Source: Escherichia phage naam
Sequence record: MN850630.1
Length of the DNA: 64,000 nt
Direction: 5' to 3' (one strand)
Of the stretch, positions 1 to 64,000 are shown piece after piece. Within the stretch, counting starts at the first letter, position 1. Each line of letters begins with the position of its first letter. The notes under the pieces were generated by a model. That model was not told the DNA's origin and did not search any database. It saw nothing but the letters and a program-made list of their open reading frames with translations. Made by a program: the position numbers and the translations under genes.

Positions 1-165
1 ATTACCGATGTGCATGTTTACCACAACGGTGAAGAGGTGGACTTCCACAAACTGCCAAACGATATGCGCCACTCAATTTACAAACGTGCAGCCCGTGAAC
101 TAGAGTCCTATCTTGATGCAGCGACGACAGCAGCTGCATTTGCCGAAGAAGTGGGAGGTTTCTGA
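1..165 (+). CDS. hypothetical protein (3' fragment, gene starts left of window)
   Basis: Open frame from window edge to TGA at 163-165; stop overlaps next ATG (ATGA). Confidence 0.4.
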   Translation: MTDVHVYHNGEEVDFHKLPNDMRHSIYKRAARELESYLDAATTAAAFAEEVGGF

Positions 166-560
166 TGATTACAGGTGTGAAGATTATCCAATACCACTTA
201 ACCAAGTTGGAAGATGCTGAGAAAGAGCTTGCAGAAGTTCTGAACAGTGGATATACTTTGCTATCATGCGCCTGTTCAGACACCTACGCTGTGTGGACAC
301 TTATCCGGAAGGAAGAGCCTGCAGGGATCTTGGTGCCAAACCCTAAGATTATTAGTGAGGTGGATGACTACCCCCAAGACGGCCTGCCAGAAGGCTGGGA
401 AGTATGGGAAGGTGGTGAAAACCCTGCACCAGGTAAGTGGGTAAAATACAAACTACGTAGTGGTGCACAGTACGCTGACTACTCTGATGACCTAGACTGG
501 AGTCATTCTTCACCAGGATCGTCTGCAAGTTCATATGATATCGTTGCTTTTCAGGAATAA
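165..560 (+). CDS. hypothetical protein
   Basis: 131-aa ORF, GGGAGG RBS upstream, same strand as neighbours. Confidence 0.55.
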   Translation: MITGVKIIQYHLTKLEDAEKELAEVLNSGYTLLSCACSDTYAVWTLIRKEEPAGILVPNPKIISEVDDYPQDGLPEGWEVWEGGENPAPGKWVKYKLRSGAQYADYSDDLDWSHSSPGSSASSYDIVAFQE

Positions 561-572
561 GGAGAGAGTACT

Positions 573-1055
573 ATGTCAGATTTTATGTGGAAAGTAGGCT
601 ATGCCACTCCTGAAATGTGCGAGGCTTGCTTTGTGAAAATAGGCCGCGAGGATATCGACAAAGTGATCCTTAAGTTTCGTGATGTGGCTGTGATCGGCAA
701 CCGGGTGCTTAAGCACTTAAAGAATCTGAAGCTCACTAAAAAGAAGTTCTTCGGACTTTTCGAAGAGAAAGTTGATGCTTGGACCCATTGCATTCAGGAA
801 GCTAAATCTCACTACAGTGCTATCGTTACTCCAGAACGGGTAGCTAAGATGGAAGGATTCATCAACAGCACAGAATTTGAGTGTCTGAAAGCTGCACTTG
901 ATAGTTATCCGAAATGCCTCAAGCACTTGGACAAGTATGCAGAAAAGGATGGGGAAATGTATCTAACCCTGGACGCATATTATGAGATGCAAGAAATTTT
1001 AAATTTAGATTTGACATTGGTATCCACCGAGTACACAATAGGTATCCGGGTTTAA
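573..1055 (+). CDS. hypothetical protein
   Basis: 160-aa ORF, GGAGAG RBS upstream; followed by terminator hairpin. Confidence 0.55.
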   Translation: MSDFMWKVGYATPEMCEACFVKIGREDIDKVILKFRDVAVIGNRVLKHLKNLKLTKKKFFGLFEEKVDAWTHCIQEAKSHYSAIVTPERVAKMEGFINSTEFECLKAALDSYPKCLKHLDKYAEKDGEMYLTLDAYYEMQEILNLDLTLVSTEYTIGIRV

Positions 1056-1060
1056 CACTA

Positions 1061-1089
1061 GGCCCTGCCCGAAAGGGTGGGGCTTTTTG
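1061..1089 (+). terminator. rho-independent terminator (GAAA-loop hairpin + T-tract)
   Basis: GCCCTGCCC-GAAA-GGGTGGGGC followed by TTTTT; near-identical copy at 11197. Confidence 0.6.
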
Positions 1090-1106
1090 CATTAGGAGAC
1101 AGCAAA

Positions 1107-1871
1107 TTGAAATTTATCTACAAAGAACACTACCATAAAGGTGTTGTGTGGAGTCTATTTGACGGGTCTGGTGGTGCAGTCATTGACTGGGCAAAAGCTG
1201 GGTACCTGTGCCTGTGCTTTAATGCAGAAGGCGCTGATCACGGCAGTTATGCAGAGGTGATCACCGATCATCCCAACATTCACTATGTGGACTATTGGAT
1301 TGACCCGTGGTTCCCTCAGGAAACTTTTTGCATGTATCCGGCTCCAGACTTTATTCTTGCATTTCCTCCGTGCACGCATTTAGCGGTATCAGGTGCTGCA
1401 CATTTTAAGAAAAAGCTGGCTAAGGACCCCATGATCCAAATTAATGCTGTAAAGGATGCTCGGGTTGCGGAAGAGCTGGGAGAGATTTACGATTGCCCGT
1501 GGCATGTAGAGAATCCTGTGGGTGTTATGTCCACACTGTGGCGCAAACCTGATTACCGTTTTCACCCTTCGGATTATGGCGGGTATTTACCGGAAGATGA
1601 TGTAAACCCATGGTTTCCTGAATTTATAGCTCCACGTGATGCCTATCCAAAAATAACTTGCGGCTGGATAGGTAATGGATTTATAATCCCAGCCACAAAA
1701 CCTGTCCCGCAAATAGTTGACGCGGTTAGCGGGTATTCCATGCAACACGCCAAGCTGGGTGGAAAGAGTGCAAGAACGAAGATGATTCGAAGCCTCACAC
1801 CACGTGGCTGGGCAAAAGCCGTATTCCTAGCAAACGAGCCTGTAGTAAGGAGCAGAATTAATGGGAAGTAA
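1107..1871 (+). CDS. DNA (cytosine-5)-methyltransferase-like protein
   Basis: Motifs LFDGSGG (motif I), PPCTHLAVSG (PCQ-like, Q to T), HVENPVG (ENV); TTG start 1107 after AGGAGA RBS assumed, longest frame from 1077. Confidence 0.5.
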   Translation: MKFIYKEHYHKGVVWSLFDGSGGAVIDWAKAGYLCLCFNAEGADHGSYAEVITDHPNIHYVDYWIDPWFPQETFCMYPAPDFILAFPPCTHLAVSGAAHFKKKLAKDPMIQINAVKDARVAEELGEIYDCPWHVENPVGVMSTLWRKPDYRFHPSDYGGYLPEDDVNPWFPEFIAPRDAYPKITCGWIGNGFIIPATKPVPQIVDAVSGYSMQHAKLGGKSARTKMIRSLTPRGWAKAVFLANEPVVRSRINGK

Positions 1872-3939
1872 ATTTATGGCATCTGCATACAACCGTTTCG
1901 GTGAGCCAAACCCGAAAGCAACTAAGTATAAAAGTGGGGGAAGTGTGAAACGAGACTATCGTGATGAAAAAGAAGTTGAAACTGTAGAGACTGTTTTAGA
2001 AAATACTAAAATTGTCCCTGTCCCACAACAAAATATCGGTCTGATGGCTGCACAATATTTTGGTGTGCGATCAGCATTGTCACAAGAAGACGGTGTGACA
2101 GTCACTGCAACATATTTCCCATATTACGACCGCTACGGAAATCTGTCCGGTTTCAAAAAGCGTGACTGGACTATTCCTAAAGAACAAAGGGGCCACTTCT
2201 CCGTTGTTGGCATCGTAAAGGCCAACTCCCAGATGTTTGGTCAAAAGCTGTGTGCATCTTCCAACAACCGTAAGCAGATTAACGTTTGTGAGGGAGAAGG
2301 TGATGTTATTGCAGCATGGCAGGCTGCATATCAGATACAAGTAAAAGGGATTCTCACCAACGCTAAAGCCCCGGCAAAGGTGAAGCAGTGGGCTAAAGAG
2401 GTCCAGGACGGGATCGACGCAGTTATCAACGGTGGTGATCTGGCAGGAAAACCCTGCCTGCCTTTTGTTGGAATTAACTGTGGATGTGCAAACGCAGTAG
2501 ATACTTTTGCAAACAATGAGAAGTTTATCCGTAGCTATGGAACAGTTGTGCTGGCAATGGATAACGATGCAGCTAACGAGGTAGAGAAGCAAAAACACGT
2601 CATTAAAGGTGTCGAGGCCACGCACAATATCGCAGCATTTTTGATGGCTGATAACGTTTACCACGTAGAATACCCTGGTGAAGTAAACGACCCTGACGGT
2701 GTAAAAGATATCCGAGACATGCTGAAGGCTAAAAAGCTGGAAGATATTGTCAACATGTTCCGGCATCCTGTTAAATATGTGCCTGATGCTGTGTCGGATT
2801 TAGAAGACTTCTCTATCGAGTCTTTGCGGAAAAAGACTTCCAACGGGGTAGATATCAGCGCAGAGTTCCCAAAACTGCAAAAAATGCTAAAAGGCTTGCA
2901 CAAAGGTACACTCGTAATGCTTACAGGCCCATCAGGTGGCGGTAAAACAACCGTAGCTAAAAAACTGGAACACTGTATTGCAAGATACCTAATGGACCCG
3001 ACATGCCCGAAGGCTGATGACTATGAAGAGGATGATCGTCTATGTATGATCCATCTTGAGGAGGACCCAGAGGAAGCAATTAACTCCTTGTATGCAAACC
3101 AGTTAGGGTTTGATGTTAAAGAGTTTGTTGAAGATCCTAGCCAGTTTTTAACTGATCAAGAACACGCAGAGATTCATCAGTCATGGGCAAAAGCTGGAAA
3201 AATCAAAGTGTTCAAACATTTCGGGTCTATTCCGGTGGATGAGTTGATTACCAAGCTTAAGCAAATGGTTTGCCTGTACCATTGCCGTTATATTGTGCTG
3301 GATCACCTGTCCATGGTAATTTCAGGGCTTAATGTTAAGGATGAGCGAAAAGAACTGGACATGGCTATGACCCAACTGGCTGCGTTTTGTAAGCAGTTTA
3401 ATGTGTTTATCTTGGTGATCGCTCACCTCAAACGTACAGAGATTGTGCCTCCTAAGGACAAGGATGGTAACCCGTTACCTTTCTGGTATCCTGTGCGAAA
3501 AGAGAATTTGCGAGGATCGGCGGGGCTTGAACAGTTGAGTTGGGTAGTCATAGGTGTCGAGGCCGAAGAAATGGTGGATCGTTCTCGTGGGCGTGTCCGT
3601 CTGGTAGGTCTTAAAAACCGTCCAGCAAAAACTTTAGGTATTGCTGACACTTTAGTTATGGACCCGCACACAGGTAAGTTCCATGATGCCAGTAACTGGT
3701 ACTGGGACAAAGAAATGCAAATGTTTACAGACGGAGAAGGTGGGGAGGTTGTTTGGAGACCTCAGGCTATGTTTGAGGATCAGGAGCATGCAGTTGTAGA
3801 AACACCTATGGGCAAGGTTGTGGCTGATAAGGTTGTAACTCCTACTGTTAAGCCTGTTGACACGCAGGAAGACCTCCAGTACGATGATCCGTCCTCTGAC
3901 CATGTTCCTGGTTTTGAGGATGATGAAACACCTTTTTAA
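1861..3939 (+). CDS. fused DNA primase-helicase (TOPRIM + DnaB-like)
   Basis: TOPRIM-like EGEGD and MDNDAANE; Walker A GPSGGGKTT; Walker B IVLDHL; acidic C-terminus EDDETPF. Confidence 0.85.
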   Translation: MGSKFMASAYNRFGEPNPKATKYKSGGSVKRDYRDEKEVETVETVLENTKIVPVPQQNIGLMAAQYFGVRSALSQEDGVTVTATYFPYYDRYGNLSGFKKRDWTIPKEQRGHFSVVGIVKANSQMFGQKLCASSNNRKQINVCEGEGDVIAAWQAAYQIQVKGILTNAKAPAKVKQWAKEVQDGIDAVINGGDLAGKPCLPFVGINCGCANAVDTFANNEKFIRSYGTVVLAMDNDAANEVEKQKHVIKGVEATHNIAAFLMADNVYHVEYPGEVNDPDGVKDIRDMLKAKKLEDIVNMFRHPVKYVPDAVSDLEDFSIESLRKKTSNGVDISAEFPKLQKMLKGLHKGTLVMLTGPSGGGKTTVAKKLEHCIARYLMDPTCPKADDYEEDDRLCMIHLEEDPEEAINSLYANQLGFDVKEFVEDPSQFLTDQEHAEIHQSWAKAGKIKVFKHFGSIPVDELITKLKQMVCLYHCRYIVLDHLSMVISGLNVKDERKELDMAMTQLAAFCKQFNVFILVIAHLKRTEIVPPKDKDGNPLPFWYPVRKENLRGSAGLEQLSWVVIGVEAEEMVDRSRGRVRLVGLKNRPAKTLGIADTLVMDPHTGKFHDASNWYWDKEMQMFTDGEGGEVVWRPQAMFEDQEHAVVETPMGKVVADKVVTPTVKPVDTQEDLQYDDPSSDHVPGFEDDETPF

Positions 3940-3997
3940 TGTTTAACAAAGAGTGGGAGGGGTAGTACAACCGCCTCCCCTTTAAGGAGAACTGTAT

Positions 3998-6775
3998 ATG
4001 AGCATGTGGTCGTTCGATTTTGAGTCATCCGGTTTGCTGGAAGACCCAGATCTTTATTATCACTGCGGCCTGTTTAAAGAGCTGAATAAGAACCGTTTTA
4101 TGCTGTTCCTTCCTCTGAATGACCGCACACACTACTCCGAGGAGGATATAGAGAAGGCCAAGAACTTTATTCTGGCAAAGAAAACTCTTTATAAGGATTT
4201 TGAAGTTCGCATAGCAGATTTTTCGGAGTTGGAAGGTTGGCTTACAGGAAATTCCGACTGGTCACCAACAGCTTTGAACTGCCATAACTGCTACAGTTAT
4301 GACTTTATGCTGATGGAGAGATTATCCGGTATTCATTTTGATATGTTCCGTGATCCTAAATGTATGGGGACTATCAACGACCACCAGGTTAACCTGTTTG
4401 ATACGTTGGCGATGAGCCGAATCTTGTGGCCTGATCGCCCTTTACCAAAAGGTTGTCCGGACTCCGTATTCAACCCGGTTACTAAGAAAATGCAGCCTGT
4501 TGGTCCTCACGGCCTTATGGCATGGGGCTACGCCCTTGGTAACCAGAAAGTTCAAATTGATGACTGGCGCGATCTTCCGTTGTGGAAGTATGTGGATCGT
4601 GTATTCGAGGACGTTATCATCCAGGAGCTACTCTGGAAAGAGCTGGTAGCGGAATCAAAAGGTGTATTCTACGGCAAATCTGACATGCAGAACTTTATGT
4701 ACGATCCTGCCAAAGAGAAGCCGAAAGGGTTCAAGAAGATCACCTGGAAGAACGCATTGCGCCGGGGTATGCTGCAACACTTCCTGATGGAGCTGCAGGC
4801 CCGTCAGGGTGTGTATTTTGACATAGATGGGGCTATTGCTTTACGTGACCGTTGCGATGCTTGGATGAAAGAAATCGCTGATCGTGTTGAACCACAACTA
4901 CCTTTAAAAGAGCTGTCAATGTCTCAGCGGCCCAAGTTCCCTGAAAAGCCGTTTAACCAAGATGGGACAATCTCCAATAATGGTTGGAAATGGTTAAAAG
5001 ATAAGCTTGGCTATCCTGTGGACATGAGTGCTTTAGAGTTCAAGGCCCCGCCTAAGCGAGCATTTACCTCTACAGGAGATGTCAGTAAGATGGGGATAAA
5101 ATGGTGTGAAGAGATGGGCTGCAAAGACCCAGATAAGATGGCTGATTTCTTGAGAGGCTATATTAAGGGCACCTCCACACCACAACCTTTGCCTAAAGAG
5201 CTAATGGATCAGGCAATAAGTGATCTACAGCAGAAGCGAATGCCGGACTGCAAGATACCTATGAAAATCAGCAACCAGGACGACATTAAGCGATACCTGA
5301 TCAGTGCTGGTTGGCTTCCGACAATGTGGAGAACTAAGGATGTAACTAAAGACAGCAAGAAGAAAGCTCTACCTGATGCAGATGTTGATGCACGAGTATA
5401 TGCATATATGGACGAGCTTTTAGAGTCAGAGTATTGTGACCTGATTATCAACTTCTGGAACAAAACTGATGCTAAGTTCCAGACAACCGTGCACAAGTTC
5501 CGAAGCTTTCCTAACTCCGAAAGGATTAAAAAGGAAGTATTCGGGAAAATACGTAGAAAAGCTAGGGCACTTATTACTTCTCCGCAACTGAAAGATACTT
5601 TTGGACACCTATGTCCAAATCTTGAAAAATTGAACGGAGAGATGGCTAAAGATATCGTCTTGTGGTTATCATTGCGAAACCGCAGATCGGTCCTTGATCC
5701 AATCAAGGAGGATAAGGTTGATACTGGTCTTCTTAATCACCCACGTTTGAAGATTGACCATAAGCTTCCTGCTAAAAGCTCTGGATTAACAAACACTTCC
5801 CGACAGAAACACAGTATTTGTGCAAACATGCCTAAACCATCTCCTAAAGTGGTTATGGGTAAAGAGATGCGTAGTCTGTGGGGTGTTCCTCCAGGATACT
5901 TTGAGATCGGTATTGACGGGTCCAACTTAGAGCAGCTTATCGGGGCTTGGGGTGCCTTTGAGTTCGACAACGGCTTGTATTATGATGTTGTAAGTAACGG
6001 AGACGCACACCAAAACAACGCCGAGGCATATACAAAAGTAGCAGGCAGAGAGGTATCTCGTAACGACGGTAAACCTATCACGTATGGGGTTATGTACGGG
6101 GCACAAAAAGACAAAGTTGCAGACATGCTGGATATCTCCCCAGAGTTGGGACAAAGGGTAATTGATGCACTTTGGGATGCCAACCCTGGTCTTAAGGGGC
6201 GTAAAGAAGATCTGGAGAAATTCTGGGAAGCAACGGGTAAGAAGTTTATCTACTCTTTTGATGGTCATGCTATCTGGACCCGATCTAAACACTCTTTACT
6301 TAATGCATACCAACAGAATGGTGGTGCATCGTTGTGTGACTTAGTTGGGATACTCATGCACCACCAAATGGTGAAGCGTGGGTGGTACGATGAAGGTGTT
6401 CGTCGTATTATTTATTACCATGACGAATATCAGCTTCAAGTCCCTGACACACCTAAGTATAAGACTGTGTACACCTTCGACACAATTGAAGAACTGGAAG
6501 CATTTAAGGCAGAGCAGGAGTCCAAACTTCATGTGTTCGACGGTCATAAGTACAAAAAGGCACGCAAGGATGAGGACGGAAACGAAGTGGTTGACAGAGA
6601 CGGAAACACGGTGTACGATCCTATCCTGAACGATGACGGAAAGCTTGAACTTATCTGGAGCCCTGTGGGTGAAATGGTGGTGCATTGCTTCTGGCAAGCT
6701 TCTAAAATGATGGGCGTCCCGTTTCAGATCACAGGTGAATACCTGTGTGGTCGTAATTGGGGTGATTGTCACTAA
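3998..6775 (+). CDS. DNA polymerase, family A, with 3'-5' exonuclease domain
   Basis: 925 aa; exo motif FDFESSG; PolA motif B K..YGVMYGAQ; motif C YYHDEYQL; AAGGAG RBS. Confidence 0.9.
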   Translation: MSMWSFDFESSGLLEDPDLYYHCGLFKELNKNRFMLFLPLNDRTHYSEEDIEKAKNFILAKKTLYKDFEVRIADFSELEGWLTGNSDWSPTALNCHNCYSYDFMLMERLSGIHFDMFRDPKCMGTINDHQVNLFDTLAMSRILWPDRPLPKGCPDSVFNPVTKKMQPVGPHGLMAWGYALGNQKVQIDDWRDLPLWKYVDRVFEDVIIQELLWKELVAESKGVFYGKSDMQNFMYDPAKEKPKGFKKITWKNALRRGMLQHFLMELQARQGVYFDIDGAIALRDRCDAWMKEIADRVEPQLPLKELSMSQRPKFPEKPFNQDGTISNNGWKWLKDKLGYPVDMSALEFKAPPKRAFTSTGDVSKMGIKWCEEMGCKDPDKMADFLRGYIKGTSTPQPLPKELMDQAISDLQQKRMPDCKIPMKISNQDDIKRYLISAGWLPTMWRTKDVTKDSKKKALPDADVDARVYAYMDELLESEYCDLIINFWNKTDAKFQTTVHKFRSFPNSERIKKEVFGKIRRKARALITSPQLKDTFGHLCPNLEKLNGEMAKDIVLWLSLRNRRSVLDPIKEDKVDTGLLNHPRLKIDHKLPAKSSGLTNTSRQKHSICANMPKPSPKVVMGKEMRSLWGVPPGYFEIGIDGSNLEQLIGAWGAFEFDNGLYYDVVSNGDAHQNNAEAYTKVAGREVSRNDGKPITYGVMYGAQKDKVADMLDISPELGQRVIDALWDANPGLKGRKEDLEKFWEATGKKFIYSFDGHAIWTRSKHSLLNAYQQNGGASLCDLVGILMHHQMVKRGWYDEGVRRIIYYHDEYQLQVPDTPKYKTVYTFDTIEELEAFKAEQESKLHVFDGHKYKKARKDEDGNEVVDRDGNTVYDPILNDDGKLELIWSPVGEMVVHCFWQASKMMGVPFQITGEYLCGRNWGDCH

Positions 6776-6824
6776 TGTAAACTATCAACACATGGAAGTG
6801 TTGTTGAGCAAAGAGGAGACTTTT

Positions 6825-7109
6825 ATGGTAGTAGAACCAACAAAAACATTTACATCCATGACTATCCCTGTTATTATGCAGGTGGAGTGTGTTCAGGTAT
6901 CTCAAGTGTGGCCAGGCACTAAAATCCCAACAGGGCCTGATTTCTTTCAGGTTGGGAAAGTGTACAATGTCTGGAAGGCACCAGATTGTCACCCTTTCAT
7001 CAAAGATGACCGTGGAATGCTGTGGTATCTTGGAAATGATTTGACACTGCACCTTGGGAATGCTATTATTGCAGTATTCAGACTTAACAAGAAGGAGACT
7101 GATCAATGA
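6825..7109 (+). CDS. hypothetical protein
   Basis: ATG at 6825 six nt after AGAGGAG; longest frame (6735) overlaps polymerase 3' end. Confidence 0.5.
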   Translation: MVVEPTKTFTSMTIPVIMQVECVQVSQVWPGTKIPTGPDFFQVGKVYNVWKAPDCHPFIKDDRGMLWYLGNDLTLHLGNAIIAVFRLNKKETDQ

Positions 7110-7333
7110 CGACTTTGGTTAAAGCTACCTTTGTAGAAGAAAAGATGACAGACCTGTCATTCTTTAAAGAAGGAAAGACCTACGAGGTTTATTACGATAA
7201 AGCTCGTGCAAACAAGATGATTAAAGACGAGGAAGGGATTGCCTGGTTTATCTCCCATCTGGCAAACGGTGAGTATCATATCTACGGAACCACCCTGCTT
7301 GCCAAGTTTGTAGCTGTTGAAGAGGACCTATGA
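7106..7333 (+). CDS. hypothetical protein
   Basis: 75-aa ORF, AAGGAG RBS, ATGA overlap with upstream gene. Confidence 0.55.
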   Translation: MTTLVKATFVEEKMTDLSFFKEGKTYEVYYDKARANKMIKDEEGIAWFISHLANGEYHIYGTTLLAKFVAVEEDL

Positions 7334-7524
7334 AAGTAAAGTATCTGGCTGAGGGTATGAGTAGGTATTTCACCCTTGGTGAAGAATATTGGCCCTTTAC
7401 AAGCAACGGCGATGTCTACGTGAAAGATAATTTCGGCACGCCGTGGTTTCTGCACCCTAATGGGCTGGGATACTCCATTTACTGCGGTGCAGTGAACAAC
7501 ACAACACTTGCAGAGTTTGTATAG
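7330..7524 (+). CDS. hypothetical protein
   Basis: 64-aa ORF, start overlaps upstream stop; weak RBS. Confidence 0.45.
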   Translation: MKVKYLAEGMSRYFTLGEEYWPFTSNGDVYVKDNFGTPWFLHPNGLGYSIYCGAVNNTTLAEFV

Positions 7525-7534
7525 AGGAGGTAGA

Positions 7535-7906
7535 ATGTTAGTAAAAGGTACCCACACAGTCAAACAACGTATTGAAGTTGAGATTGATGACTGCGAGCTG
7601 AAGCATATTTTACGGTCATGCTCCAACGTTTTGCTCCTTAGCATTCTTCAGGAGCGAGCAGAGAACGAGTTCTTAAATGCACTGGCAGGCCGTCCTGGTG
7701 ACTTCTGTGTGCGTAAGCGTGGTGACAACAAGTCATGGCTGTGGGAGATAGACGCAGAATGGGATTACCACAAAAATGAGGGTATAGATGAGCCTATTCG
7801 TGAATTGACAGACAAAGAGGTTCAGATGTACAATGAAGTTTGTCATTGGGCAACACGCCAACAAATTTACCTCGACCCCGTGTGGCTGATTGAAAATAGT
7901 CATTGA
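7535..7906 (+). CDS. hypothetical protein
   Basis: ATG 7535 after GAGGAGG RBS, in frame with track ORF 7508. Confidence 0.5.
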   Translation: MLVKGTHTVKQRIEVEIDDCELKHILRSCSNVLLLSILQERAENEFLNALAGRPGDFCVRKRGDNKSWLWEIDAEWDYHKNEGIDEPIRELTDKEVQMYNEVCHWATRQQIYLDPVWLIENSH

Positions 7907-7930
7907 CAAGAAGTAAGATTAGATATAAGA
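7903..7930 (+). promoter_or_regulatory. sigma70-type promoter (TTGACA / TATAAG)
   Basis: TTGACA then about 16 nt then TATAAG, upstream of 7983 gene. Confidence 0.5.
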
Positions 7931-7982
7931 TGCTTCACACAAACAGAGCGTTGATTTTTAAATAACTAAGGAGACTGCTAAG

Positions 7983-8237
7983 ATGAAAATTACTTTGAAG
8001 TCAGAATGCGTTGCAAATGACCGAGCTTTTAAAGATTGCACAGTCGGTGCAATTTATGAAGCAGAGTTTTGTGAGAACCCTCTGGTAAAAGCCCTCCTGG
8101 AAGAAGGGGCCCCTTTATCACAAGAAGAGATCGATGAGCTGGAAAACTCAGCACAGTGCCTTACCTTTAAAGATGATGAAGGAGACTCTGTCTGGTGCAC
8201 TGTTAATGAAGTAGTTTTTGTAAAACCTGAACATTAA
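7983..8237 (+). CDS. hypothetical protein, tandem paralog 1 (AF(K/R)DCT family)
   Basis: 84 aa; AAGGAG RBS; shares DRAFKDCT and GDSVWCT motifs with 8301..8561. Confidence 0.55.
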   Translation: MKITLKSECVANDRAFKDCTVGAIYEAEFCENPLVKALLEEGAPLSQEEIDELENSAQCLTFKDDEGDSVWCTVNEVVFVKPEH

Positions 8238-8240
8238 TAC

Positions 8241-8269
8241 TTGACAACAGTGATGGGGCCTAATATAAT
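8241..8269 (+). promoter_or_regulatory. sigma70 consensus promoter (TTGACA-17-TATAAT)
   Basis: TTGACAacagtgatggggcctaaTATAAT directly read. Confidence 0.65.
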
Positions 8270-8300
8270 GGCCCTATCAAAACGAAAGGGGACCACAGCA

Positions 8301-8561
8301 ATGACCAAACAATATCAACGAATTAAAGCCAAGGTTAAGCCAGACTATCTGGAGAAAGACTCTGCTTTTCGGGACTGCACAGCCGACAAAGTTTACACAG
8401 GGGCTGTCCTGTTGAACGATAAGCTTGAAGTAGATGTGCTGGGTAAAGAGGCCGTTATCGAGGATGACAACGGTGACTGTGTTTTCTGCACCACACGGGA
8501 GCTAGAAGTCTTAGAATACTTCGGTGAAATCTTCAACTCCTTAGACGACGAGGAAGCGTGA
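8301..8561 (+). CDS. hypothetical protein, tandem paralog 2 (AF(K/R)DCT family)
   Basis: ATG 8301 after AAAGGGG RBS and downstream of promoter; DSAFRDCT and GDCVFCT motifs. Confidence 0.55.
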   Translation: MTKQYQRIKAKVKPDYLEKDSAFRDCTADKVYTGAVLLNDKLEVDVLGKEAVIEDDNGDCVFCTTRELEVLEYFGEIFNSLDDEEA

Positions 8562-8950
8562 TGAAAAATATTTGGGATATTGATATCTTTGAAGCCTCTA
8601 AGCTTGACGGTGCTGATGGAGTTATTATGGTGTCTGATGGCAAGGCAACACTAACTTCCGGAGATATCATCTATGCCTTGGACGAGCTGGCGCTTCTGAA
8701 ATCTACCGGTAACACTTTAGAGGAGCGTCTTCAAGGCTTCGCCTTCAAAGAAGGCACAAATACCGCCATGATGTGCACCACACGGACAGTTCAGGTTGGT
8801 AACGGTGTCTATATGATCATTGCTGTGTGTCCTAAATTCAGCAACGTCAACAAAGATGATGCTGACGCTGTCAACGATGTGGTTGTTCTCTTCGTGGGTG
8901 ACGCTATGGCAGACCTGATGAATGCAGGAGAAGCGGCAAATGAAGACTGA
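8558..8950 (+). CDS. hypothetical protein
   Basis: 130 aa, GAGGAAG RBS, ATGA overlap. Confidence 0.5.
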   Translation: MMKNIWDIDIFEASKLDGADGVIMVSDGKATLTSGDIIYALDELALLKSTGNTLEERLQGFAFKEGTNTAMMCTTRTVQVGNGVYMIIAVCPKFSNVNKDDADAVNDVVVLFVGDAMADLMNAGEAANED

Positions 8951-9242
8951 AAACATTACCCCAGCAGGGTTCTTAAAAGTATACCGTGAACTGCTATATA
9001 CTACAGAGGACAGTGTTCTAGAGTATCCAGAATATCTTTTGCTGTATAAGTATCTACAGGAAGCTGGTGAAAATCTGCCAGTTAGTGCAGAAGGCGGTCC
9101 GAACTGGGTATACAGCGCATGGAGAAAGGTTGACATTCTCCCAGATCCAGGTAAAGATATGGTAGTTTGGCAGCTTATCAACAACATCGGGATTCCAATC
9201 TTTGATGAAGCTGTTAAAATCTATTTTGAACTTGACGATTAA
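8940..9242 (+). CDS. hypothetical protein
   Basis: ATG 8940 after AGGAGAAG RBS, in frame with track ORF 8922. Confidence 0.5.
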   Translation: MKTENITPAGFLKVYRELLYTTEDSVLEYPEYLLLYKYLQEAGENLPVSAEGGPNWVYSAWRKVDILPDPGKDMVVWQLINNIGIPIFDEAVKIYFELDD

Positions 9243-9259
9243 TATCAGGAGACCTTAAG

Positions 9260-9505
9260 ATGACTGAAGTAGTTGCTCGCGCAGGACAGAAAGTACGTTG
9301 TGTTGAAGTAGGTTTTGGTGGCAAAGGGTGTCAAAACTTGACTCAAGGTAAGGAATACGCTGTTATTTCTGGTGGTGGCGACGAAAGTATTGTGTTCGAG
9401 GGCCACATCCTGGATGCTGAAAACTTTGAAATCTTTGACGACGATGGGGATCCGATCACCTGCCTGCTGGACGGGAATTGGGGAACTTTTGAAGTGATTG
9501 GCTAA
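9260..9505 (+). CDS. hypothetical protein
   Basis: 81 aa, CAGGAGA RBS. Confidence 0.55.
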   Translation: MTEVVARAGQKVRCVEVGFGGKGCQNLTQGKEYAVISGGGDESIVFEGHILDAENFEIFDDDGDPITCLLDGNWGTFEVIG

Positions 9506-9588
9506 CAAATATCTATTGTAATTTACAGAAGGGGATGCTAAAATAGTGTCTCCTTCTATGTTGTTCAAATAAAATCGGAGATTCCATA

Positions 9589-9954
9589 ATGGAACAAATG
9601 AACGATCAAGCGTCGGTTGCGATGAACGAGCAAGAACAACCTCAAGAATTTTTCTTAGGGTTAAGTAAAGATCAAGTGTCTCTTCTGCTAGTGCTTTCTT
9701 CTTTCATGGGAAGACTTCAGGAGCTTACACAACAGCCAGAGGCTGAACAATTATTCCAGGCTCTGCGTGAAGAAGAAAAATATCGTCGTTTGGACTATGC
9801 CTTAGGTTGGGTAGCTCAACAACGGGATATGCTGATGGCCCTCTCTGGGACCACAAGTTTTGCAATGGGCCTGCTGGCTCAAGTTCAGGACAAATTAATT
9901 CAAGCAGGGTTTGCACACACGGCAAACACTAACGAAGAACAAGGAGACAAATAA
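9589..9954 (+). CDS. hypothetical protein
   Basis: 121 aa, coiled-coil-like, GGAGA RBS. Confidence 0.5.
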   Translation: MEQMNDQASVAMNEQEQPQEFFLGLSKDQVSLLLVLSSFMGRLQELTQQPEAEQLFQALREEEKYRRLDYALGWVAQQRDMLMALSGTTSFAMGLLAQVQDKLIQAGFAHTANTNEEQGDK

Positions 9955-11180
9955 TGAGCGTTATCCAACAATTCGCTAACCCGATGAATCCGCGTGAAAC
10001 TGTTTTACTGGCTCACGGCATGATTAAACGTGTCAGCATCAAGCCTATCAAAGGTGCTGATCCTACAACAGGTATTAAAACCACTGTGTGGCAAGGTAAG
10101 AAAATTGAATCCAGCCACACCATCTCTTTACTGATTTCTGAACTGGATTCCTCTGATAACCTGCTTCAAGGTGGTGAAGAAGTCTGGATCAGCATGGGTG
10201 ATAAACTGCTTAAACCGGGTCATCAAGACTCTGTCTCTGTTAAGATTGATGACAAGTGGGAAACCGTAACGCCAGGATGGATCGTAAATATCCCTTTGAA
10301 GGCAAACGAGCATAACGGTAAGACCTATTACAAAGGCTCACTGGCTAAGATGGTTAAGCTGGGTGCAGGAGAGGCTCCAGCAGCGGCTCAGCAGCAAAAA
10401 CAGCAACAAGGTGCACAATCACAAGGCCAGAAGCAGAAACCTCAGCAGAATGCCAATCAGGACGTTTTACGCATCTATGGTGATGTGACTCAGATTGTTG
10501 GCAACGTGGTTACTGTTAATGACCACAAGATTGGCGAAGGTGCTATGGTTGTCACTGATGAGCAGCTTAAAGACCTGGTGGTAGGTGGTCGTGTTGCAGC
10601 CATTGTTGACAAAGACACCGGAAACATTATCAGTGGTTTCAAGGCCTATCCTCCTAAGGCAGAGAACGGCACTCAAGGCTCTGGTGGCAAGCGTAAATCC
10701 TCTTACGACCCTATCGGTGTGGAGACGGGACATAGCATCAATGCGTTGCAGATCATCCTGGATCGCGGGTTTAAGGTGGACGACCCACTAGGCGTGGCTA
10801 AAACACTGCACGTAGTCACCATTGAGCTTAAGAAAGAGTATGCTCAAGCCACCAACCGAACTGAAGATGAAGTAGGTGCCAGTGTCGGCAATGCGGTGTT
10901 GAACGCTTGTCGCCGTATTGACAAGAAAACGAAAGTTGATGATTTTGCAGCGGCAATTACTGCAGAAGCAAAAGATGTCTTGACTAATCTGGCTGAGCCG
11001 TTGTACGATTGGATCAAGAACGGTGCTGGGTCCACTGACCATCAAGAACCTCAAGCTGCCAAACAGGAAGCAGCTCCACAGCAAAACACTGTAGACGCTC
11101 CTCCTGTAAATGACGAGGAAGATGACCCGATGGATCAGAATCCAGCACAGTACGCCTTTGATGATGACATCCCATTCTAA
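9954..11180 (+). CDS. single-stranded DNA-binding protein-like (acidic C-terminal tail DDDIPF)
   Basis: C-terminus ends DDDIPF as in bacterial SSB; Q-rich linker; AAGGAGA RBS; replication neighbourhood. Confidence 0.5.
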   Translation: MSVIQQFANPMNPRETVLLAHGMIKRVSIKPIKGADPTTGIKTTVWQGKKIESSHTISLLISELDSSDNLLQGGEEVWISMGDKLLKPGHQDSVSVKIDDKWETVTPGWIVNIPLKANEHNGKTYYKGSLAKMVKLGAGEAPAAAQQQKQQQGAQSQGQKQKPQQNANQDVLRIYGDVTQIVGNVVTVNDHKIGEGAMVVTDEQLKDLVVGGRVAAIVDKDTGNIISGFKAYPPKAENGTQGSGGKRKSSYDPIGVETGHSINALQIILDRGFKVDDPLGVAKTLHVVTIELKKEYAQATNRTEDEVGASVGNAVLNACRRIDKKTKVDDFAAAITAEAKDVLTNLAEPLYDWIKNGAGSTDHQEPQAAKQEAAPQQNTVDAPPVNDEEDDPMDQNPAQYAFDDDIPF

Positions 11181-11196
11181 CATCTAGTTAACATAG

Positions 11197-11225
11197 CCCT
11201 GCCCGAAAGGGTGGGGCATTTTTGT
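11197..11225 (+). terminator. rho-independent terminator (same cassette as 1061)
   Basis: GCCCTGCCC-GAAA-GGGTGGGGC + ATTTTT after SSB-like gene. Confidence 0.6.
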
Positions 11226-11242
11226 ATAAGGAGATCTGAAAA

Positions 11243-11659
11243 ATGACATTAGAAGATATCATTGTTAAACCTGAGAACTATGACCAATACAACCTGTCAA
11301 CTCAATCTGTAGACCTTGGATGCGCCACGGTCAGTGCGTGGATGGTTAACGGAAAAGAGCTGGATAAATGCTTAGAAGCTCACATGTCTATTAACAAGTT
11401 TCTGGATGAAAATACTCACTGGCTTGAGGGTGCAGGTGTGTATGCTTCATGGTTGGAGAGTATGGGATTCGACTACCAATCTGAAGAGGGGTGGTGGAGC
11501 TATTTAGCTATCTGCCCAGAGACGCTGCAATGCTTCATGAAATATTCTGAAGATTTGGAGTACCGGGCGGTGGTTGATAGTGCTATTGCCCGTTATAGCC
11601 GTAAACCTTTTTCCCACGACATTAAAACTGTGGAAGAATTTGTTGAAGTTTTCTGTTGA
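11243..11659 (+). CDS. hypothetical protein
   Basis: 138 aa, TAAGGAGA RBS. Confidence 0.55.
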   Translation: MTLEDIIVKPENYDQYNLSTQSVDLGCATVSAWMVNGKELDKCLEAHMSINKFLDENTHWLEGAGVYASWLESMGFDYQSEEGWWSYLAICPETLQCFMKYSEDLEYRAVVDSAIARYSRKPFSHDIKTVEEFVEVFC

Positions 11660-11755
11660 CACAAGTTGAAAGGTGTGCAATTATAACTTCATAGAACGGG
11701 AGGACGTGATGAACGAAGAAAACTGGGATGTATAACTAACAGGAGGCCACTGCCC

Positions 11756-11953
11756 ATGATTTATCGAATCCGTGTAAGAGAAGATGCACCAGGCTGTTAC
11801 TTTGACTGGCGTGGGTGGTGGTTTCTCCACCCGATGGATGGACTCACAGATAGAATGCTGGATGCTGCCCTTTATACAGATACCGATATAGAATATAATC
11901 TCTATCTGAAGGATGGTATAGATAACGGTCTATTTGAAGCAATTCCTGTGTAA
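11756..11953 (+). CDS. hypothetical protein
   Basis: 65 aa, CAGGAGG RBS. Confidence 0.5.
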   Translation: MIYRIRVREDAPGCYFDWRGWWFLHPMDGLTDRMLDAALYTDTDIEYNLYLKDGIDNGLFEAIPV

Positions 11954-12021
11954 GAAACTGTGATAGCCATGTTTTATGATCTTCCTGTAGCACCACCACC
12001 TGTTGAACCCGGAGAACTAAG

Positions 12022-12447
12022 ATGATCTATGAAATGCCAAAACTGATTCGTGACGATGCCCAAAACGCTCACACCATTATTATGGGCAAACGAATGGATA
12101 TTATTTGTCATAAAGATTTCTGGGAAGGAAGTTACTTCACAGAGTATTTTGGTAAACTGGACAATGGTCTGCTGATCCAGTTCTACACCGATGCGGAAAA
12201 CAACATTCACTGGGAGTTCGAAACTGAAGATATCCATAAACTTTTCACCTTCCTCGATATTAAGGTTGAGGCCAAGTTTGAAGAAGGTGAGTGCGACGAT
12301 TGTGGATTCTATGAGGTAACAGATTTCTATCTCCCGAGTGGTGAGAACCTTTACTATGAAAGCCACTTCGGTAACTCCAATATGCCACAGTGCTGGACTG
12401 AGTTTTTTGAAATTGCGGAAGAGGAGCTGGCATACCGTGATTATTGA
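12022..12447 (+). CDS. hypothetical acidic protein
   Basis: 141 aa, GGAGAA RBS; preferred over antisense ORF 11974..12498. Confidence 0.55.
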   Translation: MIYEMPKLIRDDAQNAHTIIMGKRMDIICHKDFWEGSYFTEYFGKLDNGLLIQFYTDAENNIHWEFETEDIHKLFTFLDIKVEAKFEEGECDDCGFYEVTDFYLPSGENLYYESHFGNSNMPQCWTEFFEIAEEELAYRDY

Positions 12448-12895
12448 TACTGTAGAGGGAGATCTAATCTCCATTTTCAAGAAAGGGTCAGGCCACATGA
12501 TCCACGGTTGTAACTGCTTTCACACAATGGGTGCAGGTATAGCGAAAGATATTGCCCGTGAGTTCCCTCAAGCACTGGCAGCCGACAAAGAGACTGCTTA
12601 TGGTAATCTAGACAAGTTGGGTATGTTTTCTTGTTGGGAGCATTTTGCCAAGAACAGGGTCGTATATGGAATCAACCTGTATACCCAGTTCTACCCAGGG
12701 CCCAATGCTGAATACTTCTCAATCATGAAAGGTTTTGAGCGAGTCAACGAGGTATTCAAAGGTGTGTCATTGCCGTTCTACATTCCTAAAATCGGATGCG
12801 GTATTGGCGGTCTAAAGTGGGAACATGTAGAAGATGTAATTAATCTTGCAACCACAGATATTGATGTGGTTGTGGTAGAGTACAAAAAGTGTTGA
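12437..12895 (+). CDS. macro-domain-like protein (putative ADP-ribose binding/processing)
   Basis: GDLISIF...HGCNCFHTMGAGIAKDI resembles macro-domain GDIT...NAAN..GGGV..AI motif; GTG start 12437 after GAGGAG. Confidence 0.45.
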   Translation: MIIDTVEGDLISIFKKGSGHMIHGCNCFHTMGAGIAKDIAREFPQALAADKETAYGNLDKLGMFSCWEHFAKNRVVYGINLYTQFYPGPNAEYFSIMKGFERVNEVFKGVSLPFYIPKIGCGIGGLKWEHVEDVINLATTDIDVVVVEYKKC

Positions 12896-12920
12896 CGACC
12901 ATCTTCTGAGGTGATATAGT
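12892..12920 (+). promoter_or_regulatory. sigma70-type promoter (TTGACG-17-TATAGT)
   Basis: Hexamers with 17-nt spacer read directly. Confidence 0.5.
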
Positions 12921-12949
12921 TCCCACAACAGCTAAGAGAGGAGAGCACT

Positions 12950-13120
12950 GTGGAGACTAAAATCTTAATTCTTGCTGTGGTAGATACAACCGAAGGAGCT
13001 ATATTCGAATCTGCAGGAGGGTATTTCTACCTACCATACGGAAAAAGAACTTCCGAGCCAAGTAAAGATTCAATCCTCAAAGTGTTCCCGTGTGCTTTCT
13101 GGCTGGAGATTTTGGTATAA
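12950..13120 (+). CDS. small hypothetical protein (56 aa)
   Basis: GTG start after AGAGGAGAG RBS, downstream of promoter; not in ORF track (under 60 aa). Confidence 0.35.
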   Translation: METKILILAVVDTTEGAIFESAGGYFYLPYGKRTSEPSKDSILKVFPCAFWLEILV

Positions 13121-13146
13121 GATTGCAGAGGATTTGGGAGAGAATT

Positions 13147-13341
13147 ATGAGAAACAAGAAAGAGCTTTACTCTGGTGAGTGGATCAACGATCAACAGGTG
13201 GGAGAGGTAACCTGCTTCAGATGTTTTACCAGGTACAATCTTAAAACTGCACCAAAAAGTGTTCCAAAGACTGATGGTTATTACATAAAAGAACCTCATT
13301 GCCCAAAATGTAAATGCCGATTGTGCTGGAGCAATCTGTAA
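13147..13341 (+). CDS. small Cys-rich (zinc-ribbon-like) protein
   Basis: CFRCF ... CPKCKCRLC cysteine pairs; ATG 13147 after GGGAGAG. Confidence 0.45.
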   Translation: MRNKKELYSGEWINDQQVGEVTCFRCFTRYNLKTAPKSVPKTDGYYIKEPHCPKCKCRLCWSNL

Positions 13342-13345
13342 GAGG

Positions 13346-13373
13346 TTGACATCTGAAAACTGCAGTGTATAAT
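13346..13373 (+). promoter_or_regulatory. sigma70 consensus promoter (TTGACA-16-TATAAT)
   Basis: Read directly upstream of 13405 gene. Confidence 0.65.
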
Positions 13374-13404
13374 ATACGCATAAACTAACAGAGAGCGATG
13401 CATT

Positions 13405-13596
13405 ATGGTAATTTTTAACCGGGATGGTATCATAGTTAGACAGCACCCGTTCCTTGAATACTATCAAATTGAGCAATGGTGCTACGGGGATTGCAGTCAC
13501 TCCTATGGGCAAAGTTGGGGATATCGTACAGTTTTTGAATCAACAGATCTTGACAAAGTAAGACAGAAAGTTTTAGAACTTATTAACAACAAGTGA
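13405..13596 (+). CDS. hypothetical protein
   Basis: 63 aa downstream of consensus promoter. Confidence 0.5.
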   Translation: MVIFNRDGIIVRQHPFLEYYQIEQWCYGDCSHSYGQSWGYRTVFESTDLDKVRQKVLELINNK

Positions 13597-13603
13597 GTAT
13601 GAT

Positions 13604-13939
13604 ATGGTAACATTAGAAAGACGTAAAGCTATCGCCGCCACACTGGCAGACATCTTTTGGGAGTGCAATTTAAAAGATACCCGATATTGTGGCGCATCTG
13701 TAGATGCATTATTCCCACGGCCCACTATTGTTGCAATGGGAAACCTGTCAAACGTGGTGTATGGAGCATGGGACAAAGAAGGTGGATTTTATATCTGGCA
13801 ACCTGACTACGGGACCTGGAAAGAGGTAAGGGGTGCGGATGACTTTGGGCCTGCAGTTGCCAAAACGATGGATGGCTGGCAAATTTATGTTGGAAATGAC
13901 ATGAAGCTGAAAGGCGAGATTGTTTACTGGTTACCTTAA
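13604..13939 (+). CDS. hypothetical protein
   Basis: 111 aa, GTGAG RBS. Confidence 0.55.
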   Translation: MVTLERRKAIAATLADIFWECNLKDTRYCGASVDALFPRPTIVAMGNLSNVVYGAWDKEGGFYIWQPDYGTWKEVRGADDFGPAVAKTMDGWQIYVGNDMKLKGEIVYWLP

Positions 13940-13959
13940 GAAAGTGCAGGAGATAAAGT

Positions 13960-14205
13960 ATGAACAAAGGGTGGACATTTGTAGACGGCGTTGAAAACAT
14001 GCCTCTAGGAAAGTATATTGTAGCCATGGCAGATGAGAATGGCAAGGTTGATTTCGGAGCTTGCGAGATTGTTCTTGCAGGATCTGGTGACCATGTGCAC
14101 AAAACTGGGATAATTAACGGTCATTTCTACTTTGATTACAACCCTGTTGTGGCGTATATGGCTATGCCAGAGTTAGAGCTCCCAAAGGAGGGTGCAGATG
14201 TTTAA
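13960..14205 (+). CDS. hypothetical protein
   Basis: 81 aa, CAGGAGA RBS. Confidence 0.55.
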   Translation: MNKGWTFVDGVENMPLGKYIVAMADENGKVDFGACEIVLAGSGDHVHKTGIINGHFYFDYNPVVAYMAMPELELPKEGADV

Positions 14206-14395
14206 GCTTAAATCTGCATGGAACATCGCTGTGGGGGACGAGATCCGCATCCCAGGTGGAAAGACCATTATGAAGATATCACGTATCGAGTATGAAGGTG
14301 ATCGTGTATTTCATATCTTTGCAGAAGATGGTCGAGAAATTTATATACAGGCAGGCTCTCATATCTATATCCATAAGAAAGGGGACGACAAATGA
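14192..14395 (+). CDS. hypothetical protein
   Basis: 67 aa, GGAGGG RBS. Confidence 0.55.
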   Translation: MQMFKLKSAWNIAVGDEIRIPGGKTIMKISRIEYEGDRVFHIFAEDGREIYIQAGSHIYIHKKGDDK

Positions 14396-14724
14396 CAGAG
14401 ATCATCGTTTCAACTGCAGGGTATGTATTCCTGACAATCATTGCGTTGGCTATTCTGGTGGCGGTGTATGGATTTGTTATCCTGCCTATTCTTGAGACAT
14501 TTAGCTTGTGTCGGTGTTGGAGAAAAGCTTACGGACCACAACCGTGGAAAGACTGGTTTCATTTGGTGCGTATAGCGTTCTCTTATGCCTATGATCACTC
14601 CAGCAGTGCATGCGTAACCGGGTACCATGCCTACAACTGGAACTGGGAAGGGCTGGGGAGATGGACTGTTACAAAAACTATACCCTTACGGTTGTATAAA
14701 GGAAAGAACACACTGGGAGCCTGA
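14392..14724 (+). CDS. putative membrane protein
   Basis: 110 aa, hydrophobic N-terminal helix, AAGGGG RBS, ATGA overlap. Confidence 0.5.
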   Translation: MTEIIVSTAGYVFLTIIALAILVAVYGFVILPILETFSLCRCWRKAYGPQPWKDWFHLVRIAFSYAYDHSSSACVTGYHAYNWNWEGLGRWTVTKTIPLRLYKGKNTLGA

Positions 14725-14759
14725 TATTTTAAGTTATCAGGTTGCCAGAGATCAGGAGG

Positions 14760-15260
14760 ATTTCTAAAATGGATTTCCTCCTTTTGATATTTTACCTACC
14801 AGGATATTTTAAAATCCTTAGAAAATCAGAAAATGGATCGAAAACTAAAATGGATTTTTCAGAGCAGGCACGACGAGATGAACCACTCATCCTATCGTCT
14901 GCACCATATTCCAGACCACCATTACAGATTTCCCGCACATGCTCACACCCTTCTACTAGAACTTCCCCCACTTACCCTTGACCTTTTATAGTAATAATCC
15001 AACCACTACCTTGAAGTTGTGGCGCAGCTTTCCAAGTACTCGATCTGTTTTTCGTTTCAAAGATTGAATTTTCTGAAAATTTTTCTCGATAAATTTCTCA
15101 GTACTCGATCTGTTTTTCGTTTTCTGAATCGGATTTTCTGGAAATCGTTCCGGCTCTCGACCTGAAATTTTTGGGGACGAAATCGATTTTTCGTTTTCAG
15201 AAATGGATTTTTAAAATTTCTATATGGGAATATTTTAGTGGATACTATTTTATAGGAAAT
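14760..15260. repeat. AT-rich non-coding region with iteron-like direct repeats and palindromes
   Basis: AAATGGAT(T/C) four times; 23-nt direct repeat AGTACTCGATCTGTTTTTCGTTT at 15038 and 15100; palindromes ATTTTCTGAAAAT, AGGATATTTTAAAATCCT. Confidence 0.6.
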
Positions 15261-15358
15261 TGTTACGGAGGGTAATTAGCGTGCTAATTAAATTTATTAA
15301 ATGCGAGGAGTTCTCATTTAGAATTTTGAATGATAATCATTCTCGTTTGCAGAATAAC

Positions 15359-15400
15359 GGGCAGGCCCGGTGATTGTCTCCCGGCCCCTGTTGCCCCGGC
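15359..15400. repeat. GC-rich conserved hairpin element, copy 1
   Basis: GGCAGGCCCGGTGATTGTCTCCCGGCCCCTGTT; conserved core GGTG(A/G)TTGTCTCCC. Confidence 0.55.
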
Positions 15401-15498
15401 TTGTTATTATAGTATCACACAGGACAAAGAAGGCAAGGATTTTTTGCATAAATTTTTAAATGATAATGATAACCGTTCTCATTTTATGCAGCGCCCAT

Positions 15499-15535
15499 CC
15501 CCGGTGGTTGTCTCCCCCGTCACCGGTGCCTGCCG
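15499..15535. repeat. GC-rich conserved hairpin element, copy 2
   Basis: CCGGTGGTTGTCTCCCCCGTCACCGGTGCCTGCC; stem CCGGTG/CACCGG around TTGTCTCCC. Confidence 0.55.
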
Positions 15536-15737
15536 TCCTTTCGATAGGTATATTGTGCCACCTGGCGGGGCCGCTGTCAACACCTTTTCAAAAAATTTTT
15601 CTAACCTGATGCGCTAACCGTTGCAACCTGGCGGGGCCAGCCTGGCAGGACCTAACTGACCAGGTGGGAGAGGGTGAAATCTTGCAAACCTGGTAGGCCC
15701 ATGCTGTAGGGTAAACAATTGAAGAGGAGGTACAAAA

Positions 15738-15980
15738 ATGAAAGGTAATGCTACTCACCTGGGAAATGTAGCGATTAATGACGCTGAGGCTATCACCCTG
15801 GTTGAAAAGGCTATGGCGGGAGCGTTGGAACATAAAGAAGAGTACGAAAAAATGATGGTTAACCTGGCAGGGGCGGCGGCTGGAGAATTCTGCCCAAAAA
15901 ATAATTCTAACCAATGGTTGACAGCTCGGATAGTTCTGTTATTCTTATCCTCGCAAGGTGAACAACACCACACTAATTAA
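15738..15980 (+). CDS. hypothetical protein
   Basis: 80 aa, GAGGAGG RBS. Confidence 0.55.
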   Translation: MKGNATHLGNVAINDAEAITLVEKAMAGALEHKEEYEKMMVNLAGAAAGEFCPKNNSNQWLTARIVLLFLSSQGEQHHTN

Positions 15981-15997
15981 CAGAGAGGATAAAAATC

Positions 15998-16195
15998 ATG
16001 AACGCCTACGGAATTAAAGTACGTCGCAACACTCGCCAGGCCGTCACCGATCAAATGGTTTGCCAGGTGGACGTAACCATCAACAACGGGCAAGGCCTTT
16101 ATAAATTCCGTCGCGGTCAGAGCTATACCCGGCAACAGCTTAATCGTTGCGCCCTGACAAAAGGCCAGATCAACCACTGGTTTAATAAAAAATAA
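15998..16195 (+). CDS. small basic protein
   Basis: 65 aa, R/K-rich, AGAGGA RBS. Confidence 0.5.
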   Translation: MNAYGIKVRRNTRQAVTDQMVCQVDVTINNGQGLYKFRRGQSYTRQQLNRCALTKGQINHWFNKK

Positions 16196-16198
16196 GTA

Positions 16199-16227
16199 TT
16201 GACATATAGTCCGACACCAAATACACT
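16199..16227 (+). promoter_or_regulatory. sigma70-type promoter (TTGACA-17-TACACT)
   Basis: Read directly upstream of 16260 gene. Confidence 0.5.
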
Positions 16228-16259
16228 AAAAGCACAAAAGACACTAAGAGGATAAAATC

Positions 16260-16658
16260 ATGAAAACCACTACCTTTAATTTTGATAATGCGGACTTTTC
16301 TTTTTCTGATGTCAAGAACTGCCGCCGTGATCGTGGATTCTACAAGGCTTATAATCTGGTTGGCCTGGACGATGACAATAATTTGCACGAAGTAGCTGAG
16401 ATCCGGTATTATGCCGCCGCCAGCGGGAACACTCACTACTGCGTGTTTTGGATTCACGACAACAAGAACAATAAGTACGGTTATACTGGCGGCAAGGCGA
16501 GCGGTCACGGTTACGATAAAGCTAACGCAGCACTTGAGAGCGCATTAAATGCTATGGGGATCACTGCCGACGGCTGGATCTACGAAGAAGAGTTTTTGTC
16601 GGCACTTGCTGACCACCTGGGCTATAAAAAACACATTGTAACATGCGCCCACGAATAA
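16260..16658 (+). CDS. hypothetical protein
   Basis: 132 aa, AAGAGGA RBS. Confidence 0.6.
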   Translation: MKTTTFNFDNADFSFSDVKNCRRDRGFYKAYNLVGLDDDNNLHEVAEIRYYAAASGNTHYCVFWIHDNKNNKYGYTGGKASGHGYDKANAALESALNAMGITADGWIYEEEFLSALADHLGYKKHIVTCAHE

Positions 16659-16664
16659 AAATCA

Positions 16665-16692
16665 TTGACACGCTGCAAAATTTAAGTAAACT
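16665..16692 (+). promoter_or_regulatory. sigma70-type promoter (TTGACA / TAAACT)
   Basis: Read directly upstream of 16741 gene. Confidence 0.5.
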
Positions 16693-16740
16693 AGACACAA
16701 AAGGCGGGAATGTTTCCCGCCAGCACAAAGGAAAAAGATC

Positions 16741-17136
16741 ATGAATAAGAACGTACGCCGCATCATGAACGAACTGGCAAACGATGAAAAAATTATTGAT
16801 ATGCATTTGGTCAACATTTGCCGCCGTTGTGTAACATATAACAACCGCGCCGCAAAAGCGCGTGAGATGAACGCAAAAGGCACCTTAAAGCCCTTTCAGG
16901 TGGTTGTAAAATCTATAACTAGCGCAGCAGGCCAGGCGCAGGACCACAACAACGAGAGCGCTAATATTGATCCGTCTTACGTAATGAAACGGATCCGGAC
17001 TTGCAAGAATAAAGAGCAGGTATATAACGTCATAGATTGGCTGGACTCCCTGGGCGATGTGGTTTACAATAGGTTTTCTGCAGCTATCGAGATCCAGCTT
17101 GACAGATTGGACGGGAAAGTACTAAAAACTTATTGA
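16741..17136 (+). CDS. hypothetical protein
   Basis: 131 aa, AAAGGAAA RBS. Confidence 0.6.
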   Translation: MNKNVRRIMNELANDEKIIDMHLVNICRRCVTYNNRAAKAREMNAKGTLKPFQVVVKSITSAAGQAQDHNNESANIDPSYVMKRIRTCKNKEQVYNVIDWLDSLGDVVYNRFSAAIEIQLDRLDGKVLKTY

Positions 17137-17138
17137 GT

Positions 17139-17184
17139 TTATTTTTAGATGGCCTTGACACCAGGGCCATCAATAAAGTAAACT
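17139..17184 (+). promoter_or_regulatory. hairpin-embedded promoter element, copy a
   Basis: TTATTTTTA-GATGGCC-TTGACACCAG-GGCCATC-AATAAAGTAAACT; -35 TTGACA inside a 10-bp stem, TAAACT -10-like. Confidence 0.5.
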
Positions 17185-17216
17185 AACCACAGTTGAGCGG
17201 AAAAGGAGGCTTAAAG

Positions 17217-17336
17217 ATGAGCACTACACGCCAGCACACAAAGGTAACCATCATCGTTTGCATCATTGGGTACATCCTGGCGCAAATGTTGATGGGTAGC
17301 GCCAACGGTGTCGCAAAATTTTTCTTAAACTTTTAA
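17217..17336 (+). CDS. small membrane peptide (39 aa)
   Basis: AAAGGAGG RBS 6 nt before ATG; hydrophobic core; under track length cutoff. Confidence 0.4.
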   Translation: MSTTRQHTKVTIIVCIIGYILAQMLMGSANGVAKFFLNF

Positions 17337-17364
17337 TTGACAAGCTAACTTAAATCGATATAAT
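17337..17364 (+). promoter_or_regulatory. sigma70 consensus promoter (TTGACA-16-TATAAT)
   Basis: Read directly upstream of 17416 gene. Confidence 0.65.
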
Positions 17365-17415
17365 AAGCACATAAACGGGAAAACTTCCCAGAACACACAA
17401 AAGGAGAAAAACACC

Positions 17416-17757
17416 ATGACTACTATGACCGCCTCAGAAAAAGCTATGCAGATCGCTGAACTGAAAAAACAGATCGCAGACCTTGAGAATAAGATCGATA
17501 ACTTTGAAATCGACGAGGACAAGTACGACGAAAACTATGATGAATGGTTAGACGAGATCTACGGCGAAATTATGATCGGAAACATTTCTTTTCTTCCGTC
17601 GCGTATCCTCAAGGAGCTAGATCCTATCGCTTACCGCTGCGGATTTAGCGACTACATCGACAGCCTGGATATTGAGGACGATGAAGAATACCAGGAATTA
17701 CAGACAGAGTTAGAAGAAGCAAAAGAAGAGCTTGCGGAGCTGGAAGAAAACGAGTAA
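17416..17757 (+). CDS. hypothetical acidic coiled-coil protein
   Basis: 113 aa, AAGGAGAA RBS. Confidence 0.6.
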   Translation: MTTMTASEKAMQIAELKKQIADLENKIDNFEIDEDKYDENYDEWLDEIYGEIMIGNISFLPSRILKELDPIAYRCGFSDYIDSLDIEDDEEYQELQTELEEAKEELAELEENE

Positions 17758-17759
17758 GC

Positions 17760-17805
17760 TTATTTTTAGATGGCCTTGACACCAGGGCCATCAATAAAGT
17801 AAACT
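17760..17805 (+). promoter_or_regulatory. hairpin-embedded promoter element, copy b
   Basis: Identical 45-nt element to copy a. Confidence 0.5.
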
Positions 17806-17846
17806 TTATACTGTTAACACTGAACTAATGCATAGGAGTTAAAACC

Positions 17847-18092
17847 ATGGCAGCACTAATCACCAAATATTATGCCCCTACCAACACCAAAAGCGCCCGT
17901 ATCATGGTAAAAGGCTTCGGACGTAAAAAGGTGTACACCTGGGATTATGCCTTAGACACGGAAGACAACTACACCAACGCGATGACCGATTTTATTAATG
18001 ATCTGAACACGCGGATCTTGACAAATTATAAAATTACCGATATTGCCTATATAGGGGAAGGCGGGATCTGTTTTGTCGGTATCGTCAAATAA
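17847..18092 (+). CDS. hypothetical protein
   Basis: 81 aa, TAGGAG RBS. Confidence 0.55.
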   Translation: MAALITKYYAPTNTKSARIMVKGFGRKKVYTWDYALDTEDNYTNAMTDFINDLNTRILTNYKITDIAYIGEGGICFVGIVK

Positions 18093-18103
18093 GCTGTTTT
18101 TTC

Positions 18104-18127
18104 GGTGGTCCTGGTAGCAGGGCCATC
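18104..18127 (+). promoter_or_regulatory. degenerate copy of hairpin element
   Basis: GGTGGTCCTGGTAGCAGGGCCATC preceded by T-tract, followed by TATAAAGATAG. Confidence 0.3.
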
Positions 18128-18167
18128 TATAAAGATAGTTTATCAATACAATGAAAGGAGAAAGTAC

Positions 18168-18521
18168 ATGATCAGCGGGGCAAGTTTTATTATTGGCGCT
18201 ATTGCTACGGCTTTAATTGTAAACAAGATCCAATCTAAAAACGAAAAAGATAGCAACGCCCTTACAGAATACCCGTTTTGGGTATTCAACGACAATGAAG
18301 ACTATATTATCAAGTACAAGAATGAGAAGGGCGACCAGGTAACACCGCGACCGATCCCGGCTTACAAGATGCAAGAAACACTATACCGCCTAAAGGCTGG
18401 AGGCGCAAAAATCGTAGACTTTTGGGGATACGATCACACAGATCAGGAAGTTATAAAGCGCCGTATCCGGGCTATTCAGGCCAATATTGAAGTTAGCAAG
18501 GGGGGAATATATGAAGATTAA
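18168..18521 (+). CDS. putative membrane-anchored protein
   Basis: ATG 18168 after AAAGGAG; N-terminal hydrophobic helix. Confidence 0.55.
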   Translation: MISGASFIIGAIATALIVNKIQSKNEKDSNALTEYPFWVFNDNEDYIIKYKNEKGDQVTPRPIPAYKMQETLYRLKAGGAKIVDFWGYDHTDQEVIKRRIRAIQANIEVSKGGIYED

Positions 18522-18708
18522 TTTTGAGAAGATTGTAAAGCGATCTCATGATTCCGAAGAGCTGCCGGAACGCCGCCAGCGCAACAATAAACTGAATAAG
18601 CCAAAAAGATTTGGGAAGATCTGGCGGAATCATTATGATCGCAAATTACCGGGCCTGCTTTTGGAACGTGAACGACAGGCGGAACGATACCGCCACAAAG
18701 GCAAATAA
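18511..18708 (+). CDS. small basic protein
   Basis: ATG 18511 after AAGGGGGG; R/K-rich 65 aa. Confidence 0.5.
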   Translation: MKINFEKIVKRSHDSEELPERRQRNNKLNKPKRFGKIWRNHYDRKLPGLLLERERQAERYRHKGK

Positions 18709-18716
18709 CAACCAAC

Positions 18717-18742
18717 GCCCCGCCATTGTGCGGGGCTTTTTA
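18717..18742 (+). terminator. rho-independent terminator
   Basis: GCCCCGC-cattgt-GCGGGGC + TTTTT. Confidence 0.65.
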
Positions 18743-18879
18743 TTTCTATCCTACGAATAGCGCCCCTGGTTGGCCCTGTAAGCGCCAAAAAGGCCCCACC
18801 TATACAATCGCCCCCCTTTAACCTGAAAACATCGCTTAGGGCCGTTTTATGGCGTTAAAAATATCATTGACAGTGATTT

Positions 18880-18907
18880 TATTTAAAGCTTGACATCTTA
18901 AACAGGT
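18880..18907 (+). promoter_or_regulatory. sigma70-type promoter (TTGACA / TATACT), second TTGACA 23 nt upstream
   Basis: Read directly upstream of 18950 gene. Confidence 0.5.
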
Positions 18908-18949
18908 TAGCTATACTAACCACATCAAAGAGAGAAAGGAGTAAACGCC

Positions 18950-19210
18950 ATGCGTAAATTAAAAAATTTTGATAAAGTTGATGTTGTCCTGAATAATTTT
19001 TACTACTGCAACAACAAGGCCATTTGGTGGCGTGATAGTTCCACCGATAAAGTTAAAGCTCGCTTTCTCCAAGGGCACTGGCAAGGCCGTCCAGTGATTA
19101 AAATACTGGGGCAACTGGTAGCGTTTAAAAATTGCCGCCGTGTTGATGACGTTGAAGAGATCTTGAACATTTTACGCCACAATAATTTAAAAAATAGTGT
19201 TGACAAGTAA
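18950..19210 (+). CDS. hypothetical protein
   Basis: 86 aa, AAAGGAG RBS. Confidence 0.55.
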   Translation: MRKLKNFDKVDVVLNNFYYCNNKAIWWRDSSTDKVKARFLQGHWQGRPVIKILGQLVAFKNCRRVDDVEEILNILRHNNLKNSVDK

Positions 19211-19227
19211 ATCTCGATAAGTATACT
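19200..19227 (+). promoter_or_regulatory. sigma70-type promoter (TTGACA-16-TATACT)
   Basis: Read directly upstream of 19285 gene. Confidence 0.55.
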
Positions 19228-19284
19228 TAAACACACAGGCGGGAAAACTTCCCGCCACTAACAAAGAAAATAGGAGAAAATATC

Positions 19285-19908
19285 ATGACCACCGTTAACA
19301 TTACCACAGGTTACAATTTATCTTTCGACGTGCTGACCGACGAACAAAAAGAAAAAGCTATTGAAATGGTCCGCGAAAGAGAAGAACACAGCGGGGATAA
19401 TTTTTTTGCAGAAAGTGTAATTGAACACTATAAAGAATATGTCTTTCCAGAGTACGGCCTTGAAGATACCGAAGTACGTTGGTCCGGCTTTTGGTGTCAA
19501 GGCGATGGCGCGTCAATCAGTGCTGAAAACGTGGATTTAGAAAAATTCTTGCGTAAAGTAAAGGCCCTGACCAAGTTCCGATCAATTCGTCACTTGTTCG
19601 GCACAATGCACGATGGCGAGTTATCAGCCAGTGTTGAACGTATCCCGTTTAGCCATTATCATCACGAAAACACAATAGGAGGGTGCATCGATACTAATTG
19701 GCTAGACCTGACCACCAAGCAAGAGGACAAAGTTGAAGAGCTGGAAGAGCTGATCACCGAGACGGTACGGGAGCTATCACGCAAGGTTTACGTAGACCTG
19801 GAGGAGGCCTATCTTGAACAGTTTACTACCGAAAACCTGATCGGCCTTATTGAAGCCAATGATTGGCGGTTTGATGTGGATGAATATGGGGAGATGAGTT
19901 TTTCATAA
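19285..19908 (+). CDS. hypothetical protein
   Basis: 207 aa, TAGGAGAA RBS. Confidence 0.6.
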   Translation: MTTVNITTGYNLSFDVLTDEQKEKAIEMVREREEHSGDNFFAESVIEHYKEYVFPEYGLEDTEVRWSGFWCQGDGASISAENVDLEKFLRKVKALTKFRSIRHLFGTMHDGELSASVERIPFSHYHHENTIGGCIDTNWLDLTTKQEDKVEELEELITETVRELSRKVYVDLEEAYLEQFTTENLIGLIEANDWRFDVDEYGEMSFS

Positions 19909-19998
19909 ATAAAGTGTTGCAATAATCTAAAAACCTGCTATATTAAAAACTCAAGGGGCGAGATGACTTGCCCCCCACAAAACAAAGAGGAAAACATC

Positions 19999-20379
19999 AT
20001 GAAAAACACTACTAAAGCTATTGACACCGTTATGTTTAACCTGGTTACATTCCGTGAAGATATGAAAGATCTTCCACGTGAAACAGTGTGCGACCATATC
20101 GAAAACTATCGCAAACTAATCAAAGAGTTGCCTTTAAAACGTGACCAGTACGCGGCTAACGCTATGCTTAACGCCATGATCAAAAAGATGATCCAGTGTG
20201 ATTTAACTCTGGCCTATGATTATGCAGGCGGTCGTTTTGCAGTATACAATCAGCCCGTGCCCGGTATGAGCACCACCGAAGAATTGCACGCGTTAAATCT
20301 GAAACAAGATGTATGGGATAACATGCCCCGCGTGGTGGTGTGGGCAGAAAGCGGAAAGATTTACGGCGATAATTTTTAA
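19999..20379 (+). CDS. hypothetical protein
   Basis: ATG 19999 after AAAGAGGAAAA, in frame with track ORF 19963. Confidence 0.55.
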   Translation: MKNTTKAIDTVMFNLVTFREDMKDLPRETVCDHIENYRKLIKELPLKRDQYAANAMLNAMIKKMIQCDLTLAYDYAGGRFAVYNQPVPGMSTTEELHALNLKQDVWDNMPRVVVWAESGKIYGDNF

Positions 20380-20389
20380 TCAGGTAACA

Positions 20390-20415
20390 GGCGGCATATT
20401 TGCCGCCTTATTGTT
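20390..20415 (+). terminator. rho-independent terminator
   Basis: GGCGGC-atattt-GCCGCC + TTATTGTT. Confidence 0.5.
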
Positions 20416-20443
20416 AAACAGAACTGCAAAAGAGGTACATAGA

Positions 20444-20815
20444 ATGGAATTTATTATTTTGGCTGTAGTAGTTGCCTTGTTCAACGCCTGGATCGCTGGC
20501 AAGATGGGTAGATCCGCCTTTTTATGGTTTATTATATCTATTTTCCTGGGGGTGGTTGCAACTATTGTACTTGTTATCCTTGCAATTGTTGACAAGGGGA
20601 ATAATAGAAAGGGTAAAGTATTTTCAGACCTGTACGACGCTCAAACATTTGTCAACGCCTACTACAGCGATCTTCCAGTCTCCCTACGTTGCAGCCTTGC
20701 ACAACAGGTTTTCGATGAAGCTAAAACCAGAGATCACGCCCATGAGATTTGTTTAACTGAGGCGGATCGCCTATTTGAGAGGAATAGAAAATATGTGGAC
20801 CAGCCGTTTAAATAA
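20444..20815 (+). CDS. putative membrane protein
   Basis: ATG 20444 after AAGAGG; two predicted hydrophobic helices. Confidence 0.55.
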   Translation: MEFIILAVVVALFNAWIAGKMGRSAFLWFIISIFLGVVATIVLVILAIVDKGNNRKGKVFSDLYDAQTFVNAYYSDLPVSLRCSLAQQVFDEAKTRDHAHEICLTEADRLFERNRKYVDQPFK

Positions 20816-20925
20816 TGCCACGTTAATTAACCCCTTTAGTGAAGATTTGAAGCCAGCCGCCTGGCGGGATGGATTCAATAACGAAAGCTTTATTTTCAGG
20901 CCTGATCTTAAGGAATTTTATAACA

Positions 20926-21051
20926 ATGGATCGAACAACGACAGAGATAATTTTTCTTGTAATGTGCGTGGTGATAATACTCCTGGGGGCCATTGCAAAC
21001 CACGTCACTGCTAACAGGAGGAAAGGGGGAGACGATGACACCCAAGGATAA
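20926..21051 (+). CDS. small membrane peptide (41 aa)
   Basis: Hydrophobic helix then charged tail; AAGGA RBS about 11 nt upstream; alternative frame 20775..21014 not favoured. Confidence 0.35.
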   Translation: MDRTTTEIIFLVMCVVIILLGAIANHVTANRRKGGDDDTQG

Positions 21052-21154
21052 GCCCCGCACCGATAAGGCGCGCCGTGTTATGGTATGGCTTGAGATCATC
21101 GCCCTTGAAATATTGTTAGGCGTAGGGATGTATTTTATCGCTGTAAGTAACTGA
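21035..21154 (+). CDS. small membrane peptide (39 aa)
   Basis: CAGGAGGAAAGGGGG RBS; basic N-terminus then hydrophobic helix; followed by terminator. Confidence 0.4.
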   Translation: MTPKDKPRTDKARRVMVWLEIIALEILLGVGMYFIAVSN

Positions 21155-21168
21155 TAACGGCCCCGATC

Positions 21169-21200
21169 CCTGGGGCCTAACTTTTCAAATTTTTTTCTCC
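21169..21200 (+). terminator. rho-independent terminator
   Basis: GGCCCC-gatccct-GGGGCC followed by T-rich tract. Confidence 0.5.
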
Positions 21201-21294
21201 CTGAGTGTTGCAATCCGATCCAGAATATGGATAATAACAATCAACGGGGAGACACTCCCCACCGCATAGACAAAGTTCCAAAAGGAGAAACAAA

Positions 21295-21495
21295 ATGAGC
21301 AACAATATCCGCGTTATTAACTTCAAAAAAGAAGAAAAAATTGCCGTGCTGATTGACGGTCAAGAAATCTTTAAAGGTGATTATGAAGATCATCAAACGG
21401 CGATTAGTATCACTCGCGTGATTGGTTACCATAATTTTTACCCTCAAGGCGCTGAGGCAGCAGTAAAACGAATTAAAGAGATTGTAGGCCTGTAA
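21295..21495 (+). CDS. hypothetical protein
   Basis: 66 aa, AAAGGAGAA RBS. Confidence 0.55.
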   Translation: MSNNIRVINFKKEEKIAVLIDGQEIFKGDYEDHQTAISITRVIGYHNFYPQGAEAAVKRIKEIVGL

Positions 21496-21498
21496 AAT

Positions 21499-21544
21499 TT
21501 ATTTTTAGATGGCCTTGACTCCAGGGCCATCAATAAAGTAAATT
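21499..21544 (+). promoter_or_regulatory. hairpin-embedded promoter element, copy c
   Basis: Same element, TTGACT variant in loop. Confidence 0.5.
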
Positions 21545-21586
21545 TAAACCCTGTTAAAATAATCAGTGCAAAAAGGAGTAATGATC

Positions 21587-21886
21587 ATGTTTATCCAGGC
21601 TAATAATCTTTATTTCTTTGATGGTCAGATCGTAGACGGCGTGGAGGTGGAAATAACCGGGTGCCCTGGCGGTCAGGTTATGACTTTTCGGAATAATGCC
21701 TTTGATGATTCTCATATCGTTATGAGAATGGAAGTTAGTAAGCTGGATGACAAGAAAACACTTATCGACTATTCCGTCAAAGATCATCCAGACTACCACA
21801 TGATCTATGGTGATTTGTGCATTGTTGACCGTGACAAGGTGAACGGCATTGTTATAGCCATTGTGAACGATGTTTTCTCTGAATAA
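21587..21886 (+). CDS. hypothetical protein
   Basis: ATG 21587 eight nt after AAGGAG. Confidence 0.55.
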   Translation: MFIQANNLYFFDGQIVDGVEVEITGCPGGQVMTFRNNAFDDSHIVMRMEVSKLDDKKTLIDYSVKDHPDYHMIYGDLCIVDRDKVNGIVIAIVNDVFSE

Positions 21887-22110
21887 TTCCGGCAAATGAT
21901 GCAAAATAAGGCCCCTAGCAGGGCCTGCAGCGATATAATCACATAAAGGCTATGCGGTTGCATGGCCTTTATTATTTTAGCGTTACAGCGGCCCCAAGGC
22001 GCTTAAAAAATTTTTAAAGAAGTACTTGCATCAAGTCCTACAATATGGATAATAGGACGTGTCAGGGGGGCGGCCCCCAATCATTAACCGGATAGATAGG
22101 AGTTAAAATC

Positions 22111-22395
22111 ATGGCTATTGTCACCGTTGGCGATGTAGTGGAAATGGAAGCAAAATACTTAAAAGCGGGTATGCATATCCTACGGAATGATCAAGAATTG
22201 TTATTAACGATGGTAGACTATAATCCCGGCCAGGATTATCCAAGCATCGACTACTTTTTTGAGTATGTTGATGAAGAATTGAAAGAGGATGAGACTTATC
22301 AGGGTGAATTCTGCAATTTCTTTTGCCCTGATGAGGTTGTAAAAGTTATCTATCAACCTGGCGTACCTTTCCCGCTGCACGCTATCAATAAATAA
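22111..22395 (+). CDS. hypothetical protein
   Basis: 94 aa, TAGGAG RBS; GC hairpin after stop. Confidence 0.55.
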   Translation: MAIVTVGDVVEMEAKYLKAGMHILRNDQELLLTMVDYNPGQDYPSIDYFFEYVDEELKEDETYQGEFCNFFCPDEVVKVIYQPGVPFPLHAINK

Positions 22396-22457
22396 ACCTG
22401 GCGGGGCCGAAAAGGCCCCCGCCTGAAATTATGAAAAATAAAAAGAGGCAAACTATC

Positions 22458-22688
22458 ATGATGGAACAAATTAAACGCGCTGAGGCTATTAATGGCAATG
22501 TGATCTATTTTGTCAGCAATAACGAAAAAGGCGTACCATATGCGGCGGTAATAGTACAGCCTGACGGCAATTATTGGTTTACTGTATACGGATCTTATTC
22601 TTTCGGGCGTCCGGTGCATGATAGAATTTTAAAAGTAGCGAACCCAACCGGGAAGAATATCACAGCAGAAAAATTTTTTGAAAAATAG
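22458..22688 (+). CDS. hypothetical protein
   Basis: ATG 22458 after AAGAGG. Confidence 0.5.
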   Translation: MMEQIKRAEAINGNVIYFVSNNEKGVPYAAVIVQPDGNYWFTVYGSYSFGRPVHDRILKVANPTGKNITAEKFFEK

Positions 22689-22716
22689 TTGACATGGCCT
22701 TATAAGACTGTAGAAT
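22689..22716 (+). promoter_or_regulatory. sigma70-type promoter (TTGACA-16-TAGAAT)
   Basis: Read directly upstream of 22764 gene. Confidence 0.55.
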
Positions 22717-22763
22717 ATAAATCAAAGGGGCAAGCCCCATCAACGGCAAAGAGGATAAAAATC

Positions 22764-22943
22764 ATGGCTATTATTGCAAAGACTGAGATCGTAGGCTTAG
22801 ATTCTATTCTCCTCGCATATGAGGAAGCTATAGAAATGTATGTGGTTTCCTATGGTGAGTATATCCGTGAATATAAATCTATTGATCTGGCTTTTGAATG
22901 TTATATTCGCCAGGTTAATAAAGCGTACGATGATTATCGTTAA
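22764..22943 (+). CDS. hypothetical protein (59 aa)
   Basis: ATG 22764 after AAGAGGATAAAA, downstream of promoter. Confidence 0.45.
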   Translation: MAIIAKTEIVGLDSILLAYEEAIEMYVVSYGEYIREYKSIDLAFECYIRQVNKAYDDYR

Positions 22944-23034
22944 AATAGTTTGACAACAAACAACCATCTAACAAAGCATAACACATAAGGTGGTAGAATG
23001 ATCCGCCACCTGGAACAAAGAAGAGGTAAACACC

Positions 23035-23280
23035 ATGAAAAGCAATAAAGGTTATAACGGTTACAAAAACAAAACTCATTGGAATGTAAGCCTTTGGATT
23101 AATAACGATGAGTCCTTGTACCGGTTGGCCCAAGGCTTTATTAACGCTAATGCTAATCGTAATGATGCGGCGCGGGATATGATGCTTTTTCTGGAGCTAA
23201 CCGGACAAGATAAGACCCCGGACGGCTTCAAGTACAGCACTACGGCGATCCGTGCCGCGATGGTTGGAATGAAACACTAA
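23035..23280 (+). CDS. hypothetical protein
   Basis: 81 aa, AAGAGG RBS. Confidence 0.55.
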   Translation: MKSNKGYNGYKNKTHWNVSLWINNDESLYRLAQGFINANANRNDAARDMMLFLELTGQDKTPDGFKYSTTAIRAAMVGMKH

Positions 23281-23357
23281 AAGCACATAGCCGCCTTACC
23301 CTGGGGCTGTAGTAGCGGTCCCATGAATAAGGTTACTAACAGAAGAGAATAAACACC

Positions 23358-23462
23358 ATGAAACAGAAATTAATTGATGCGGTGATCCTGGTTATTGCCC
23401 TGGGTATTGGCCTGATTGCAACCATGGCTAATGTGATCTTGTCTTCCAACGGTATCGGGTGA
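23358..23462 (+). CDS. small membrane peptide (34 aa)
   Basis: AGAAGAGAA RBS; single hydrophobic helix. Confidence 0.4.
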   Translation: MKQKLIDAVILVIALGIGLIATMANVILSSNGIG

Positions 23463-23471
23463 GGTTGGCAA

Positions 23472-23687
23472 ATGATCACTAACAAAACAGGCAAAACGGA
23501 ATTTTTACGCAACTTACAGATCGGCAAGCCTGAGATCTGGTATTGCACTAAAACACCACGTGACGAAATGAAAGACTTCACCGCCACGCTGCAACGGGTA
23601 AAGATATCCATCACGCAGAAAAAGGCCTTATTAGTGGTGGAAGGTGAGATCCCCCAAACCGTTGTTATAGTTGAACGTACAGCATAG
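23472..23687 (+). CDS. hypothetical protein
   Basis: 71 aa, GAGG RBS. Confidence 0.45.
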   Translation: MITNKTGKTEFLRNLQIGKPEIWYCTKTPRDEMKDFTATLQRVKISITQKKALLVVEGEIPQTVVIVERTA

Positions 23688-23778
23688 TTTAATTTATACC
23701 GATACCTGAAAATTAACCAACAAGGCATAAACAGGCTGTTACCGCCGCCTTAAACGTAGCAGAAAGAGGATAGACACA

Positions 23779-24063
23779 ATGAAAAAGATGATCGCAGTGG
23801 TTGCCCTGGTTGTTGGACTTAATGCGCCTGTAATGGCTAAAGAGCTGGCAAAAGAGGTTAATCTAACGGATATTCATGCCGTCAATCGAATCGGGGTTAC
23901 TTATCGCTTATGCCTTGCCGCTAAAACTTTTAAGGACGGCACGACAGAGTACTACGGATTCGAGGGTGTCCGGTGCGGTGAACTTGCTCGCGACCTTAAG
24001 GAAGATCCAGACCTGGAGGATCTGCCCATCACCGTAAACGGGAAAACTTACGTAAACCGTTAA
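23779..24063 (+). CDS. putative secreted protein (signal peptide)
   Basis: N-terminus MKKMIAVVALVVGLNAPVMA signal-peptide-like; AAAGAGGA RBS. Confidence 0.55.
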   Translation: MKKMIAVVALVVGLNAPVMAKELAKEVNLTDIHAVNRIGVTYRLCLAAKTFKDGTTEYYGFEGVRCGELARDLKEDPDLEDLPITVNGKTYVNR

Positions 24064-24065
24064 CC

Positions 24066-24200
24066 ATGAGAAAGATAATTATTACCATGGGGATCGTGGC
24101 GGCAATGTTGGCGATCTTTCCCTTTATGGTTAGGTATGTGCTGATTAATGTTGTCCTGGTAGTCAGCGATCTGGTGTTATATATTAACTCATTGTTTTAG
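24066..24200 (+). CDS. small membrane peptide (44 aa)
   Basis: Hydrophobic; weak RBS. Confidence 0.3.
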   Translation: MRKIIITMGIVAAMLAIFPFMVRYVLINVVLVVSDLVLYINSLF

Positions 24201-24208
24201 GCGCGATA

Positions 24209-24400
24209 ATGACAGCGGAAGAAGTTAAAAAAGTACTGGCGGTACTGCGTTATCATAATCATTGCAAGGTGAAGAATGATCCTGATTATCTTGATTCATC
24301 CCTTGAAGAGGATACACTACAAGCCATAAGCAACATGCAAGAATTGCTTAAGCGTATGACAGAGAAAAACCGACCGGACTACATAGGGGGTAAAATATGA
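24209..24400 (+). CDS. hypothetical protein
   Basis: 63 aa ORF; weak RBS. Confidence 0.45.
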   Translation: MTAEEVKKVLAVLRYHNHCKVKNDPDYLDSSLEEDTLQAISNMQELLKRMTEKNRPDYIGGKI

Positions 24401-24708
24401 TCGCTATTACGCCAACCGTTTTAGATTGGTATCGGCAACGCATAGCGCCTCCGCTGGCTATCTTCAAAGATGCGGAAGCAAAACAACGCCGGATCTCAAT
24501 ACATGAGATCATCAACCTTAACGCTGGAGGCACACCATACCGCCCAGGACCTGGCCGTGAGATGGACAATACGTTAGCGATCCTGAAGATACGCCGTAAA
24601 CGGTCCTCCCTTACGCTGGACTCATTACACACAATGCAGCCTCCGTTCCAGGTGACCGGGAAACGGATCGCCAGGTCCTGGACAAAGGCCAATGATCGGA
24701 CCGTATAA
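24397..24708 (+). CDS. hypothetical protein
   Basis: 103 aa, ATGA overlap, GGGGG RBS. Confidence 0.5.
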   Translation: MIAITPTVLDWYRQRIAPPLAIFKDAEAKQRRISIHEIINLNAGGTPYRPGPGREMDNTLAILKIRRKRSSLTLDSLHTMQPPFQVTGKRIARSWTKANDRTV

Positions 24709-24794
24709 ATAAAAGTGTTTTGGTACTGATTTTGGGGTTGACTTGTTCGGCCCCTTTTGCTATTCTTATTAAACGGGCGGCACTTGGGAACAGG

Positions 24795-24817
24795 GGGAGA
24801 CAATCACCAGGCCTGCC
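24795..24817. repeat. GC-rich conserved element, copy 3 (inverted relative to copies 1-2)
   Basis: GGGAGACAATCACCAGGCCTGCC is reverse complement of copy-1 core with one mismatch. Confidence 0.55.
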
Positions 24818-24842
24818 TGTCATATAAGAACTATAAAAACCG

Positions 24843-24871
24843 TTGACATCTGCCATGGGGTGAGGTAACAT
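24843..24871 (+). promoter_or_regulatory. sigma70-type promoter (TTGACA-17-TAACAT)
   Basis: Read directly upstream of 24926 gene. Confidence 0.5.
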
Positions 24872-24925
24872 TTATCTTGAAGGGGCAAAAGTGCCCACAC
24901 AACAACCAGAAGAGAGGAAAACATT

Positions 24926-25198
24926 ATGTCAAGCTGGATTAATCAAGAAGTCGAATCACGTTTTAATGCTATTTGGGATCTCATCGAAAAAGAGGACGGA
25001 ACATCAAGCCCTTATCTCAATAATCTTGAATTCCATTTCGTGGAAGCGATGAACGCAGAACATGATCACGAAGGTGGTGCGGATGAATTCGCTAAAGGAT
25101 ATGGCTTCAACAATGCCAACGAAATGATCGAGGCGGTTGTACTCCAGGCTGAGGAAGATTATCAATTAAAAACGCTTGAATTCTGCCGCCGTAAGTAA
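24926..25198 (+). CDS. hypothetical acidic protein
   Basis: 90 aa, AGAGAGGAAAA RBS. Confidence 0.55.
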   Translation: MSSWINQEVESRFNAIWDLIEKEDGTSSPYLNNLEFHFVEAMNAEHDHEGGADEFAKGYGFNNANEMIEAVVLQAEEDYQLKTLEFCRRK

Positions 25199-25260
25199 TA
25201 AGATAATGACACGGGCCAAAAGGCCCACTAAACAAAAACCACATAAAGAGGAAAAACATC

Positions 25261-25524
25261 ATGAAACGCCTTGATCAGCTCAAATTAGTTCAATATATGG
25301 CTTATCGTGTTCTTGAAGTCCAGAAAGGTAGCAAAAAAGAGGTTTGCGAGAAAGCTTATAAGATCTTCACTCGCAAAAAAGATGACTGGATGCTACGCCA
25401 GACCAAAAAGGCTGACATCTTGGGGTACCTGGAAGAAGAGATCCGCCTTGAAGAGCAAGAAGAGATCCGCCGTAGTGAGGCAGATTATCAGGCAGCTTGG
25501 GAAAACTGGATGAGCAACAAATAA
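25261..25524 (+). CDS. hypothetical protein
   Basis: 87 aa, AAAGAGGAAAAA RBS. Confidence 0.55.
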   Translation: MKRLDQLKLVQYMAYRVLEVQKGSKKEVCEKAYKIFTRKKDDWMLRQTKKADILGYLEEEIRLEEQEEIRRSEADYQAAWENWMSNK

Positions 25525-25590
25525 TACAACAAGTTACGGTCAGGGGGGTAATAAAGCCCCTTGATCGCATAAAAATTATGCCATCTCTGG

Positions 25591-25619
25591 TTGACAGGGA
25601 TCGGCAGTTTTGCTATATT
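25591..25619 (+). promoter_or_regulatory. sigma70-type promoter (TTGACA-17-TATATT)
   Basis: Read directly upstream of 25669 gene. Confidence 0.55.
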
Positions 25620-25668
25620 CTTTTTTGAAGGGAAGTTGTAAGAAAATTAACTAAGAGGTAAAAACACC

Positions 25669-26088
25669 ATGAACATTAAATCTAATAATCCGGCATATAG
25701 CTTTGATAACGCTTTTTGTCACGGTCCGGCGGCGAAAGGATTCGAAATCGATGGTAAACTAATTATTGTCAATGTTGACGGGGAAGAGGTTGCAGTATAT
25801 CCGGTGGCAGACGTAAAAAGCCGTTTACAATGCCGCATGGATGTTACCGCCTATCAGCTTGATCCGGTCCGCATAGTTGCCCTGGTCCTGGAAGAAGAAA
25901 TTAAAGCCATGCACCATAGCAACAGATTTATTGGTGACGCGCAGGATAATATGAAAGTATGCCGCCATAAAGTTAATGAAGTGCTTAAAGAGTACGGCTA
26001 TAAAGATCTTATGATCAAACGTGAGGAAAAATTCCGCTACCGTAACGACCTGGCAAATCGGATTTTTGAAATATACGAATCATTATAA
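25669..26088 (+). CDS. hypothetical protein
   Basis: 139 aa, AAGAGG RBS; last gene of plus-strand block. Confidence 0.6.
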   Translation: MNIKSNNPAYSFDNAFCHGPAAKGFEIDGKLIIVNVDGEEVAVYPVADVKSRLQCRMDVTAYQLDPVRIVALVLEEEIKAMHHSNRFIGDAQDNMKVCRHKVNEVLKEYGYKDLMIKREEKFRYRNDLANRIFEIYESL

Positions 26089-26106
26089 TTTTTTAACTGA
26101 ATTATC

Positions 26107-26132
26107 AAGGGGCTTAGGCCCCTTTCTTTTTG
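26107..26132 (+). terminator. rho-independent terminator
   Basis: AAGGGGC-ttag-GCCCCTT + TCTTTTTG. Confidence 0.65.
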
Positions 26133-26135
26133 TCT

Positions 26136-28580
26136 GCTCTTCCCCCTACCATAAACGGCCCTACCTGGCAAGTGGAATAATTGACGAGCCATCAATCCTA
26201 CACACTGTACAAACATACATGTAAAATAGCTATTGCATAACCTTTCATTGTGTGGTAGCGGTGCTATTTTTTACCAGTTTTCCTTCCAAAATTGCACGTA
26301 ATGCCGCTATTGCACAAATTTTAACCTGATGCACATCTCCAATATCTTGTCAACAACTAAAAATCTTTATAAGTCATACACTTACACAGCATCGAAAGCG
26401 TGTTCTACGCGAAAAATCGAGTATAACTATAGCCGCCAGATCTCAGAATTCACGTACGCACGCCATTCTATAGCCTGCAAAGTATTTATTCCAACCACAG
26501 AATAACGGAATAGTCAATACCTGCATAAAATAATTATTAGTGTAAACTGCATAACATAAATCAGCTCAGGTGTCAACATTTTTCGTAAACAGTCCGAAAT
26601 TATCACGATGAGTTATCATAAACAGAGAAATCTTTAGTCGTCTAATGTTTACTGTACATTACTATACTGACTGGAATCATTAGATGACTAAGAGAAAGAT
26701 AAGAAATAATTAATAATGTAATTGTTTTACCTGTAACAATAAGGCAACTATGCAAACGAATGGCATGGCGCGACGGAGTCGCGACATAATATAAAAGCAG
26801 TAACCATCACCCCCGTGATAGTTTGTCTGCAATCTATTAATCAGATCATAGTTGCCTTGTATTCAGTTAATCATGACATGATAAGCAAGGCAACTATAGA
26901 TCTTCTAATAGTTGCCCTGCTTTTATATTATGTCATAGAAACACCCGAAGGGGTGACCAAAGGTCACCTGGCATAGCCAGTGAAAGATTATTAACTTGCT
27001 AATAGTTATCATGCAAACGAATGGCATGGCTGATTATCGGTGTGTAAACAGTCAATCATGTAAATGGTTAGCATGTGAACAATCAGAAATGTAAACAATC
27101 CAGTGTGTAAACTAATAGGTGTGTAAAAGTGTCATGTTGTGTCAGTTAGGTCACATTATGTCAGACAAGTTTTTCTCCTCTTTGTCAAGTGCTGCATGAA
27201 AAATTTACAAGCTTGTATGGTAGCATTTTTGCGGCCCTGTTTACATTCAGTGTTGTATGTATAATCCTTGTTGTGTGGGCGTTTAGACGTCTGGACGGTC
27301 AGAAGTCTGCAGGTTAATATCTAATCTATCGGCTGCTAACTATATCCCACACAAATAGTAAGAAATATAATTGTTATGTGCGTAAACAGTAACCCATGTT
27401 ATCAATCCCTGTATGTATCGCCAGTGGTGCGCATAATGGGTATTATGTTAAATTGCCCGTAATGATAACAGTTCTCACAATGATAGGTATTCTCATTCAC
27501 CCCCACAAGATAGGTTGCAAATGTTGTGCCACTGTGTGAACGGCCTGGCCTATTAATTTGCCTCACTGCCTTGATATTTGAGAATTATTATAAGAATGAG
27601 AAGTATTCCCATTTCGTCCGCCTGGCAGCACTCCTGTAGGTCAGGTCAAAATCGTGGTAGAACTAGACCTATCCGGATATTTCTGGCTGACTCTTCAGGT
27701 CTGTGTGGGAAAAGCCAACCTCTCCGGCGGGGCAGGGGGAGGTCAATTAAAAAATTTACGTGGTGTATGAAGCGCTCTTCAGGTAAGGCAGGTATTATGG
27801 GATGAAACCCGCTTCAGGCAATGATATTTGTGGGTGTGATATTTGCTGGAAGGCCAGATATGACGGGACTCCCGGCGGGGCAGGGGTAGTACAGACAGGG
27901 AAAATATGGGGATGTAGTTGGGGAAATTGATCAGACAGGTAGAGTATGGAATATGTTACAGGTATGTTAAATATGGAGGTTGAATATCTGTAGGATTTGT
28001 GTGTAAAATCAAAGACTTAAGGGGTGTTGTGGTATTTTCTATAAATAATTCAAGTTTAATAGGCAATATTTGTCTCTATCCGCTTTGTGTGGTAAACAGA
28101 TTCAGATGAGATTGGTTTACAAGTGTATACATAATATACAAATTAAAGATACAAGAAACCCCCCTCCCCCTTCGGCTACCATTCACCTTTTCCTCTGACT
28201 GGTACTTAAACACTTATTCAGACTCTTCAGGTTATCACCCATATATCATATGGCAGTGACTGGTGTCCTCCGGCCCCTCTTTCGTCACCCGTCCGCTTCG
28301 CCATGCTAATGCCATAGCTAATGGTTCGGTTGTTCACCCTGTTCACTCAGGTGTATCTCTATACCCCTTCAAACCGAAGAGAACAGAAAACCCGAATTAC
28401 TCGGTAAAAGAAAAGAGAAGAACTTAATTTTATCAGGATAGGCAAGAATGTCAAGGCATGACTGCTCACTAAACAAGCAAACAGTCATGTGTGGGAGGTA
28501 AGTGATTGTGGTGGTAGGAAATTTAGTTGAAAGATGTGTTATAGGTGCTTCCAGCACTTTAGCCGGGCAGCTAATTGTGT
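26136..28580. other. repeat-dense non-coding region between convergent gene blocks
   Basis: No convincing ORF; direct and inverted repeats, GTGTAAAC-like motif cluster, GC-rich direct repeats. Confidence 0.6.
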
Positions 28581-28581
28581 G

Positions 28582-28797
28582 TCAGTCCAGCGGTTCATCC
28601 TCTACTTCACTGAAATCAATGTTCATGGTCTCTTCCCAACCATCGATCTCAGCACAAGAGTGGAGTTCTTTAGGGTTTACTCCCAAAGCCTCAGCAACAG
28701 AGTCTATATTTAACACCTCTGGCAGGTATGATTCATCGAATTCAAGGTAAATCAGGCCACGAGTGTTGTCAGCTCCACCAAATATCTCTATCTTCAT
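28582..28797 (-). CDS. small acidic protein
   Basis: 71 aa, GAGGAG RBS. Confidence 0.5.
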   Translation of the reverse strand: MKIEIFGGADNTRGLIYLEFDESYLPEVLNIDSVAEALGVNPKELHSCAEIDGWEETMNIDFSEVEDEPLD

Positions 28798-28918
28798 AAA
28801 ATCTCCTCTGGGAATGAGAGTGTGAACAGGGTTTTATACGTTCCAATACGCTGGAATTATGCACGTTTGCCTCTTCAGGCCATGCTTTAGCATGAGGAAC
28901 CTGTGTGGGCTCGGTGCT

Positions 28919-29131
28919 TCATAGTCTACCACCTCTGAACTCTTCGTGCTCAGGCATAATAGAGAACCAGATATCTACGATGTCCTCCCACGTCAGGTCA
29001 TCAGCCTCAGGATCTGTCTGGGACGAAGATGAAGAGTCCTCAGAATCTAAGTTTTCCTCTTTAACTGGCTCATCCAAGGGACATATGGTCACTCCTTTGG
29101 ATGTCTCTTCAGATGCATGTGTGTTGATCAT
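28919..29131 (-). CDS. small acidic Ser-rich protein
   Basis: 70 aa, AGGTGGG RBS. Confidence 0.5.
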   Translation of the reverse strand: MINTHASEETSKGVTICPLDEPVKEENLDSEDSSSSSQTDPEADDLTWEDIVDIWFSIMPEHEEFRGGRL

Positions 29132-29229
29132 GTCCCACCTGTGAGTATTCCGGCAACAGCCGCTATGGACGTAATGATCATCAGGATCACCACTAAAACT
29201 TCGGACAATGTTCTCATTGTGTATTCCAT
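29128..29229 (-). CDS. small membrane peptide (33 aa)
   Basis: Hydrophobic; stop overlaps next ATG (ATGA); weak RBS. Confidence 0.35.
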   Translation of the reverse strand: MEYTMRTLSEVLVVILMIITSIAAVAGILTGGT

Positions 29230-29249
29230 ATTCTACAAACTATGTGTGG

Positions 29250-29278
29250 ATACTATCACGAGAGCGGTAATGTGTCAA
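29250..29278 (-). promoter_or_regulatory. sigma70-type promoter (TTGACA-17-TAGTAT)
   Basis: Hexamers on minus strand with 17-nt spacer. Confidence 0.5.
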
Positions 29279-29440
29279 CAGAAACGCCGCGAGGGTTTGG
29301 TTAAAATCCGAGCGTATGGTGATTTGGGTCAAAACGGACGTGCGTTCTCGCTACGCTCGAAAGAGAGATTTGTTTGTAGGAAGCTCTTAAACGCTCTGTA
29401 ATGAGATTATCTGTCCAAGGTATGCAATCGTGCACCAGAT

Positions 29441-29466
29441 AAAGAAAAGGACGCCACAGAGCGTCC
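29441..29466 (-). terminator. rho-independent terminator
   Basis: GGACGC-tctgtg-GCGTCC + TTTTCTTT on minus strand. Confidence 0.55.
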
Positions 29467-29491
29467 TAGGTGTCTTAAATTTGATATTTTG

Positions 29492-29803
29492 CTATACCCA
29501 TGAGGGCTTATCAAGGTTGGAGTAGCTGAAAGGTGTCAAAAGGTGACTGTCAAAATCTCTCAAACTATCTAAATCTTTTTCCTCGTCCTGACACCATCTG
29601 TGCCTACATTTATTGTTGTAGTGCATAGAATGCATAGCGTTCTGCAATTTAACAGGCACAAGTGATTCAGGAGTAGATAGTATTGTTGGGTATGCCAGAA
29701 CCACCTCAAACAGTGGAAACACATCGAAACTAAAGTCTACCTCTGCAGAGGTTGATGGCATGTAAGAGTATTTAGCCGCCTTTGTAGACATAATCCACCT
29801 CAC
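29492..29803 (-). CDS. hypothetical protein
   Basis: 103 aa ORF, start overlaps upstream stop. Confidence 0.5.
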   Translation of the reverse strand: MRWIMSTKAAKYSYMPSTSAEVDFSFDVFPLFEVVLAYPTILSTPESLVPVKLQNAMHSMHYNNKCRHRWCQDEEKDLDSLRDFDSHLLTPFSYSNLDKPSWV

Positions 29804-30126
29804 ACAGGTTTGATAATACCTTTACCGAATAACTCTTCGTATCTAATCTTATCCGGATCCCACTCCTGGATAATTTCGAAGACAATATCCAACCCTGGGA
29901 TAATCACTTCTCCAGTGTCGAGCTTAGCAAGAACAAAACCGGAAGGTTGAATGGTTTCCCAGTTGCGCCGATTGGAATAGAAGACCTCGAAAATATCGCC
30001 GACCTTTATCTGTTGATCAAGATGTTCAAGATTCTCTTTCATATAGACGCAGCGGATTTTTCGTGCAGGCCATAGACCACCTGCATCACGTTCATTTAGC
30101 TCTTTTACAGTAATCGGTATACCCAT
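29800..30126 (-). CDS. hypothetical protein
   Basis: 108 aa, GAAGGAGA RBS. Confidence 0.55.
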   Translation of the reverse strand: MGIPITVKELNERDAGGLWPARKIRCVYMKENLEHLDQQIKVGDIFEVFYSNRRNWETIQPSGFVLAKLDTGEVIIPGLDIVFEIIQEWDPDKIRYEELFGKGIIKPV

Positions 30127-30147
30127 CTCAAATCTCCTTCATAGATA

Positions 30148-30176
30148 GTAAAAAGAGGGGCCCAAGCCCCCCTCTT
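30148..30176 (-). terminator. rho-independent terminator
   Basis: AGAGGGGGC-ttgg-GCCCCTCT + TTTT on minus strand. Confidence 0.6.
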
Positions 30177-30181
30177 TGTCA

Positions 30182-30487
30182 TTATTCTACAGAGCGTTTG
30201 AACAGAATGTCTGCCTCAGACATGTGCTCAACCTCTTCTTCGATTTTAGCGCGACGTTTTTCAGCCTCATAGCGGATATCGAACTCGGTAGCCACCAGAG
30301 ATTTGATGAATTTAGGAGAATACAGGTGATCCTGCTTCTCAACGAGAATGATATCCTTAATGGCATCTTTCAGATCTTTAATCTGAAGTTGGAGTTCCAC
30401 CAGTTCTTCGATTGTTTTGCGAAGGCGATCACGCTCTGCAGTGTCAGAAGGAAGAGAGGTGAACAGTTCAACTTTAGATTTAGCCAT
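30182..30487 (-). CDS. hypothetical coiled-coil protein
   Basis: 101 aa, AAGGAGA RBS. Confidence 0.55.
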   Translation of the reverse strand: MAKSKVELFTSLPSDTAERDRLRKTIEELVELQLQIKDLKDAIKDIILVEKQDHLYSPKFIKSLVATEFDIRYEAEKRRAKIEEEVEHMSEADILFKRSVE

Positions 30488-30515
30488 AGTAAGAGTCTCC
30501 TTATGTTGTTTTAAA

Positions 30516-30767
30516 TTAGCGTTCTACAAAAATACCGTTCAGTTCAATAACCAGGAATTTCTGGTCTTCACTATCGTCTCGTGCCAGCACCTCACAGACG
30601 TATCGGTCATCCCCATCATCATCGCAGTCAAATACAAGACTGAGGACTTTATCATTATAAACCTTCGCCACTACCGCCTCGTAAGTATTGCCGATTGTGA
30701 ATCCAAGATAATCTCCGATGCATTTGACAACAACATGGTCGCCAGCATTCAAGTCAATCTTCGTCAT
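30516..30767 (-). CDS. small acidic protein
   Basis: ATG at 30767 after AAGGAGCG; D/E-rich. Confidence 0.5.
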   Translation of the reverse strand: MTKIDLNAGDHVVVKCIGDYLGFTIGNTYEAVVAKVYNDKVLSLVFDCDDDGDDRYVCEVLARDDSEDQKFLVIELNGIFVER

Positions 30768-30894
30768 TACTGCGCTCCTTGGGTAATAATACTGTATGTA
30801 AAACTTTAACCAGAGATGTGAATAACGCCCCAAAACACACCGATAGCGCTAAAACAGACAAGGCCATCATCAAAGCTTCAGTAAAATCAGTCAT
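30754..30894 (-). CDS. small membrane peptide (46 aa)
   Basis: GAGGTGAGGA RBS; hydrophobic helix; overlaps next start by 14 nt. Confidence 0.35.
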   Translation of the reverse strand: MTDFTEALMMALSVLALSVCFGALFTSLVKVLHTVLLPKERSNDED

Positions 30895-30913
30895 TCCTCA
30901 CCTCTTGTTAGTC

Positions 30914-30942
30914 ACTATACTATCATTTATCCTTGCCGTCAA
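30914..30942 (-). promoter_or_regulatory. sigma70-type promoter (TTGACG-17-TATAGT)
   Basis: Hexamers on minus strand. Confidence 0.5.
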
Positions 30943-31186
30943 GAACTTTTTTAAATCTTTCAGGGATATCCCCCGTTCTTAGATAGTTCATGACCTCACA
31001 AGGTTCCCACTTGAATTTCTTACAGAGCAGGGCGGCTGAGATTGTTTCATTGCGAAAAGAAAGGATATTAATATCCCACTCTGAGAACCCCAACTTCCGA
31101 AGGGTAGCTACAGAAATCCTCACCGCAACCCAGCAGCAAAAACATGCAACAAACGCCACTGCTACAACCCACATCAGGATGTTCAT
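30923..31186 (-). CDS. putative membrane-anchored protein
   Basis: 87 aa, N-terminal hydrophobic helix, AAGGTG RBS. Confidence 0.5.
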   Translation of the reverse strand: MNILMWVVAVAFVACFCCWVAVRISVATLRKLGFSEWDINILSFRNETISAALLCKKFKWEPCEVMNYLRTGDIPERFKKVLDGKDK

Positions 31187-31275
31187 ATAAGCACCTTACT
31201 GAAATACAAGACACAGTGTTAAGGTTACTGACCAGCAAATAATTAGCAGGACCATTGCAACCTTGGCAAGATTTA

Positions 31276-31563
31276 TCATAGTGCCTCTAAGATTTCATAT
31301 CCTTCAGGTCGAAATACAAGCCACTCCGTGGCTCCGTTTGGTCGATACGCTTTATACAGAACAACCTGATCTCGGCACATGCACATGGCTACATAGTTTT
31401 CATCCACACCTGCAGCCTGCATTGCATCTTCTTCTCCGGCAACTGCTTTGCTTACAACTTCCTTGGTAGGCAGGTGTGCGATCAGCTCGTCACCATCATT
31501 AATTCCAAAATGACTGAGTTCTCCATTGGTATCTTTAATCTTAATCTTAACCAGATCTTTCAT
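31276..31563 (-). CDS. small acidic protein
   Basis: 95 aa; in tightly packed array with stop-start overlaps. Confidence 0.5.
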   Translation of the reverse strand: MKDLVKIKIKDTNGELSHFGINDGDELIAHLPTKEVVSKAVAGEEDAMQAAGVDENYVAMCMCRDQVVLYKAYRPNGATEWLVFRPEGYEILEAL

Positions 31564-31892
31564 TAGTCTTTCTCCAGGTTCAAAGGTCCTAAGATTTCAT
31601 ATGCCAGATTAGAAGTTACCAGAGGGTCTTCTGCATCTTTAGTATTGTACCACCCGTGAATAACCAGAGTCCCACTTTGTTTCATATCCAACTGGAACTG
31701 TTCTGCAGTTTCCTCATCCATCTCTAAGATCTCCATGAGGTATTTGATGTTAGGAAGGTATGCAGCTGTTACAGTTCCCTCTACCAAACCTTCGGGCCAA
31801 CCTACATCCGGATGACAAGTAGGAACCAGATTAGTCAGCTTAATAGTGTACGCTTTTTCTGCACGAGCCTTCAGTAACGGGTCAATCTTCAT
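31563..31892 (-). CDS. small acidic protein
   Basis: 109 aa. Confidence 0.5.
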   Translation of the reverse strand: MKIDPLLKARAEKAYTIKLTNLVPTCHPDVGWPEGLVEGTVTAAYLPNIKYLMEILEMDEETAEQFQLDMKQSGTLVIHGWYNTKDAEDPLVTSNLAYEILGPLNLEKD

Positions 31893-32242
31893 TATTCGTC
31901 CTCCTCTTCGGTGCCTGCTTCCAGTAATAAGTTAAGAATATCTTCTGCACAAGGTTCATAGAACTCTTGGCCTTCATTATCGATGATTTTGTAGTCATCT
32001 CCACGAATAATCAGGGGATCACTCTCAAAATTATCGAGACCTTTAACAACGACAACACGATCGATTGCCATCATTGTAAGAACTTTATCGACATCTTCCT
32101 CTGCTACACCATACTGCAGCAGAATGTCTTTGGTAGGAGGAACAGCATCCACCACAACGCCGTTACCAAAACCTTCTGGGAGTTTAGCTAAAATATCTTC
32201 CGGAACCACATTCACATCAAAACCGGTAATTTCTACTTTCAT
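31892..32242 (-). CDS. small highly acidic protein (paralog family C)
   Basis: 116 aa, very D/E-rich; similar to 32243..32503 and 33667..33936. Confidence 0.55.
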   Translation of the reverse strand: MKVEITGFDVNVVPEDILAKLPEGFGNGVVVDAVPPTKDILLQYGVAEEDVDKVLTMMAIDRVVVVKGLDNFESDPLIIRGDDYKIIDNEGQEFYEPCAEDILNLLLEAGTEEEDE

Positions 32243-32503
32243 TTACAGCACCTCTTCGTCAACTACTTCATAAAAATGGCCTGGGATTGCAATAGCGTTC
32301 TCACCTTCACCTACAAACACAGTTCCGTCAAGAATCAACATCATAAGAATTTCTGTAATATCCTCTTCCGGAACGTTGCCAAAACCTTTAATCAGCTCGT
32401 AGGTTGGAATATTTACCTCTAAGATGTCACCATCTTTAGAACGGAAATCAACACCGTCCTGAATCTCTGCCGTTTCAAGGTTTTTCAATTTAATCTTCAT
32501 CAA
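32243..32503 (-). CDS. small acidic protein (paralog family C)
   Basis: 86 aa. Confidence 0.55.
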   Translation of the reverse strand: MMKIKLKNLETAEIQDGVDFRSKDGDILEVNIPTYELIKGFGNVPEEDITEILMMLILDGTVFVGEGENAIAIPGHFYEVVDEEVL

Positions 32504-32579
32504 TCGGTCTCCTGTCTTGTTAAGATGAAGGTATTATTTCACACAGGGTTGGCGTTGTCAACACCTGTGTGCAAGAAAA

Positions 32580-32975
32580 TTACTGAAACAGTGCGGATAA
32601 ATTACCTTCTGGTGGGAACTTATCTGCCAAAAACGGTGTTAGCACAGTAGCCTTCTGAAGATCTGGGGTCCACTCGTTGTTCAGAACATCCCAGTAGTAC
32701 GCAATGTTGCTGTGTGGGTGCCGCATTACGAACTTTTTTCCTTCGTAGTCATCTGAAACCTCTACAGAAGAAATAACAACAGAATCTTCAAGGGTTTCTT
32801 CATAGAAAGATCCGCCTTCAAATTTCCAACGAGATGCAAGAGCCCCTGCCTTGAACGCTGCAGATAACGGACTGTCGGCAAGAACATACATTTCTTGCAC
32901 TCTGTCGCTGCGATCTTTGCTTCTTACGTTGTATACAGTATCTGAGCTATACTCAACACGGTATAGGCTTACCAT
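32580..32975 (-). CDS. hypothetical protein (paralog family B)
   Basis: 131 aa; shares HP..YW..W-TP motif region with 34782..35180. Confidence 0.55.
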   Translation of the reverse strand: MVSLYRVEYSSDTVYNVRSKDRSDRVQEMYVLADSPLSAAFKAGALASRWKFEGGSFYEETLEDSVVISSVEVSDDYEGKKFVMRHPHSNIAYYWDVLNNEWTPDLQKATVLTPFLADKFPPEGNLSALFQ

Positions 32976-33307
32976 TACCGCACCTCCTCAATAACTTCCA
33001 CATCTGAACCTACCACAAATGCAAAAGGACAGGTTTCATGAAAGACATCCGGATCGCCGCCAAGCTTGCTAACAATCTCTCCACCACTAATAAACACAAG
33101 CTCACCGATATTCATCAGATTGCTGAAATAGTACCCATAATGATTAAAGAATGCAGCAGGGTCAGGTAGACTAGTAGCCTCAAGCACTACATCAGTTGAG
33201 GTTACTTTCTTATCATAACCTCTCGCCTTTTGAGATGCAAGATCTGCAGAATCCTCAGGCGACCGGAGATGCACAGGAATTGTTTCACCAATAAAGCGTA
33301 CTTTCAT
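32975..33307 (-). CDS. small acidic protein (family A-like)
   Basis: ATG at 33307 (MKVRFIGE...), track start 33334 is TTG. Confidence 0.5.
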   Translation of the reverse strand: MKVRFIGETIPVHLRSPEDSADLASQKARGYDKKVTSTDVVLEATSLPDPAAFFNHYGYYFSNLMNIGELVFISGGEIVSKLGGDPDVFHETCPFAFVVGSDVEVIEEVR

Positions 33308-33311
33308 ATTA

Positions 33312-33575
33312 TCACCCAACAACCATAGCTTCAAAAGGGGTCATGAACGAATAAACGGCATCATCATCTGCTTCAGGGAATGCTCCCAAAGACTTCATGT
33401 CTGAGCCCTTGACAAATACAAGGTTTTGATCAAAAGCTTCTTGAGGATCAATCCGATACATATTTCGTAGAATATCGCCTACCTCCTCATCAAGAGGTGA
33501 GTATGCTGTGCACGTTTTTCCGATCAAGCTTTGAGAATCAGGGTATCCACCTGAAGTTTTAAAATAAACAATCAT
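33312..33575 (-). CDS. small acidic protein (family A-like)
   Basis: 87 aa. Confidence 0.5.
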   Translation of the reverse strand: MIVYFKTSGGYPDSQSLIGKTCTAYSPLDEEVGDILRNMYRIDPQEAFDQNLVFVKGSDMKSLGAFPEADDDAVYSFMTPFEAMVVG

Positions 33576-33666
33576 ATAGTATCACCTCTGGTAAGAGATT
33601 GGGATTCCTTTCCCACAAATAATTACAAACCTTCCTTATCGAGGAAGTATGCTAATCCAAGCAGGA

Positions 33667-33936
33667 TTATTCCTCTACAATCTCATACACATCCGGAGTT
33701 ACAATCAACTCTTCTCCGTTACCCGGTGCAACAAACACCACCATGCCTTCAGGTGTGTGCTTTTTAGCCATCTCGATAACATCTTCTCGCAGAGCTGGCT
33801 CCATCAGATCAAAACCTTCACCCAGGGCATCACGAACCACCTTCATATAGTCAACTGGTTGTGCTTCGACAATCATACCTTCAACCAGTTCACAGTTTTT
33901 GTCTGCCAGCTCAGTTTTGAATAATTTAATTTTCAT
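33667..33936 (-). CDS. small acidic protein (paralog family C)
   Basis: 89 aa. Confidence 0.55.
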   Translation of the reverse strand: MKIKLFKTELADKNCELVEGMIVEAQPVDYMKVVRDALGEGFDLMEPALREDVIEMAKKHTPEGMVVFVAPGNGEELIVTPDVYEIVEE

Positions 33937-33962
33937 TTAGAGGTCTCCTCAATTATTTGATA

Positions 33963-34064
33963 TTAATAGCCGTAACCTAACACATTAACTACAACTGCGA
34001 TTGCAAACATAATTTCAAAGCATGCAATCTCTACATTTGGGACTAATTTCTTGATCACACCCAT
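33963..34064 (-). CDS. small membrane peptide (33 aa)
   Basis: GAGGTG RBS; hydrophobic. Confidence 0.35.
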   Translation of the reverse strand: MGVIKKLVPNVEIACFEIMFAIAVVVNVLGYGY

Positions 34065-34073
34065 TGTAGCACC

Positions 34074-34391
34074 TCATTCTCTAAAGTCAATCTTTACTTT
34101 GCCTTTCCCCTTACCTTTCTTTCCACCGCATTTAGCCAGTTGACGTGCTGCAACATCTACCATACGGTCAGTTGCCTCGTAAGCATCACTGCCTTTAGCT
34201 TTGGCAATAACTTCTTTTCCAGAATTGTCAAAAATGAACGCCATAACTTCCTGGTGATCATTTTCAACTTTTACACTCACACGTGCATAGTTGGCAGAGG
34301 GATGCAAACGCTCCAGCTTAGACATTTTGTGGGAAATGAAAGACACCATACCTTCAGTGATTTCTACGTTGCCAGTGATTTCAATTTGCAT
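34074..34391 (-). CDS. hpf: ribosome hibernation promoting factor / RaiA-like protein
   Basis: N-terminus MQIEITGNVEITEG matches HPF/YfiA MQLNITG..VEIT; KLER and ARQLAK motifs; 105 aa with Lys-rich tail. Confidence 0.75.
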   Translation of the reverse strand: MQIEITGNVEITEGMVSFISHKMSKLERLHPSANYARVSVKVENDHQEVMAFIFDNSGKEVIAKAKGSDAYEATDRMVDVAARQLAKCGGKKGKGKGKVKIDFRE

Positions 34392-34473
34392 AACGTGTTC
34401 CTTTTAAAGAAGAGGGAACCAAACCCTCTTTGAAAACAATGATACTAAATCTGAAGCGTTGTGTCAACAGTTT

Positions 34474-34764
34474 TTACAGATTGTTGTCGATAGTTTTTAA
34501 AATATCCACAGCAAGATCTGCCATTTTTCGAACATACTCTGCAAACTCAACAGGATCCTTGATCAAAGAATTCACAGGGTCGTACCCTAGAGCGTTCAAA
34601 ATGGCTGCAGCATCTACAACCTTCTCATCATTTGCGAAGATCTCTCCATCAAACTTGTAGGTCCATTTTGAGTCAATCTTGGCAGGGAATGATTGGTCAA
34701 CGCTTGTTACACCATCCTTTTTAAACGCTCCGGTGTTATCAGTGTCTAGAACTAAATCCATCAT
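34474..34764 (-). CDS. small acidic protein
   Basis: 96 aa. Confidence 0.5.
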   Translation of the reverse strand: MMDLVLDTDNTGAFKKDGVTSVDQSFPAKIDSKWTYKFDGEIFANDEKVVDAAAILNALGYDPVNSLIKDPVEFAEYVRKMADLAVDILKTIDNNL

Positions 34765-34781
34765 GTTAGTACCTCACCGTT

Positions 34782-35180
34782 TCAGTTTAGCTTTTCTTCA
34801 ACAACCCCATAGCTCGGGACAGAGTCAAGAGCTTTCTGGTTTAAAAGTGGTGTAGCAGAATCTGCAAACGGTGTCCAAGTTTTTGTTCTGGCATTCCAGT
34901 AATGCTTCACTCTGGAATCTGGATGCACTATAACAAAAACTTTTTCACTTGTCAACACATTAATTTCTTCTACACCCTTGCTGATAATTTCTCCGTCATA
35001 GCCACCAGTCTGGTATCCTTCGTACCAGGTTCTTGCATATGCATAGCCAGCCTGCCAGCATGCAGCCTCCTCCGAGGTGGAGACTACGTAGAAGTCTTTC
35101 TCAAATTCTGGGATACGCCCTTGCTTTACGCTCCAAGCTCCGCGAATTTTCATTGTAACTTTGAACAGTTTATTTTTCAC
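34782..35180 (-). CDS. hypothetical protein (paralog family B)
   Basis: 132 aa, paralog of 32580..32975. Confidence 0.55.
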   Translation of the reverse strand: MKNKLFKVTMKIRGAWSVKQGRIPEFEKDFYVVSTSEEAACWQAGYAYARTWYEGYQTGGYDGEIISKGVEEINVLTSEKVFVIVHPDSRVKHYWNARTKTWTPFADSATPLLNQKALDSVPSYGVVEEKLN

Positions 35181-35192
35181 AACGGTTACCCA

Positions 35193-35447
35193 TCACAGCT
35201 CTACAATCTCTGCATCTGACCCTGCCCCAAAGGCATAATAGGATTCTTCCCCGAAATAATATTCCGGTGCACCAGCAGCGATCAGGTCTGATCCCAAGAT
35301 AAACACCACGTTGTGGCCTACATAACTGTGATGTTGCCGCACAGGATCATCCCACGGCAACCCTTCAAAGTATACCGCAGGAACGACCTTTCCCTTCAGG
35401 AAGGATTGTCCCAAGTAGACGTTAGAATCAAGAATTTTAACCTTCAT
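35193..35447 (-). CDS. small acidic protein (paralog family A)
   Basis: MKVKILDSNVYLGQ...GKV N-terminus shared with 35437..35664 and 39075..39308. Confidence 0.55.
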   Translation of the reverse strand: MKVKILDSNVYLGQSFLKGKVVPAVYFEGLPWDDPVRQHHSYVGHNVVFILGSDLIAAGAPEYYFGEESYYAFGAGSDAEIVEL

Positions 35448-35664
35448 TCTCGTCCTCCACTATCTCTACATCCTCACCAAGGGCAAAGTTGTAGGTCCAC
35501 TGGCTGTCAAAGCAGTCCTGAGATGCACCAGCGGAAATAAGATCTGCACCTTTTATTTTTAAAAGGTCAGGATAATCTTCGTTAGGGATAGCGGTAAACA
35601 CTTTCCCCACTAAGGGCTCCTGACCAATATAGAAGCTTGAATCTAAAACTTTAACTTTCATCAA
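35437..35664 (-). CDS. small acidic protein (paralog family A)
   Basis: MKVKVLDSSFYIGQ...GKV. Confidence 0.55.
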   Translation of the reverse strand: MMKVKVLDSSFYIGQEPLVGKVFTAIPNEDYPDLLKIKGADLISAGASQDCFDSQWTYNFALGEDVEIVEDENEG

Positions 35665-35948
35665 CGGTCTCCCTCAGGCGGTTGTGGGACGTAAACACTG
35701 TTACGAATATCGTCAGCAGTGTAGTAATAAGTGGTTCCAACCCTATCTCGGGCTGCAATGTACTCTGCTATACCAATAAGTGCCATTGATTTGGTGGCGT
35801 ATCTTCCCCACTCGTTAGCTCCCCAGTAGAATTTAGACCAGTAGGGAATAATACCGAACAAATATACCTTTTGACGAACTTCCCAGTAAGTGCCTTTTCC
35901 GACAAGTTTAAACTCTACTTCACCACTGTTAATCTTTTTCATTATCAA
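35661..35948 (-). CDS. hypothetical protein
   Basis: 95 aa, W/Y-rich. Confidence 0.5.
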   Translation of the reverse strand: MIMKKINSGEVEFKLVGKGTYWEVRQKVYLFGIIPYWSKFYWGANEWGRYATKSMALIGIAEYIAARDRVGTTYYYTADDIRNSVYVPQPPEGDR

Positions 35949-36241
35949 TCTCCCTCTACCGTGGTCGGATTGTCAGTAAGAAATTGAGCATTGGCTGGAG
36001 GCACGCCTGACATTTTCCACACAACCATAAGTTTGTAACCAGGAACTCTATTAAGTGCAGATCGAGTAGAGTTTGTGCACGTATACTTTCGCTTTCCAAA
36101 CCCGTTCTCCATCATAATCCAGTACCCAGTATCTTTGTCACCAGGTATCGGTAGACCACCTTCATCAACCCACTGAATGGACCACGGCACGATGGCTACA
36201 GCTTTATATTTAAACTTTTTAAACCACTCAAAAAGTTTCAT
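35945..36241 (-). CDS. hypothetical protein
   Basis: 98 aa. Confidence 0.5.
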   Translation of the reverse strand: MKLFEWFKKFKYKAVAIVPWSIQWVDEGGLPIPGDKDTGYWIMMENGFGKRKYTCTNSTRSALNRVPGYKLMVVWKMSGVPPANAQFLTDNPTTVEGD

Positions 36242-36244
36242 AAT

Positions 36245-36334
36245 TCAGCCTCGCATAGACATAATCACTATAAACAGGCAAACAATGAATCCGAATGCCA
36301 CGCCACCCATAAACGTTAATATTGATGCAATCAT
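36245..36334 (-). CDS. small membrane peptide (29 aa)
   Basis: Hydrophobic; fills gap between adjacent genes. Confidence 0.35.
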   Translation of the reverse strand: MIASILTFMGGVAFGFIVCLFIVIMSMRG

Positions 36335-36336
36335 AG

Positions 36337-36522
36337 TCAATCAGCCTCGCTTGGCAACTCTTCTACCTTAACATGCCGAAAAGTGTTACCGTAATGGTTG
36401 ATCCATGACATCAGCTCGCTTTCTTGCTCTTCCTCTGGGATGAACTCTCGAATGCTGACAAGTTTTAAGAAAACCCAATCACAATCTGCACCCATTCTAC
36501 CAGACAGGCAATAGTGCTTCAT
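36337..36522 (-). CDS. hypothetical protein
   Basis: ATG at 36522 after GGCGGGGG, avoids overlap with upstream gene. Confidence 0.45.
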   Translation of the reverse strand: MKHYCLSGRMGADCDWVFLKLVSIREFIPEEEQESELMSWINHYGNTFRHVKVEELPSEAD

Positions 36523-36538
36523 AAAACCCCCGCCTGGT

Positions 36539-36733
36539 TTAGAATATTGCTTCTTCCATTGCACCTGAGAGCAACAAAGAGGTGATCTGGCTAACATTCA
36601 TCTCAGACTCTACTTCCTCCCCTTTGAAAGGTTCGCGGCAGAATAGGACTGTTTCAGGACTTTTACTTCGAACAATATAATACAAATCATTCAATGTGTT
36701 GTAGTAATAAGTGTTAAAACGTAAGTTTTTCAT
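36539..36733 (-). CDS. hypothetical protein
   Basis: 64 aa. Confidence 0.45.
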   Translation of the reverse strand: MKNLRFNTYYYNTLNDLYYIVRSKSPETVLFCREPFKGEEVESEMNVSQITSLLLSGAMEEAIF

Positions 36734-37017
36734 TTTCTAGTCCCCTTCTTAGATTTTTGTGTAGAAACGCTTTCTGCAATACGAGACAAACGTTCTTCTG
36801 AAGCCTTGCCTATTCCAGGTTTTTTGAGTGGGTTATCTTTATGACCACAATCCAATTGGATATTGGATACCTCTCCAACCTTGTAAGTCAATTCTAGCAA
36901 AAGGTTGTCGTCCTTGTCAAATGTTCTTACGATAAATTTTTTATCGTTCTCCTGAACTTCGTATCGGGTACCCGCAGTATACAGCATGGTGCCATCCGCA
37001 TAGGATATCCAGATCAT
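36730..37017 (-). CDS. hypothetical protein
   Basis: 95 aa, basic C-terminus. Confidence 0.5.
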   Translation of the reverse strand: MIWISYADGTMLYTAGTRYEVQENDKKFIVRTFDKDDNLLLELTYKVGEVSNIQLDCGHKDNPLKKPGIGKASEERLSRIAESVSTQKSKKGTRK

Positions 37018-37361
37018 TGAACCTCCTTCTGCTGCAACAGCATTAACTCTTTGTTGGAGATTTTTACTGCTGTTTTTATTGTTCCATCTTCACGAAACCA
37101 CGACCAGAACTCTACAGTGTCCCCACTGTCAAGCAAAGCATACCCGTGGTAGAAGTCTTTGTCCTTAGACAGTTTCTCATCTATGTCTGCATCGACACAT
37201 TCGTGATCCATAGCATTTTGCCTGAATGCATCGGTTATACCAATGCACGCCTTGCTCTCAAGACTGGTATATCCGATATCTTTTAATTCAGTTTCCCAAG
37301 TCCAGTACCCTATAAAAGCTAAAACAGCTACCCACATTAATAACGTTTTAATCTTTGGCAT
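37014..37361 (-). CDS. putative membrane/secreted protein
   Basis: N-terminal hydrophobic segment LLMWVAVLAFIGYWTW. Confidence 0.5.
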   Translation of the reverse strand: MPKIKTLLMWVAVLAFIGYWTWETELKDIGYTSLESKACIGITDAFRQNAMDHECVDADIDEKLSKDKDFYHGYALLDSGDTVEFWSWFREDGTIKTAVKISNKELMLLQQKEVQ

Positions 37362-37423
37362 TCTCTCTACCTCTTTCTTAGTTTATTTCACTATGGCACA
37401 TCCTTTGTGCCATATCTCAACCA

Positions 37424-37885
37424 CTACTTAAATAGTAGTCCAAAATAGTGCAAAATTAACAGAAGTTGAACTACACCTAGTGCAACGGCGAGTATGTTAA
37501 TCTTAGAATCGAAAAACTTCTTAACTTTTACTCTAAAAGGTTCCTTAATGTCCTTTACGATCCTATTTATAGATGATTTCATATCCCTGATTACCATCCT
37601 AAACATTAGAGACGGATCTTCCTTCTCTGTAATAGAATCGAAAACATACTCTCTTCGGTCATAAGGACCTCCAGATCTGCGTATTAACCTCTCCACAGAG
37701 ACCTCGTACGACACACCTGTAACGTAATCATCTATGATAAGTAGTGACGGGTCTTTATCGTCCAAGGGTATTAAAGTTATCTTTCCAGATTTTGTTAAAA
37801 TTTCTCCTTTTTCAAGCAAGGTGTACCAATGCTCTCTACCAAGATTGTTGAGGCACGTTTTTACATATTTAACAAACATCGTCAC
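37424..37885 (-). CDS. putative C-terminally membrane-anchored protein
   Basis: 153 aa; C-terminal hydrophobic helix ILAVALGVVQLLLILHYFGLLF. Confidence 0.5.
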   Translation of the reverse strand: MTMFVKYVKTCLNNLGREHWYTLLEKGEILTKSGKITLIPLDDKDPSLLIIDDYVTGVSYEVSVERLIRRSGGPYDRREYVFDSITEKEDPSLMFRMVIRDMKSSINRIVKDIKEPFRVKVKKFFDSKINILAVALGVVQLLLILHYFGLLFK

Positions 37886-38067
37886 CCCTCATCGCACGTC
37901 TGATATAACCACTCTATGAAATCTTGATACCATTCGCCCTCTGAGCGCTCCGTAGGCCAATAATCTTCACCCTCTCGTGCATTAAAATCTGAGTATTCAA
38001 CTTTCCACTCCTTTACCAGCTCGTGGAGAAGGTTTTCAGCCTGCTCTAAAGATTTATTTTTTGCCAT
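37882..38067 (-). CDS. hypothetical protein
   Basis: ATG 38067 after AAAAAGGAGA; track start 38085 is TTG. Confidence 0.45.
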   Translation of the reverse strand: MAKNKSLEQAENLLHELVKEWKVEYSDFNAREGEDYWPTERSEGEWYQDFIEWLYQTCDEG

Positions 38068-38150
38068 TGCTGTCTCCTTTTTCAAGATAGTTATACATCA
38101 GAACTGCACCACCTAAGATGGCTACCAGTAACAATATCCCAGATAGCATC

Positions 38151-38303
38151 TCAATAAACATGGCTTGAAACACTGGAAGGTCTCCCTAAATTAACGCACC
38201 ATTTTAAATACATGCTCTTTTCCCATAAAGGTGCCTGGCTAAGATCTGCGTAGAACGCAATCTCTTTAAGAACAGTATAGATAGTTTTAGGTGCGGTCTC
38301 CAT
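38151..38303 (-). CDS. small hypothetical protein (50 aa)
   Basis: ATG 38303 after AGGAAGGAGAG. Confidence 0.35.
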   Translation of the reverse strand: METAPKTIYTVLKEIAFYADLSQAPLWEKSMYLKWCVNLGRPSSVSSHVY

Positions 38304-38514
38304 CCCTACTCTCCTTCCTGATATTCTTGTAGTAATCAACTAGGCACATTATTACGATGAAGATAACAACAGGCCAAAAAGGTGCAGCAGTGATGATGGT
38401 GATAAAATCATCAAACTTCACCCTTCGTCTGGACACGATGCATACACCTGTCAAGAATACCGCTGTTATAACGGACATTACCAGGTAACCTATTAGCACA
38501 ACATTTATACTCAT
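38287..38514 (-). CDS. putative membrane protein
   Basis: 75 aa, two hydrophobic segments. Confidence 0.45.
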   Translation of the reverse strand: MSINVVLIGYLVMSVITAVFLTGVCIVSRRRVKFDDFITIITAAPFWPVVIFIVIMCLVDYYKNIRKESRDGDRT

Positions 38515-38544
38515 TGGTCCTCCCTTTGTAGGTTAAATTGTATA

Positions 38545-39078
38545 CTACAAATGGTCGCTGAGGGTGTCAAGAAAATTATCCCGTTCTTTCTCAGAGTTTT
38601 CATGTGTGTAGCTGAAAAACATATCGAGAATAACCTTATTGATATATTCCAGCTCCTCTGTGTTCAGATGCTTAGCAGGATCTACAATGACATCCCAAAT
38701 ATCATACAGACCACACTCATGATACCCATAACGCCACTCAATTGTCAAGCTGAGCGGCAAATCTTTACCTTCACAAACAACCTTCCATCTACATATGTTG
38801 GTATCTGGTCGTACCTGTGCACGGTACACCTGCACAAAATCCAATTTGAATTTGAGGTACTCGTCATACAATTTAAGCACAAAGCTCTCGATTTGTGGAG
38901 ACACTTTTGCAGCAAACTGTGCGTATTTGTACTTGCACTGGATGATCTTTCTGCGTTTTGCAGTTAAATTTTTTGCCGCCAGTTGTTCTTCAGTGTATCT
39001 CCACCTACGATCAACAAACGCAACAGGGTCTTTGTCCCCATAGAGGTCTTCCCAGTTAATCAGAAGCATACCTGTCAC
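38545..39078 (-). CDS. hypothetical protein
   Basis: 177 aa. Confidence 0.55.
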   Translation of the reverse strand: MTGMLLINWEDLYGDKDPVAFVDRRWRYTEEQLAAKNLTAKRRKIIQCKYKYAQFAAKVSPQIESFVLKLYDEYLKFKLDFVQVYRAQVRPDTNICRWKVVCEGKDLPLSLTIEWRYGYHECGLYDIWDVIVDPAKHLNTEELEYINKVILDMFFSYTHENSEKERDNFLDTLSDHL

Positions 39079-39308
39079 TCCTCCACAACTTCAAGGCCTT
39101 TACCGCCTCGCTCTGGCAGATTACTTAAAGATAGGTAATACATATAATCAGGAGAGATCCTGCCAGACTCTGCACCTGCAGCTAGTAAATCCTTCCCTTT
39201 AACCAGGACAACATTCTCGTTTGCAGATAGCCGTTTTGCTTCCACAATTTTACCGACACAGTCAACCAAGGAAGGGTACCCTAAATCTGTAAGAAATTTA
39301 ACTTTCAT
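39075..39308 (-). CDS. small protein (paralog family A)
   Basis: MKVKFLTDLGYPS...GKIV; KGKDLLAAGA resembles family A. Confidence 0.5.
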   Translation of the reverse strand: MKVKFLTDLGYPSLVDCVGKIVEAKRLSANENVVLVKGKDLLAAGAESGRISPDYMYYLSLSNLPERGGKGLEVVEE

Positions 39309-39345
39309 GCTACCTCCTACCTACCGTCCCTGGTAAGATAAATTA

Positions 39346-39744
39346 TTACTGAACAGAGCGCGGTGCTGGGAAGGATAACTCTTCTAAAGAGAAGATTTCA
39401 TTTCCTACCACCCAAGTTGCTGGGTCATCTGGATCAACAGGTTGGATAATCATTACCTCATCCGCCTCGCACACACGTTTCCCACCCATAGTAGCGTCAG
39501 CCACTAACATACGCGGCTCTTCAGAAATGCACAGGTAGCCACCTCGGCCCACTGTTCCTTCCACGGGATCCTGCCCTTTGACCACAATGAATACCTTCTC
39601 TCCTGTGGCGATATTACTTTTCACACTAACAGTTTGACCAACTTTAGATGTACCGATCTTGGTGGCTTCAAACATTAAATCCCGAATTACTGTTGCATAG
39701 TTGCCGGACACTTTCTTACCTTCTTTAGTAATCTCAATCTTCAT
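39346..39744 (-). CDS. hypothetical protein
   Basis: 132 aa. Confidence 0.5.
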   Translation of the reverse strand: MKIEITKEGKKVSGNYATVIRDLMFEATKIGTSKVGQTVSVKSNIATGEKVFIVVKGQDPVEGTVGRGGYLCISEEPRMLVADATMGGKRVCEADEVMIIQPVDPDDPATWVVGNEIFSLEELSFPAPRSVQ

Positions 39745-40013
39745 AATCTAGGCTCCTTAAATGAATCTATGTAATCAATTAAATCCCAAGCATCCCTATG
39801 ACCTGTCAGAGGGTATACTTCTCCAAGAGGGATCATAGCAATAAGTCTATCAAAAACCCAATCTGGACGCAACATTTTATGGTGATACTCCCACTCACCT
39901 TCTACAGACTTTTTCTGAGTGATCAGGATCTCTGTGTAGTGTTTCGCCTGTCTTGAGTAGATTGAGAATGACTTGTACATAAATGGCCCCCTCTTGTTGA
40001 AAACAAAATACAC
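39741..40013 (-). CDS. hypothetical protein
   Basis: 90 aa. Confidence 0.5.
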   Translation of the reverse strand: MYFVFNKRGPFMYKSFSIYSRQAKHYTEILITQKKSVEGEWEYHHKMLRPDWVFDRLIAMIPLGEVYPLTGHRDAWDLIDYIDSFKEPRL

Positions 40014-40015
40014 TA

Positions 40016-40303
40016 CTACCAGGTCACTGTCAAGTAGGCAACTGTGTTATTTTTCTCCGGAGAGATGCCAACAACATCCACCTGCAGACCTCCTGCCCTC
40101 AAATCCCCAACAATGTGTGGGAAGTAGTCTGAGAGGTGTGATGGGAGATTTATCGAAAATCCACATCCCAGAAAGCCTGCTAACGCTTTATTTTGTATCT
40201 CCCCAACAATCGCATCATAAATAGAGTTAAGCTCGTCAGGAAGCGTTACAGGACGTTTTAGCGCTAACTGGTGCAACTTGTCCTTAGCACTCATTTTCAT
40301 TTC
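40016..40303 (-). CDS. hypothetical protein
   Basis: Internal ATG chosen to limit overlap with MTase gene. Confidence 0.45.
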   Translation of the reverse strand, partial: EMKMSAKDKLHQLALKRPVTLPDELNSIYDAIVGEIQNKALAGFLGCGFSINLPSHLSDYFPHIVGDLRAGGLQVDVVGISPEKNNTVAYLTVTW

Positions 40304-40830
40304 AAGTCTGCCTCTGGTGGTGCCAACCACATAAATGGCGGCAAGTCTAGACGGTTTTTCTTGTCCCATACAAAATATGCATATGCCTGCCCATCCGTTC
40401 TACCATTAGATTGGAATGACGGACGCTTAGATATTGTGATCACAGTGGTAGGTGCATTATCAAGCCACCATTCAAATCTGGCCTTGCTTTCCAGAAAATT
40501 AAGACGCAAAAGCATAATAACTACGTCGGCATCTTTCAACGCCTTGTCCACAAACTCACGAGCCAGGCTGTACGGCGGGTTGGTGATAATACAGTCAACA
40601 TGGTTGTATTCTGTATTCAGATAGTCAACACCTTCTTGGATTTCTCCCCATGCAGATCCTAACGGCATACGGGAGTAGAACACACCTGAGGCACTATTCC
40701 TGCAAGGCTCTAAGTAGGTCCAGTCTTCTGGGAACGGAATAAGGTAATACAGCCCTTCTGCACACCACTCCGGTGTCACATACTCATCGTAGGCGTTACG
40801 TTGTTCATCAGGTTTTCTAGCACAAGTCAT
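40297..40830 (-). CDS. DNA N6-adenine methyltransferase-like (small amino-MTase)
   Basis: Motif ITNPPYS (NPPY catalytic motif), YVTPEW N-terminal motif. Confidence 0.6.
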   Translation of the reverse strand: MTCARKPDEQRNAYDEYVTPEWCAEGLYYLIPFPEDWTYLEPCRNSASGVFYSRMPLGSAWGEIQEGVDYLNTEYNHVDCIITNPPYSLAREFVDKALKDADVVIMLLRLNFLESKARFEWWLDNAPTTVITISKRPSFQSNGRTDGQAYAYFVWDKKNRLDLPPFMWLAPPEADLK

Positions 40831-40844
40831 GCAAATCTCCAGAT

Positions 40845-40868
40845 CATAAAAGCCCTCCGAAGAGGGCT
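40845..40868 (-). terminator. rho-independent terminator
   Basis: AGCCCTC-ttcg-GAGGGCT + TTTTAT on minus strand after ClpP-like gene. Confidence 0.55.
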
Positions 40869-40881
40869 TTAGAATTAATGT

Positions 40882-41931
40882 TTAAGCTTCTTCGACAATT
40901 CCTGCACCCAGGATTTTTTCATTGAGCTCTTTTGCTGTTTTAATAATATTGTCCACAAGACGCTTGCGAGTCTTATCTTTCACCTTAACCTCTTCACCGC
41001 CGTTCAGAGTAGTCTTCAATTGAGACAGAATATCCTGAAGTTCAACGACAGAGAATCTCTGCAGATCTTCTGAAGTAATCTCACCCAGGGCAATTCGGAC
41101 GGTCTCGCCACTTTCCATCTGCAGATTCAGGAACACAGTGTGAACATCACCTTTCGAACCACCCGCTTTTGCAGATTCAACAGCATGAACTAACTCATCT
41201 AAAGATGTGCACTGATGAATCTCCGGAAGACCTGCTTCACCTAACACGCCTTCTTCATCACCTTTTGCCAGAAGCTTTTTCGGTTTTTGTCCGTTCTGGA
41301 TGCGTTGTATGTTGCCTTCATCCAGAATAATAGCTCCAGTGCGTGCTGCCAACTCTTCTCCGTCCAACCACACTTCGCCACCAGCTGTGATGGATGCGAT
41401 CTCATCTTCTGTCAGCACCCCACCGTAGTATTTTTCGATCAGGTGTTCAAAACGTTTTTTCCAGTAGCTGACCTGAGTATTCATGTTAACACCGTTACCA
41501 TAAGTGCCACCTTGATAGTAGTGGAACATAAATTCTGTGTCCGGAGCCACAGTACGTTCTTTGCAACCAAGCCATAAGATTGTTCCAGCAGAGCAGCACA
41601 TCCCTTCAGCATGTGCAACAACGCTTGCCTGAGACTCGCGGAATGCCTGCAGATAGGCCATTGCAATGTGCACGCAACCACCAGGGCTATTGATGATCAC
41701 ACGAATGCTTTCTTCCGGCTGCGCCATACGGATCGTCTGCAGACGAGACATATGATCCTGCAGGTCCTCCAAATCGTCGATATAAAGAACGTGGTCAACA
41801 ACAGGTGTTGGGTAGCTGTATGTTTCCATGATACCGCCCGGCATACCAAACATTTTATTACTCATAGGTTCGAAACCGTTCTGTTTTTCTTTCATGCCGT
41901 GTACCATGGTGCTGCGAGGTGTTAAATTCAT
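40882..41931 (-). CDS. ClpP-family serine protease-like protein with C-terminal extension
   Basis: INSPGG, GMCCSAGT (Ser motif), FHYYQGG (His motif) as in ClpP; about 150-aa coiled-coil-like C-terminal region. Confidence 0.7.
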   Translation of the reverse strand: MNLTPRSTMVHGMKEKQNGFEPMSNKMFGMPGGIMETYSYPTPVVDHVLYIDDLEDLQDHMSRLQTIRMAQPEESIRVIINSPGGCVHIAMAYLQAFRESQASVVAHAEGMCCSAGTILWLGCKERTVAPDTEFMFHYYQGGTYGNGVNMNTQVSYWKKRFEHLIEKYYGGVLTEDEIASITAGGEVWLDGEELAARTGAIILDEGNIQRIQNGQKPKKLLAKGDEEGVLGEAGLPEIHQCTSLDELVHAVESAKAGGSKGDVHTVFLNLQMESGETVRIALGEITSEDLQRFSVVELQDILSQLKTTLNGGEEVKVKDKTRKRLVDNIIKTAKELNEKILGAGIVEEA

Positions 41932-41991
41932 GAGAAATCCTTAATATTGGAAGTTGAAAGCTATTTATTTAAACCTGATTCACATTTACCT

Positions 41992-42426
41992 TTATTTAGC
42001 AATCACTATGGAGTACTTACGATTGTCAGAAGCATCACAACTCAATGATTGCCAATCTACCACATACCACGTATCATTGTCAACAATTACTTTATCGCCT
42101 GTTCTGTAGCAAGTGCTGCTTTCAATAATTCGAGACTCGATAAAGAATCTGTGTCGGCGCTCACGTAGCAACGCTAAGTTGATTATATTACCACCGCTGT
42201 CCTTGGTCCACACATTCTTGGATCCTTTATTTGCCAAAATTGTCTCACCGTTATAGACAAATAGGCAGTATATTTTATTCAGTTTCTCTTGTATTGTAGC
42301 CATACTGTCCTTCTCTTTGTTTTGTCCGATAATAATATCTAAAGCTTGCCTATTTGTCAACAACTGTTTTAGATATTTAAGGGTGGAATAACCACCCTTC
42401 TGTATTACTCGGAAACAGGGGTCCAA
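41992..42426 (-). CDS. hypothetical protein
   Basis: 144 aa; start uncertain. Confidence 0.45.
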   Translation of the reverse strand: MDPCFRVIQKGGYSTLKYLKQLLTNRQALDIIIGQNKEKDSMATIQEKLNKIYCLFVYNGETILANKGSKNVWTKDSGGNIINLALLRERRHRFFIESRIIESSTCYRTGDKVIVDNDTWYVVDWQSLSCDASDNRKYSIVIAK

Positions 42427-43193
42427 ATATGATTTGCACGATCCTCAATAAGATTGAGTGCGATTTGACGACCCAACCCGGAACGAACGACATCGTCTGG
42501 ACTATCAAAGCTGATCATTCCAACCTCAGGATCTGGATGACGAGTAAAGAAATCCGTCACCCATGCAAGGCCAGATTTACCAGGGATGTCACGTTGGCTA
42601 TTATCACCCATAATTACAAGGGTGGCTTGATCAGAGATCCTTGTGATAATTGACAACATTTCTTCAGGGTTAGTTTGCTGTGCCTCGTCAATCAGGACAA
42701 AGCATCGCTCATCGAAACTACGACCACGAATGCTTTCAACTTCACAAATCTCGATACGACTGTTCTGACCGTCTCCCAGCATTGCGGCAAAAGCACCTTT
42801 GCCAACACGACGACAAATCGTGTCCATCATGCTTCGAAGATAGGGCCACAGTTTCTGCATTGCATTTCCTGGTTTAAATCCTGAAGTCTTTCCTGTCTGG
42901 ACGTAAGGACGTGCAACAATGATCTTATCAATCTCGTTCTTACGCAGAAGATCACCTGCATATGCAGATGCCATAAATGTCTTACCGGATCCAAACACAC
43001 CGTTTACAATAATAATCTTACGTGACCCTAGATAATCAAGATACTTTTGCTGCTTCTTATTCATTGGTCGGAGAGCTGGAGCGGTGTGCTCTCTTTCGTC
43101 AGCAAATTTCTCAGCAGCCTTACGCAGGCGATCAGATTTGCGAGCCTCTCTAGCTTCATCACGCATGCGTTTTGTTTCTTTAGCTCGACCCAT
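42405..43193 (-). CDS. phoH: PhoH-like ATPase
   Basis: Walker A GVFGSGKT; LIDEAQQ Walker B region; 262 aa. Confidence 0.8.
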   Translation of the reverse strand: MGRAKETKRMRDEAREARKSDRLRKAAEKFADEREHTAPALRPMNKKQQKYLDYLGSRKIIIVNGVFGSGKTFMASAYAGDLLRKNEIDKIIVARPYVQTGKTSGFKPGNAMQKLWPYLRSMMDTICRRVGKGAFAAMLGDGQNSRIEICEVESIRGRSFDERCFVLIDEAQQTNPEEMLSIITRISDQATLVIMGDNSQRDIPGKSGLAWVTDFFTRHPDPEVGMISFDSPDDVVRSGLGRQIALNLIEDRANHIWTPVSE

Positions 43194-43231
43194 GTTGGGA
43201 CTCCTTTCAGATTGAGATGTGCCAAGTACTT

Positions 43232-43582
43232 TTACTGCAACAGTTTTTCAATAGCCGCTTCCATGCTGCTTGCAACAGCCTGAACTCGGATATTCATCTC
43301 TTCTTGGTGGATCAGCTCCTTAAGCTCTTTAATGGTAAATTCTTTAGAGAAACCTTCCACCATAATCTTGTGCAAGGCTTCTTGCGTGTCTACTTGCAAG
43401 AACTTTTCCAGTTTGTTGGCAGAGGCTTCTAAATCAGCCCGAATACGAGGGTCATCTGTGCGATTCAGCATTAGGCGTAAGCCATCAAGATTAGTAGAAA
43501 TAGCATCTGCATGTTGAGTAACTAACCGTGGCAAAATGAGATCTACAAACTTATTAGCCAAATCGATACGTTCTTGTGTCAC
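43232..43582 (-). CDS. hypothetical protein
   Basis: 116 aa, GTG start. Confidence 0.5.
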   Translation of the reverse strand: MTQERIDLANKFVDLILPRLVTQHADAISTNLDGLRLMLNRTDDPRIRADLEASANKLEKFLQVDTQEALHKIMVEGFSKEFTIKELKELIHQEEMNIRVQAVASSMEAAIEKLLQ

Positions 43583-43692
43583 TGTTGCACCCCCTCTTCA
43601 TCTTCATGATGTTTCTTTTCACGCTTGTGTTTTTTCTTAAGCTCAAGCGCAATCTCTTTCTTGTACGCCTTCTTCAAGGCTTTTTTAGCCAT
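43579..43692 (-). CDS. small Lys-rich protein (37 aa)
   Basis: GGAGGTG RBS; stop overlaps next start. Confidence 0.35.
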   Translation of the reverse strand: MAKKALKKAYKKEIALELKKKHKREKKHHEDEEGVQQ

Positions 43693-43754
43693 TTGGCACC
43701 TCCTCTGCTTTCATTACGACAATTATAACCGACTTAACAAAGCTTTGTCAACGA

Positions 43755-44228
43755 TTAGTCAACCTGAACCCAACCATCTGCTACCTTTTTAAACATTCTT
43801 TGGTTATCACTGCCTCTAAAGGGTTTTTTGGTGGGGTTATCTTTTTCGTACTTACCGTCCATAATGTAATCAACACTATCTTTAATGTAATCGGGGACTT
43901 CTTCAAACAAATACCCTGTGTACACCCAGATAGTTTTTGTGTTGCCGAAGTGTTCACGGATAGCGCGAATGATCGAGTACATACCATCAATATTGTAAGG
44001 CGCTAAAGGTTCGCCACCGCATAATGTAACGCCAGTAATGTGTTTCGGCTCTATAGAGTGAAGTATACTCTCAATAGTGTCATTTGTTAACGGTTCCCCT
44101 TTAGCTGGTGACCAAACACTTTTGTTTTGGCAACCGACGCAGTGATGTGGGCAACCAGAACAGAACACCGTTGTCCTAATGCCTGGGCCGTCAACCATGC
44201 TACACTCTATAATATTAACAACATTCAT
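43755..44228 (-). CDS. nrdG: anaerobic ribonucleotide reductase activating protein (radical SAM)
   Basis: DGPGIRTTVFCSGCPHHCVGCQN cysteine motif; near nrdD. Confidence 0.85.
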   Translation of the reverse strand: MNVVNIIECSMVDGPGIRTTVFCSGCPHHCVGCQNKSVWSPAKGEPLTNDTIESILHSIEPKHITGVTLCGGEPLAPYNIDGMYSIIRAIREHFGNTKTIWVYTGYLFEEVPDYIKDSVDYIMDGKYEKDNPTKKPFRGSDNQRMFKKVADGWVQVD

Positions 44229-44461
44229 TCCTTATCCTCTTTTAGGTAAGGATATTCAGGCCCACAATAAGCTCTATCCAAGAAAACAGCTTCTTCCCCT
44301 CTGGAATCAGTAGATCTATAATACCCATCACCATGGTAACTAACGAACCAGTGGCACCCATCATCGCTTTCTACTGTTGTGGCTCTGTCCGAATGAAAGA
44401 TAATTTCGTAATCCTTACCGAATGTAAACCATCTGTTAGCTTTTACACAGACACCTATCAT
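44225..44461 (-). CDS. hypothetical protein
   Basis: 78 aa, ATGA overlap with nrdG. Confidence 0.5.
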   Translation of the reverse strand: MIGVCVKANRWFTFGKDYEIIFHSDRATTVESDDGCHWFVSYHGDGYYRSTDSRGEEAVFLDRAYCGPEYPYLKEDKE

Positions 44462-44612
44462 AAGGAACCTCTCTTCTGTGATGTGCTTCTATTCAAGATA
44501 AACCTATAAAAGTCCATTTGATGAAGCCGTATAACTTTTTATACTTACGCTTCAGTGCTAACAATTTTATCTTGATTTTCTTGATAGATTTCCGCATTTC
44601 GACCCCTTATGC

Positions 44613-44729
44613 TTATAAGTACTCCGCATCGCATTCAGGGCAATGCCAAATAAAATCGTCCAGTGCCTTGCACCAACGAAGATTGCAACGACAACCACAC
44701 TTGCAAATTTTATAAATACCTGATGACAT
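44613..44729 (-). CDS. small Cys-rich peptide (38 aa, zinc-ribbon-like)
   Basis: GGAGGTG RBS; CKCGCRC ... CPEC cysteines. Confidence 0.4.
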   Translation of the reverse strand: MSSGIYKICKCGCRCNLRWCKALDDFIWHCPECDAEYL

Positions 44730-44781
44730 ACTGCACCTCCTTAGTTAATAGCATGTTTAAGATATGCATATCTTTCTACAA

Positions 44782-45714
44782 TCATTTACCACAAATCTTC
44801 TTGTATACCTCTTCTACCGTGTCAAACACTTCAGGCCTGTAGTAGAAAAACTCAGTGCTACCGTCAAATTTTACAGGAAAGTTTATTTTATACTTGCTCA
44901 AGGCCTTATGCACAGATTTTTCTAAATCTACCATGTTTTGAGTTGATCCGCTCCATGTTTTTACTACGTGAAGAGTGTGGACACCTGCGCCAGATTTACG
45001 AGCACTGTTAAGCACCTCATTTTTCCTCCTGTGCATTTTAACGCATACACCGATTTTCATAAGTGTTGGCACTTCTAAGTCATCAACCATAATGTAGAGT
45101 TTACCGTACTCATGAGATAAGAATCCATTTTGTGCGCATTTACAGCAGCCACGACCACTTTTTAGGTTATTAGGTTTAGCAGACCACTTATACCCACAAA
45201 TTTTGCACCTACATTGCACTTTTGTGTTATCATTGGCAATTTTCTCTAATATTTCTATGTCTGGGTTGGCTTTGTGGATAATTGCAGCGTGCTCCTTATG
45301 GGTTAACGCTTGACTTTGCCCACGTCTTAAGTCATAGCACTCTGGGCAGCCGTTTCTTTGGTATAAGTGGTTTTCAGGGTATTGTTCAAACACACCGTGT
45401 TCAGGGCAAACAATTTTTACAGGCGTTCTCATGTTCGCATATTTGACTAATGAGTAATCGTACTTGTCCCCATGAACAGCCATAGCCTCTTTTATGAACT
45501 CTTCAGTGTTCTTTTTCGCTGACCCACCACACCTTGGACAACCATGATTCTTGAAAGCATGTGCCACAGGGGTTTGCCAGAACTCACCGTGCTCAGGACA
45601 AATTATACACACAGGTGTCTTGTTGTTTTTATACTCCACTTTGAAGTAATCATATTTGTCACCATGTATAGTCTGAGCTTTTTCTATAAACTCTTCGGTT
45701 GTTAGTCTTCTCAT
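44782..45714 (-). CDS. T5orf172/GIY-YIG-like domain protein with repeated zinc ribbons (homing-endonuclease-like)
   Basis: Three repeats of GDKYDY...CPEHG...GCP.CG; C-terminal KIGV...TEFF resembles T5orf172 domain. Confidence 0.5.
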   Translation of the reverse strand: MRRLTTEEFIEKAQTIHGDKYDYFKVEYKNNKTPVCIICPEHGEFWQTPVAHAFKNHGCPRCGGSAKKNTEEFIKEAMAVHGDKYDYSLVKYANMRTPVKIVCPEHGVFEQYPENHLYQRNGCPECYDLRRGQSQALTHKEHAAIIHKANPDIEILEKIANDNTKVQCRCKICGYKWSAKPNNLKSGRGCCKCAQNGFLSHEYGKLYIMVDDLEVPTLMKIGVCVKMHRRKNEVLNSARKSGAGVHTLHVVKTWSGSTQNMVDLEKSVHKALSKYKINFPVKFDGSTEFFYYRPEVFDTVEEVYKKICGK

Positions 45715-45785
45715 TACCAGACCAGACCCTTCCGCTATTCACTTTATATTGCATACTATAGAAAAGAGGAATAGAAGTCAATAAA

Positions 45786-45817
45786 AACAAAAAAAAAATG
45801 AGAGCATCCTTGCTCTC
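45786..45817 (-). terminator. rho-independent terminator
   Basis: GAGAGCA-aggatg-CTCTC + 10-nt T-tract on minus strand after nrdD. Confidence 0.65.
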
Positions 45818-45828
45818 CACCTCTTTCC

Positions 45829-47967
45829 TTATTTACTCAACGGACAACAGTCTACATTCCCAACATGTTTAACACGTTCGATAACCTCTGCTTGTTTACC
45901 TGTGTTATACGGCCTACTGTTCGGGCTGGAGAGATAGCCAGACACTCTTCGGATCACTGAGATATATTGTTCATCGTGGCATCCGCACGCAGGGCAGCAG
46001 AACCCTTTAGCTGTTGCACTGAACTCACCAGAGAAACCACACTTGAGACATTTATCCACAGGTTGGTTAATACCAAAATACATAATGTGTTTATACCCGA
46101 AGTCAACAAGAGCCTCTAAAGCATCAAGGTTGTTTTTCAGGTTAGGTGTCTCTACGTATCCGATGTTGCCACCGGAGGAGATCATAGCAAAACCTTCCTC
46201 ATACTCCCACTTATCAAAAGGAGAGCTATTGATCCATACTGGCTGATGGAAACTGTTGGTGAGATATTCATGCTCGTGCTTTAACACTTCTGGATATTCA
46301 CGATCCAGACAGGTTGCAGCTTTATAGCATAGACTCTCAGAAGGAGTGCCGTACAAGCTAAATGCTAGTCTACTTTCCTTCTTGTATCGCTCACAAGCAT
46401 CTCTCATGTGCTGAAGGATTCCAAGAGCTAAAGCCTTGTCACCTTCTCTGCCCAAAATCTGACAGGTTTCATACACACCAATGTACCCAATGCTGATGGA
46501 AGCGTACCCGTCATAGAAGAGTTTATCAATACTTTCTTCAGGATCCAGGCGAGCAAGAGCGCCTTCACACCACATGATGGGGTTCTGCCCTGACTTTGTT
46601 CCTTTTAGACGGTTAACCCTTACAAGGTGAGCCTCGTATGCAAGATCCAAGTATTCGTCAAGAACTGCAAAGAAATCAACACCTTCCGTCTTAGCTTTTG
46701 CCGCAATCATTGGCAGGTTAAGGCTAACAACGCCTAAGTTAAATCTGCCAAGGTATTTCTCCTCGCCTGTTTCCAAGTCATTGTATTTGCTAAGAAAACT
46801 CCGGCAACCCATGCTCGTTACTTTGCCATCTGTCGAGCCTGTCACTTTTCTATTTAGTGGTACAGATACGAAGTCAGGATAGATACGTTCTGCACAGCAT
46901 TCCAGAGCTAATCGTTTCAAATCATAGTTAGGATCTCCAGGGTTCATGTTGACACCCTCTTCTAGGAAGAACAGCACTTTAGGGAACACAGGTGTGATCC
47001 GTTCTTCACCAAGACCCATTTTGTGGACTTTCAAGTAATTTTTGGTAATCATTCTACCAAAGACCGAGGTATCCAGTCCTAAACTTAATGTGATGAATGG
47101 AGTTTGCCCGTTGACAGAAGTTAACGTATTGATTTGATAGAGCAAAGTCTGCATGCTGTCAAATACGTCTTTATCTGTCATTTGCATTGCAACAGTCTCA
47201 GCATCTGGCAACCAATGTTCCTGGCAAAATTTAAGGTTCTTCTCATAGGTCGCTTCAGCATACTGTGCCAGATAATGATCAATATGGCTCATAGTCTGAC
47301 CCCCATATTGAGCACTAGCTACTGCACTAGAGATTTGGCTAAGGATTGTTGTTGCAACCCCTATTGACTTAGGCTTACTGACATGGGCGTTACCAATGTT
47401 GAATCCGTTTTCCAACATATCTGGATAATTTACCAAACAACAGTTTGTTAACGGACTGATCAAGTAGTCAAGATCATGCACATGGATGAAGCCTCTATTG
47501 TGCTCTTCTGAGACACGGTCTGGCAGGATCTGTGTTGATGCAAGGTGTTTGCTAAGAATACCTGCAAGCAGGTCGCGATGAGTGTGTACATGATTAGTAG
47601 GCTTATTTGCGTTTTCTTTTGTAAATTCATCACAAGTTCGATCCAAGAAGCCACTAATATCTGCAAGCAGTTTTCCACCTGCCTCTCTGTTATTATCTCT
47701 TGTCTGTCTATACTGGATGTATTCTCTGGCTGCACATTTTAAACCCATATCCATAAGAGCATCTTCAACAAGGATATGGATATTTTTTACAGAGATCGTG
47801 CACTGGTCGGTTGGTAGATTGTTAGCAACAACTTCATTAACCGCGCAGGCGATCCGGTAAGCTTCTTCTTCAGTATGCCCAGACTCAAGTAAGGCGGACT
47901 CTGCCGCCTTGATCACCTTAATTCCGTTATAGAACTCTTCTCTACCGTCCCGTTTTACAACTTTCAC
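45829..47967 (-). CDS. nrdD: anaerobic ribonucleoside-triphosphate reductase
   Basis: 712 aa; C-terminal glycyl-radical motif RVSGYL and Zn-binding CxxC pairs. Confidence 0.85.
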   Translation of the reverse strand: MKVVKRDGREEFYNGIKVIKAAESALLESGHTEEEAYRIACAVNEVVANNLPTDQCTISVKNIHILVEDALMDMGLKCAAREYIQYRQTRDNNREAGGKLLADISGFLDRTCDEFTKENANKPTNHVHTHRDLLAGILSKHLASTQILPDRVSEEHNRGFIHVHDLDYLISPLTNCCLVNYPDMLENGFNIGNAHVSKPKSIGVATTILSQISSAVASAQYGGQTMSHIDHYLAQYAEATYEKNLKFCQEHWLPDAETVAMQMTDKDVFDSMQTLLYQINTLTSVNGQTPFITLSLGLDTSVFGRMITKNYLKVHKMGLGEERITPVFPKVLFFLEEGVNMNPGDPNYDLKRLALECCAERIYPDFVSVPLNRKVTGSTDGKVTSMGCRSFLSKYNDLETGEEKYLGRFNLGVVSLNLPMIAAKAKTEGVDFFAVLDEYLDLAYEAHLVRVNRLKGTKSGQNPIMWCEGALARLDPEESIDKLFYDGYASISIGYIGVYETCQILGREGDKALALGILQHMRDACERYKKESRLAFSLYGTPSESLCYKAATCLDREYPEVLKHEHEYLTNSFHQPVWINSSPFDKWEYEEGFAMISSGGNIGYVETPNLKNNLDALEALVDFGYKHIMYFGINQPVDKCLKCGFSGEFSATAKGFCCPACGCHDEQYISVIRRVSGYLSSPNSRPYNTGKQAEVIERVKHVGNVDCCPLSK

Positions 47968-48242
47968 TTTTTCTCTCCAAAACCATTCTTAACAAAAGAG
48001 ATGAAATCGTCGGCACCGCCTATATGGACACTGTCAAGATCGCTTTCTAAGAAGATCTGCGGCAACGTTCTGGGGACAATTGGACTGCACTTCTCAATAA
48101 GCTCTTCTTTTGTGTAGCCCTCGCCAAGTGTCTTATATACAAAAGGCAGACCTTTGCTGATTGCAAATTCTTTTGCTCTGACACAATGTGGGCAGTTATC
48201 CTTACCGTAAATGATGATGAAAAAAGATTTTTCGCAGCTCAT
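47964..48242 (-). CDS. glutaredoxin/NrdH-like redoxin
   Basis: CPHC active-site motif, 92 aa, between nrdD and nrdB. Confidence 0.7.
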   Translation of the reverse strand: MSCEKSFFIIIYGKDNCPHCVRAKEFAISKGLPFVYKTLGEGYTKEELIEKCSPIVPRTLPQIFLESDLDSVHIGGADDFISFVKNGFGEKK

Positions 48243-48245
48243 ATA

Positions 48246-49334
48246 TTAAAACTCCCAAATTTCTTCTTCAGCGTCGTTAACAGTTGTGTTGACGCGGTAG
48301 TCAGTGTTCGACATTTCTTGGTTCGCCGTCTGTTGTAATGAAGGTTTCATCCACACCTGCATAAACGGTAGCGGGTCCTTTGTTGGCGGCACAAAGTCTT
48401 TGTCGATGTCGTAGTAATCATAAATCGGTGAGCAGTTATAGTCAACCCACTCTTTAAGCAACGGTGAGTTAAGACCTATAATCGCTCTTCCTTCGCTGAA
48501 AATATAGTCACTCCAACCGTACTCTTTGGTTCGTACTTCATCAAGAATCTCTTTTAACTCCCCTTTTATCTCCAGGAAGCTTTTCTCCCATGCGGGATCG
48601 TTAAGCAAGATATCAATGATGGCAAAATCACCTTTCGAATGTAGCATTTCGTCAAGCATGATTTTTTGAACAAGCTGCGCCACCTGAACAAAAATACCCT
48701 GTTCAGCTACTGCGAAAGTGCATGCAAAACTTGCAATAAACTCAATACTTTCTAGAGCTAAAAGTGCAAAAAGCGCTCTAAGAATGCATTTCCGCACAAT
48801 ATCTTCTTCAACACTAGAAGGATCCAGGCGGTATTTTGCACCAATAACCTCAAGCTCTTGCATGTATTTGACAATAACGCCGGATCTGCTCAGAACGTTT
48901 TGGTTTTCCTGAATCTCTTCTATAATCTCACGGGCATTGGGGAGGCATTGTCTAACAATCTCTGAGTAAGTTAGTGCGTGAAGAACTTCAATCTCTGACT
49001 GTTTCATCAATAGAGTGAAAAGCTCACTATTAGTGATGAATGGTGAAAAGAGGCAGATGATCGATCTTGCCGCAACGCTATCAGCCTCCCATTGCCACAT
49101 CAAGGTCTGCACCATCACGTCATAAGTTGACTTTGAGCATGTTACAAAATCTGAAATAGATTGCGACAAATCCACTTCATCCTCTGTCCAATCTTGCTCT
49201 TTTTGTTTTTTGTATAGTTCAAACAGTTGTGGATATTTTTTGTTGATAGAGTCGTACATACCCATTTGCTGTCCCAGAAACAACGGATAGTCACCAGTTT
49301 TATGAGCGGTGTTCTCAGCATTAAATACAGCCAT
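48246..49334 (-). CDS. nrdB: ribonucleotide reductase small subunit
   Basis: About 360 aa downstream of nrdA; ATG 49334 after GAGGT (longest frame overlaps nrdA). Confidence 0.75.
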   Translation of the reverse strand: MAVFNAENTAHKTGDYPLFLGQQMGMYDSINKKYPQLFELYKKQKEQDWTEDEVDLSQSISDFVTCSKSTYDVMVQTLMWQWEADSVAARSIICLFSPFITNSELFTLLMKQSEIEVLHALTYSEIVRQCLPNAREIIEEIQENQNVLSRSGVIVKYMQELEVIGAKYRLDPSSVEEDIVRKCILRALFALLALESIEFIASFACTFAVAEQGIFVQVAQLVQKIMLDEMLHSKGDFAIIDILLNDPAWEKSFLEIKGELKEILDEVRTKEYGWSDYIFSEGRAIIGLNSPLLKEWVDYNCSPIYDYYDIDKDFVPPTKDPLPFMQVWMKPSLQQTANQEMSNTDYRVNTTVNDAEEEIWEF

Positions 49335-49372
49335 TATTCTACCTCTAAAATGGGGCCGAAGCCCCTTTAAAA

Positions 49373-51688
49373 TTATAGTGCACAGCTTTCGCAATACGGA
49401 TCTTCAACTGAACTATCTGCAATCAAAGGATAGTTCTTTCTGGTTTCATCTTCAGCCTGTTTCTTGGCATGAAGTTCCTCTGCCAAGGAGTCACCAGCAC
49501 CAACCCTGGAGTTTAAATAATACCATGTCTTCATCCCGAATTTAGTGGCACGGATAAGGTACCCTAGCTGCTCCTTCATTGAAATTTTACCATCTTTCAA
49601 CTTGGTGTAGTCTATGTATAAATCCGCGCTGATTGCCTGACCTGTGAATTTTTGAATCACAGCATACATATCGATCATGTCGTTAGTATCAACGTCCCAA
49701 GCCGAGGTGTAATACTCTTTCAACTCATCATAGTCAGGAACGATAAACAGCACCTGCCCTTGTGGCGACTTTTTAAAGATAATGTGCTCACGGACAGGAT
49801 AAACCCCGTTAGTGGTGTTTGTTGCCAGCGAAGAGCTTTCATTAGGCATATATGCTTCAAGAACGCTATTACGTAGCCCACCATTTTCAATGATTTCTTT
49901 ACGTAACCCTTCCCAATCCTGTTTAAGAGAAGGATCTTTCACCACGCTATCGACCTCTTTGTTATAGGTGTCGATTGGTAACCAACCTTCTGGATATTTT
50001 GTTTTATGCATCCACTCGCAGACACCACGCTCTTTTGCCAACCGTAAACTTGCCTTATGCAAGCTGTAGCTGTGAAGTTCTGCAAGATCGTGAACGAGCT
50101 GTTTACTCTCAGGAGATCCGTAAGTAACCTTGTGGCTGGCAATAAAATGTGCAACATTGGTAAGGCCAACCCCGATGGATCTGCGTTTTTTAACTGTGCT
50201 TTCCATATTTTCATACGGATATGTCATGATTTCCATAACATTGTCAATCATAAGCACCGTATAGTATGCAACATCCTCATACTCTTCTGGAGTAACCCTT
50301 CCGGCTACAAGAGATGACAGGAAGCACAATGCAACCTCTCCATCATCAGCATCGTACTTGAAGATATTACGCATATCTGAATAGCCTTTTGTCGGGAGGG
50401 CTATTTCTGCACACAGGTTACTTGAATAGATCACATCTTTAAAAGGTGTATGTCTATTCATCTCATCTGTCCAGTATACATACAGCCTTCCCACCTCAGT
50501 ACGCTGCGTGATCAGCTCAACAGCAAGATCTCTAGCTCGGATCCATGTTTTAGGAATACTGTCATCTTTAGCGATACGATCAACCTCTGCATCAAACTCC
50601 TCCATAGACATGGTGAAGATACCCTCATGTAGTTGAGGCGCGTGCTTATAAGAAACAAGCATCCAATCTAAATTCTTAGCCACACGGTTGATAAACGACC
50701 TATTAATACCGATGGAGTAGTCCATGGTGTTGATTCTTTTTGAAGCAACAGTCATAGGGTTTCTCAAACGGATTAGCTCATCAATCTGCGGGTCTAGTGC
50801 AAGGAATGATACTGTTGCAGAACCGCCACGTGATTGTTGTCTGTTCTCCTTAACCCCAGCATCAATACCTCGATAATATGGAATCTTACCCATGTGTTTA
50901 ATAGTGTTACCACGAACACCATCACCTGCAGATCTTGATGATAAATAGTAGCCGATACCCGCTTGGTTAACCGTCATTGTGTACGCAACTTCACGTGCCA
51001 CACCAATAGATTTTGCTGTATCGTCAGCTTTTATTACACAACAAGATGCATACCCTGTCTTACCTGTGCGCAGCCCGTTTAAGTACGGTGTCGGGGCATT
51101 GATCTTTAAGTCGGACAGATAAGTGTATAATTTTACAACATCGTTGATACGACGTTCTTTCGGCATATTCTTCATGACAGCCATTGCTATCCCCATAAAC
51201 ATCATCTGGGGAGATTCAAACAGGGTGTCTTTAAGAGTATCCTTGATCCCGTATTTGTCGCGAAACTGTTTAAGGACTGCATAGCCATAACCGAGATCTT
51301 TACTGTGGTCAATAACAGCGTCTAAAGTGTTTAGCTCGGTAAAGCTATAGCCCATATTCTCCCAATACCCTTTCTCAACCATGGTATTGTAAAATGATGG
51401 TAAGGAAGGGATCTTTGTAAACCCTCCAAAAGCCTCTTTATAAATCTGACCAATAAGAACACGACCAGCCATACGGGAATGTGCTTCGTCTTTACGGCTA
51501 ACACAGGAGTCTATGATAGCTTGGTTAACTTCTTTGGTTGTACATCCATCATACAGTCGTTTGTATGCATCCAGTGCAATGTGTGACCAATTGCCGTTAC
51601 CGTCGTCACCGAAAATAGCTGCCTTATTTAAACGTTCTGGATCGAATGCCACTTCACATCCGTTGCTTTTAATTACCTTGGTGATCAA
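49373..51688 (-). CDS. nrdA: ribonucleotide reductase large subunit, class Ia
   Basis: SNLCAEIALPT active-site motif, C-terminal CESCAL; 771 aa; TTG start after GGAGG. Confidence 0.9.
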   Translation of the reverse strand: MITKVIKSNGCEVAFDPERLNKAAIFGDDGNGNWSHIALDAYKRLYDGCTTKEVNQAIIDSCVSRKDEAHSRMAGRVLIGQIYKEAFGGFTKIPSLPSFYNTMVEKGYWENMGYSFTELNTLDAVIDHSKDLGYGYAVLKQFRDKYGIKDTLKDTLFESPQMMFMGIAMAVMKNMPKERRINDVVKLYTYLSDLKINAPTPYLNGLRTGKTGYASCCVIKADDTAKSIGVAREVAYTMTVNQAGIGYYLSSRSAGDGVRGNTIKHMGKIPYYRGIDAGVKENRQQSRGGSATVSFLALDPQIDELIRLRNPMTVASKRINTMDYSIGINRSFINRVAKNLDWMLVSYKHAPQLHEGIFTMSMEEFDAEVDRIAKDDSIPKTWIRARDLAVELITQRTEVGRLYVYWTDEMNRHTPFKDVIYSSNLCAEIALPTKGYSDMRNIFKYDADDGEVALCFLSSLVAGRVTPEEYEDVAYYTVLMIDNVMEIMTYPYENMESTVKKRRSIGVGLTNVAHFIASHKVTYGSPESKQLVHDLAELHSYSLHKASLRLAKERGVCEWMHKTKYPEGWLPIDTYNKEVDSVVKDPSLKQDWEGLRKEIIENGGLRNSVLEAYMPNESSSLATNTTNGVYPVREHIIFKKSPQGQVLFIVPDYDELKEYYTSAWDVDTNDMIDMYAVIQKFTGQAISADLYIDYTKLKDGKISMKEQLGYLIRATKFGMKTWYYLNSRVGAGDSLAEELHAKKQAEDETRKNYPLIADSSVEDPYCESCAL

Positions 51689-51915
51689 TTTGCTTCCTCC
51701 ACTTCATTAACGTATTTATCAAGGCAGGTATCAGTATCTTGCTGGATAAAGGTATCCTCTTCTACAGAGATATTTATAATTTTACCTGTATACTCGTCAT
51801 AATAAACATCATCATACATTTTAATATCGTTTGTCAGGCCGTTGAACCAAAGCCAACCAACATACTCTGCCCGACTTGCAAAACCAAGATCCTTCCACTT
51901 GGAGTTATGACTCAT
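51685..51915 (-). CDS. hypothetical protein
   Basis: ATG 51915 after AAGGTGG; longest frame 51993. Confidence 0.4.
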   Translation of the reverse strand: MSHNSKWKDLGFASRAEYVGWLWFNGLTNDIKMYDDVYYDEYTGKIINISVEEDTFIQQDTDTCLDKYVNEVEEAN

Positions 51916-51925
51916 CTTCACCACC

Positions 51926-52387
51926 TTAGCTTTCAATACCGAATAATTTTTCCAGGCGATGCAGATCTTCAAAATTAAAAGGTTCATCAACAATATGAAT
52001 ATCTTCAGCCTTTTCAGATTGTTTTGTATACTTTCTTACATTAACACGATCCTCTACAGGGATATCATACGGAAGATCTTGAACAAGCATTGCCTCACCG
52101 GGTGCTTTATCTACATCTAAAATATCTACACCGTTATACATTTGCGGGTATCTAAAGTCTGCACGCATGACACCAGCAAATACATCTGCCTTTCGATAAT
52201 GTGTTGGCTTATTTTTGCATCGAACGTTTTTTCCACGAAGAACATCAATACTTTTTAAATCAAACCCTACGGCAAAGAGTGCAGCTCGGAGACCGTTTCG
52301 TGTGCGAACGTTAAACCCGGGAACGGTAGATAGGAAATCCAAAGTAACTGAAATAAATGTCTTTTTAGGAATCATAACATTACTCAT
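51926..52387 (-). CDS. hypothetical protein
   Basis: ATG 52387 after GGAGAC, downstream of consensus promoter. Confidence 0.45.
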   Translation of the reverse strand: MSNVMIPKKTFISVTLDFLSTVPGFNVRTRNGLRAALFAVGFDLKSIDVLRGKNVRCKNKPTHYRKADVFAGVMRADFRYPQMYNGVDILDVDKAPGEAMLVQDLPYDIPVEDRVNVRKYTKQSEKAEDIHIVDEPFNFEDLHRLEKLFGIES

Positions 52388-52427
52388 ATCTGTCTCCATT
52401 TCTGGCCCACTAACAAAGTGAGCCATT

Positions 52428-52456
52428 ATTATAGATTATCTAATACTATTAGTCAA
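52428..52456 (-). promoter_or_regulatory. sigma70 consensus promoter (TTGACT-17-TATAAT)
   Basis: Hexamers on minus strand between ThyX-like and next gene. Confidence 0.6.
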
Positions 52457-52485
52457 CACAAAAATTACCTATCGCTGTGATAGGA

Positions 52486-53469
52486 TTAACCTTTCACGAA
52501 GTGGTTATTAAGCAGTTGTCTGTGCTGAACCCACCCACAAAAGTTGGCAGACCAGAATTTACCATCACGATCTTGATGGGTTACACCTTCCTGCCAAGTA
52601 CTGATGTCTTGTGTGATTTCACATGAAGACAGGTAGTAGTTTAAACGTTCCATTGCGTTATCGTGATCCATAGGTGTTGCCTGGTGCTCGTAAGGGCTTG
52701 CATGAATACGATCCCCACCAATCAATTTTTTAGCCACACTGTCTGCCTTTTCAAACGTGCTGTCAATATTTCGATAAGATACTTGTGCACAGCAACTAGC
52801 ACTGATAGACAGAGCTTCTTTAGTATCGAGAATGCAGAGCTTTCCTTCTGTGTCACGTACAGCGTAGTTAAACTCCCCGTCCAAATAAACGTGCTCTACA
52901 TATGGAGTGTGCCATTGACCCGGTTTAAGGATTTCAGGAGTGCTATTCACAAGAGCCTCCCACATACAATTAGCCAACATCTGAATCGTAGGATCCGCAT
53001 CGTGCCAGCAACGGAGGTGGAAAAAATTATTCCACTCGGTGCTTGTTACAACTGTTTTCATGCGTTGAAAAGGCTCCACTAAGCGGTTACATACTTGCTT
53101 ATGGTAACCAGCAAGGGCGAACTTCTCTGCATGCCAAGCGGCGTTTTTTGCAGCTTCTTTCCAAAATTCTTCAGGAGTTAACTCCATGTCAGTGTACTCT
53201 ACACGGATCTTTTGATCGTGTTCCCCACCATCTTCCATCCCTCGCTTATTTGCACCGAAGCGAACTGGCATTGCCGGATTCTCCACAATCTGTTGCAGCA
53301 TCTTGCCGACAGGAACTGCACGGGAAGACATGGCGTTTCGGCTGAATACTCGATGCGTCATAAGCTCTGAGTGAATAATTCGAGGATACTCTAGCTCAAA
53401 AGTGGTGATGCGCTTACCTTTCTCGGAAATGCTGTCAGCAATGATCTTTGCAGTGCACAGTTTTAGCAT
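52486..53469 (-). CDS. thyX: ThyX-like protein (putative flavin-dependent thymidylate synthase)
   Basis: THRVFSRNAMSSR resembles ThyX RHRx7S motif; nucleotide-metabolism neighbourhood. Confidence 0.55.
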   Translation of the reverse strand: MLKLCTAKIIADSISEKGKRITTFELEYPRIIHSELMTHRVFSRNAMSSRAVPVGKMLQQIVENPAMPVRFGANKRGMEDGGEHDQKIRVEYTDMELTPEEFWKEAAKNAAWHAEKFALAGYHKQVCNRLVEPFQRMKTVVTSTEWNNFFHLRCWHDADPTIQMLANCMWEALVNSTPEILKPGQWHTPYVEHVYLDGEFNYAVRDTEGKLCILDTKEALSISASCCAQVSYRNIDSTFEKADSVAKKLIGGDRIHASPYEHQATPMDHDNAMERLNYYLSSCEITQDISTWQEGVTHQDRDGKFWSANFCGWVQHRQLLNNHFVKG

Positions 53470-53669
53470 TATTTAGCTCTCCTTGTTTTAATTTTGGAAA
53501 TTTCGTCTGGGTTTATGTTGGCCTTAAATGCAAGGTATCTGTTGAACATATCGGAGCACATGTCTTGGGTGATCCTGGAGGCATACACCAGCTTACCTCC
53601 CAGATCATACACCTCTAGCCAGTCACCGTATCTGACTACAGGATCGCCACCTTTAGAACATCTGCCCAT
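53469..53669 (-). CDS. hypothetical protein
   Basis: 66 aa. Confidence 0.45.
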   Translation of the reverse strand: MGRCSKGGDPVVRYGDWLEVYDLGGKLVYASRITQDMCSDMFNRYLAFKANINPDEISKIKTRRAK

Positions 53670-53670
53670 T

Positions 53671-54264
53671 TCAAATACCTTCTAAAAACTTTCCTATTTT
53701 ATACCAGCTATTAGCGGTATAGTCAACACTGACCTTTAACTCCTCGAATTGCTCATAAGGCGTATCTTTTAGGATTTTAATAACTTCAGGTCGTGAAGCG
53801 AATTGGTTCAGGTATTCATGCCTGTCGTCAATTATAACATCTACAGCCACATTTCCTTTGAAATGTGTGGCGTAGAAGCCGTGACCCTGGGTGTGATCGT
53901 CCAGATCCATAAAATCACTGGTCCAACGCTTTAAGAACCTTGATTTAGATGCAAGGTGACCTTTCTTGCATACCGAGATAAATGCAAGCTTGTGACCACG
54001 AGCCACCAAATCTTTCATAACCTCAATAGCCCCCTCTTCGGGCTTAAGAAAGTCGTAGAGGAACGGGTCACTCCAGAAATCAAAAGGCCCTATGATGTTT
54101 TCTTTGGGGCGATCAGGCCAATACTTTGACAGATCGTAATACATTAACCCATTAGAAGGTTTAGTGACTGTCTTACTGGCTGGACCATACAAACGCTCCA
54201 ACCACTCCCACCATGCTGTTCCTGAATCTACCAGTGTCAGATCTACATCAATTCCGATTAACAT
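53671..54264 (-). CDS. HAD-family phosphatase (putative 5'-deoxynucleotidase)
   Basis: N-terminal IGIDVDLTLVD (DxDxT HAD motif I). Confidence 0.55.
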   Translation of the reverse strand: MLIGIDVDLTLVDSGTAWWEWLERLYGPASKTVTKPSNGLMYYDLSKYWPDRPKENIIGPFDFWSDPFLYDFLKPEEGAIEVMKDLVARGHKLAFISVCKKGHLASKSRFLKRWTSDFMDLDDHTQGHGFYATHFKGNVAVDVIIDDRHEYLNQFASRPEVIKILKDTPYEQFEELKVSVDYTANSWYKIGKFLEGI

Positions 54265-54875
54265 TCTTCTTGGGCCTCTTTAGCATCAATATACTTGCAC
54301 ACAATCTCCGATGCACACTCCCAAGGTGCACCTTCAGGGTTTACAACATCAAACTCAACCCCTTTTATTCCGTTCTTTTCCAGACTTAGATAGGTTCTGG
54401 AATCATTTCCCCAGTCATATCCGACACGGTGAATACGGAACAACAACAGATCTCCACCTGTGCTGTATGCGTACTCACTAAGGCATGCCAGCTCCTCTTT
54501 GAATCCACCATCGGAGTAAACAACAACCCCTTTACCTTTAGGGAAATCTTTCTTCAAGGATGTGACTGCGGCCTTACCGAAAGCATCTTCACCAAAGATA
54601 GGTTTAATCAGATTTTCACTACAATGGATCATCCATTCTCGCGGAGAAACATGCTTGCCGTCTATCATTAAGAAAGGGCAAGGCTCTTCTTTGTAGTGGC
54701 GGTCATAAAGTGCATTCCAGAGTTGAGGAGTTACACCAGCTGCCTTAATTGCCACGCTGAAGAGCATCTCCTTAACCTCGCGGTGGTGTGAGTTAGGAAT
54801 AGCTTCCAACAAGAGATCTGCAATGTGATCCTTACCACTGCTGGGTGGGGCGTTAAGAACAATAATATCCATCAA
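54258..54875 (-). CDS. P-loop kinase-like protein (putative dNMP kinase)
   Basis: N-terminal LNAPPSSGKDHIADLL P-loop-like motif. Confidence 0.45.
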   Translation of the reverse strand: MMDIIVLNAPPSSGKDHIADLLLEAIPNSHHREVKEMLFSVAIKAAGVTPQLWNALYDRHYKEEPCPFLMIDGKHVSPREWMIHCSENLIKPIFGEDAFGKAAVTSLKKDFPKGKGVVVYSDGGFKEELACLSEYAYSTGGDLLLFRIHRVGYDWGNDSRTYLSLEKNGIKGVEFDVVNPEGAPWECASEIVCKYIDAKEAQEEC

Positions 54876-55075
54876 AAACCTCCGTGGTATTCTTCAACTG
54901 CATCAATAATACTTTTACACTTATCTACCAGCTCGTTAGCCACTACAGCATCGTCCTCCCAAACAGCTTCCTCAATCTGATCAAGCAATGATCGCATCTT
55001 ACCCATCATTTCTGGGATAAAGTTTTCTGAAAAACTGTCTGGAATTGTTAACTTTAGTGTCATTGTGGTCTCCAA
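54872..55075 (-). CDS. hypothetical acidic protein
   Basis: 67 aa. Confidence 0.45.
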   Translation of the reverse strand: METTMTLKLTIPDSFSENFIPEMMGKMRSLLDQIEEAVWEDDAVVANELVDKCKSIIDAVEEYHGGF

Positions 55076-55090
55076 TCATACCATGCGTTA

Positions 55091-55549
55091 TTAGAAGTTT
55101 GTTTTTACACGTCCCTTTTCATCAACTTCGTTGTTAGCTAAAAGCGTTACAAAGTCTGTGAAACGGACATGAAGAACTCTTTTCTTATCAAGGTATCCTA
55201 AAGCCACCCCTGAGAAATTTAGCATCAAAGGGGCTAAAGAAGCTCTAGCACTGAAATGCTGTTGTTCTACCCTTCCAACACCCTTAGTATAGGATGGGTT
55301 GAGATTGTAAGTTCTGAATCCAAGTTTTGTTGGGGCTTTAGAATTAAAAACAACTTTGTAGCGTTTCTTACTCAACTTATGCTCCAGGATAAGTATTCCC
55401 TTATCGCCCTTGATAAGTTGAAAATCTGTAAAGTGCTCTTTTAAGACGAAAGGTAGTGCCAGTCCCATTGCCTGCCCCCTTTGTACCGCTGTCTCACCAA
55501 AAGCTTTCGCATCAGTGAGTTCTTTGGTCAAGTCTATGCTTTTGATCAT
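55091..55549 (-). CDS. hypothetical protein
   Basis: 152 aa. Confidence 0.5.
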   Translation of the reverse strand: MIKSIDLTKELTDAKAFGETAVQRGQAMGLALPFVLKEHFTDFQLIKGDKGILILEHKLSKKRYKVVFNSKAPTKLGFRTYNLNPSYTKGVGRVEQQHFSARASLAPLMLNFSGVALGYLDKKRVLHVRFTDFVTLLANNEVDEKGRVKTNF

Positions 55550-56360
55550 ACCTGGTCTCCAAAATGTATTGTAGTTCTTTCTTACCTATACTCTTCATTC
55601 CGGCAGTCTTACCTGCTTCTTCTTGAAAAGAAGAATAGCATTCAGCAAACACTCTGTCAACACCGTCAACTAAAGATTTTATGAAATATGTCGATTCTTC
55701 AGATTTTGGGTCATCATCCTCCAATACTTTTCCAGCATTATACCCAACACGTCTTACACAGAAGTCGTAGTCATCTGGAGTGCTAAAAGAAAATAACTTA
55801 TTCTCTCCAATCTCTACAGGATCCCTATTACACGCCTTTTTCTCCCAAATTTGGAAAACACACGGCACGTCATAAGGTTTGCCATTAAGTAAAAACGAAT
55901 TCTTAGGGCACCTTTCGCTGTAGACAAGGTGCATCGACATGTCCAATTTGTTTGCAAAAAATATTTTTTCAAATGTCCGTGGCAAGATGAAGGCTATGGC
56001 CCCTCCAAGCTCTAGCAATGATGCACAATGGTTGAAGAATTTGCAAGCTAGAGATGAATTCTTGCCAAATGGTGGGTTACCTATGAAGACATCTGCCTTG
56101 GGGTGCACCTCCAAGAAGTTTGCCTGAATGCACGGTGTTGGCCCTTCAAATTCAGGATCTGGTACTAAATCGTACGACAGTATCTCTGAAAATAGTTTTG
56201 AAAAAGAACCCCTCCCAGCAGAGGGCTCAACGTATGCACAATTCCCATAGTTATCTTTTACTTTACCAACAAGATATTCTGCATACTCAGGGTTTGTGTA
56301 ATATTTGTCGTTGGACTCTTTCTTGCTCAAAGTGCCTCCAAAAGGAAAAGGGAGGCGCAA
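55512..56360 (-). CDS. DNA amino-methyltransferase (N6-adenine or N4-cytosine)
   Basis: Motif I EPSAGRGSF, motif IV GNPPFG, N-terminal YYTNPE. Confidence 0.55.
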   Translation of the reverse strand: MRLPFPFGGTLSKKESNDKYYTNPEYAEYLVGKVKDNYGNCAYVEPSAGRGSFSKLFSEILSYDLVPDPEFEGPTPCIQANFLEVHPKADVFIGNPPFGKNSSLACKFFNHCASLLELGGAIAFILPRTFEKIFFANKLDMSMHLVYSERCPKNSFLLNGKPYDVPCVFQIWEKKACNRDPVEIGENKLFSFSTPDDYDFCVRRVGYNAGKVLEDDDPKSEESTYFIKSLVDGVDRVFAECYSSFQEEAGKTAGMKSIGKKELQYILETRYDQKHRLDQRTH

Positions 56361-56375
56361 GCCTCCCTATAATTG

Positions 56376-57359
56376 TTAGATTATCTGAATCAGGGTGTTT
56401 TTCATTTCTTCTCTGGTGCGGATGTTGTTACGGTCACGAACAACAGATCCACAACCTTCGCAGCGATATGTTTTAAATGCACTCAGTTGAGTATACGCCA
56501 AAGCTTCTTCCTCGTGAAGGTGCTCTCCACCACAGCGTGGGCAACGAACTTTTGGCTCCTCATCCTGGTAGTACAATGACATGTTGGGGTGCTGCTTAGC
56601 AAACGGGCGAGCCAGCAAATACAGGCCTTCCAGAGATAGGATATCGCCAACATTGTACTCCCGCATCTGTTTAAACGCCTCAAGATCACCGTGAACACAC
56701 TTGATCCACATTTCAAATGTGTGGTCAATCAGTTTCTGTCGGGCAAGTTGGAAGTATTTGCATGCATACTCCAAAGTGTTTGCATTCAAACGGAATGCCT
56801 TCTTGATCATTTTAAGGGTGTCAACCTCTTTGTAGGGGCTTGTTGGAGGCAATCCGTGAAATGCAAATCGTTGGTTGGCCCACCCACAGTCAAAACCTGA
56901 ATTGTGGGCTACTGCGACATCACATTTATCCAGATAATACCACAAATCCTGAATCAATTCGAGATCATTGTGAATATCCTCATCCCACATTTTGTAATCA
57001 GGAAGAGCGCAGTCAACCACACTAGGACTGTCTAACCACTTACCTGCGAAAGTTAGCATGTAGGGCATAATTTCAATACCGCAGGTTTGAATGTTGGTCT
57101 TATAGTGCCCAAAGAACCAGCCGTTTGTTGGAGATGTCTCTGTATCATACACCCAAACTTTAGCACCTTTGTGCTCTTCAAGGAAGCGCTCCGTTGCTTC
57201 TCCTACAATCTCTGACATATTCTCTTGTGCACGTTTAAGCTGTAGTCGGATCCAGCTCTCACGTGACTCACGGCCTAAAAATTCACGAGCAATTTGTCTA
57301 TTAGTGTATCCCTGTTGCTTTAGTGTTAAAATTTGCTCAAGAGTTAACTTTGTCATCAT
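56376..57359 (-). CDS. DEDDy-type 3'-5' exonuclease-like protein with N-terminal HTH
   Basis: YDTETS (Exo I), AHNSGFD (Exo II), YNVGD (Exo III); C-terminal CPRCGG...CEGCG. Confidence 0.5.
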   Translation of the reverse strand: MMTKLTLEQILTLKQQGYTNRQIAREFLGRESRESWIRLQLKRAQENMSEIVGEATERFLEEHKGAKVWVYDTETSPTNGWFFGHYKTNIQTCGIEIMPYMLTFAGKWLDSPSVVDCALPDYKMWDEDIHNDLELIQDLWYYLDKCDVAVAHNSGFDCGWANQRFAFHGLPPTSPYKEVDTLKMIKKAFRLNANTLEYACKYFQLARQKLIDHTFEMWIKCVHGDLEAFKQMREYNVGDILSLEGLYLLARPFAKQHPNMSLYYQDEEPKVRCPRCGGEHLHEEEALAYTQLSAFKTYRCEGCGSVVRDRNNIRTREEMKNTLIQII

Positions 57360-57371
57360 CGTTAAGATTCC

Positions 57372-57593
57372 TTAGTAAAACTGAAGAATGTCTTTTAAAG
57401 CGAAGTCACGATATTCGCCCTTGTCTACATCGAAGGCACGCATCAACCACTGCTCTTCTTTATGATACTCTGTAGAGCCAAACCATAAATTAGGCTCAGT
57501 AACGCAGCGATCTGCAACAACACCTTTCCAGTTACGGTATTTCATCCTGATCAGGACTGAGTCGCAAGGATTGAATACCTTTTTCATCCCCAT
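57372..57593 (-). CDS. hypothetical protein
   Basis: 73 aa; start uncertain. Confidence 0.4.
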   Translation of the reverse strand: MGMKKVFNPCDSVLIRMKYRNWKGVVADRCVTEPNLWFGSTEYHKEEQWLMRAFDVDKGEYRDFALKDILQFY

Positions 57594-58137
57594 AGAAATC
57601 TCTCTCCTCAGTTTTCTTTATAAACTCCTGCATGTAGGACTCAATAGCCTCATGCTTGGTGCACTCTGGATTAATGACAAGATTGAGATCTGATTCTGCT
57701 CGTGCAATGATCGTAGCTTTAGAGCATCTCCTCAAGAACTTTGTCATATCATCTCTGTAGTTTTTGTGGAGCGGGAAGTCGCTGTAGTCTTTCTCCAAAT
57801 AGTCAGCCATCCGGCGCAACGCCTCTGATAAACTGCAATCTGTATACTCGTTACAGTATTTCATCCAGTATTTAAGCACATACCCCTCAAAGGTATTAGT
57901 GCATTGTGACAAAACACCCCTGCAACGACCAGTCAGATGGTCATGATCCAAACAAGGCTTACGAAGTGGCTCGCACAAGATCGGATCAAGACCATCCTGC
58001 TCCTCTGACAATTCTTTTCGAAAGTTGGCTATGTCCTTAGAATCTTTTAACCACCCGTTATGAACGGGGGCTTTGACAGCTTTCTTTCTTATTTTACGCT
58101 TTGCGATAATCCCTCCAGATGCGCCCTGCCTATCCAA
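57532..58137 (-). CDS. endonuclease VII-like (Holliday junction resolvase)
   Basis: CLDHDHLTGRCRGVLSQCTN matches T4 endo VII HLDHDH...RGLLCNLCN. Confidence 0.7.
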   Translation of the reverse strand: MDRQGASGGIIAKRKIRKKAVKAPVHNGWLKDSKDIANFRKELSEEQDGLDPILCEPLRKPCLDHDHLTGRCRGVLSQCTNTFEGYVLKYWMKYCNEYTDCSLSEALRRMADYLEKDYSDFPLHKNYRDDMTKFLRRCSKATIIARAESDLNLVINPECTKHEAIESYMQEFIKKTEERDFYGDEKGIQSLRLSPDQDEIP

Positions 58138-58718
58138 TAAGCATCTGCGAGATCGGCCTTACCTTGTACCAAATTGATCCCATCTAGGAACCCAGGTTCA
58201 GATACTTCGCAGGCCTTAACCATCAACTTTTTATCCATCGTAACAGGTTTCTTCACAGTATGCTCTTTACCTGTCTTTTTGTCAAGCTTTTTCTTCTCCT
58301 CGAAAGCAAGTTCCTCAGGAAGATGACTACGAGCAAACTTTTTGGCAGTTGTTGGTGTCACTGTGTGGACCTTAAACAGGCCGTCATTTTCACAATCGGC
58401 TAAGGCATCCCAAAGCATAACTTCAAGACCGTAAAACAACCCAGCCAGTTCACGTGTGGCATCCCCGCGTGATCCAAAGGAAAGCCCTTCCATAACTACG
58501 GTGTCAACGCCGTGAGTGTGGATATAATATCTGACCTGTTTGCAGATCCAGTCAATACGCTCAGCCGCTGTTGCAAAAGAAACCGTCCCTGGTTTCTTCT
58601 CTTTTGCAGATGAGCTTTGAGTTCGTAACACAACCTTATGAACAGGCTTTCCATCGTCCCATACAACGCAAGCTGTGTGTGTCAACGACTGGTCTATGGA
58701 TAATAGACGCTCTCTCAT
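58089..58718 (-). CDS. RuvC-like resolvase/nuclease
   Basis: LSIDQS..T, VVMEG, ADLADAYWIG resemble RuvC catalytic segments. Confidence 0.45.
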   Translation of the reverse strand: MRERLLSIDQSLTHTACVVWDDGKPVHKVVLRTQSSSAKEKKPGTVSFATAAERIDWICKQVRYYIHTHGVDTVVMEGLSFGSRGDATRELAGLFYGLEVMLWDALADCENDGLFKVHTVTPTTAKKFARSHLPEELAFEEKKKLDKKTGKEHTVKKPVTMDKKLMVKACEVSEPGFLDGINLVQGKADLADAYWIGRAHLEGLSQSVK

Positions 58719-59050
58719 GCTTCCTCATCCTCCTCTCCTTCATCAGGAGCATAAGCCTTATCTTTGAACAATACGAGAGAGCAAAGCTTAACATCTGTTT
58801 CCACACTGGTGAACATGCATAACCGCTCGCCCTCAATCAACTCACAATCCTCTTTTAAAACAGCAGACCATACACGGTCATCTGCGTAATCATCCGTGTA
58901 CAGGATGTATGAAATGGTGTCATCTTCATACAACCGCCACATACCTGTGGCAACAACGAATGTATTTTTTGTTTTAAGTGTCCCTGTTGTGTGATCATCC
59001 TCAAAAACAGCTTCCATAATTGCGTTATCTACAGAATTTTTAGTCATCAA
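58715..59050 (-). CDS. hypothetical acidic protein
   Basis: 111 aa. Confidence 0.5.
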   Translation of the reverse strand: MMTKNSVDNAIMEAVFEDDHTTGTLKTKNTFVVATGMWRLYEDDTISYILYTDDYADDRVWSAVLKEDCELIEGERLCMFTSVETDVKLCSLVLFKDKAYAPDEGEEDEEA

Positions 59051-60186
59051 ATTGCTCCAACATTTCTAAGAACGTTAACAAGTTTTGTTTGATCATTGAA
59101 TGTTCGCTTCATATACAAACAGTCAAAAATTATACTCATCCATTGACCTACGGAAATTCTACGATCAATACCATTGAAGTCAGTATACTTAACAACACCT
59201 TTCGGGAACCACTTCTTGTACTGATCAATAATAGCCATCCACATCTCCTTTGGAGTGCTGCACTGAGACAGTAGGTAGAATGCTGAGGCATCTCCAAACT
59301 TACCCTTACCGATAAGTCCCTGATACGGCTTGATGTTGTCAGCAGAGTCACCACACAGCATTTGGTATCCGAAGAACAGCATTCCGTAACCACCAACCTC
59401 TCCATTAGGCTTCATGAAGATGTTCCCCATACCGTTATCGATCAGCATAGGGGTTTCTCTTACAAAATCTCCCTTATCGTTTCGCATGGGATCGAACACA
59501 AGCCCCGGTAGTGTTCTTTGGTCCTTATCAATAGAGATAATAAACTTGTTGAACTTACCTGTTTTTTGGTAGTGGTTCCAACCTTCAAATTGCTGGATAG
59601 CTAACCAGTCGTCAGCCTCGATACCGTTGATCACTTGAGCATTATACTGCTTTTGGAGATACTGTCTTGCATCTCCAAGCAGCAGTGGTCGAAGAGTATT
59701 GTTACGGTTGGCTTTATATCTTTCCGGCATGGGAAGATCTAGTCTGAAATTACCTGTGCCTCCAAGTACCCCCACGCACCGATCTTCCGGAATACCGAGA
59801 TAATTAAGGACTGCATTAGCTTTACACTTAATTGTGTGCAAGCAGTTCTCTACAGGATCAGGGGTTTGGATATCCAAGACATCGAAATCTTCTCGTGTCC
59901 ACGGAATAAACTCCTTGCCAGCCTTTTTACATGCAGCTTCACGGTTGGTATTCTCAGCTTTTAACCAACCACCAACGGTGTTCTTCTGCCGCCCCCAGAA
60001 CTCTGTTCGTGTTTTAAACATCTTCTTACGTCCGGAGGCTTTGTGTGTTACCTCAATTGTCCTTTTTTCACAACTTGCTGCAGCTTGATATGCAACCTGA
60101 TCGAAGTCATAATAAACTATAGCGTCAGGTTCAAGAAGATCAGCCAGACAATCTATGGACTCAATAAGTGGATATTCTCTACTCAA
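59047..60186 (-). CDS. 5'-3' exonuclease / flap endonuclease (RNase H-like)
   Basis: RYKANR, GIEADDW, LCGDSADNI, GLIGKGKFG match PolI 5'-nuclease/FEN motifs. Confidence 0.8.
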   Translation of the reverse strand: MSREYPLIESIDCLADLLEPDAIVYYDFDQVAYQAAASCEKRTIEVTHKASGRKKMFKTRTEFWGRQKNTVGGWLKAENTNREAACKKAGKEFIPWTREDFDVLDIQTPDPVENCLHTIKCKANAVLNYLGIPEDRCVGVLGGTGNFRLDLPMPERYKANRNNTLRPLLLGDARQYLQKQYNAQVINGIEADDWLAIQQFEGWNHYQKTGKFNKFIISIDKDQRTLPGLVFDPMRNDKGDFVRETPMLIDNGMGNIFMKPNGEVGGYGMLFFGYQMLCGDSADNIKPYQGLIGKGKFGDASAFYLLSQCSTPKEMWMAIIDQYKKWFPKGVVKYTDFNGIDRRISVGQWMSIIFDCLYMKRTFNDQTKLVNVLRNVGAI

Positions 60187-60487
60187 AGACCCTCCTGTTA
60201 GTTATTCTGCAAGATGGTTGGATGCTGTAATGGAAGGCATCATCACTCTCTGCAATAAGTGACTCAACATCCCAATACTTTTCAAAAAGGAACGGATTAG
60301 ACCCCCAGTGGTGGGTTATTTTCATCAAGGAGTCTGGTATCATATAACCACAGATCTTAATTACATCGCCAGGTTGAATTGTGTTTTCATGAAGGTTGCT
60401 TGCCTTCTTCAGAATCATACCTTTATGATTCTCGTTTGCATACAACTGGACAATATCTTTATCTTCAACAATAAAAATTTTAAGCAT
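60179..60487 (-). CDS. hypothetical protein
   Basis: 102 aa. Confidence 0.5.
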   Translation of the reverse strand: MLKIFIVEDKDIVQLYANENHKGMILKKASNLHENTIQPGDVIKICGYMIPDSLMKITHHWGSNPFLFEKYWDVESLIAESDDAFHYSIQPSCRITNRRVFE

Positions 60488-60546
60488 ATCTAGTTCTCCT
60501 AGTTTATAGATATTTGACCGATAATATCAGATTAATAACACTTTTG

Positions 60547-60840
60547 TCAAGACTTTTTAGTCTTTCTTGGAGAGCTTTTTGTTGATCTTTTCCTTTTGTG
60601 GTAGATTCCAAGTGCAGCGTTTTCTTGGGCGCACGTTTTAACAGTTCTCAGACAAGAACTTTCAGCTTTAGGCAGGTTTAACTCCCACCAACCAAGCCAG
60701 TAAAGTTCTGATTCAGACAACTGCTCAGATTCAGCCTTCCGATACAAGGCTTGCATACCTCTGATGATATCGTCCAGAGGTGTATCGAATACAAAAGCTG
60801 TCTTATCGAATTTCTCTTTTACAGGTTTCTTAGCCATCAA
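60547..60840 (-). CDS. hypothetical protein, basic C-terminus
   Basis: 97 aa. Confidence 0.45.
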   Translation of the reverse strand: MMAKKPVKEKFDKTAFVFDTPLDDIIRGMQALYRKAESEQLSESELYWLGWWELNLPKAESSCLRTVKTCAQENAALGIYHKRKRSTKSSPRKTKKS

Positions 60841-61294
60841 GGTAACCCTCTATCCACGAAAAGTCAGTCTTCCACTCTGGAACTTTACTAAGCTCACGCC
60901 ACTCTGCAAAGCAGTCTCGGTAATACGCCTCTGCCATACCTTTGGTGATCTTATTCACCTTAGCCAACTGATTAACTGCCTGAGCATACTTTCCACGAAT
61001 ATTTGCTAATCCAGGATGCACCGATGTGTGACAATCTGGGCACAACGCTATCAGTCCGACAAGCCGGATCACTCCCTCTTCGAAAGTGTAAAGTTCATGA
61101 CACTCCACTGGGTGTTTGCTGCCTTTACCGCCGCACACCTCACAGGTGTAGTTGGCTTCTCTATAGCACTTCTTGCGGATCTTATCCCACTCACTCTTCT
61201 TTACAGCGTTTCGGAGGTTATTATACCAAGCTGTTTCTGGGATCAGTTGCACAATAAGCCTGCGTTCAGACTTCATTAAACGTCCGTCTTCCAC
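60830..61294 (-). CDS. putative HNH/zinc-finger nuclease-like protein
   Basis: CEVCGG...ECHE...CPDCH arrangement. Confidence 0.4.
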   Translation of the reverse strand: MEDGRLMKSERRLIVQLIPETAWYNNLRNAVKKSEWDKIRKKCYREANYTCEVCGGKGSKHPVECHELYTFEEGVIRLVGLIALCPDCHTSVHPGLANIRGKYAQAVNQLAKVNKITKGMAEAYYRDCFAEWRELSKVPEWKTDFSWIEGYLDG

Positions 61295-61303
61295 GTATCC
61301 TCC

Positions 61304-61510
61304 TCATTCAAAGAAATGGGTACGAGGGCAGGAACCTGCCTCTCCTTGTTTCACAAGTTCGTAGAGCTCACCTTGGCTTGTCTCATAAAGGCAAATACGT
61401 TTACCATTGTCCCGATATACATCGACAAGATACGCTGTTTCACCTGCAAACACTACACCACAGGCCAGACATGCCGCCATGAACAAAATTGCCAACAGAA
61501 AATCTTTCAT
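61304..61510 (-). CDS. small secreted/lipoprotein-like Cys-containing protein
   Basis: Signal-peptide-like N-terminus MKDFLLAILFMAACLACG; next to endolysin. Confidence 0.5.
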   Translation of the reverse strand: MKDFLLAILFMAACLACGVVFAGETAYLVDVYRDNGKRICLYETSQGELYELVKQGEAGSCPRTHFFE

Positions 61511-61573
61511 GGTTAAACCCTCTCAAACATTTTATGAGGTGACAATACCACGTCCGTGTGGTTATGTCAATGA

Positions 61574-62044
61574 TCAATCCAGGACAACACCGCCTGCCTT
61601 TTTAAACACCTCGATCAACTTCTCGATCTTCTGTTCATGCTGACCATATCCAGCGCCGGGTAACGAAGCCCAGCGGGAACGGCATTTGCGGATAGCTTCG
61701 TGGATACGCCCTTCGTCAATGTCGGCGAGAGCCTTGCACTCACGGATCAGTTGCAACGCAATCTTGTCCTGACTGGCATGGCCAAAATCTGGTAATCCTA
61801 ACTGTTTCATGTAGTGTTTAGCAAACTTCTCCAAAACCTGGTAACGCCCAGCAGCGGAGGAGGTAAGCTTAGCATTTAGCTTAACGTAAACACCGGGATG
61901 CTTGCTGTAATCGCTGAACAGCTTGCCTCCGACTATGACATCGTACCCTCGATCCTTGGTAGGTTGTCTACCATTATCTGTGCCTTCCGAATATGCGATC
62001 ATATCCAAGAAAGCTTTTCGTTGAACATTTTTATCAAGTTTCAT
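61574..62044 (-). CDS. endolysin, lambda R-type lytic transglycosylase
   Basis: QRKAFLDMIAYSEGTDNGRQ...GYDVIVGG nearly matches lambda R. Confidence 0.85.
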   Translation of the reverse strand: MKLDKNVQRKAFLDMIAYSEGTDNGRQPTKDRGYDVIVGGKLFSDYSKHPGVYVKLNAKLTSSAAGRYQVLEKFAKHYMKQLGLPDFGHASQDKIALQLIRECKALADIDEGRIHEAIRKCRSRWASLPGAGYGQHEQKIEKLIEVFKKAGGVVLD

Positions 62045-62168
62045 TTTTCATACTCTCCAGTTTACTAATAACTAACCCGATCAACAACACTGCATAGTGT
62101 GGTTATGCAGGTGCCAATTGAAAAACCATTATTCAATTGGCTACCGTTACCTACTGAACCTTCCTACA

Positions 62169-63452
62169 TCATTCCAGCACCTCCCAAGTGTCCGGGTTAA
62201 CATTTCGGACGCAGATACCGACAGGGAATTGGTAATTGTTGTCTTCTGTCCTTGCTTGATATTTGAAGGTGACAAACTTGCCGATCATTTCCTGCATCCT
62301 GTCATAGCTACGCTCCTCGTGCGTGCCTTTCATCTTCATTTTAACAACAACACCTTCCTTGTCAACACAGATAAGAACACCTTCATCATTCTTATCTTTC
62401 TCAACGTCAATAACTTTCACCTCTGAGTCGTTGAACTTTTTCCATTTCAATGCTTCAGATGTTCGCTGACCATACTCATATTTACCACAGAAGTTACGCA
62501 TAATGGTACCTTCATATCCCTCAGACATAAATATACCAACAGACTCTTCGCACCGATCAACTGTGTATGCAAGCTCTGCATCAACAACCTTAATATGATC
62601 AAGCATCAAAGAAGCAATAGCACCATTTGCCTCCATAAGATCCTTACAGCGTCCAGACTCTGTTTCAGGATCCCACCACACCTTATCGCTAGGAATATCG
62701 AAAATATGATACTCTAAGTCGTAGCTGCAGTACCCTCCGTAACGCAAATCATCACGAACAGGCTCAACATCAACAGGAATGTCCATCTTGTTGAAGTTTT
62801 TGTATGTTGCTAAACCTGCTTTAATCGCAGCCTGACGGCGTTTTTTATCTGCCTCGTAGTCTTTATCGATCTCGGCCTGAATTTCTTCCTGTGTGCGCCA
62901 CCGTTTAGCAAGAGACACTATTTTCTGCAGAGGCAGACCATGAATATAGAGCTCTCCGTCGAGCTGTTTAATCCCGGTGGTTAGGTGGAAAGAGCGAAGT
63001 TGCTCCAGAAGCTTCCCTTGAATAGGGTAGGACTTATTACCACGGGAAATAAATTTAGGCTCACCATTCTGGAAAACAACAAGTAGACGAAGGCCATCTA
63101 ACTTACGCAAGATCCAGCAAGGTAATTTAAGTGCCTTGCCACGCTTCAGATAGTCATGCACCAACATGGGTAGAAGATCAACACCTTGCTCACAATCTTC
63201 CATACTCTCCACGTACCCAAGTCGGACCTGTTTTTCCCACTTACTGATCGCTTCCAGCTCGGCCTGTTGCTCAGCTGTAGTTTCATTGGCGCGACCCACG
63301 TTCTTAGGTGTGCAGATCGTCTCTTTGTATTGCAGTTTACCATCAAGCTTGCCAAACTCTACGATAACCTTATCACCATCCGTGAATACTTTCCACTGTT
63401 GGTAGCTGCCATCTTTATTCAGTGCGTACAGTGTTGTTTTGATTTGATGCAT
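62169..63452 (-). CDS. ATP-dependent DNA ligase
   Basis: Adenylation motif RKLDGLR (KxDG); 427 aa. Confidence 0.75.
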   Translation of the reverse strand: MHQIKTTLYALNKDGSYQQWKVFTDGDKVIVEFGKLDGKLQYKETICTPKNVGRANETTAEQQAELEAISKWEKQVRLGYVESMEDCEQGVDLLPMLVHDYLKRGKALKLPCWILRKLDGLRLLVVFQNGEPKFISRGNKSYPIQGKLLEQLRSFHLTTGIKQLDGELYIHGLPLQKIVSLAKRWRTQEEIQAEIDKDYEADKKRRQAAIKAGLATYKNFNKMDIPVDVEPVRDDLRYGGYCSYDLEYHIFDIPSDKVWWDPETESGRCKDLMEANGAIASLMLDHIKVVDAELAYTVDRCEESVGIFMSEGYEGTIMRNFCGKYEYGQRTSEALKWKKFNDSEVKVIDVEKDKNDEGVLICVDKEGVVVKMKMKGTHEERSYDRMQEMIGKFVTFKYQARTEDNNYQFPVGICVRNVNPDTWEVLE

Positions 63453-63721
63453 TACTCGGCCTCTTCCTTAAAAATTTTAAACATCTCTTCTTTACTCATT
63501 ACCAACCAGTCTCCCATAAAGTCAACTAACCAATCTCCCTGGTACAAGACTAGGTTACCAAACGGCTCTACAAGCTCACACATGCGACGAAGATCTCTGG
63601 TCCGAACAGGTGACGATGTAAACACACCTGTATCAATCCACCGTTGCAGATCAGATACTGATGAAGAGCTTCCGTCAAACTGGTGTGCTTCTACAGGTTT
63701 AGCAAGATTAAATAACGGCAT
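63452..63721 (-). CDS. hypothetical protein
   Basis: 89 aa. Confidence 0.5.
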   Translation of the reverse strand: MPLFNLAKPVEAHQFDGSSSSVSDLQRWIDTGVFTSSPVRTRDLRRMCELVEPFGNLVLYQGDWLVDFMGDWLVMSKEEMFKIFKEEAE

Positions 63722-63980
63722 TGCAGTCCTCCTTATCTAATAGGTCTTTTATCGGGTAAACAAGCAGGTGTGGATCGTAATAATTTATAGTTTTATTCTG
63801 CCACACTATGAACTTAATTACAACTAAATTTACCACATCTTTATCTCCATGTAGTCCAACACACAGATTTGTCCATATTTTGTGGTTGAATACTTTGCTG
63901 TCGATGTAGATCTTAGTGTCAAACTTATCCTCTATCCTGCCTATGAGTTTAACCAACTCTTTCATCTGATCCCCAAACAC
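63708..63980 (-). CDS. hypothetical protein
   Basis: 90 aa; true start may lie further upstream near window edge. Confidence 0.4.
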   Translation of the reverse strand: MFGDQMKELVKLIGRIEDKFDTKIYIDSKVFNHKIWTNLCVGLHGDKDVVNLVVIKFIVWQNKTINYYDPHLLVYPIKDLLDKEDCNAVI

Positions 63981-64000
63981 AGCATCGTTTTCAAGATCTC

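Follow-up and report, generated by a model that had tools for sequence, protein, structure and literature searches.

Repeated RNA hairpins resembling T7 RNase III processing sites in the early region of an rV5-like Escherichia phage

The repeat and its gene context

The DNA analyzed here (the window) is a 64,000-nucleotide stretch from Escherichia phage naam (MN850630.1), a 136-kb rV5-like E. coli myovirus (Vequintavirus). It contains a 49-nt repeat at 17136–17184 (copy 1), 17757–17805 (copy 2, 98% identical) and 21496–21544 (copy 3, 94%). The 24-nt core of the repeat, GATGGCCTTGACWCCAGGGCCATC, occurs exactly three times, at 17148–17171, 17769–17792 and 21508–21531, always on the + strand, compared with an expectation of zero from 100 shuffles. 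The three near-identical copies reported in the initial annotation are therefore real, as is the degenerate copy that it placed at 18104–18127, although this fourth copy is longer than was thought, spanning 18092–18140 on the + strand with 69% identity. In the window, a model of the element returns only these four copies. Each of 120 phage records contains about three blastn-detectable copies, and the element is restricted to one genus.

Each of the four copies occupies a gap between two + strand ORFs and has sigma70 promoters upstream of it. Its start coincides with the stop codon of the preceding gene, and this codon is located at the 5' lower arm of the structure described below. The flanking ORFs encode small hypothetical proteins of patchy distribution, in which Pfam identifies no RNA-binding domains. 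The first base of copy 1 is the final base of the TGA stop codon that ends the gene at 16741–17136. This copy is followed by a 39-aa ORF (17217–17336, +), a canonical early promoter (17337–17364, +) and a 113-aa ORF (17416–17757, +), and copy 2 likewise starts on the final base of the TAA stop codon of the latter. Between copies 2 and 4 is an 81-aa ORF (17847–18092, +); siphoviruses and T7-like podoviruses have homologs of it in their early regions. Copy 4 follows the stop codon of this ORF and is positioned mid-operon, upstream of two overlapping + strand ORFs (18168–18521 and 18511–18708) that have no promoter of their own; an intrinsic terminator at 18717–18736 ends the operon. The ORF at 18511–18708, in the same operon as the element, is a homolog of T7 gene 1.1 (Pfam PF08200, E 1e-10). 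Copy 3 comes after the TAA stop codon of the gene at 21295–21495 and precedes a 99-aa ORF (21587–21886, +). The next ATG lies 27–42 nt beyond the end of the element, where the initial annotation had given 30–60 nt.

Copies 1 and 2 delimit a 621-bp cassette (17185–17805, +) that contains the 39-aa and 113-aa ORFs, the early promoter and one copy of the repeat. In phage ECP26 and in IMG/VR contig L011 the cassette is missing, and each has a single chimeric copy, flanked on the left as copy 1 is and on the right as copy 2 is. Copies 1–3, being 94–98% identical over 49 nt, are most likely substrates for homologous recombination through which small gene cassettes are inserted or deleted.

A strand-specific RNA hairpin with an embedded promoter-like sequence

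Each of the four copies folds into a two-tier hairpin, which consists of a 10-bp upper stem capped by a tetraloop, a 2x3 internal loop, and an A/U lower stem of 7–13 bp. The upper stem is formed by GAUGGCCUUG and CAGGGCCAUC and contains one U.G pair, in agreement with the stem of about 10 bp proposed initially. The TTGACA motif had been assigned to the loop, but because the stem is 10 bp and the loop 4 nt, only ACA(C) is found there, and TTG is part of the stem. The lower stem arises where the T-tract pairs with an A-rich stretch in which the "-10" hexamer lies. In copy 1 (+ strand), the upper stem (17148–17157 with 17162–17171) encloses the loop ACAC (17158–17161), the 3' side of the internal loop is AAU (17172–17174), and the lower stem is made of arms at 17136–17145 and 17175–17184. 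The upper stem-loop coincides with the core in copy 2 (17769–17792) and copy 3 (21508–21531, loop ACUC). In copy 4, GGUGGUCCUG and CAGGGCCAUC pair around the loop GUAG at 18104–18127, with the 2x3 internal loop and a 13-bp lower stem extending the structure to 18089–18143.

The + strand RNA folds with free energies of -22 to -28 kcal/mol and z-scores of -5.1 to -7.5, with copy 4 reaching -28.2 kcal/mol and -7.5. For the minus strand z is only -1.9 to -2.6, indicating poor folding, and the reverse strand scores less than half the bits with the model of the element. In a set of 28 distinct sequences taken from 15 sources, pairing is retained in 98.6% of 560 pair cells; slid controls give 33–58%. 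Four lower-stem pairs exhibit double compensatory changes, and covariation extends 10 bp past the palindrome into the A/U lower stem; for example, in copy 3 a C-to-U change in the "-10" is compensated by a G-to-A change in the 5' arm. Changes in the upper stem are all interconversions between Watson-Crick and G.U pairs. Its 3' arm, CAGGGCCAUC, is invariant, copy 4 included, save for a first-base C-to-U change in 1 of the 28 distinct sequences. The loop varies (ACAC, ACUC, ACGC, ACCC, ACUU, GUAG and others), and its third position takes all four bases. The compensatory substitutions in two helices, together with the strand-specific G.U pairs, indicate that the fold is under selection.

Copy 4 separates the hairpin from the hexamers. 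Its arms are GGTGGTC opposite GGCCATC, for which pairing is kept only as G.U in the + strand RNA; as DNA the structure is not formed. Both stems are retained in copy 4 and in each of its seven distinct variants, although neither TTGACA nor a -10 is present in any of them. Since the full structure is present without either hexamer, the conserved and selected feature is the RNA hairpin, and it is strand specific and not a DNA site. The palindromic operator of the initial annotation is not supported, given arms that diverge asymmetrically, a strand-specific fold and a copy with no DNA structure. Its view that the copies are not canonical intrinsic terminators agrees with our analysis: the sequence that comes after the hairpin is AAUAAAGUAAA on the + strand and UAAAAAUAA on the - strand, so neither strand has a U-tract there, a terminator scan does not list the element, and a strong terminator at copy 4 would lie mid-operon, 5' of two ORFs without their own promoter.

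Copies 1 and 2 contain TTGACA-N18-TAAACT, as first described, at 17155–17184 (hexamers at 17155–17160 and 17179–17184) and 17776–17805 (17776–17781 and 17800–17805). With the same spacer, copy 3 has TTGACT-N18-TAAATT at 21515–21544 (21515–21520 and 21539–21544), and in copy 4 there is no TTGACA and no usable -10. The putative sigma70-like hexamers of copies 1–3 match at 10/12, 10/12 and 9/12 positions. The canonical early promoters of this phage have 10–12 of 12 matches and a 16–17-nt spacer, and the 18-nt spacer is unlike that of every one of them. TTGAC is invariant in copies 1–3, with a sixth position that takes all four bases, and TAAACT is invariant in copies 1 and 2 even where its pairing partner varies. 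It is plausible from the sequence that TTGACN-N18-TAAAYT constitutes a weak promoter in copies 1–3, though because the 18-nt spacer is atypical and the spacer reaches 19–20 nt in natural variants of copy 1, it may be weak or non-functional, and it would be at most a second function of these three copies.

Likeness to the RNase III sites of T7 and T3

A covariance model trained on seven T7 RNase III sites only identifies the four copies as its top four hits in the 64 kb, both strands included, and all four hits are full-length and ungapped. The scores are 24.0 (copy 2, the best hit), 23.2, 21.8 and 20.1 bits, with the next hit at 15.1 bits, and the corresponding E-values of 0.004–0.04 are modest and rough. 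Background in 65 kb of related phages does not exceed 14.5 bits, and over three control sets it stays at or below 15 bits. When applied to T3, which was outside the training set, the model gives 37–64 bits for annotated sites and no more than 14.6 bits elsewhere; T3 R6.5, a divergent true site that contains a promoter, scores 23.5 bits. In the T7-like podovirus PS3, a 36-bit T7-type hairpin is found directly upstream of a homolog of the 113-aa ORF of the window, which together with the gene 1.1 homolog points to an evolutionary link. A stop codon in the 5' lower arm is also present in T7 R0.5 and R18.5, in T3 R0.5, R4.7 and R18.5, and in phage PS3.

The determinants of RNase III sites are a quasi-continuous helix of about two turns, in which an internal loop or bulge limits cleavage to one strand, and a distance of at least about 11 bp from the scissile bond to the apical tetraloop, with loop sequence being free (PMC1540722). 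The distal box has U-A followed by U.G, and the proximal box has G-C, A-U or U-A, A-U, and A-U or U-A, with no G/C at pb2 or pb4 (PMC1540722). All four copies have the helix length and internal loop of a T7-type site, and they are intercistronic on the transcribed strand of a polycistronic early RNA. Alignment to T7 R1.1 predicts a cut in the 3' internal loop, after 17174 in copy 1, 17795 in copy 2, 18130 in copy 4 and 21534 in copy 3, and between this cut and the tetraloop would be the 10 bp of the upper stem and one further, non-Watson-Crick position, as in natural R1.1. Copies 1–3 match the distal box with U-A and U.G as the second and third base pairs from the loop, though the U.G match is not independent evidence, since pairing of the TTG of the -35 with CAG yields it automatically. 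In the proximal box of copies 1–3, pb2 is A-U, a match, and pb4 is an A.A mismatch, which is acceptable because R1.1 has U.C there; pb1 (U-A) and pb3 (G-C) differ from the optimum of the minimal T7 substrate. In copy 4, db2 is C-G, as in T7 R0.5, and pb2 is G.U. The internal loop is 2x3, compared with about 4x5 in T7, so cleavage could be double-stranded, weak or absent, the last meaning that RNase III would bind only. In addition, copies 1–3 are nearly identical even in the loop, which is more than an RNase III site requires and implies an extra constraint, from either a promoter or gene conversion. In the searchable literature we found no transcript-end or cleavage data for any Vequintavirus.

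Processing, rival explanations and known systems

On balance, the element is probably, though by no means certainly, a T7-style RNase III processing hairpin of which three copies also have a sigma70 promoter and through which small genes recombine. Host RNA polymerase would read through from the upstream sigma70 early promoters, and the + strand RNA would fold into a helix of about 20–23 bp with a G/C upper stem, the asymmetric internal loop and the A/U lower stem. Host RNase III may then cut once on the 3' side of the internal loop (...GGCCAUC-AAU/AAAG..., cut at the slash), so that the upstream cistron would end in a protective 3' hairpin and the downstream cistron would be freed behind a short leader. 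The DNA of copies 1–3 may at the same time act as a weak-to-moderate sigma70 promoter, in which TTGACN would lie across the stem and loop and TAAAYT, after the 18-nt spacer, in the 3' lower arm. Because three copies also spell a promoter, the element would be a composite processing-plus-promoter cassette.

A less probable explanation, though one to be taken seriously, is a cassette of the PeSL type that does not involve RNase III, in which a sigma70 early promoter is combined with a stem-loop that attenuates or terminates read-through or stabilizes the upstream 3' end, as modeled for RB49 and phi1, with the resemblance to T7 sites being convergent geometry. The element fits the published PeSL anatomy, in which an upstream stop codon within AT-rich DNA is accompanied by -35 and -10 boxes, by a stem-loop, sometimes placed over the -35 box and sometimes with G-T pairs, and then by the SD and ATG; PeSLs likewise flank ORFans and recombine to single chimeric copies (PMC2839356). 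Other rV5-like genera have repeated promoter-plus-stem-loop cassettes of other PeSL subclasses, and one PeSL stem-loop cut lacZ expression as strongly as rrnB T1 (PMC2839356). However, no U-tract follows the hairpin on either strand, promoterless copy 4 must pass transcription to two downstream ORFs, a simple attenuator or 3' stabilizer needs neither a covarying A/U lower stem nor a conserved internal loop, and the T7-site model picks out the element specifically.

Another idea is that a phage RNA-binding protein or nuclease, or another host factor, binds or cleaves the element instead of RNase III, for example as a translational or stability regulator that reads the upper-stem sequence. The near-invariance of CAGGGCCAUC, shared by diverged copy 4 and beyond the normal sequence needs of RNase III, and the confinement to a single genus would suit such a factor, but there is no candidate protein, the neighboring ORFs lack Pfam RNA-binding domains, and host-supplied RNase III already explains geometry, placement and T7-model score, making this improbable. 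More doubtful still is a promoter whose -35 lies in the DNA-palindrome operator of a dimeric regulator controlling a subset of genes: copies 1–3 do have perfect 7-bp arms (GATGGCC/GGCCATC) overlapping TTGACA and are nearly identical through most of the loop, but the half-sites are not conserved as DNA, with asymmetric copy 4 following RNA pairing rules, G.U included, on one strand, the covariation runs outside the palindrome, copy 4 has no promoter to regulate, and loop position 3 is free. That the copies are a functionless dispersed repeat or a recombination scar persisting in intergenic DNA is very improbable; they are few, all within a plastic accessory-gene region, and involved in indels, but the substitutions described above indicate selection on the fold, and placement relative to the stop codon and SD is fixed in 4/4 copies.

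Among known systems, the T7 and T3 sites (R0.3, R0.5, R1, R1.1, R1.3, R4.7, R18.5; R3.8, R6.5, R13) are, like the element, two-tier hairpins with an upper stem of 9–10 bp, a loop of 3–5 nt, a lower stem of 6–10 bp, and an asymmetric internal loop with at least 3 nt on the 3' side. Both are intercistronic on the coding strand of early RNA made by host polymerase, with a 5' lower arm that often includes the stop codon of the preceding cistron. In both cases one genome has a family of similar repeats, and several sites overlap or enclose promoters; in T7 R1.1, as here, U-A and U.G pairs adjoin the loop. The element, however, has no recognizable sequence homology to the T7 core (ACUC-AAGGUC...GGCCUU-UAUGA), its lower stem is almost pure A/U with non-optimal pb1 and pb3, and it belongs to a 136-kb myovirus that has no RNA polymerase of its own, the putative hairpin promoter being of sigma70 type.

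Among other rV5-like genera, the early regions of Salmonella phage SSBI34, Klebsiella phage FKP3 and Serratia phage Kashira contain repeated TTGAC-type promoters with covarying stem-loops, but these surround the -10, lie in the spacer or follow the -10, without two-tier geometry, and neither the element model nor the T7-site model has hits to these cassettes. The PeSLs of the T4-like phages RB49/phi1, PST/T4 and nt-1/KVP40 (PMC2839356, PMC4122927) share with the element a repeated intergenic motif of sigma70-like hexamers and a stem-loop, in one subclass placed over the -35 box, a concentration among small ORFans, and recombination of neighboring copies to one chimeric copy. Copies 1–3 have the sequence pattern of a sigma70-like promoter, AT-rich upstream DNA and a stem-loop, copy 4 has the stem-loop only, and the indel endpoints lie in the motif within a plastic, ORFan-containing region. 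Most PeSL stems have a simple G(n)/C(n) or A3-4G3/C3T3-4 form and are read as terminators, whereas the element has a long two-tier helix with no U-tract, a poor 18-nt promoter spacer, one promoterless copy and only four copies per genome. As PeSLs are described only in T4-like phages and this is a Vequintavirus genome, the element is at best a PeSL analog and not a member by descent. As a composite, it would be analogous to T7/T3 R1, R6.5 and R13 and to the T4-like PeSL cassettes.

Occurrence and setting of the repeated element

Between 16500 and 22000 the window matches upward of 100 complete genomes of the genus Vequintavirus (rV5-like E. coli myoviruses) at 94 to 98% identity, with phage nom being the best match at 98.4%. 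There are also 17 "Campylobacter phage" records (MG0656xx; host C. jejuni, several of them UNVERIFIED) with 94 to 100% identity to E. coli rV5-like phages in this comparison, and it seems likely that these records are mislabelled or contaminated. Around the element, the + strand carries a block of small hypothetical early genes, with many near-consensus σ70 promoters and a few intrinsic terminators. A canonical intrinsic terminator (GCCCTGCCCGAAAGGGTGGGGC+TTTTT; family D20) is present in two copies 10 kb apart, at 1062–1088 and 11196–11222, which are 96% identical.

The initial annotation described three near-identical copies of the element, which is confirmed: the 24-nt core has three exact occurrences in the window compared with zero expected by chance, and the full 49-nt repeats at 17136–17184, 17757–17805, and 21496–21544 (copies 1–3, + strand) are 94 to 98% identical. 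The degenerate copy of that annotation also exists (copy 4, + strand, 69% identical), with an extent of 18092–18140 that is longer than the 18104–18127 originally assigned. Searched over the 64 kb of the window, a covariance model of the element matched these four + strand copies and nothing else. The 5′ start of every copy is the final base of the stop codon of the upstream gene, and the gap from the 3′ end of each copy to the next ATG is 27 to 42 nt.

A blastn search found approximately three copies of the element per genome in 120 phage records, which are Vequintavirus without exception. In an IMG/VR scan with CAGGGCCATCNATAAAG the true matches were two Vequintavirus contigs only, with the remaining loci being single chance matches, and the covariance model of the element had no match in the early regions of Salmonella phage SSBI34, Klebsiella phage FKP3, and Serratia phage Kashira, which represent other rV5-like genera; at the level of sequence, then, the family does not extend beyond Vequintavirus. 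The element is absent from the promoter and terminator tables of the rV5 genome paper and from the terminator annotation of phage EdH4, an Rfam search of 14000–26000 (evalue mode) produced only chance matches far under the gathering scores, and our literature searches found no usable Vequintavirus transcriptomic or transcription start-site data.

Outside the element, an ORF-poor stretch at 15026–15211 contains at least three direct repeats of about 65 nt (..TACTCGATCTGTTTTTCGTTT..GATTTT..), which were not called by Tandem Repeats Finder, and similar arrays are found in the equivalent place in SSBI34 (8306–8506) and Kashira (8600–8837). Possible identities of this array are the box that the rV5 paper labels "non-coding" and a replication origin or set of iterons. 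A near-perfect palindrome of 64 nt at 26873–26936 folds equally well as either strand (−29.5 and −29.2 kcal/mol) and lies in a stretch of at least 1.2 kb without an ORF of at least 70 aa and without a tRNA. It could serve as a terminator in both directions or mark some other boundary between transcription units.

The RNA fold and the promoter, operator, and terminator readings

As + strand RNA, all four copies fold into a common two-tier hairpin, in which a 10-bp upper stem (GAUGGCCUUG/CAGGGCCAUC, with one U·G pair) is topped by a tetraloop and is separated by an internal loop, with 2 nt on the 5′ side and 3 nt on the 3′ side, from an A/U lower stem of 7 to 13 bp, the partners of which are the "T-tract" and the A-rich segment containing the putative −10. 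Fold energies of the four copies are −22 to −28 kcal/mol (z −5.1 to −7.5), and the minus strand folds far more poorly (z −1.9 to −2.6). When the four copies are compared, 4 of 10 lower-stem pairs have changed on both sides, and all three upper-stem changes swap Watson-Crick and G·U pairs; in copy 3, a C>U change in the "−10" is offset by G>A in the opposing arm. We assembled 51 copies, 28 of them distinct, from 15 Vequintavirus sources, and in the distinct sequences pairing is kept in 98.6% of 560 pair cells compared with 33 to 58% when the partners are slid, a fraction matched by none of 500 shuffles. At the position of TTGACA, copy 4 and all seven of its distinct variants read CTGGTA, CTGGCT, CTGGTT, or CTGGTG, and they have no usable −10, yet both stems and the internal loop are retained. 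The strand-specific fold, the compensated pairs, and the maintenance of the stems in copy 4 without a promoter show that the feature under selection is the + strand RNA hairpin, not a DNA palindrome. A sliding-window hairpin search (at least 17 pairs, ΔG ≤ −19) discriminated poorly, with many coding-region hairpins also passing.

The initial annotation had placed the −35 box inside a DNA palindrome typical of an operator. The same strand asymmetry, together with the failure of copy 4 to form the structure with DNA parameters, argues against a DNA cruciform or operator, and this reading is not supported. A canonical intrinsic terminator is likewise rejected, as the initial annotation had recognized in calling the copies not canonical terminators, since neither strand has a U-tract 3′ of the hairpin. 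Copy 4 is located mid-operon, where the two downstream ORFs (18168–18708) have no promoter of their own and a strong terminator at 18717–18736 closes the operon, from which we infer that polymerase must read through the copy 4 hairpin.

The promoter reading is more evenly balanced. Hexamers of copies 1–3 match σ70 at 9 to 10 of 12 positions, which upholds that part of the original promoter claim; TTGAC is constant in these copies with all four bases occurring at the sixth position, and TAAACT is constant in copies 1 and 2 despite uncompensated variation of its 5′ partner, both of which count in favor of a promoter. The claim is weakened by the 18-nt spacer found throughout copies 1–3, compared with the 16- to 17-nt spacers and higher scores of the canonical early promoters of the window, by two natural copy 1 variants with insertions that produce 19- to 20-nt spacers, and by copy 4, which is without a promoter altogether. 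Judged from sequence, the putative σ70 promoter activity of copies 1–3 has about an even chance of being real. If the RNA-hairpin reading is right, annotators should not assume that a TTGACA within a hairpin marks a promoter, or that it marks a promoter alone.

Comparison with the RNase III sites of T7 and T3

Substrates of E. coli RNase III are about two helical turns long, have no constraint on loop sequence, and require at least 11 bp between the cut and the tetraloop, and internal loops restrict the enzyme to cleavage of one strand, with a protective 3′ hairpin remaining (Pertzev and Nicholson, PMC1540722). The favored pairs are U-A/U·G in the distal box and G-C, A-U or U-A, A-U, and A-U or U-A in the proximal box (PMC1540722). 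Sites taken from the T7 genome have the same folded shape as the element. Counting from the loop, copies 1–3 have U-A and U·G at base pairs 2 and 3, corresponding to the distal box as in R1.1, though the U·G is also an automatic outcome of TTG pairing with CAG; in the proximal box, position 2 is A-U, position 4 is a mismatch, and positions 1 and 3 are non-optimal.

A covariance model trained only on T7 R0.3, R0.5, R1, R1.1, R1.3, R4.7, and R18.5 was searched against the whole window, on both strands with filters off. RNase III features are not given in T7 records NC_001604 and V01146. The T7 cleavage coordinates other than that of R1.1 are taken to be those of Dunn and Studier 1983; for R1.1 the mapping was verified against the base-pair numbering of PMC1540722, and T3's annotated stem-loops were employed in place of T7 record features. 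The best four matches in the window are the four copies, all + strand, full-length, and ungapped, with scores of 24.0, 23.2, 21.8, and 20.1 bits (E 0.004–0.04), compared with 15.1 bits for the next-best match and 14.5 bits for the best in 65 kb of early regions of related genera. In T3, which is outside the training set, the annotated homologous sites score 37 to 64 bits, R6.5, which contains a promoter, scores 23.5 bits, and all other sequence scores 14.6 bits or less. The next-best window match, sub-threshold at 15 bits, is a 13-bp hairpin AUAAAGGCUAUGCGGUUGCAUGGCCUUUAU followed by UAUUUU at 21943–21972 (and on the − strand at 21931–21982); it has an AAGG..CCUUUAU core in common with T7 sites, and it looks like a terminator that might also be processed. 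T7 R1.1 is cut after position 5887, and alignment of the element to this site predicts cleavage of the four copies after 17174, 17795, 18130, and 21534 (..CAUC-AAU|AAAG..).

Placement of the element has precedent in the T3 annotated stem-loops R0.5, R4.7, and R18.5, which start at or span the upstream stop codon, and in T7 R0.5 and R18.5, where the stop codon is within the 5′ lower arm as in the element. The composite design also has precedent, because T3 R6.5 and R13 enclose phage promoters and, in the T3 annotation, E. coli promoter C overlaps R1. T7 gene 1.1 has a homolog (Pfam PF08200, E 1.1e-10) in the operon of copy 4, the 65-aa ORF at 18511–18708, whose product is 45% identical to T7 gp1.1, and in T7 and T3 gene 1.1 comes after site R1.1. 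Finding this homolog in a 136-kb myovirus points to early-gene exchange with T7-like phages. Both element-flanked ORFs have homologs in T7-like podovirus early regions, and in Providencia phage PS3 a 36.3-bit T7-type hairpin, with the upstream stop codon in its 5′ arm and U-A/U·G adjoining the loop, is immediately 5′ of the homolog of the window's 113-aa ORF. On a more speculative reading, T7-like podoviruses and rV5-like myoviruses may have traded the cassette, a possibility suggested by the homologs of gene 1.1 and of PS3 gp05.

Proposed cassette exchange and comparison with promoter-early stem-loops

Phage ECP26 and an IMG/VR contig contain a single element with the left flank of copy 1 and the right flank of copy 2, and they miss exactly the 621-bp unit comprising a 39-aa ORF, a canonical promoter, and the 113-aa ORF. 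In rV5_ev146, copies 1 and 3 are absent and the gene content is different. Of the mechanisms considered, the one with the most support, which we hold to be somewhat more likely than not, is that the element is a T7-type RNase III processing and stabilizing site between early cistrons, three of the four copies of which double as a weak σ70 promoter, and that the copies act as a recombination module. Initiation about 7 nt past TAAACT would give the downstream cistron a short leader, and read-through RNA, if cut at AAU|AAAG about 15 nt 5′ of that start, would have a nearly equal short leader, so that either route would leave almost the same leader on the downstream cistron. The same 50 nt, acting as a σ70 promoter in DNA and an RNase III site in RNA, could then be a natural expression insulator as well as a homology patch for the exchange of small early-gene cassettes, although we regard this fuller proposal as speculative and rather doubtful.

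Intercistronic processing signals of the RNase III type are textbook material in T7 and T3. To our knowledge, neither these signals nor promoter-early stem-loop (PeSL) cassettes have previously been described in rV5-like phages, a group in wide use for E. coli O157 biocontrol and in phage-therapy collections. If correct, the RNase III reading would provide a testable model for expression of an approximately 20-kb unannotated early-gene block as discrete, stabilized messages, would account for the recurrent gene-content polymorphism among Vequintavirus isolates, and would point to early-gene cassettes common to T7-like and rV5-like phages.

We know of PeSL cassettes so far only in T4-like phages. 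They extend from a stop codon in AT-rich DNA as far as the SD and ATG, with a σ70 promoter and a stem-loop in between; the stem-loop can overlap the −35 box and have G-T pairs in it. They are ORFan-associated, with recombination yielding chimeric single copies (PMC2839356). Repeated cassettes that join a promoter to a stem-loop also occur in other rV5-like genera, where they are of other PeSL subclasses. Repeated early-promoter families with a covarying stem-loop are found in SSBI34 (9938–17240) and FKP3 (10161–14729), the genera behind them being rV5-like and phi92-like, with the stem-loop either wrapped around the −10 (ATGCCGC-TGTATAATGG-GCGGCAT) or within the spacer (TTGACA-GGGGCG-GTAAAA-CGCCCC-ATAAT). 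These hairpins can only form in read-through RNA or extruded DNA, and the families seem to represent PeSL-like cassettes, not described before, in phages that are not T4-like. In the window, a conserved G/C hairpin GGCGGGAAnnnTTCCCGCC at 16703–16721, 17376–17390, and 19238–19256 follows canonical promoters (16665, 17337, and 19200) at a short distance. It is 8 to 12 nt past the −10 of several canonical early promoters, and is thus located at the transcript 5′ end, where it is probably a 5′ stabilizer; the nearly identical hairpin GGCGGGAATGGTTCCCGCC follows promoters in Kashira (L023 family D1/D4). This hairpin would correspond to the PeSL subclass with the stem-loop 3′ of the −10. The element itself resembles the PeSLs of T4-like phages in its recombination behavior, and it fits the PeSL definition except for host lineage and terminator function.

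Follow-up and report, generated by a model that had tools for sequence, protein, structure and literature searches.

Three copies of a GC-rich element occur in the 64,000-nt stretch of DNA analysed here (the window), two of them near 15.4 kb (copies 1 and 2) and one near 24.8 kb (copy 3), and we hold, with moderate confidence, that they are three paralogous promoter-leader cassettes under shared post-initiation control which feed two non-coding regions. Judging from its place behind a predicted promoter, the GC-rich element is most likely the first ~50 nt of a transcript. By sequence comparison, the window is DNA of an rV5-like Vequintavirus, and the strand shown corresponds to the reverse complement of Murica as deposited. 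Megablast with positions 14500-26000 returned inoa, rV5 and FV3 among the relatives at 92-95% identity and 94-100% query cover, and 66 nt around copy 3 showed 100% identity to Murica and LL12. Genes for rIIB, helicases and DNA polymerase are found at 1-14 kb of the window, small ORFs without known function fill 15.7-26 kb, and the region at 26.1-28.6 kb, on which gene clusters of both strands converge, is almost without ORFs. Many of the GenBank records MG0656xx, labelled 'Campylobacter phage' (UNVERIFIED), are plainly Vequintavirus or Justusliebigvirus coliphage genomes.

We found that the 23-mer of copy 1 (GGCAGGCCCGGTGATTGTCTCCC, 15360-15382, plus strand) recurs in copy 3 as its reverse complement (24795-24817, minus strand) with a single mismatch, C to T, just as the first-pass annotation of this DNA had reported, while 0.00 such matches were expected from 100 dinucleotide-preserving shuffles. 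A repeat search extended the pair to 29 nt with 90% complementarity and 9412 nt between the arms, and confirmed that the 15.4 and 24.8 kb copies are in inverted orientation. The shared CTGTT(G/C)CC described beside the match is present in both copies, but out of register by a 4-nt indel (copy 1, GTCTCCCGGCCCCTGTTGCC; copy 3, GTCTCCCCCTGTTCCC). Copy 2 has only a core of ~17 nt in common with the others. Searched with up to 4 mismatches, this 17-nt core gave three matches in the window and as many in the complete Murica genome (135,391 bp), at the same three places, and the sequence-only profile R1 (69 positions, built from the 22 aligned units of alignment A1) found only the same three copies in the window and in Murica at E values up to 10 (copy 3, 62 bits, E 1.5e-17; copy 1, 57.8 bits; copy 2, 33 bits). 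Scatter over many unrelated positions had been named as the observation that would speak against the element, and a complete genome, that of Murica, held three copies only. The repeat element is real, rare and not dispersed. On our reading it is merely what shows of a promoter-plus-leader cassette of ~100 nt. A search for a host origin gave no blastn match in 5,426 E. coli genomes, an IMG/VR scan with the 14-mer GGTGATTGTCTCCC gave chance matches only, in unrelated contigs, and the element is unmentioned both in the literature searched, on Fur boxes, small RNAs, start sites and terminal repeats of these phages, and in the published rV5 and phiTE descriptions. The copies do flank the small-ORF block at 15.7-24.7 kb that they were said to bracket, but the block runs on past copy 3: three plus-strand ORFs of the same kind (24926-26088) lie beyond it, so copy 3 is not the true block end.

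The unit was found in six or more genera, which belong to two subfamilies, the Vequintavirinae and the Stephanstirmvirinae. When the non-coding DNA at 14990-15740 was searched with blastn, only 15293-15400, comprising the palindrome and copy 1, was matched beyond the genus; the matches were to Certrevirus (phiTE, CR8), Seunavirus (GEC_vB_MG, EC152), Mydovirus (Mydo, BIS47) and the unclassified W70 and ABPH49 among the Vequintavirinae, and to Phapecoctavirus anhysbys and UP17 among the Stephanstirmvirinae. Justusliebigvirus (L024) also carries a c1-type unit, which was located directly, and homologues of copy 3 were found in Justusliebigvirus, Phapecoctavirus, Mydovirus, Seunavirus and Cronobacter phages. 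All 22 units of A1, c1-, c2- and c3-type together, aligned over ~70 nt, with GGTG and TT invariant in every unit and AATRAC-RGGCA before the 12-mer nearly invariant. Ten of 11 rV5-like genomes share the same 12-mer, A141 differing by one substitution, and both flanks of the 12-mer vary. Among nine rV5-likes, the non-coding stretch at 15069-15590 showed an identity of 0.95-1.0, compared with 0.66-0.85 in the flanking ORFs.

The anatomy of the cassette, like its conservation, is seen directly in these alignments. A sigma70-type promoter sequence ended 25-31 nt before the 12-mer, on the GAGACAATCACC strand, in 21 of 22 units, a count that measures conservation and not significance since the units are homologous and not independent trials. 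P_c3, the promoter predicted for copy 3, and 21 of 22 homologous units have the sequence of a sigma70-dependent promoter, with an invariant TTG, a 16-18 nt spacer and TAnnnT, TG-extended in 15 of 22. Sequences passing the thresholds applied (a score of at least 7/12, A2 and T6 in the -10 hexamer, TTG in the -35 hexamer and a spacer of 16-18 nt) were found at only 12% of random window positions. Across the relatives, the promoter hexamers hold their position while the sequence between and around them gets replaced. The score of P_c3 was reached by 0.2% of shuffles in the same distance window; weaker scores, 7-8/12, were obtained for copy 1, anhysbys and A141. A promoter homologous to P_c1 was present in 12 of 12 c1-type units examined, and P_c2 aligned with a conserved TTGACA-17-TATACT promoter of other genera. 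Copy 2 is the 22nd unit: its 10/12 promoter lies 37 nt before the 12-mer, a distance that we count against the cassette model. The -35 hexamer of copy 3 sits within the loop of the hairpin at 24734-24754, and the same layout occurs in rV5, FV3, KPP-1 and EC152 with different hairpin sequences. Moreover, the T-tract/-10 box of copy 3 doubles as the U-tract of this upstream terminator, so that part of the conservation of the box has another cause.

Other readings of the conserved motifs were rejected. The GGTG...GTCTC strand, read as a -35-less, activator-dependent promoter, gave a varied spacing of 24-34 nt between the 12-mer and the -10-like box, and the downstream alignment showed that this box and the conserved 'CAAGCG', read from the opposite strand as TAnnnT and TTGnnn, respectively, with 16-18 nt between them, make up a full promoter. 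Resemblances to sigma54, sigmaE, sigma32, CRP and Pho box sequences, as well as to the DnaA box, IHF, Tus/Ter and T7 class II signals, failed at essential positions when inspected by eye.

Table 1. Coordinates of the cassette parts and of neighbouring features in the window; the last two lines refer to related genomes.
Feature	Position	Strand	Basis or remark
Three ~65-bp tandem repeats, TACTCGATCTGTTTTTCGTTT...	15026..15211	.	Repeat search; P_c1 and P_c2 aim into this region
Fur-box-like palindromes TGCGAGGAGTTCTCA, TGATAATCATTCTCG	15303..15345	.	Downstream of copy-1 leader
Copy 1, predicted leader	15353..15402	-	12-mer at 15369-15380; R1, A1
Predicted P_c1: TTGCCT-16 nt-TG-extended TACTAT (TGaTACTAT)	15409..15436	-	Start near 15402
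Fur-box-like palindromes	15461..15481	.	Downstream of copy-2 leader
Copy 2, predicted leader	15487..15545	-	12-mer variant GGTGGTTGTCTC at 15503-15514; R1
Predicted P_c2: TTGACA-17 nt-TG-extended CACAAT	15552..15580	-	Promoter scan; start near 15545
Terminator-like hairpin GGGGTTGACTTGTTCGGCCCC	24734..24754	+	Terminator scan; 3' of ORF 24397-24708
Predicted P_c3: TTGACT-17 nt-TG-extended TATTCT	24738..24766	+	Promoter scan; start near 24773
Copy 3, predicted leader ACGGGCGGCACTTGGGAACAGGGGGAGACAATCACCAGGCCTGCCTGTCATATA	24773..24826	+	Best R1 match; A1
12-mer GAGACAATCACC (GGTGATTGTCTC on the other strand)	24797..24808	+	~+25 to +36; A1
Second conserved box TGCCTGTCATAT, family consensus TGCCYGYYATTC	24814..24825	+	A1
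Tandem promoter TTGACA-17 nt-TAACAT (P168 of rV5)	24843..24871	+	Promoter scan; rV5 annotation
Four of the same palindromes, second cluster	27463..27611	.	ORF-poor 26.1-28.6 kb, downstream of copy 3
~200-nt block	L025/L034 (EC152) ~380-560; L003 ~1600-1790; L004 ~1640-1810		
~200-nt block	L009, L010, L011, L012, L013, L014, L024		Also present

We propose that each cassette would consist of a host sigma70-type promoter (TTGnnn, 16-18 nt, TAnnnT, usually TG-extended), a transcript start ~7 nt past the -10 hexamer, and a ~50-nt GC-rich initial transcribed region made up of GAGACAAWCACC, five G/C-rich bases and then TGCCYGYYATTC; promoters and start sites are predicted from the consensus. The 12-mer would fall at ~+20 to +36 of the leader and TGCCYGYYATTC at ~+40 to +50. 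Fur-box-like palindromes would come next in copies 1 and 2 only, at ~+55 to +85 and thus downstream of the predicted start; after copy 3 only a degenerate palindrome remnant is left. Copies 1 and 2 are predicted to fire leftward, opposite to all genes within 26 kb and into the non-coding region with the iterons, where their transcripts would run through the palindromes, an AT-rich stretch and the three 65-bp repeats. Copy 3 is predicted to fire rightward, in the same sense as its neighbour genes, and its transcription would pass through the element and P168, the predicted target of which is ORF 24926-25198, into ORF 24926 and toward 26.1-28.6 kb. The copies would be mutually inverted because their promoters diverge from the small-ORF block, and the three transcripts would share one sequence, not complementary ones. 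The function we infer for the shared leader is that of a common recognition signal, read in the DNA or in the nascent RNA by a putative sequence-specific factor, which would put the three transcripts under joint post-initiation control by roadblock, pausing, antitermination or processing; the cassettes would deliver regulated transcription into two large non-coding regions. Paired sites for a regulator were one of three suggestions in the first-pass annotation, beside recombination or inversion sites and the boundaries of an exchangeable module, and are the most reasonable of them.

We then compared the layout of the units in other genera. A c1-type unit at 10143 (+) and a c3-type unit at 20033 (-) lie 9.9 kb apart in Justusliebigvirus L024, with collinear homologous ORFs between them and with the predicted directions of the window, c1 leftward and c3 rightward. 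The c1- and c3-type units of Seunavirus EC152 and Mydovirus Mydo are direct, 11-12 kb apart, so the function of the family cannot depend on inverted geometry. In EC152 both units are predicted to fire leftward, c1 at 0.3 kb and the c3-type unit at 12.3 kb, the latter into 1.6 kb of ORF-free, palindrome-bearing DNA. The c3-type promoter of KPP-1 points at an ORF-free region, with the terminal repeat, reported as 514 bp (PMC9862379), 217 nt downstream. The c1-type unit was always aimed against gene flow into an ORF-free, iteron-bearing region. On these predicted promoters, the constant feature is that they are aimed at or toward two large non-coding regions, and not the inversion. EC152 also has a third, weaker unit, cX (25 bits; 8828-8896, minus in the GGTG...GTCTC-strand orientation, ~8.85 kb), which is located within the early region of this Seunavirus, has a palindrome and a promoter of its own, is predicted to read rightward and is inverted relative to the EC152 c1 unit 8.5 kb away.

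Rfam gave no match at the gathering threshold over the whole window and none at E up to 1 over the three elements. RNAalifold found no consensus structure on either strand, for the 22 units or for the c1 and c3 types separately, the consensus energy of the 22 units together being -1.0 or weaker on either strand, and the leader folds had no extra stability over shuffled sequences (z +0.1 to -1.7). Given the lack of a consensus structure and the ordinary fold stability, the recognition signal looks like primary sequence. Single-sequence folds of the c1 and c3 types differ, and a conserved hairpin with the 12-mer in its loop was rejected for this reason as well as for an uncompensated GG-to-CC flank change and the negative RNAalifold result. 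A G-quadruplex or R-loop leader was dropped because G-clusters are absent in several genera, and the likeness to ToxI or pseudo-ToxI of phiTE was, by eye, limited to GGTGATTTG. A small ORF, TGRPGDCLP, in both copies was also rejected, as its frames, stops and indels disagree. ORF 15330-15617 (plus strand, 95 codons), annotated as rV5 ORF198, Murica gp179 and FV3_00182, covers copies 1 and 2 in different frames. Reading the frames by hand, we found that in-frame stops interrupt the unit in anhysbys and Mydo, that rV5 copy 3 and the 12-mer of Mydo carry indels of 1-2 nt, and that the small ORF over the copies has no Shine-Dalgarno sequence. As a correction to the annotation, the ORFs over copies 1 and 2 (ORF198, gp179 and FV3_00182) are probably not genes, and an artefact of stop-poor GC-rich DNA.

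The main rival to the cassette model, which we regard as unlikely, is that a replication or packaging protein binds the 12-mer units as DNA sites, in a bipartite cis system in the style of satellite phage P4 with its ori and crr, where one protein serves two distant loci; the promoters would then be incidental, or else origin-activating or primer promoters. The replication gene module is followed directly by 520 bp of non-coding DNA, more conserved than the neighbour genes, in which copies 1 and 2 lie together with 65-bp iterons and an AT-rich segment; the c3-type units adjoin the second large region without ORFs, the one where the terminal repeat of KPP-1 is found. Consistent with such a site, the motif is asymmetric and invariant with varying flanks, and the orientation and distance of the units vary among genera, a variation that P4 crr tolerates. 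However, each unit holds a single 12-mer and not an array of the P4 ori/crr type, while origin-binding proteins usually need arrays, and the G-richness of the leader that R-loop priming needs is absent in KPP-1, EC152 c3 and Mydo. For this group of phages there is no mapped origin or terminus, and the published accounts of its genome ends, which also weigh against this rival, conflict: the rV5 and phiTE genomes were reported as circularly permuted (PMC3606486, PMC3475682), whereas KPP-1 and BME3 were reported to have short terminal repeats (PMC9862379, PMC12210895).

Both non-coding regions carry repeats and palindromes. Each 65-bp tandem repeat at 15026-15211 contains CTCGATC or ATCGAT, and the same place is taken by seven GGGTCTCGATC repeats in phiTE and by GGTTCTCGATCG repeats in EC152; these are GATC-containing iterons, and the phage encodes several DNA methyltransferases. 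In several genera, the palindromes, with the consensus AATGAGAATnATTCTCATT, form clusters nowhere else than in the two large non-coding regions; in EC152 they are found at 256-299 and 10787-11730, and in KPP-1 inside the reported terminal repeat. The palindrome beside copy 1, AATGATAATCATTCTC, matches 15/19 positions of GATAATGATAATCATTATC, the consensus of the Fur boxes of Enterobacteria (our own count), and the palindrome at 15327-15345 matches 13/14 positions of the Fur 7-1-7 form TGATAATnATTATCA, with the family consensus differing at the third hexamer position. The window contained 24 occurrences of the 7-1-7 form TGATAATNATTATCA when up to 3 mismatches were allowed, compared with 5.7 expected; the TGAGAATnATTCTCA form of the family consensus alone showed no enrichment in the window (9 against 5.6 expected). 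Unlike Fur boxes, the palindrome consensus TGAGAATnATTCTCA has G/C where Fur prefers T/A, and the palindromes are placed at +55 to +85 and not over the promoter. Judged by their sequence, these palindromes might serve host Fur or, equally possibly, act as operators for a protein of the phage.

We give little credence to a broader proposal, in which the three cassettes, as host-polymerase promoters sharing one leader, are the transcriptional inputs of an undescribed circuit common to Vequintavirinae and Stephanstirmvirinae. If true, possibly iron/Fur-gated transcription into the iteron and terminal-repeat regions would license replication initiation and/or genome end formation, and the 12-mer would be the site of a putative phage factor. 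The region at 26100-28600 is a candidate for the site of genome ends or pac: it holds repeated TGTAAAC motifs (27040-27130) and CCGGCGGGGCAGGGG pairs (27726, 27873), the GenBank records of several relatives begin within it, and the breakpoint of the bov10K2 record, in which no repeat marking genome ends was found, corresponds to window ~27,625. Beside the c1 unit, a non-coding block of ~200 nt is conserved across the two subfamilies. It contains an invariant 31-mer, GTTAGCCCCGCCTTTTCGCCGTGGGGTGGCG, and paired TCTTTACA repeats, and is preceded on the minus strand by the near-consensus promoter with which P_c2 of the window aligns; in the rV5-likes, copy 2 occupies its place. This block may be an undescribed non-coding RNA.

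It is improbable, in our judgement, that the elements are transcription stop or insulator signals, that is, irregular GC-rich hairpins with U-rich tracts which would face transcription coming in from either side and shield the early block from read-through. Copy 1 read in the other sense forms an imperfect GC-rich hairpin followed by CUUGUUAUUAU, an 11-nt piece of the phiTE unit is labelled 'terminator' in its GenBank record, and flanking transcription converges on the block in the rV5-likes. However, the stems are irregular, lack covariation and do not exceed shuffled sequences in stability (z -0.26 to -1.8). The units of phiTE, anhysbys and GEC have no U-tract, and three plus-strand genes follow copy 3, which is therefore not at a boundary. 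Real terminators in the window are canonical perfect hairpins with T-runs; the terminator scan found no intrinsic terminator in the elements and reported only the neighbouring hairpin at 24734-24754.

Still less probable is that the copies yield complementary pairing RNAs, with a copy-1 small RNA acting on the part of an mRNA that holds copy 3, or a long-range duplex that RNase III would cut. Plus-strand RNAs from both loci would be complementary at 22 of 23 positions, and at 23 of 23 in phages C12 and D#. The conserved promoters, however, give each copy its own sense, which would make the RNAs identical, and the candidate plus-strand promoter upstream of copy 1 is without the key A at -11 in phiTE and Mydo. 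Moreover, c1 and c3 of Justusliebigvirus share only the 12-mer, with 3 differences, and direct units, as in EC152 and Mydo, also tell against pairing.

Recombination or inversion sites, as suggested in the first-pass annotation, were not borne out: at least 80% of 14500-26000, a query that covers both copies, lay in one place and on one strand in 57 records. No inverted isomer of 15.4-24.8 kb was seen among the records listed, and the comparison with related phages that had been suggested gave no insertion or deletion of the block among them either; the top 30 records cover 91-100% of the query 14500-26000. The boundary of an exchangeable module holds in the limited sense that copy 3 is a mosaic junction, but not in the sense of a block gained or lost among these records. 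At least four unrelated sequences occur to the left of copy 3 among eleven rV5-likes, homology returns at its T-tract/-10 box, and the sequence rightward is near-identical in the eleven. Each locus has the same pair of 5'-flank alleles, CAGGCC and CACCCC, and the two loci agree within 8 of 9 genomes, which are related; this concordance is not significant (Fisher p ~0.08, our own calculation). The 3' half of copy 3 is copy-1-like in some genomes and copy-2-like in others. The alleles and this 3' half suggest occasional ectopic conversion, statistically not significant. As in Hin/Gin/Cin-type systems, inverted sites flank a segment, but neither two orientations in the 57 records nor a recombinase gene in ten ORFs was found; the ten were the five ORFs immediately upstream of copy 1, the block's first ORF and four that lie at copy 3 or beyond it, and they gave no Pfam match of any kind, hence none to a recombinase domain. 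Least credible of all is a reading of the copies as crossover sites, at which the 9.4-kb block would undergo site-specific or homologous inversion, or exchange. In its favour, the pair is inverted, 23-29 nt long and unique in the genome, with flank alleles shared between the loci, a 3' half of either kind and a mosaic breakpoint at copy 3; against it, the records listed hold neither isomer nor block indel, the units of EC152 and Mydo are direct, the ten ORFs scanned near the copies are without Pfam match and the allele concordance is not significant.

The rV5-like and phi92/phAPEC8-like phages are common broad-host-range coliphages that are used in therapy cocktails, and next to nothing of their origins, genome ends and temporal control has been mapped. 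The cassette model describes a ~100-nt cassette conserved amid mostly diverged non-coding DNA, 2-3 copies of which are aimed at two big non-coding regions, and it offers as handles three predicted start sites, one 12-mer and one palindrome family. The finding would be ordinary if the cassettes are merely early promoters with a stabilising leader.

Promoters that fire into iteron-bearing or AT-rich DNA beside replication genes recall T4 oriF/oriG, ColE1 RNA II and T7 phi1.1A/B, and the same motif at two loci kilobases apart recalls P4 ori/crr; the cassettes differ from these in having a single motif per unit and a G-richness that is not universal. The nutL/nutR signals of lambda and putL/putR of HK022 are, like the predicted leader, short conserved signals just downstream of early promoters; they occur one per operon, hence in opposite map orientations, and act on the transcribing polymerase. 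By this analogy antitermination is one possible reading of the leader, which differs in being without boxA/boxB-like sequence, conserved stem-loops or an identified N-like protein. The PeSL (promoter-early stem-loop) cassettes of T4-type phages, reportedly described by Arbiol et al. 2010, combine a sigma70 early promoter with a stem-loop and are repeated among small early ORFs at mosaic junctions, and copy 3 is like them in having its -35 in a terminator loop and in sitting at a homology breakpoint. The window also contains a four-copy 49-nt repeat (17136-17184, 17757-17805, 18092-18140 and 21496-21544), in which the loop of a GATGGCC..GGCCATC stem-loop contains TTGACA and TAAACT comes next; the repeat precedes small ORFs and is a clear family of the PeSL kind. 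In contrast to PeSL, the conserved part of the three cassettes is a ~50-nt predicted leader with the 12-mer, kept in two subfamilies and present in only three copies here, two of which are predicted to fire against gene flow into non-coding DNA.

Follow-up and report, generated by a model that had tools for sequence, protein, structure and literature searches.

The gene-free zone at positions 26136-28580 of the 64-kb stretch of DNA analysed here (the window) very probably represents the genome-terminus and concatemer-junction region of its source, a Vequintavirus, i.e., an rV5-like myovirus of ~137 kb, with a 459-bp direct terminal repeat (DTR), assembled as one copy, at positions 27164-27622. 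The assignment is comparative: the sequenced stretch carries one repeat copy, as any circularised assembly does, and the ends of this phage are placed by homology with relatives. The core of this finding, genome ends located within a gene-free zone, is biology already known. On the other hand, a promoter at 28454 and a nearly invariant element in the right arm of the zone have, as far as could be found, not been described previously; the element could be a non-coding RNA (ncRNA) gene or a transcription-primed replication origin.

The gene-free zone and its flanking gene blocks

The zone separates two converging gene blocks (Table 1). The first-pass annotation, made from the letters alone, had proposed a non-coding region at this place, and its main claim is borne out: the zone is real and devoid of conserved ORFs. 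The plus-strand block is closed, as described there, by a terminator comprising a stem (26107-26124) and a T-run downstream of a 139-aa CDS (25669-26088), listed as t164 in Table S4 of the rV5 paper (PMC3606486). At the opposite border, position 28582 stands as the end of the last conserved CDS of the minus-strand block, but not as the end of transcription, which probably continues past this position because a strong early-class promoter (28454-28427) points into the gap. The two genes flanking the gap display synonymous/non-synonymous changes of 30/16 (CDS 28582-28797) and 61/15. An assembly artefact, which would have undone the proposal, is contradicted by the colinearity of the zone in ~100 independent genomes (121 records with a match). 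The density of repeats also proved correct, with the 8-mer GTAAACAG present in five copies in the gap versus one in the remaining 61.5 kb, and ACATAATA in four copies versus none.

The locus is already drawn as 'non-coding', between ORFs 163 and 164, in the genome map of rV5, with no ORFs reported; the genome ends were not mapped in that paper (Kropinski et al. 2013, PMC3606486). A gap of this kind, initially regarded as unusual in a compact phage genome, is nevertheless a constant trait of the three Vequintavirinae genera compared, and close relatives of the phage show the same gap with the same terminal-repeat boundaries.

Sensitive blastn against phages retrieved the same 121 Vequintavirus records and none outside the genus, and 5,426 E. 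coli genomes gave no match. Exact-pattern scans returned one contig from IMG/VR and 15 metagenome matches, comprising four real relatives and otherwise chance matches to a G+C-rich 20-mer; seven matches in bacterial genomes were all chance. Tandem Repeats Finder reported only a trivial 12-nt repeat, missing the arrays of the zone because they are too degenerate. The GTAAACAG 8-mer, considered as a cross-genus motif, occurs near the repeat in KPP-1 and PBES 02, but was rejected since it is too common in the KPP-1 background. A paper on Septuagintavirus held no relevant data.

Table 1. Sequence features of the gene-free zone and its borders, in window coordinates
Feature	Position	Strand	Remarks
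Intrinsic terminator of the plus-strand gene block	26107..26134	+	7-bp G+C-rich stem, then T-run
Left arm, A+T-rich non-coding DNA	26136..26749		Pairwise diversity 7-13%; more variable than the flanking genes
Inverted-repeat module	26750..27030		Delimited by the two direct repeats listed below
Direct repeats, ATGCAAACGAATGGCATGGC	26750-26769 and 27011-27030		20 nt, perfect
Four ATAGTTGCC boxes	26743, 26848, 26889, 26908		Orientation alternating
Inverted repeat	26783-26800 / 26917-26934		18 bp, perfect
Two hairpin-plus-T-run sites	26823-26802 and 26955-26942	-	
Hypervariable repeat array abutting the left terminus	27031..27163	+	Diversity 41-54%
GTAAAC/GTGAAC units	27044, 27060, 27075, 27091, 27107, 27123		15-16 bp period
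GTCA units	27131, 27141, 27150, 27160		9-10 bp period
Putative 459-bp DTR, one assembled copy	27164..27622		Homology to the Gotham repeat
Left-terminus box	27171..27189	+	Pyrimidine tract, then TGTCAAG (27183-27189); conserved in three genera
Conserved block inside the repeat, GTGCGCATAATGGGTATTATGTTAAAT	27427..27453	+	27-28 nt aligned at 85-93% identity, lowest E 1e-7
Right-terminus box, TGGCAGCA	27623..27632	+	Directly outside the repeat; cross-genus alignment
Two CCGGCGGGGCAGGGG(G/T)AG copies	27724..27889	+	148 nt apart; plus-strand G-runs in the G-rich arm; repeat family D7
A+T-rich low-stability stretch beyond the G-run	28000..28158		
Nearly invariant non-coding element, ~370 bp	28158..28530	-	Diversity 0-3%
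C6TC5 on the plus strand	28159..28170	-	G5AG6, then UUU, in minus-strand RNA
Weak hairpin + U-run	28392..28404	-	~16 nt past the predicted transcription start
Sigma-70 promoter	28427..28454	-	TTGACA, 16-nt spacer, TGaTAAAAT (extended -10; hexamer 28427-28432); 11/12 consensus positions
Final conserved CDS of the minus-strand block, 71 aa	28582..28797	-	Intact in 15/15 relatives

The probable direct terminal repeat and genome ends

The annotated 459-bp repeat of Gotham aligns with positions 27164-27622 over 459/459 positions, ungapped and with 98% identity; its two copies, located at the record ends, are identical to each other, and its length and fixed ends are reported (PMC7471380). Identical copies of 458-459 bp also occupy both record ends of HdK5 and EdH4, whose repeat is given as 458 bp (PMC6563267). 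In addition, at least nine independent GenBank records from several laboratories start or end exactly at 27164 or 27622, including Gotham, HdK5, EdH4, ECP2303, YN3, Pr121LW, Aya, bov10K2, and bov22_2. Membership of the short-DTR class is indicated by this homology, with coincident boundaries, to a repeat annotated or mapped at both virion ends. For relatives, read-start peaks fixed on both strands, with coverage roughly doubled between them, have been reported. Among the functions first listed for the zone (an origin or terminus, a packaging site, or ncRNA genes), the packaging site and physical ends are the ones to be upheld, by way of the repeats mapped in relatives and the boundaries at 27164 and 27622.

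The repeat is 92-98% conserved among relatives, and conservation shifts abruptly at both edges: hypervariable units adjoin the repeat on the left, and indels cluster beyond it on the right. The relative CM1 contains an exact 523-bp tandem duplication that shares the right boundary; because its start lies 64 nt further left, the left cut may differ between strains, or the CM1 record may be misassembled.

Gene-free zones of 1.75-2.4 kb enclosing DTRs of 443-514 bp between converging gene blocks also occur in two other Vequintavirinae genera: (i) KPP-1 (Mydovirus) shows a 514-bp repeat, T7-type according to PhageTerm, in a ~1.8-kb gap; and (ii) PBES 02 (Certrevirus) shows a 443-bp repeat in a ~1.75-kb gap. 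The DTRs of Gotham (459 bp), EdH4/HdK5 (458 bp), KPP-1, and PBES 02 share with the stretch described here homologous sequence, with 98% identity to the Gotham repeat, as well as the boundaries, the converging-block location, and the terminus boxes. The published sources of these DTRs give the repeat length only and leave the flanking arrays, the boxes, and the nearly invariant element undescribed. Headful packaging from a pac site, or a cos site, instead of a fixed terminal repeat would suit some genome announcements, in which rV5-like genomes are regarded as circular or permuted, and the many records with arbitrary starts, but it is highly improbable in view of the identical copies at both record ends of Gotham, HdK5, and EdH4, the fixed ends of Gotham, and the classification of KPP-1 and PBES 02 as short-DTR phages by PhageTerm.

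The predicted termini resemble those of T7 and T3 in displaying a short exact repeat with fixed ends, duplicated by extension from staggered nicks (PMC5557969). Compared to T7, the repeat is three times longer, the phage is a ~137-kb myovirus without a phage RNA polymerase, the ends are located at the gene-block convergence instead of ahead of the early genes, and sequence similarity is absent. In T7, too, arrays of short repeats adjoin the terminal repeat, and a leftward host-type promoter is found near the left end.

Probable cut sites and proposed terminus formation

The hypervariable array that abuts the left terminus varies from 1 to 8 units among relatives, and its last GTCA unit (27160) ends precisely at the predicted cut, TGTCA/GACAAG. 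Inside the repeat, TGTCAAG begins 19-20 nt from the left end in all three genera, the left-terminus box reading TTCTCCTCTTTGTCAAG here, TTCTCTCTCCTTGTCAAG in KPP-1, and TTCACTCTTCGTGTCAAG in PBES02. At the right end, the box TGGCAGCA is matched straight after the mapped terminus by an identical 8-mer in PBES02 and by TAGCACCG in KPP-1, and is followed at 27633 by the indel hotspot, where relatives carry insertions of 15-25 nt. Relative to the independently mapped ends, the terminus-proximal boxes of the three genera align to within 1 nt; TGTCAAG at +19/20 and TGGCAGCA after the right end are cis signals that related phages have kept near the predicted cuts. Together with the helically phased GTCA/GTAAAC arrays to the left of the repeat, the conserved boxes likely constitute recognition and positioning signals. 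The block at 27427..27453, the only part of the repeat detected by BLAST across the three genera, is a candidate late-type promoter or terminase-bound site.

According to the T7-type model set out in the PhageTerm paper, replication would generate concatemers with one repeat copy between genome units, and the terminase would recognise fixed sites and introduce two staggered nicks, the first at TGTCA/GACAAG (27163/27164) and the second at CGCC/TGGCAGCA (27622/27623). Extension of the 3' ends with strand displacement would then duplicate the repeat, leaving a copy at both ends of each packaged genome; extension from staggered nicks is given as the mechanism for repeats of this kind (PMC5557969). 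The two ~1-kb arms would hold the cut sites away from the converging gene blocks and bear accessory cis elements.

The start point of most rV5-like genomes in the databases is arbitrary, and in some of them spurious genes have been annotated over the true ends; placing the ends at 27164 and 27622 would allow these genomes to be linearised and annotated correctly. It would also locate the packaging signals to be kept when engineering these phages, which are therapeutic candidates, while the cross-genus terminus boxes provide a concrete and testable definition of the Vequintavirinae terminase cut sites.

The left arm

The left arm includes the segment where duplex stability is lowest within the gap (26641-26761 in the duplex-stability profile), and its ORFs are broken in relatives. 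The adjoining inverted-repeat module possesses a core (26735-26935) that is nearly invariant in 14 of the 15 relatives, with small indels at 26878 and within 26937-26984. The module is dispensable, because phage FV3 has lost the segment between the direct repeats, its alignment jumping from 26769 to the repeat array. A 101-aa PHROG 639 regulator (30182-30487) is a candidate ligand of the ATAGTTGCC boxes. A sub-threshold match to the Rfam model His_leader over alternative hairpins at 26881-27011 was treated as chance: with E ≤ 1 in the gap region, the best matches were His_leader, which scored 26.5 bits (cutoff, 49), and a plant miRNA model, and both were taken as fortuitous. No Rfam family reached the gathering score in the whole 64 kb, and a scan for tRNA and tmRNA genes found none.

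The right arm: promoter and nearly invariant element

Among the non-coding DNA of the 4.5 kb that was compared (24.6-29.1 kb), conservation is strongest in the element at 28158-28530, for which 54 of 117 records show an identity of at least 99%, versus 1 of 117 for a neighbouring coding stretch of equal length. It is predicted to form a transcription unit comprising (i) an upstream region, (ii) the promoter, and (iii) an RNA of ~260 nt running from ~28420 to ~28160. The promoter lies downstream of the last minus-strand gene and falls into the early-promoter class of the phage, of which the 64 kb contains 19 strict matches, each pointing the same way as the genes around it. Its -10 sequence is identical to that of the rV5 promoter P074; the rV5 paper sought promoters only upstream of genes, and the one at 28454 is missing from its table (PMC3606486). 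The weak hairpin at 28392..28404 is a possible attenuator, or the terminator of a very short RNA. The G-run at 28159..28170 forms the sharp left edge of the element: in the divergent relative L036, conservation begins exactly at this run and stops ~75 nt upstream of the -35 hexamer. Split G/C runs number only three in the whole 64 kb, the two CCGGCGGGGCAGGGG copies and the run at 28159, all in the right arm. Beyond the G-run, the stretch at 28000..28158 contains two GTAAAC sites, at 28092 (+) and 28115 (-), and is replaced by unrelated sequence in L036.

An ncRNA in the zone is plausible, and the element may, as a tentative reading, be a stand-alone ncRNA gene whose ~260-nt, purine-rich minus-strand product, transcribed by the host RNA polymerase from ~28420 and ending at G5AG6UUU, would operate in trans as a regulator or sponge, a role that would add to that of the terminal repeat and not replace it. 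A promoter matching 11 of 12 consensus positions with an extended -10, the specificity of its class, with 19/19 strict matches following the local gene orientation, and conservation far above that of the neighbouring gene argue for it, as do the edges seen in L036, which fit a discrete promoter-plus-transcript module, and the ORFs of the element, which show no coding signature. Small RNA genes would be expected to display a promoter and sharp conservation edges, both present here; at the 3' edge, however, the canonical hairpin terminator is missing, and a G-run plus U-run is found, the weak hairpin lying at 28404-28392. The element matches no Rfam family, and its folding energy does not differ significantly from shuffled sequence on the minus strand (z = -1.17; plus strand, z = -0.05). 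Compensatory changes affect 0 of the 86 predicted pairs (consensus fold, 10 variants), because the sequence hardly varies. A literature search for Vequintavirus transcriptomics gave nothing usable.

A transcription-primed replication origin in the right arm is rather unlikely. The promoter at 28454 would send the host RNA polymerase through the element, G5AG6UUU would stall it or form an R-loop, and the 3' end would prime the leading strand into 28000-28158. The models are the mitochondrial CSB 2 (G5-6AG7-8 plus T-tract), ColE1 RNA II, T4 oriF/oriG, and the T7 primary origin, to which the arm bears a resemblance only, in the succession of promoter, interrupted G-run with U-run, and A+T-rich DNA. 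Consistent with an origin, a strong promoter points towards DNA that is A+T-rich and of low stability, all three split G/C runs of the window fall in this arm, and the KPP-1 and PBES 02 samples each contain a single split G/C run, again located inside the gene-free gap. The phage encodes a DnaB-like helicase, annotated as a T7 gp4-like primase-helicase in the rV5 paper, and a family A DNA polymerase, types shared with T7 and mitochondrial replication, and a Pif1-like helicase is reported for rV5 (PMC3606486). Termination at a G-run plus T-tract with an R-loop primer is documented for the mitochondrial CSB 2, where T7 RNA polymerase shows it as well (PMC3488243, PMC5027508).

Against an origin, the G-tract is shorter than that of CSB 2: a CSB 2-like signal calls for at least 12 guanines and a T-tract, whereas G5AG6, ~250 nt downstream of the promoter, offers 11 followed by UUU, just under the working length for the mitochondrial polymerase, with which tracts of 8-11 guanines gave almost no extra termination; the transcribing enzyme would here be E. 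coli RNA polymerase. An A+T-rich candidate unwinding element does sit beside the inward-facing promoter, a weak sign given that low-stability segments number 53 across the 64 kb, with 10 inside or adjoining the gap, and its sequence is not conserved in L036. The 8-mer GTAAACAG is enriched in the gap but spread over 1.5 kb, and relaxed DnaA boxes show no enrichment, with 2 in the gap versus 11 in the 64 kb. The candidate iterons CAGG..TATGG were dropped, being degenerate and irregularly spaced (40 and ~27 nt), out of helical phase. The GC-skew turn at ~28 kb merely mirrors the change in gene orientation, in agreement with the rV5 paper, where skew analysis found no origin (PMC3606486).

A more specific version of the origin, one of a kind undescribed for bacteria-infecting phages, is decidedly doubtful: an early transcript of the host RNA polymerase would end at the CSB 2-like G5AG6UUU, and, retained on the DNA as an R-loop or G-quadruplex hybrid, would prime a mitochondria- or T7-like machinery comprising the DnaB-like helicase, the family A polymerase, and a Pif1-like helicase, the conserved core being the split G/C run found in the gaps of the three genera. 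Should the element prove to be a regulatory RNA or an origin, a question left by the rV5 genome paper, in which no origin could be located, would be answered (PMC3606486). The candidate origin element lies ~540 bp from the genome end.

Coding potential of the gap

No ORF longer than 75 aa is present in the gap, and none of its ORFs shows an excess of synonymous changes or combines such an excess with an intact frame in relatives. Searches with three gap ORFs in Pfam and nine in PHROGs found no family match. ORF 27578-27805, dismissed as unconvincing from the outset, is indeed broken in all but one of the 15 relatives aligned, and spans the terminal-repeat edge and the indel hotspot. At least one small protein-coding gene missed by annotators is very improbable: some records do annotate 1-16 small 'hypothetical proteins' here, and ORF 28263-28427 is intact in 15/15 relatives, but the latter resides in nearly invariant DNA with one synonymous versus four non-synonymous changes and starts with GTG without a ribosome-binding site, every other gap ORF is broken in several relatives, and the indel lengths in the gap are not multiples of three. 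The careful annotations of rV5, LL12, DrSchubert, phita32, and navn leave the gap empty.

Coding capacity and distribution of the convergence zone

The gap at 26136-28580, where the plus- and minus-strand gene blocks converge, had been described in the first-pass annotation as gene-free, and tests of all its ORFs on an alignment of the window with 15 relatives bear this out. ORF 27578-27805, already considered unconvincing, is intact in just one of the 15 relatives, and the remaining ORFs, except 28263-28427, are disrupted in several of them. ORF 28263-28427, the sole one always intact, sits in nearly invariant DNA and displays one synonymous versus four non-synonymous changes, compared with 30/16 and 61/15 in the two flanking genes. 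Since, in addition, the gap ORFs searched (three in Pfam, nine in PHROGs) have no matches there, and a tRNA scan and an Rfam search of the gap returned no tRNAs and no Rfam families, the zone is truly non-coding for protein; the coding gene that might have contradicted its description was not detected. Comparison with related genomes, proposed in the same annotation, reveals a gap colinear in about 100 genomes, ruling out an assembly artefact. The terminator placed at about 26107-26132, at the end of the plus-strand block, is likewise confirmed as a known rV5 element (see the table).

Similarity to 26100-28600, at 88-97% identity, is found in 121 phage records, every one of which belongs to Vequintavirus, a genus of rV5-like myoviruses whose genomes measure about 137 kb; sensitive blastn returned zero matches outside Vequintavirus, and zero in E. 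coli genomes. The 2013 rV5 genome map displays the gap as a grey 'non-coding' box between ORFs 163 and 164, from which ORFs are absent, and the genome skew turns are reported there merely to track changes in gene orientation (PMC3606486). Nineteen of the 121 records carry 'Campylobacter phage' names, with C. jejuni as stated host; these MG0656xx records (e.g. H9, H21, H22 and H29) are 92-97% identical here to E. coli Vequintaviruses, and look mislabelled or derived from contaminating coliphages. The terminus region is bordered on the left by a 139-aa accessory gene, which Alma and FV3 lack and the remaining 13 relatives have in intact form.

Features of the convergence zone and its borders (window coordinates)
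Feature	Position	Strand	Remarks
Last plus-strand CDS	25669-26088	+	left border of gap
Intrinsic terminator	26107-26134	+	rV5 terminator t164
Inverted-repeat module			left of array; four ATAGTTGCC boxes, perfect 18-bp inverted repeat
Hypervariable array	27031-27163		directly outside left repeat edge
Right-edge box TGGCAGCA			directly outside right repeat edge, then indel hotspot at 27633
Nearly invariant element	28158-28530		right arm
Last conserved minus-strand CDS	28582-28797	-	right border of gap

Genome ends and flanking architecture

Among the roles suggested for the zone, strong homology to mapped termini argues that the packaging site, or physical genome ends, is the right one. Vequintavirus Gotham carries 459-bp terminal repeats, with the same start sequence in all virions (genome announcement, PMC7471380), and EdH4 and HdK5 have terminal redundancies of 458 bp (PMC6563267). 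The Gotham record annotates the repeat_region at 1-459 and 136567-137025, both copies being identical, and window 27164-27622 aligns with it ungapped at 98% identity. Nine records, those of Gotham, HdK5, EdH4, ECP2303, YN3, Pr121LW, Aya, bov10K2 and bov22_2, start or end exactly at the equivalents of 27164 or 27622. The direct terminal repeat therefore lies mid-gap, assembled in the window as one copy. This genome-end core is known biology for the group, for which published sources state repeat lengths only.

Conservation across the gap is uneven, the repeat interior being 92-98% conserved in the 15-relative alignment. The array outside its left edge comprises (i) GTAAAC/GTGAAC units with a 15-16 bp period, in six copies in the window and one to eight in relatives, followed by (ii) GTCA units repeating every 9-10 bp, the final one ending at the putative cut site, TGTCA|GACAAG. 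The inverted-repeat module contains two minus-strand hairpin-plus-T-run sites and is flanked by two perfect 20-nt direct repeats; it is dispensable, because phage FV3 is missing exactly the segment between these repeats.

The same architecture is found in two other Vequintavirinae genera. KPP-1 (Mydovirus) carries a 514-bp repeat of the T7-type class, mapped by coverage and PhageTerm (PMC9862379), within about 1.8 kb of poorly coding sequence on which gene blocks converge, and Cronobacter phage PBES 02 (Certrevirus) a 443-bp repeat at positions 200-642 by PhageTerm (PMC5557969), in a gap that measures about 1.75 kb, is free of annotated genes, lies between converging gene blocks and spans the record ends. 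By eye, an ORF of about 80 aa that the annotation omits (MNRLFKINLPLW...), followed by a good terminator, can be read in the left part of the PBES 02 gap (2263-3033 of sequence L022 plus 1-977 of L021, both from this phage), and the truly non-coding part may be nearer 1.4 kb.

Alignment of the three genera, represented by the window, KPP-1 and PBES 02, at their genome ends discloses (i) in each genus, TGTCAAG preceded by a pyrimidine tract and beginning 19-20 nt into the repeat from the left end; (ii) in the window and in PBES 02, the right-edge box directly past the right end, with TAGCACCG as the KPP-1 counterpart; and (iii) within the repeat, a conserved block of about 27 nt, GTGCG(C/T)ATAA..G(G/T)GT(A/T)TTATGTTAAAT, in the three genera (BLAST E down to 1e-7). 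Such concordance among genera supports the repeat boundaries and points to conserved cut and recognition signals. For repeats of this kind, staggered nicking followed by extension is described as the duplicating mechanism (PMC5557969). In this phage, terminase would nick at 27163/27164 and 27622/27623, positioned by the conserved boxes and the helically phased arrays.

Each putative cut coincides with, or directly adjoins, the midpoint of a short interrupted palindrome (TGTC-A-GACA and GCC-T-GGC, respectively), and GCC(T)|GGCA is common to both ends of PBES 02. Shigella phage CM1 contains an exact 523-bp tandem duplication (L008 2458-3503; window 27100-27622) that shares the right boundary of the repeat and starts 64 nt further left, within the array, reflecting either a repeat that entered the assembly twice, its left cut being different, or a real duplication. 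In phage I29, two identical 546-bp copies are separated by 48 bp (L007 2788-3333 and 3382-3927; window 27406-27948); the boundaries of this duplication, either real or an assembly error, differ from those of the terminal repeat. A 101-aa minus-strand protein (30182-30487) is a member of PHROG 639 ('transcriptional regulator'), reaches at least 99% identity in 114 of 224 records, has homologues of 42-60% identity throughout Vequintavirinae, and is a candidate binder of the repeated gap boxes.

A nearly invariant, promoter-driven element

In the searchable literature, no description was found of cross-genus conserved terminus boxes, hypervariable arrays at the cut site, a dispensable inverted-repeat module or, above all, a promoter-driven nearly invariant element. 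At 28454-28427 on the minus strand, a promoter scan located an unannotated TTGACA-N16-TGaTAAAAT, which agrees with the consensus at 11 of 12 positions. Of the 19 occurrences of the strict pattern TTGACA-N16-18-TAnnnT in the 64 kb, nine lie before 26.1 kb, on the plus strand, and ten after 28.4 kb, on the minus strand; since every one has the orientation of the genes around it, the pattern predicts early promoters of this phage with high specificity. Many matches have counterparts among the early promoters tabulated for rV5, of which P074 shares its -10 sequence with the 28454-28427 promoter. The latter lies downstream of the last CDS and is directed into the gap, within the best-conserved DNA of this neighbourhood: relatives differ pairwise by 0-3% at 28150-28550, versus 3-7% for the adjacent gene and 7-13% for the left arm. 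Identity of at least 99% is reached by the 367-bp element in 54 of 117 records, and by the neighbouring coding stretch of the same size in one of 117.

In a divergent metagenomic relative (CYGL01000294.1), conservation starts exactly at the C6TC5 run at 28159-28170, G5AG6UUU on the minus strand, and stops about 75 nt upstream of the -35 hexamer, both outer sides being replaced or diverged; the element appears to be exchanged as a cassette. The promoter directed into the gap and these sharp edges predict a minus-strand RNA of about 260 nt. Folding of the element yields a z-score of -1.17, and compensatory changes are absent from all 86 predicted pairs, the sequence varying too little for covariation.

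A non-coding RNA and an origin primer are both candidate functions. Split runs (at least four C, zero to two other bases and at least four C, or likewise for G) occur just three times in the 64 kb, all in the right arm (27729, 27877 and 28159), and once each, inside the gap, in the sampled 20 kb of KPP-1 and 7 kb of PBES 02. The minus-strand G5AG6 followed by U's resembles mitochondrial CSB 2, in which G5-6AG7-8 and a T-tract end transcription and form the replication primer, also with T7 RNA polymerase (PMC3488243, PMC5027508). The phage encodes a DnaB-like helicase and a family A polymerase, a Pif1-like helicase is reported for rV5 (PMC3606486), and a low-stability A+T-rich stretch follows the G-run, all of which would suit a replication origin in the right arm; nevertheless, tracts of 8-11 guanines hardly terminated the mitochondrial enzyme, so that we consider an origin unlikely and a specific CSB 2-like mechanism more doubtful still.

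In the same metagenomic relative, about 85 bp adjoining the G-run (window 28076-28160) are swapped for unrelated A+T-rich sequence, and a 15-bp insertion is present at 28576, as in phage ECP26.
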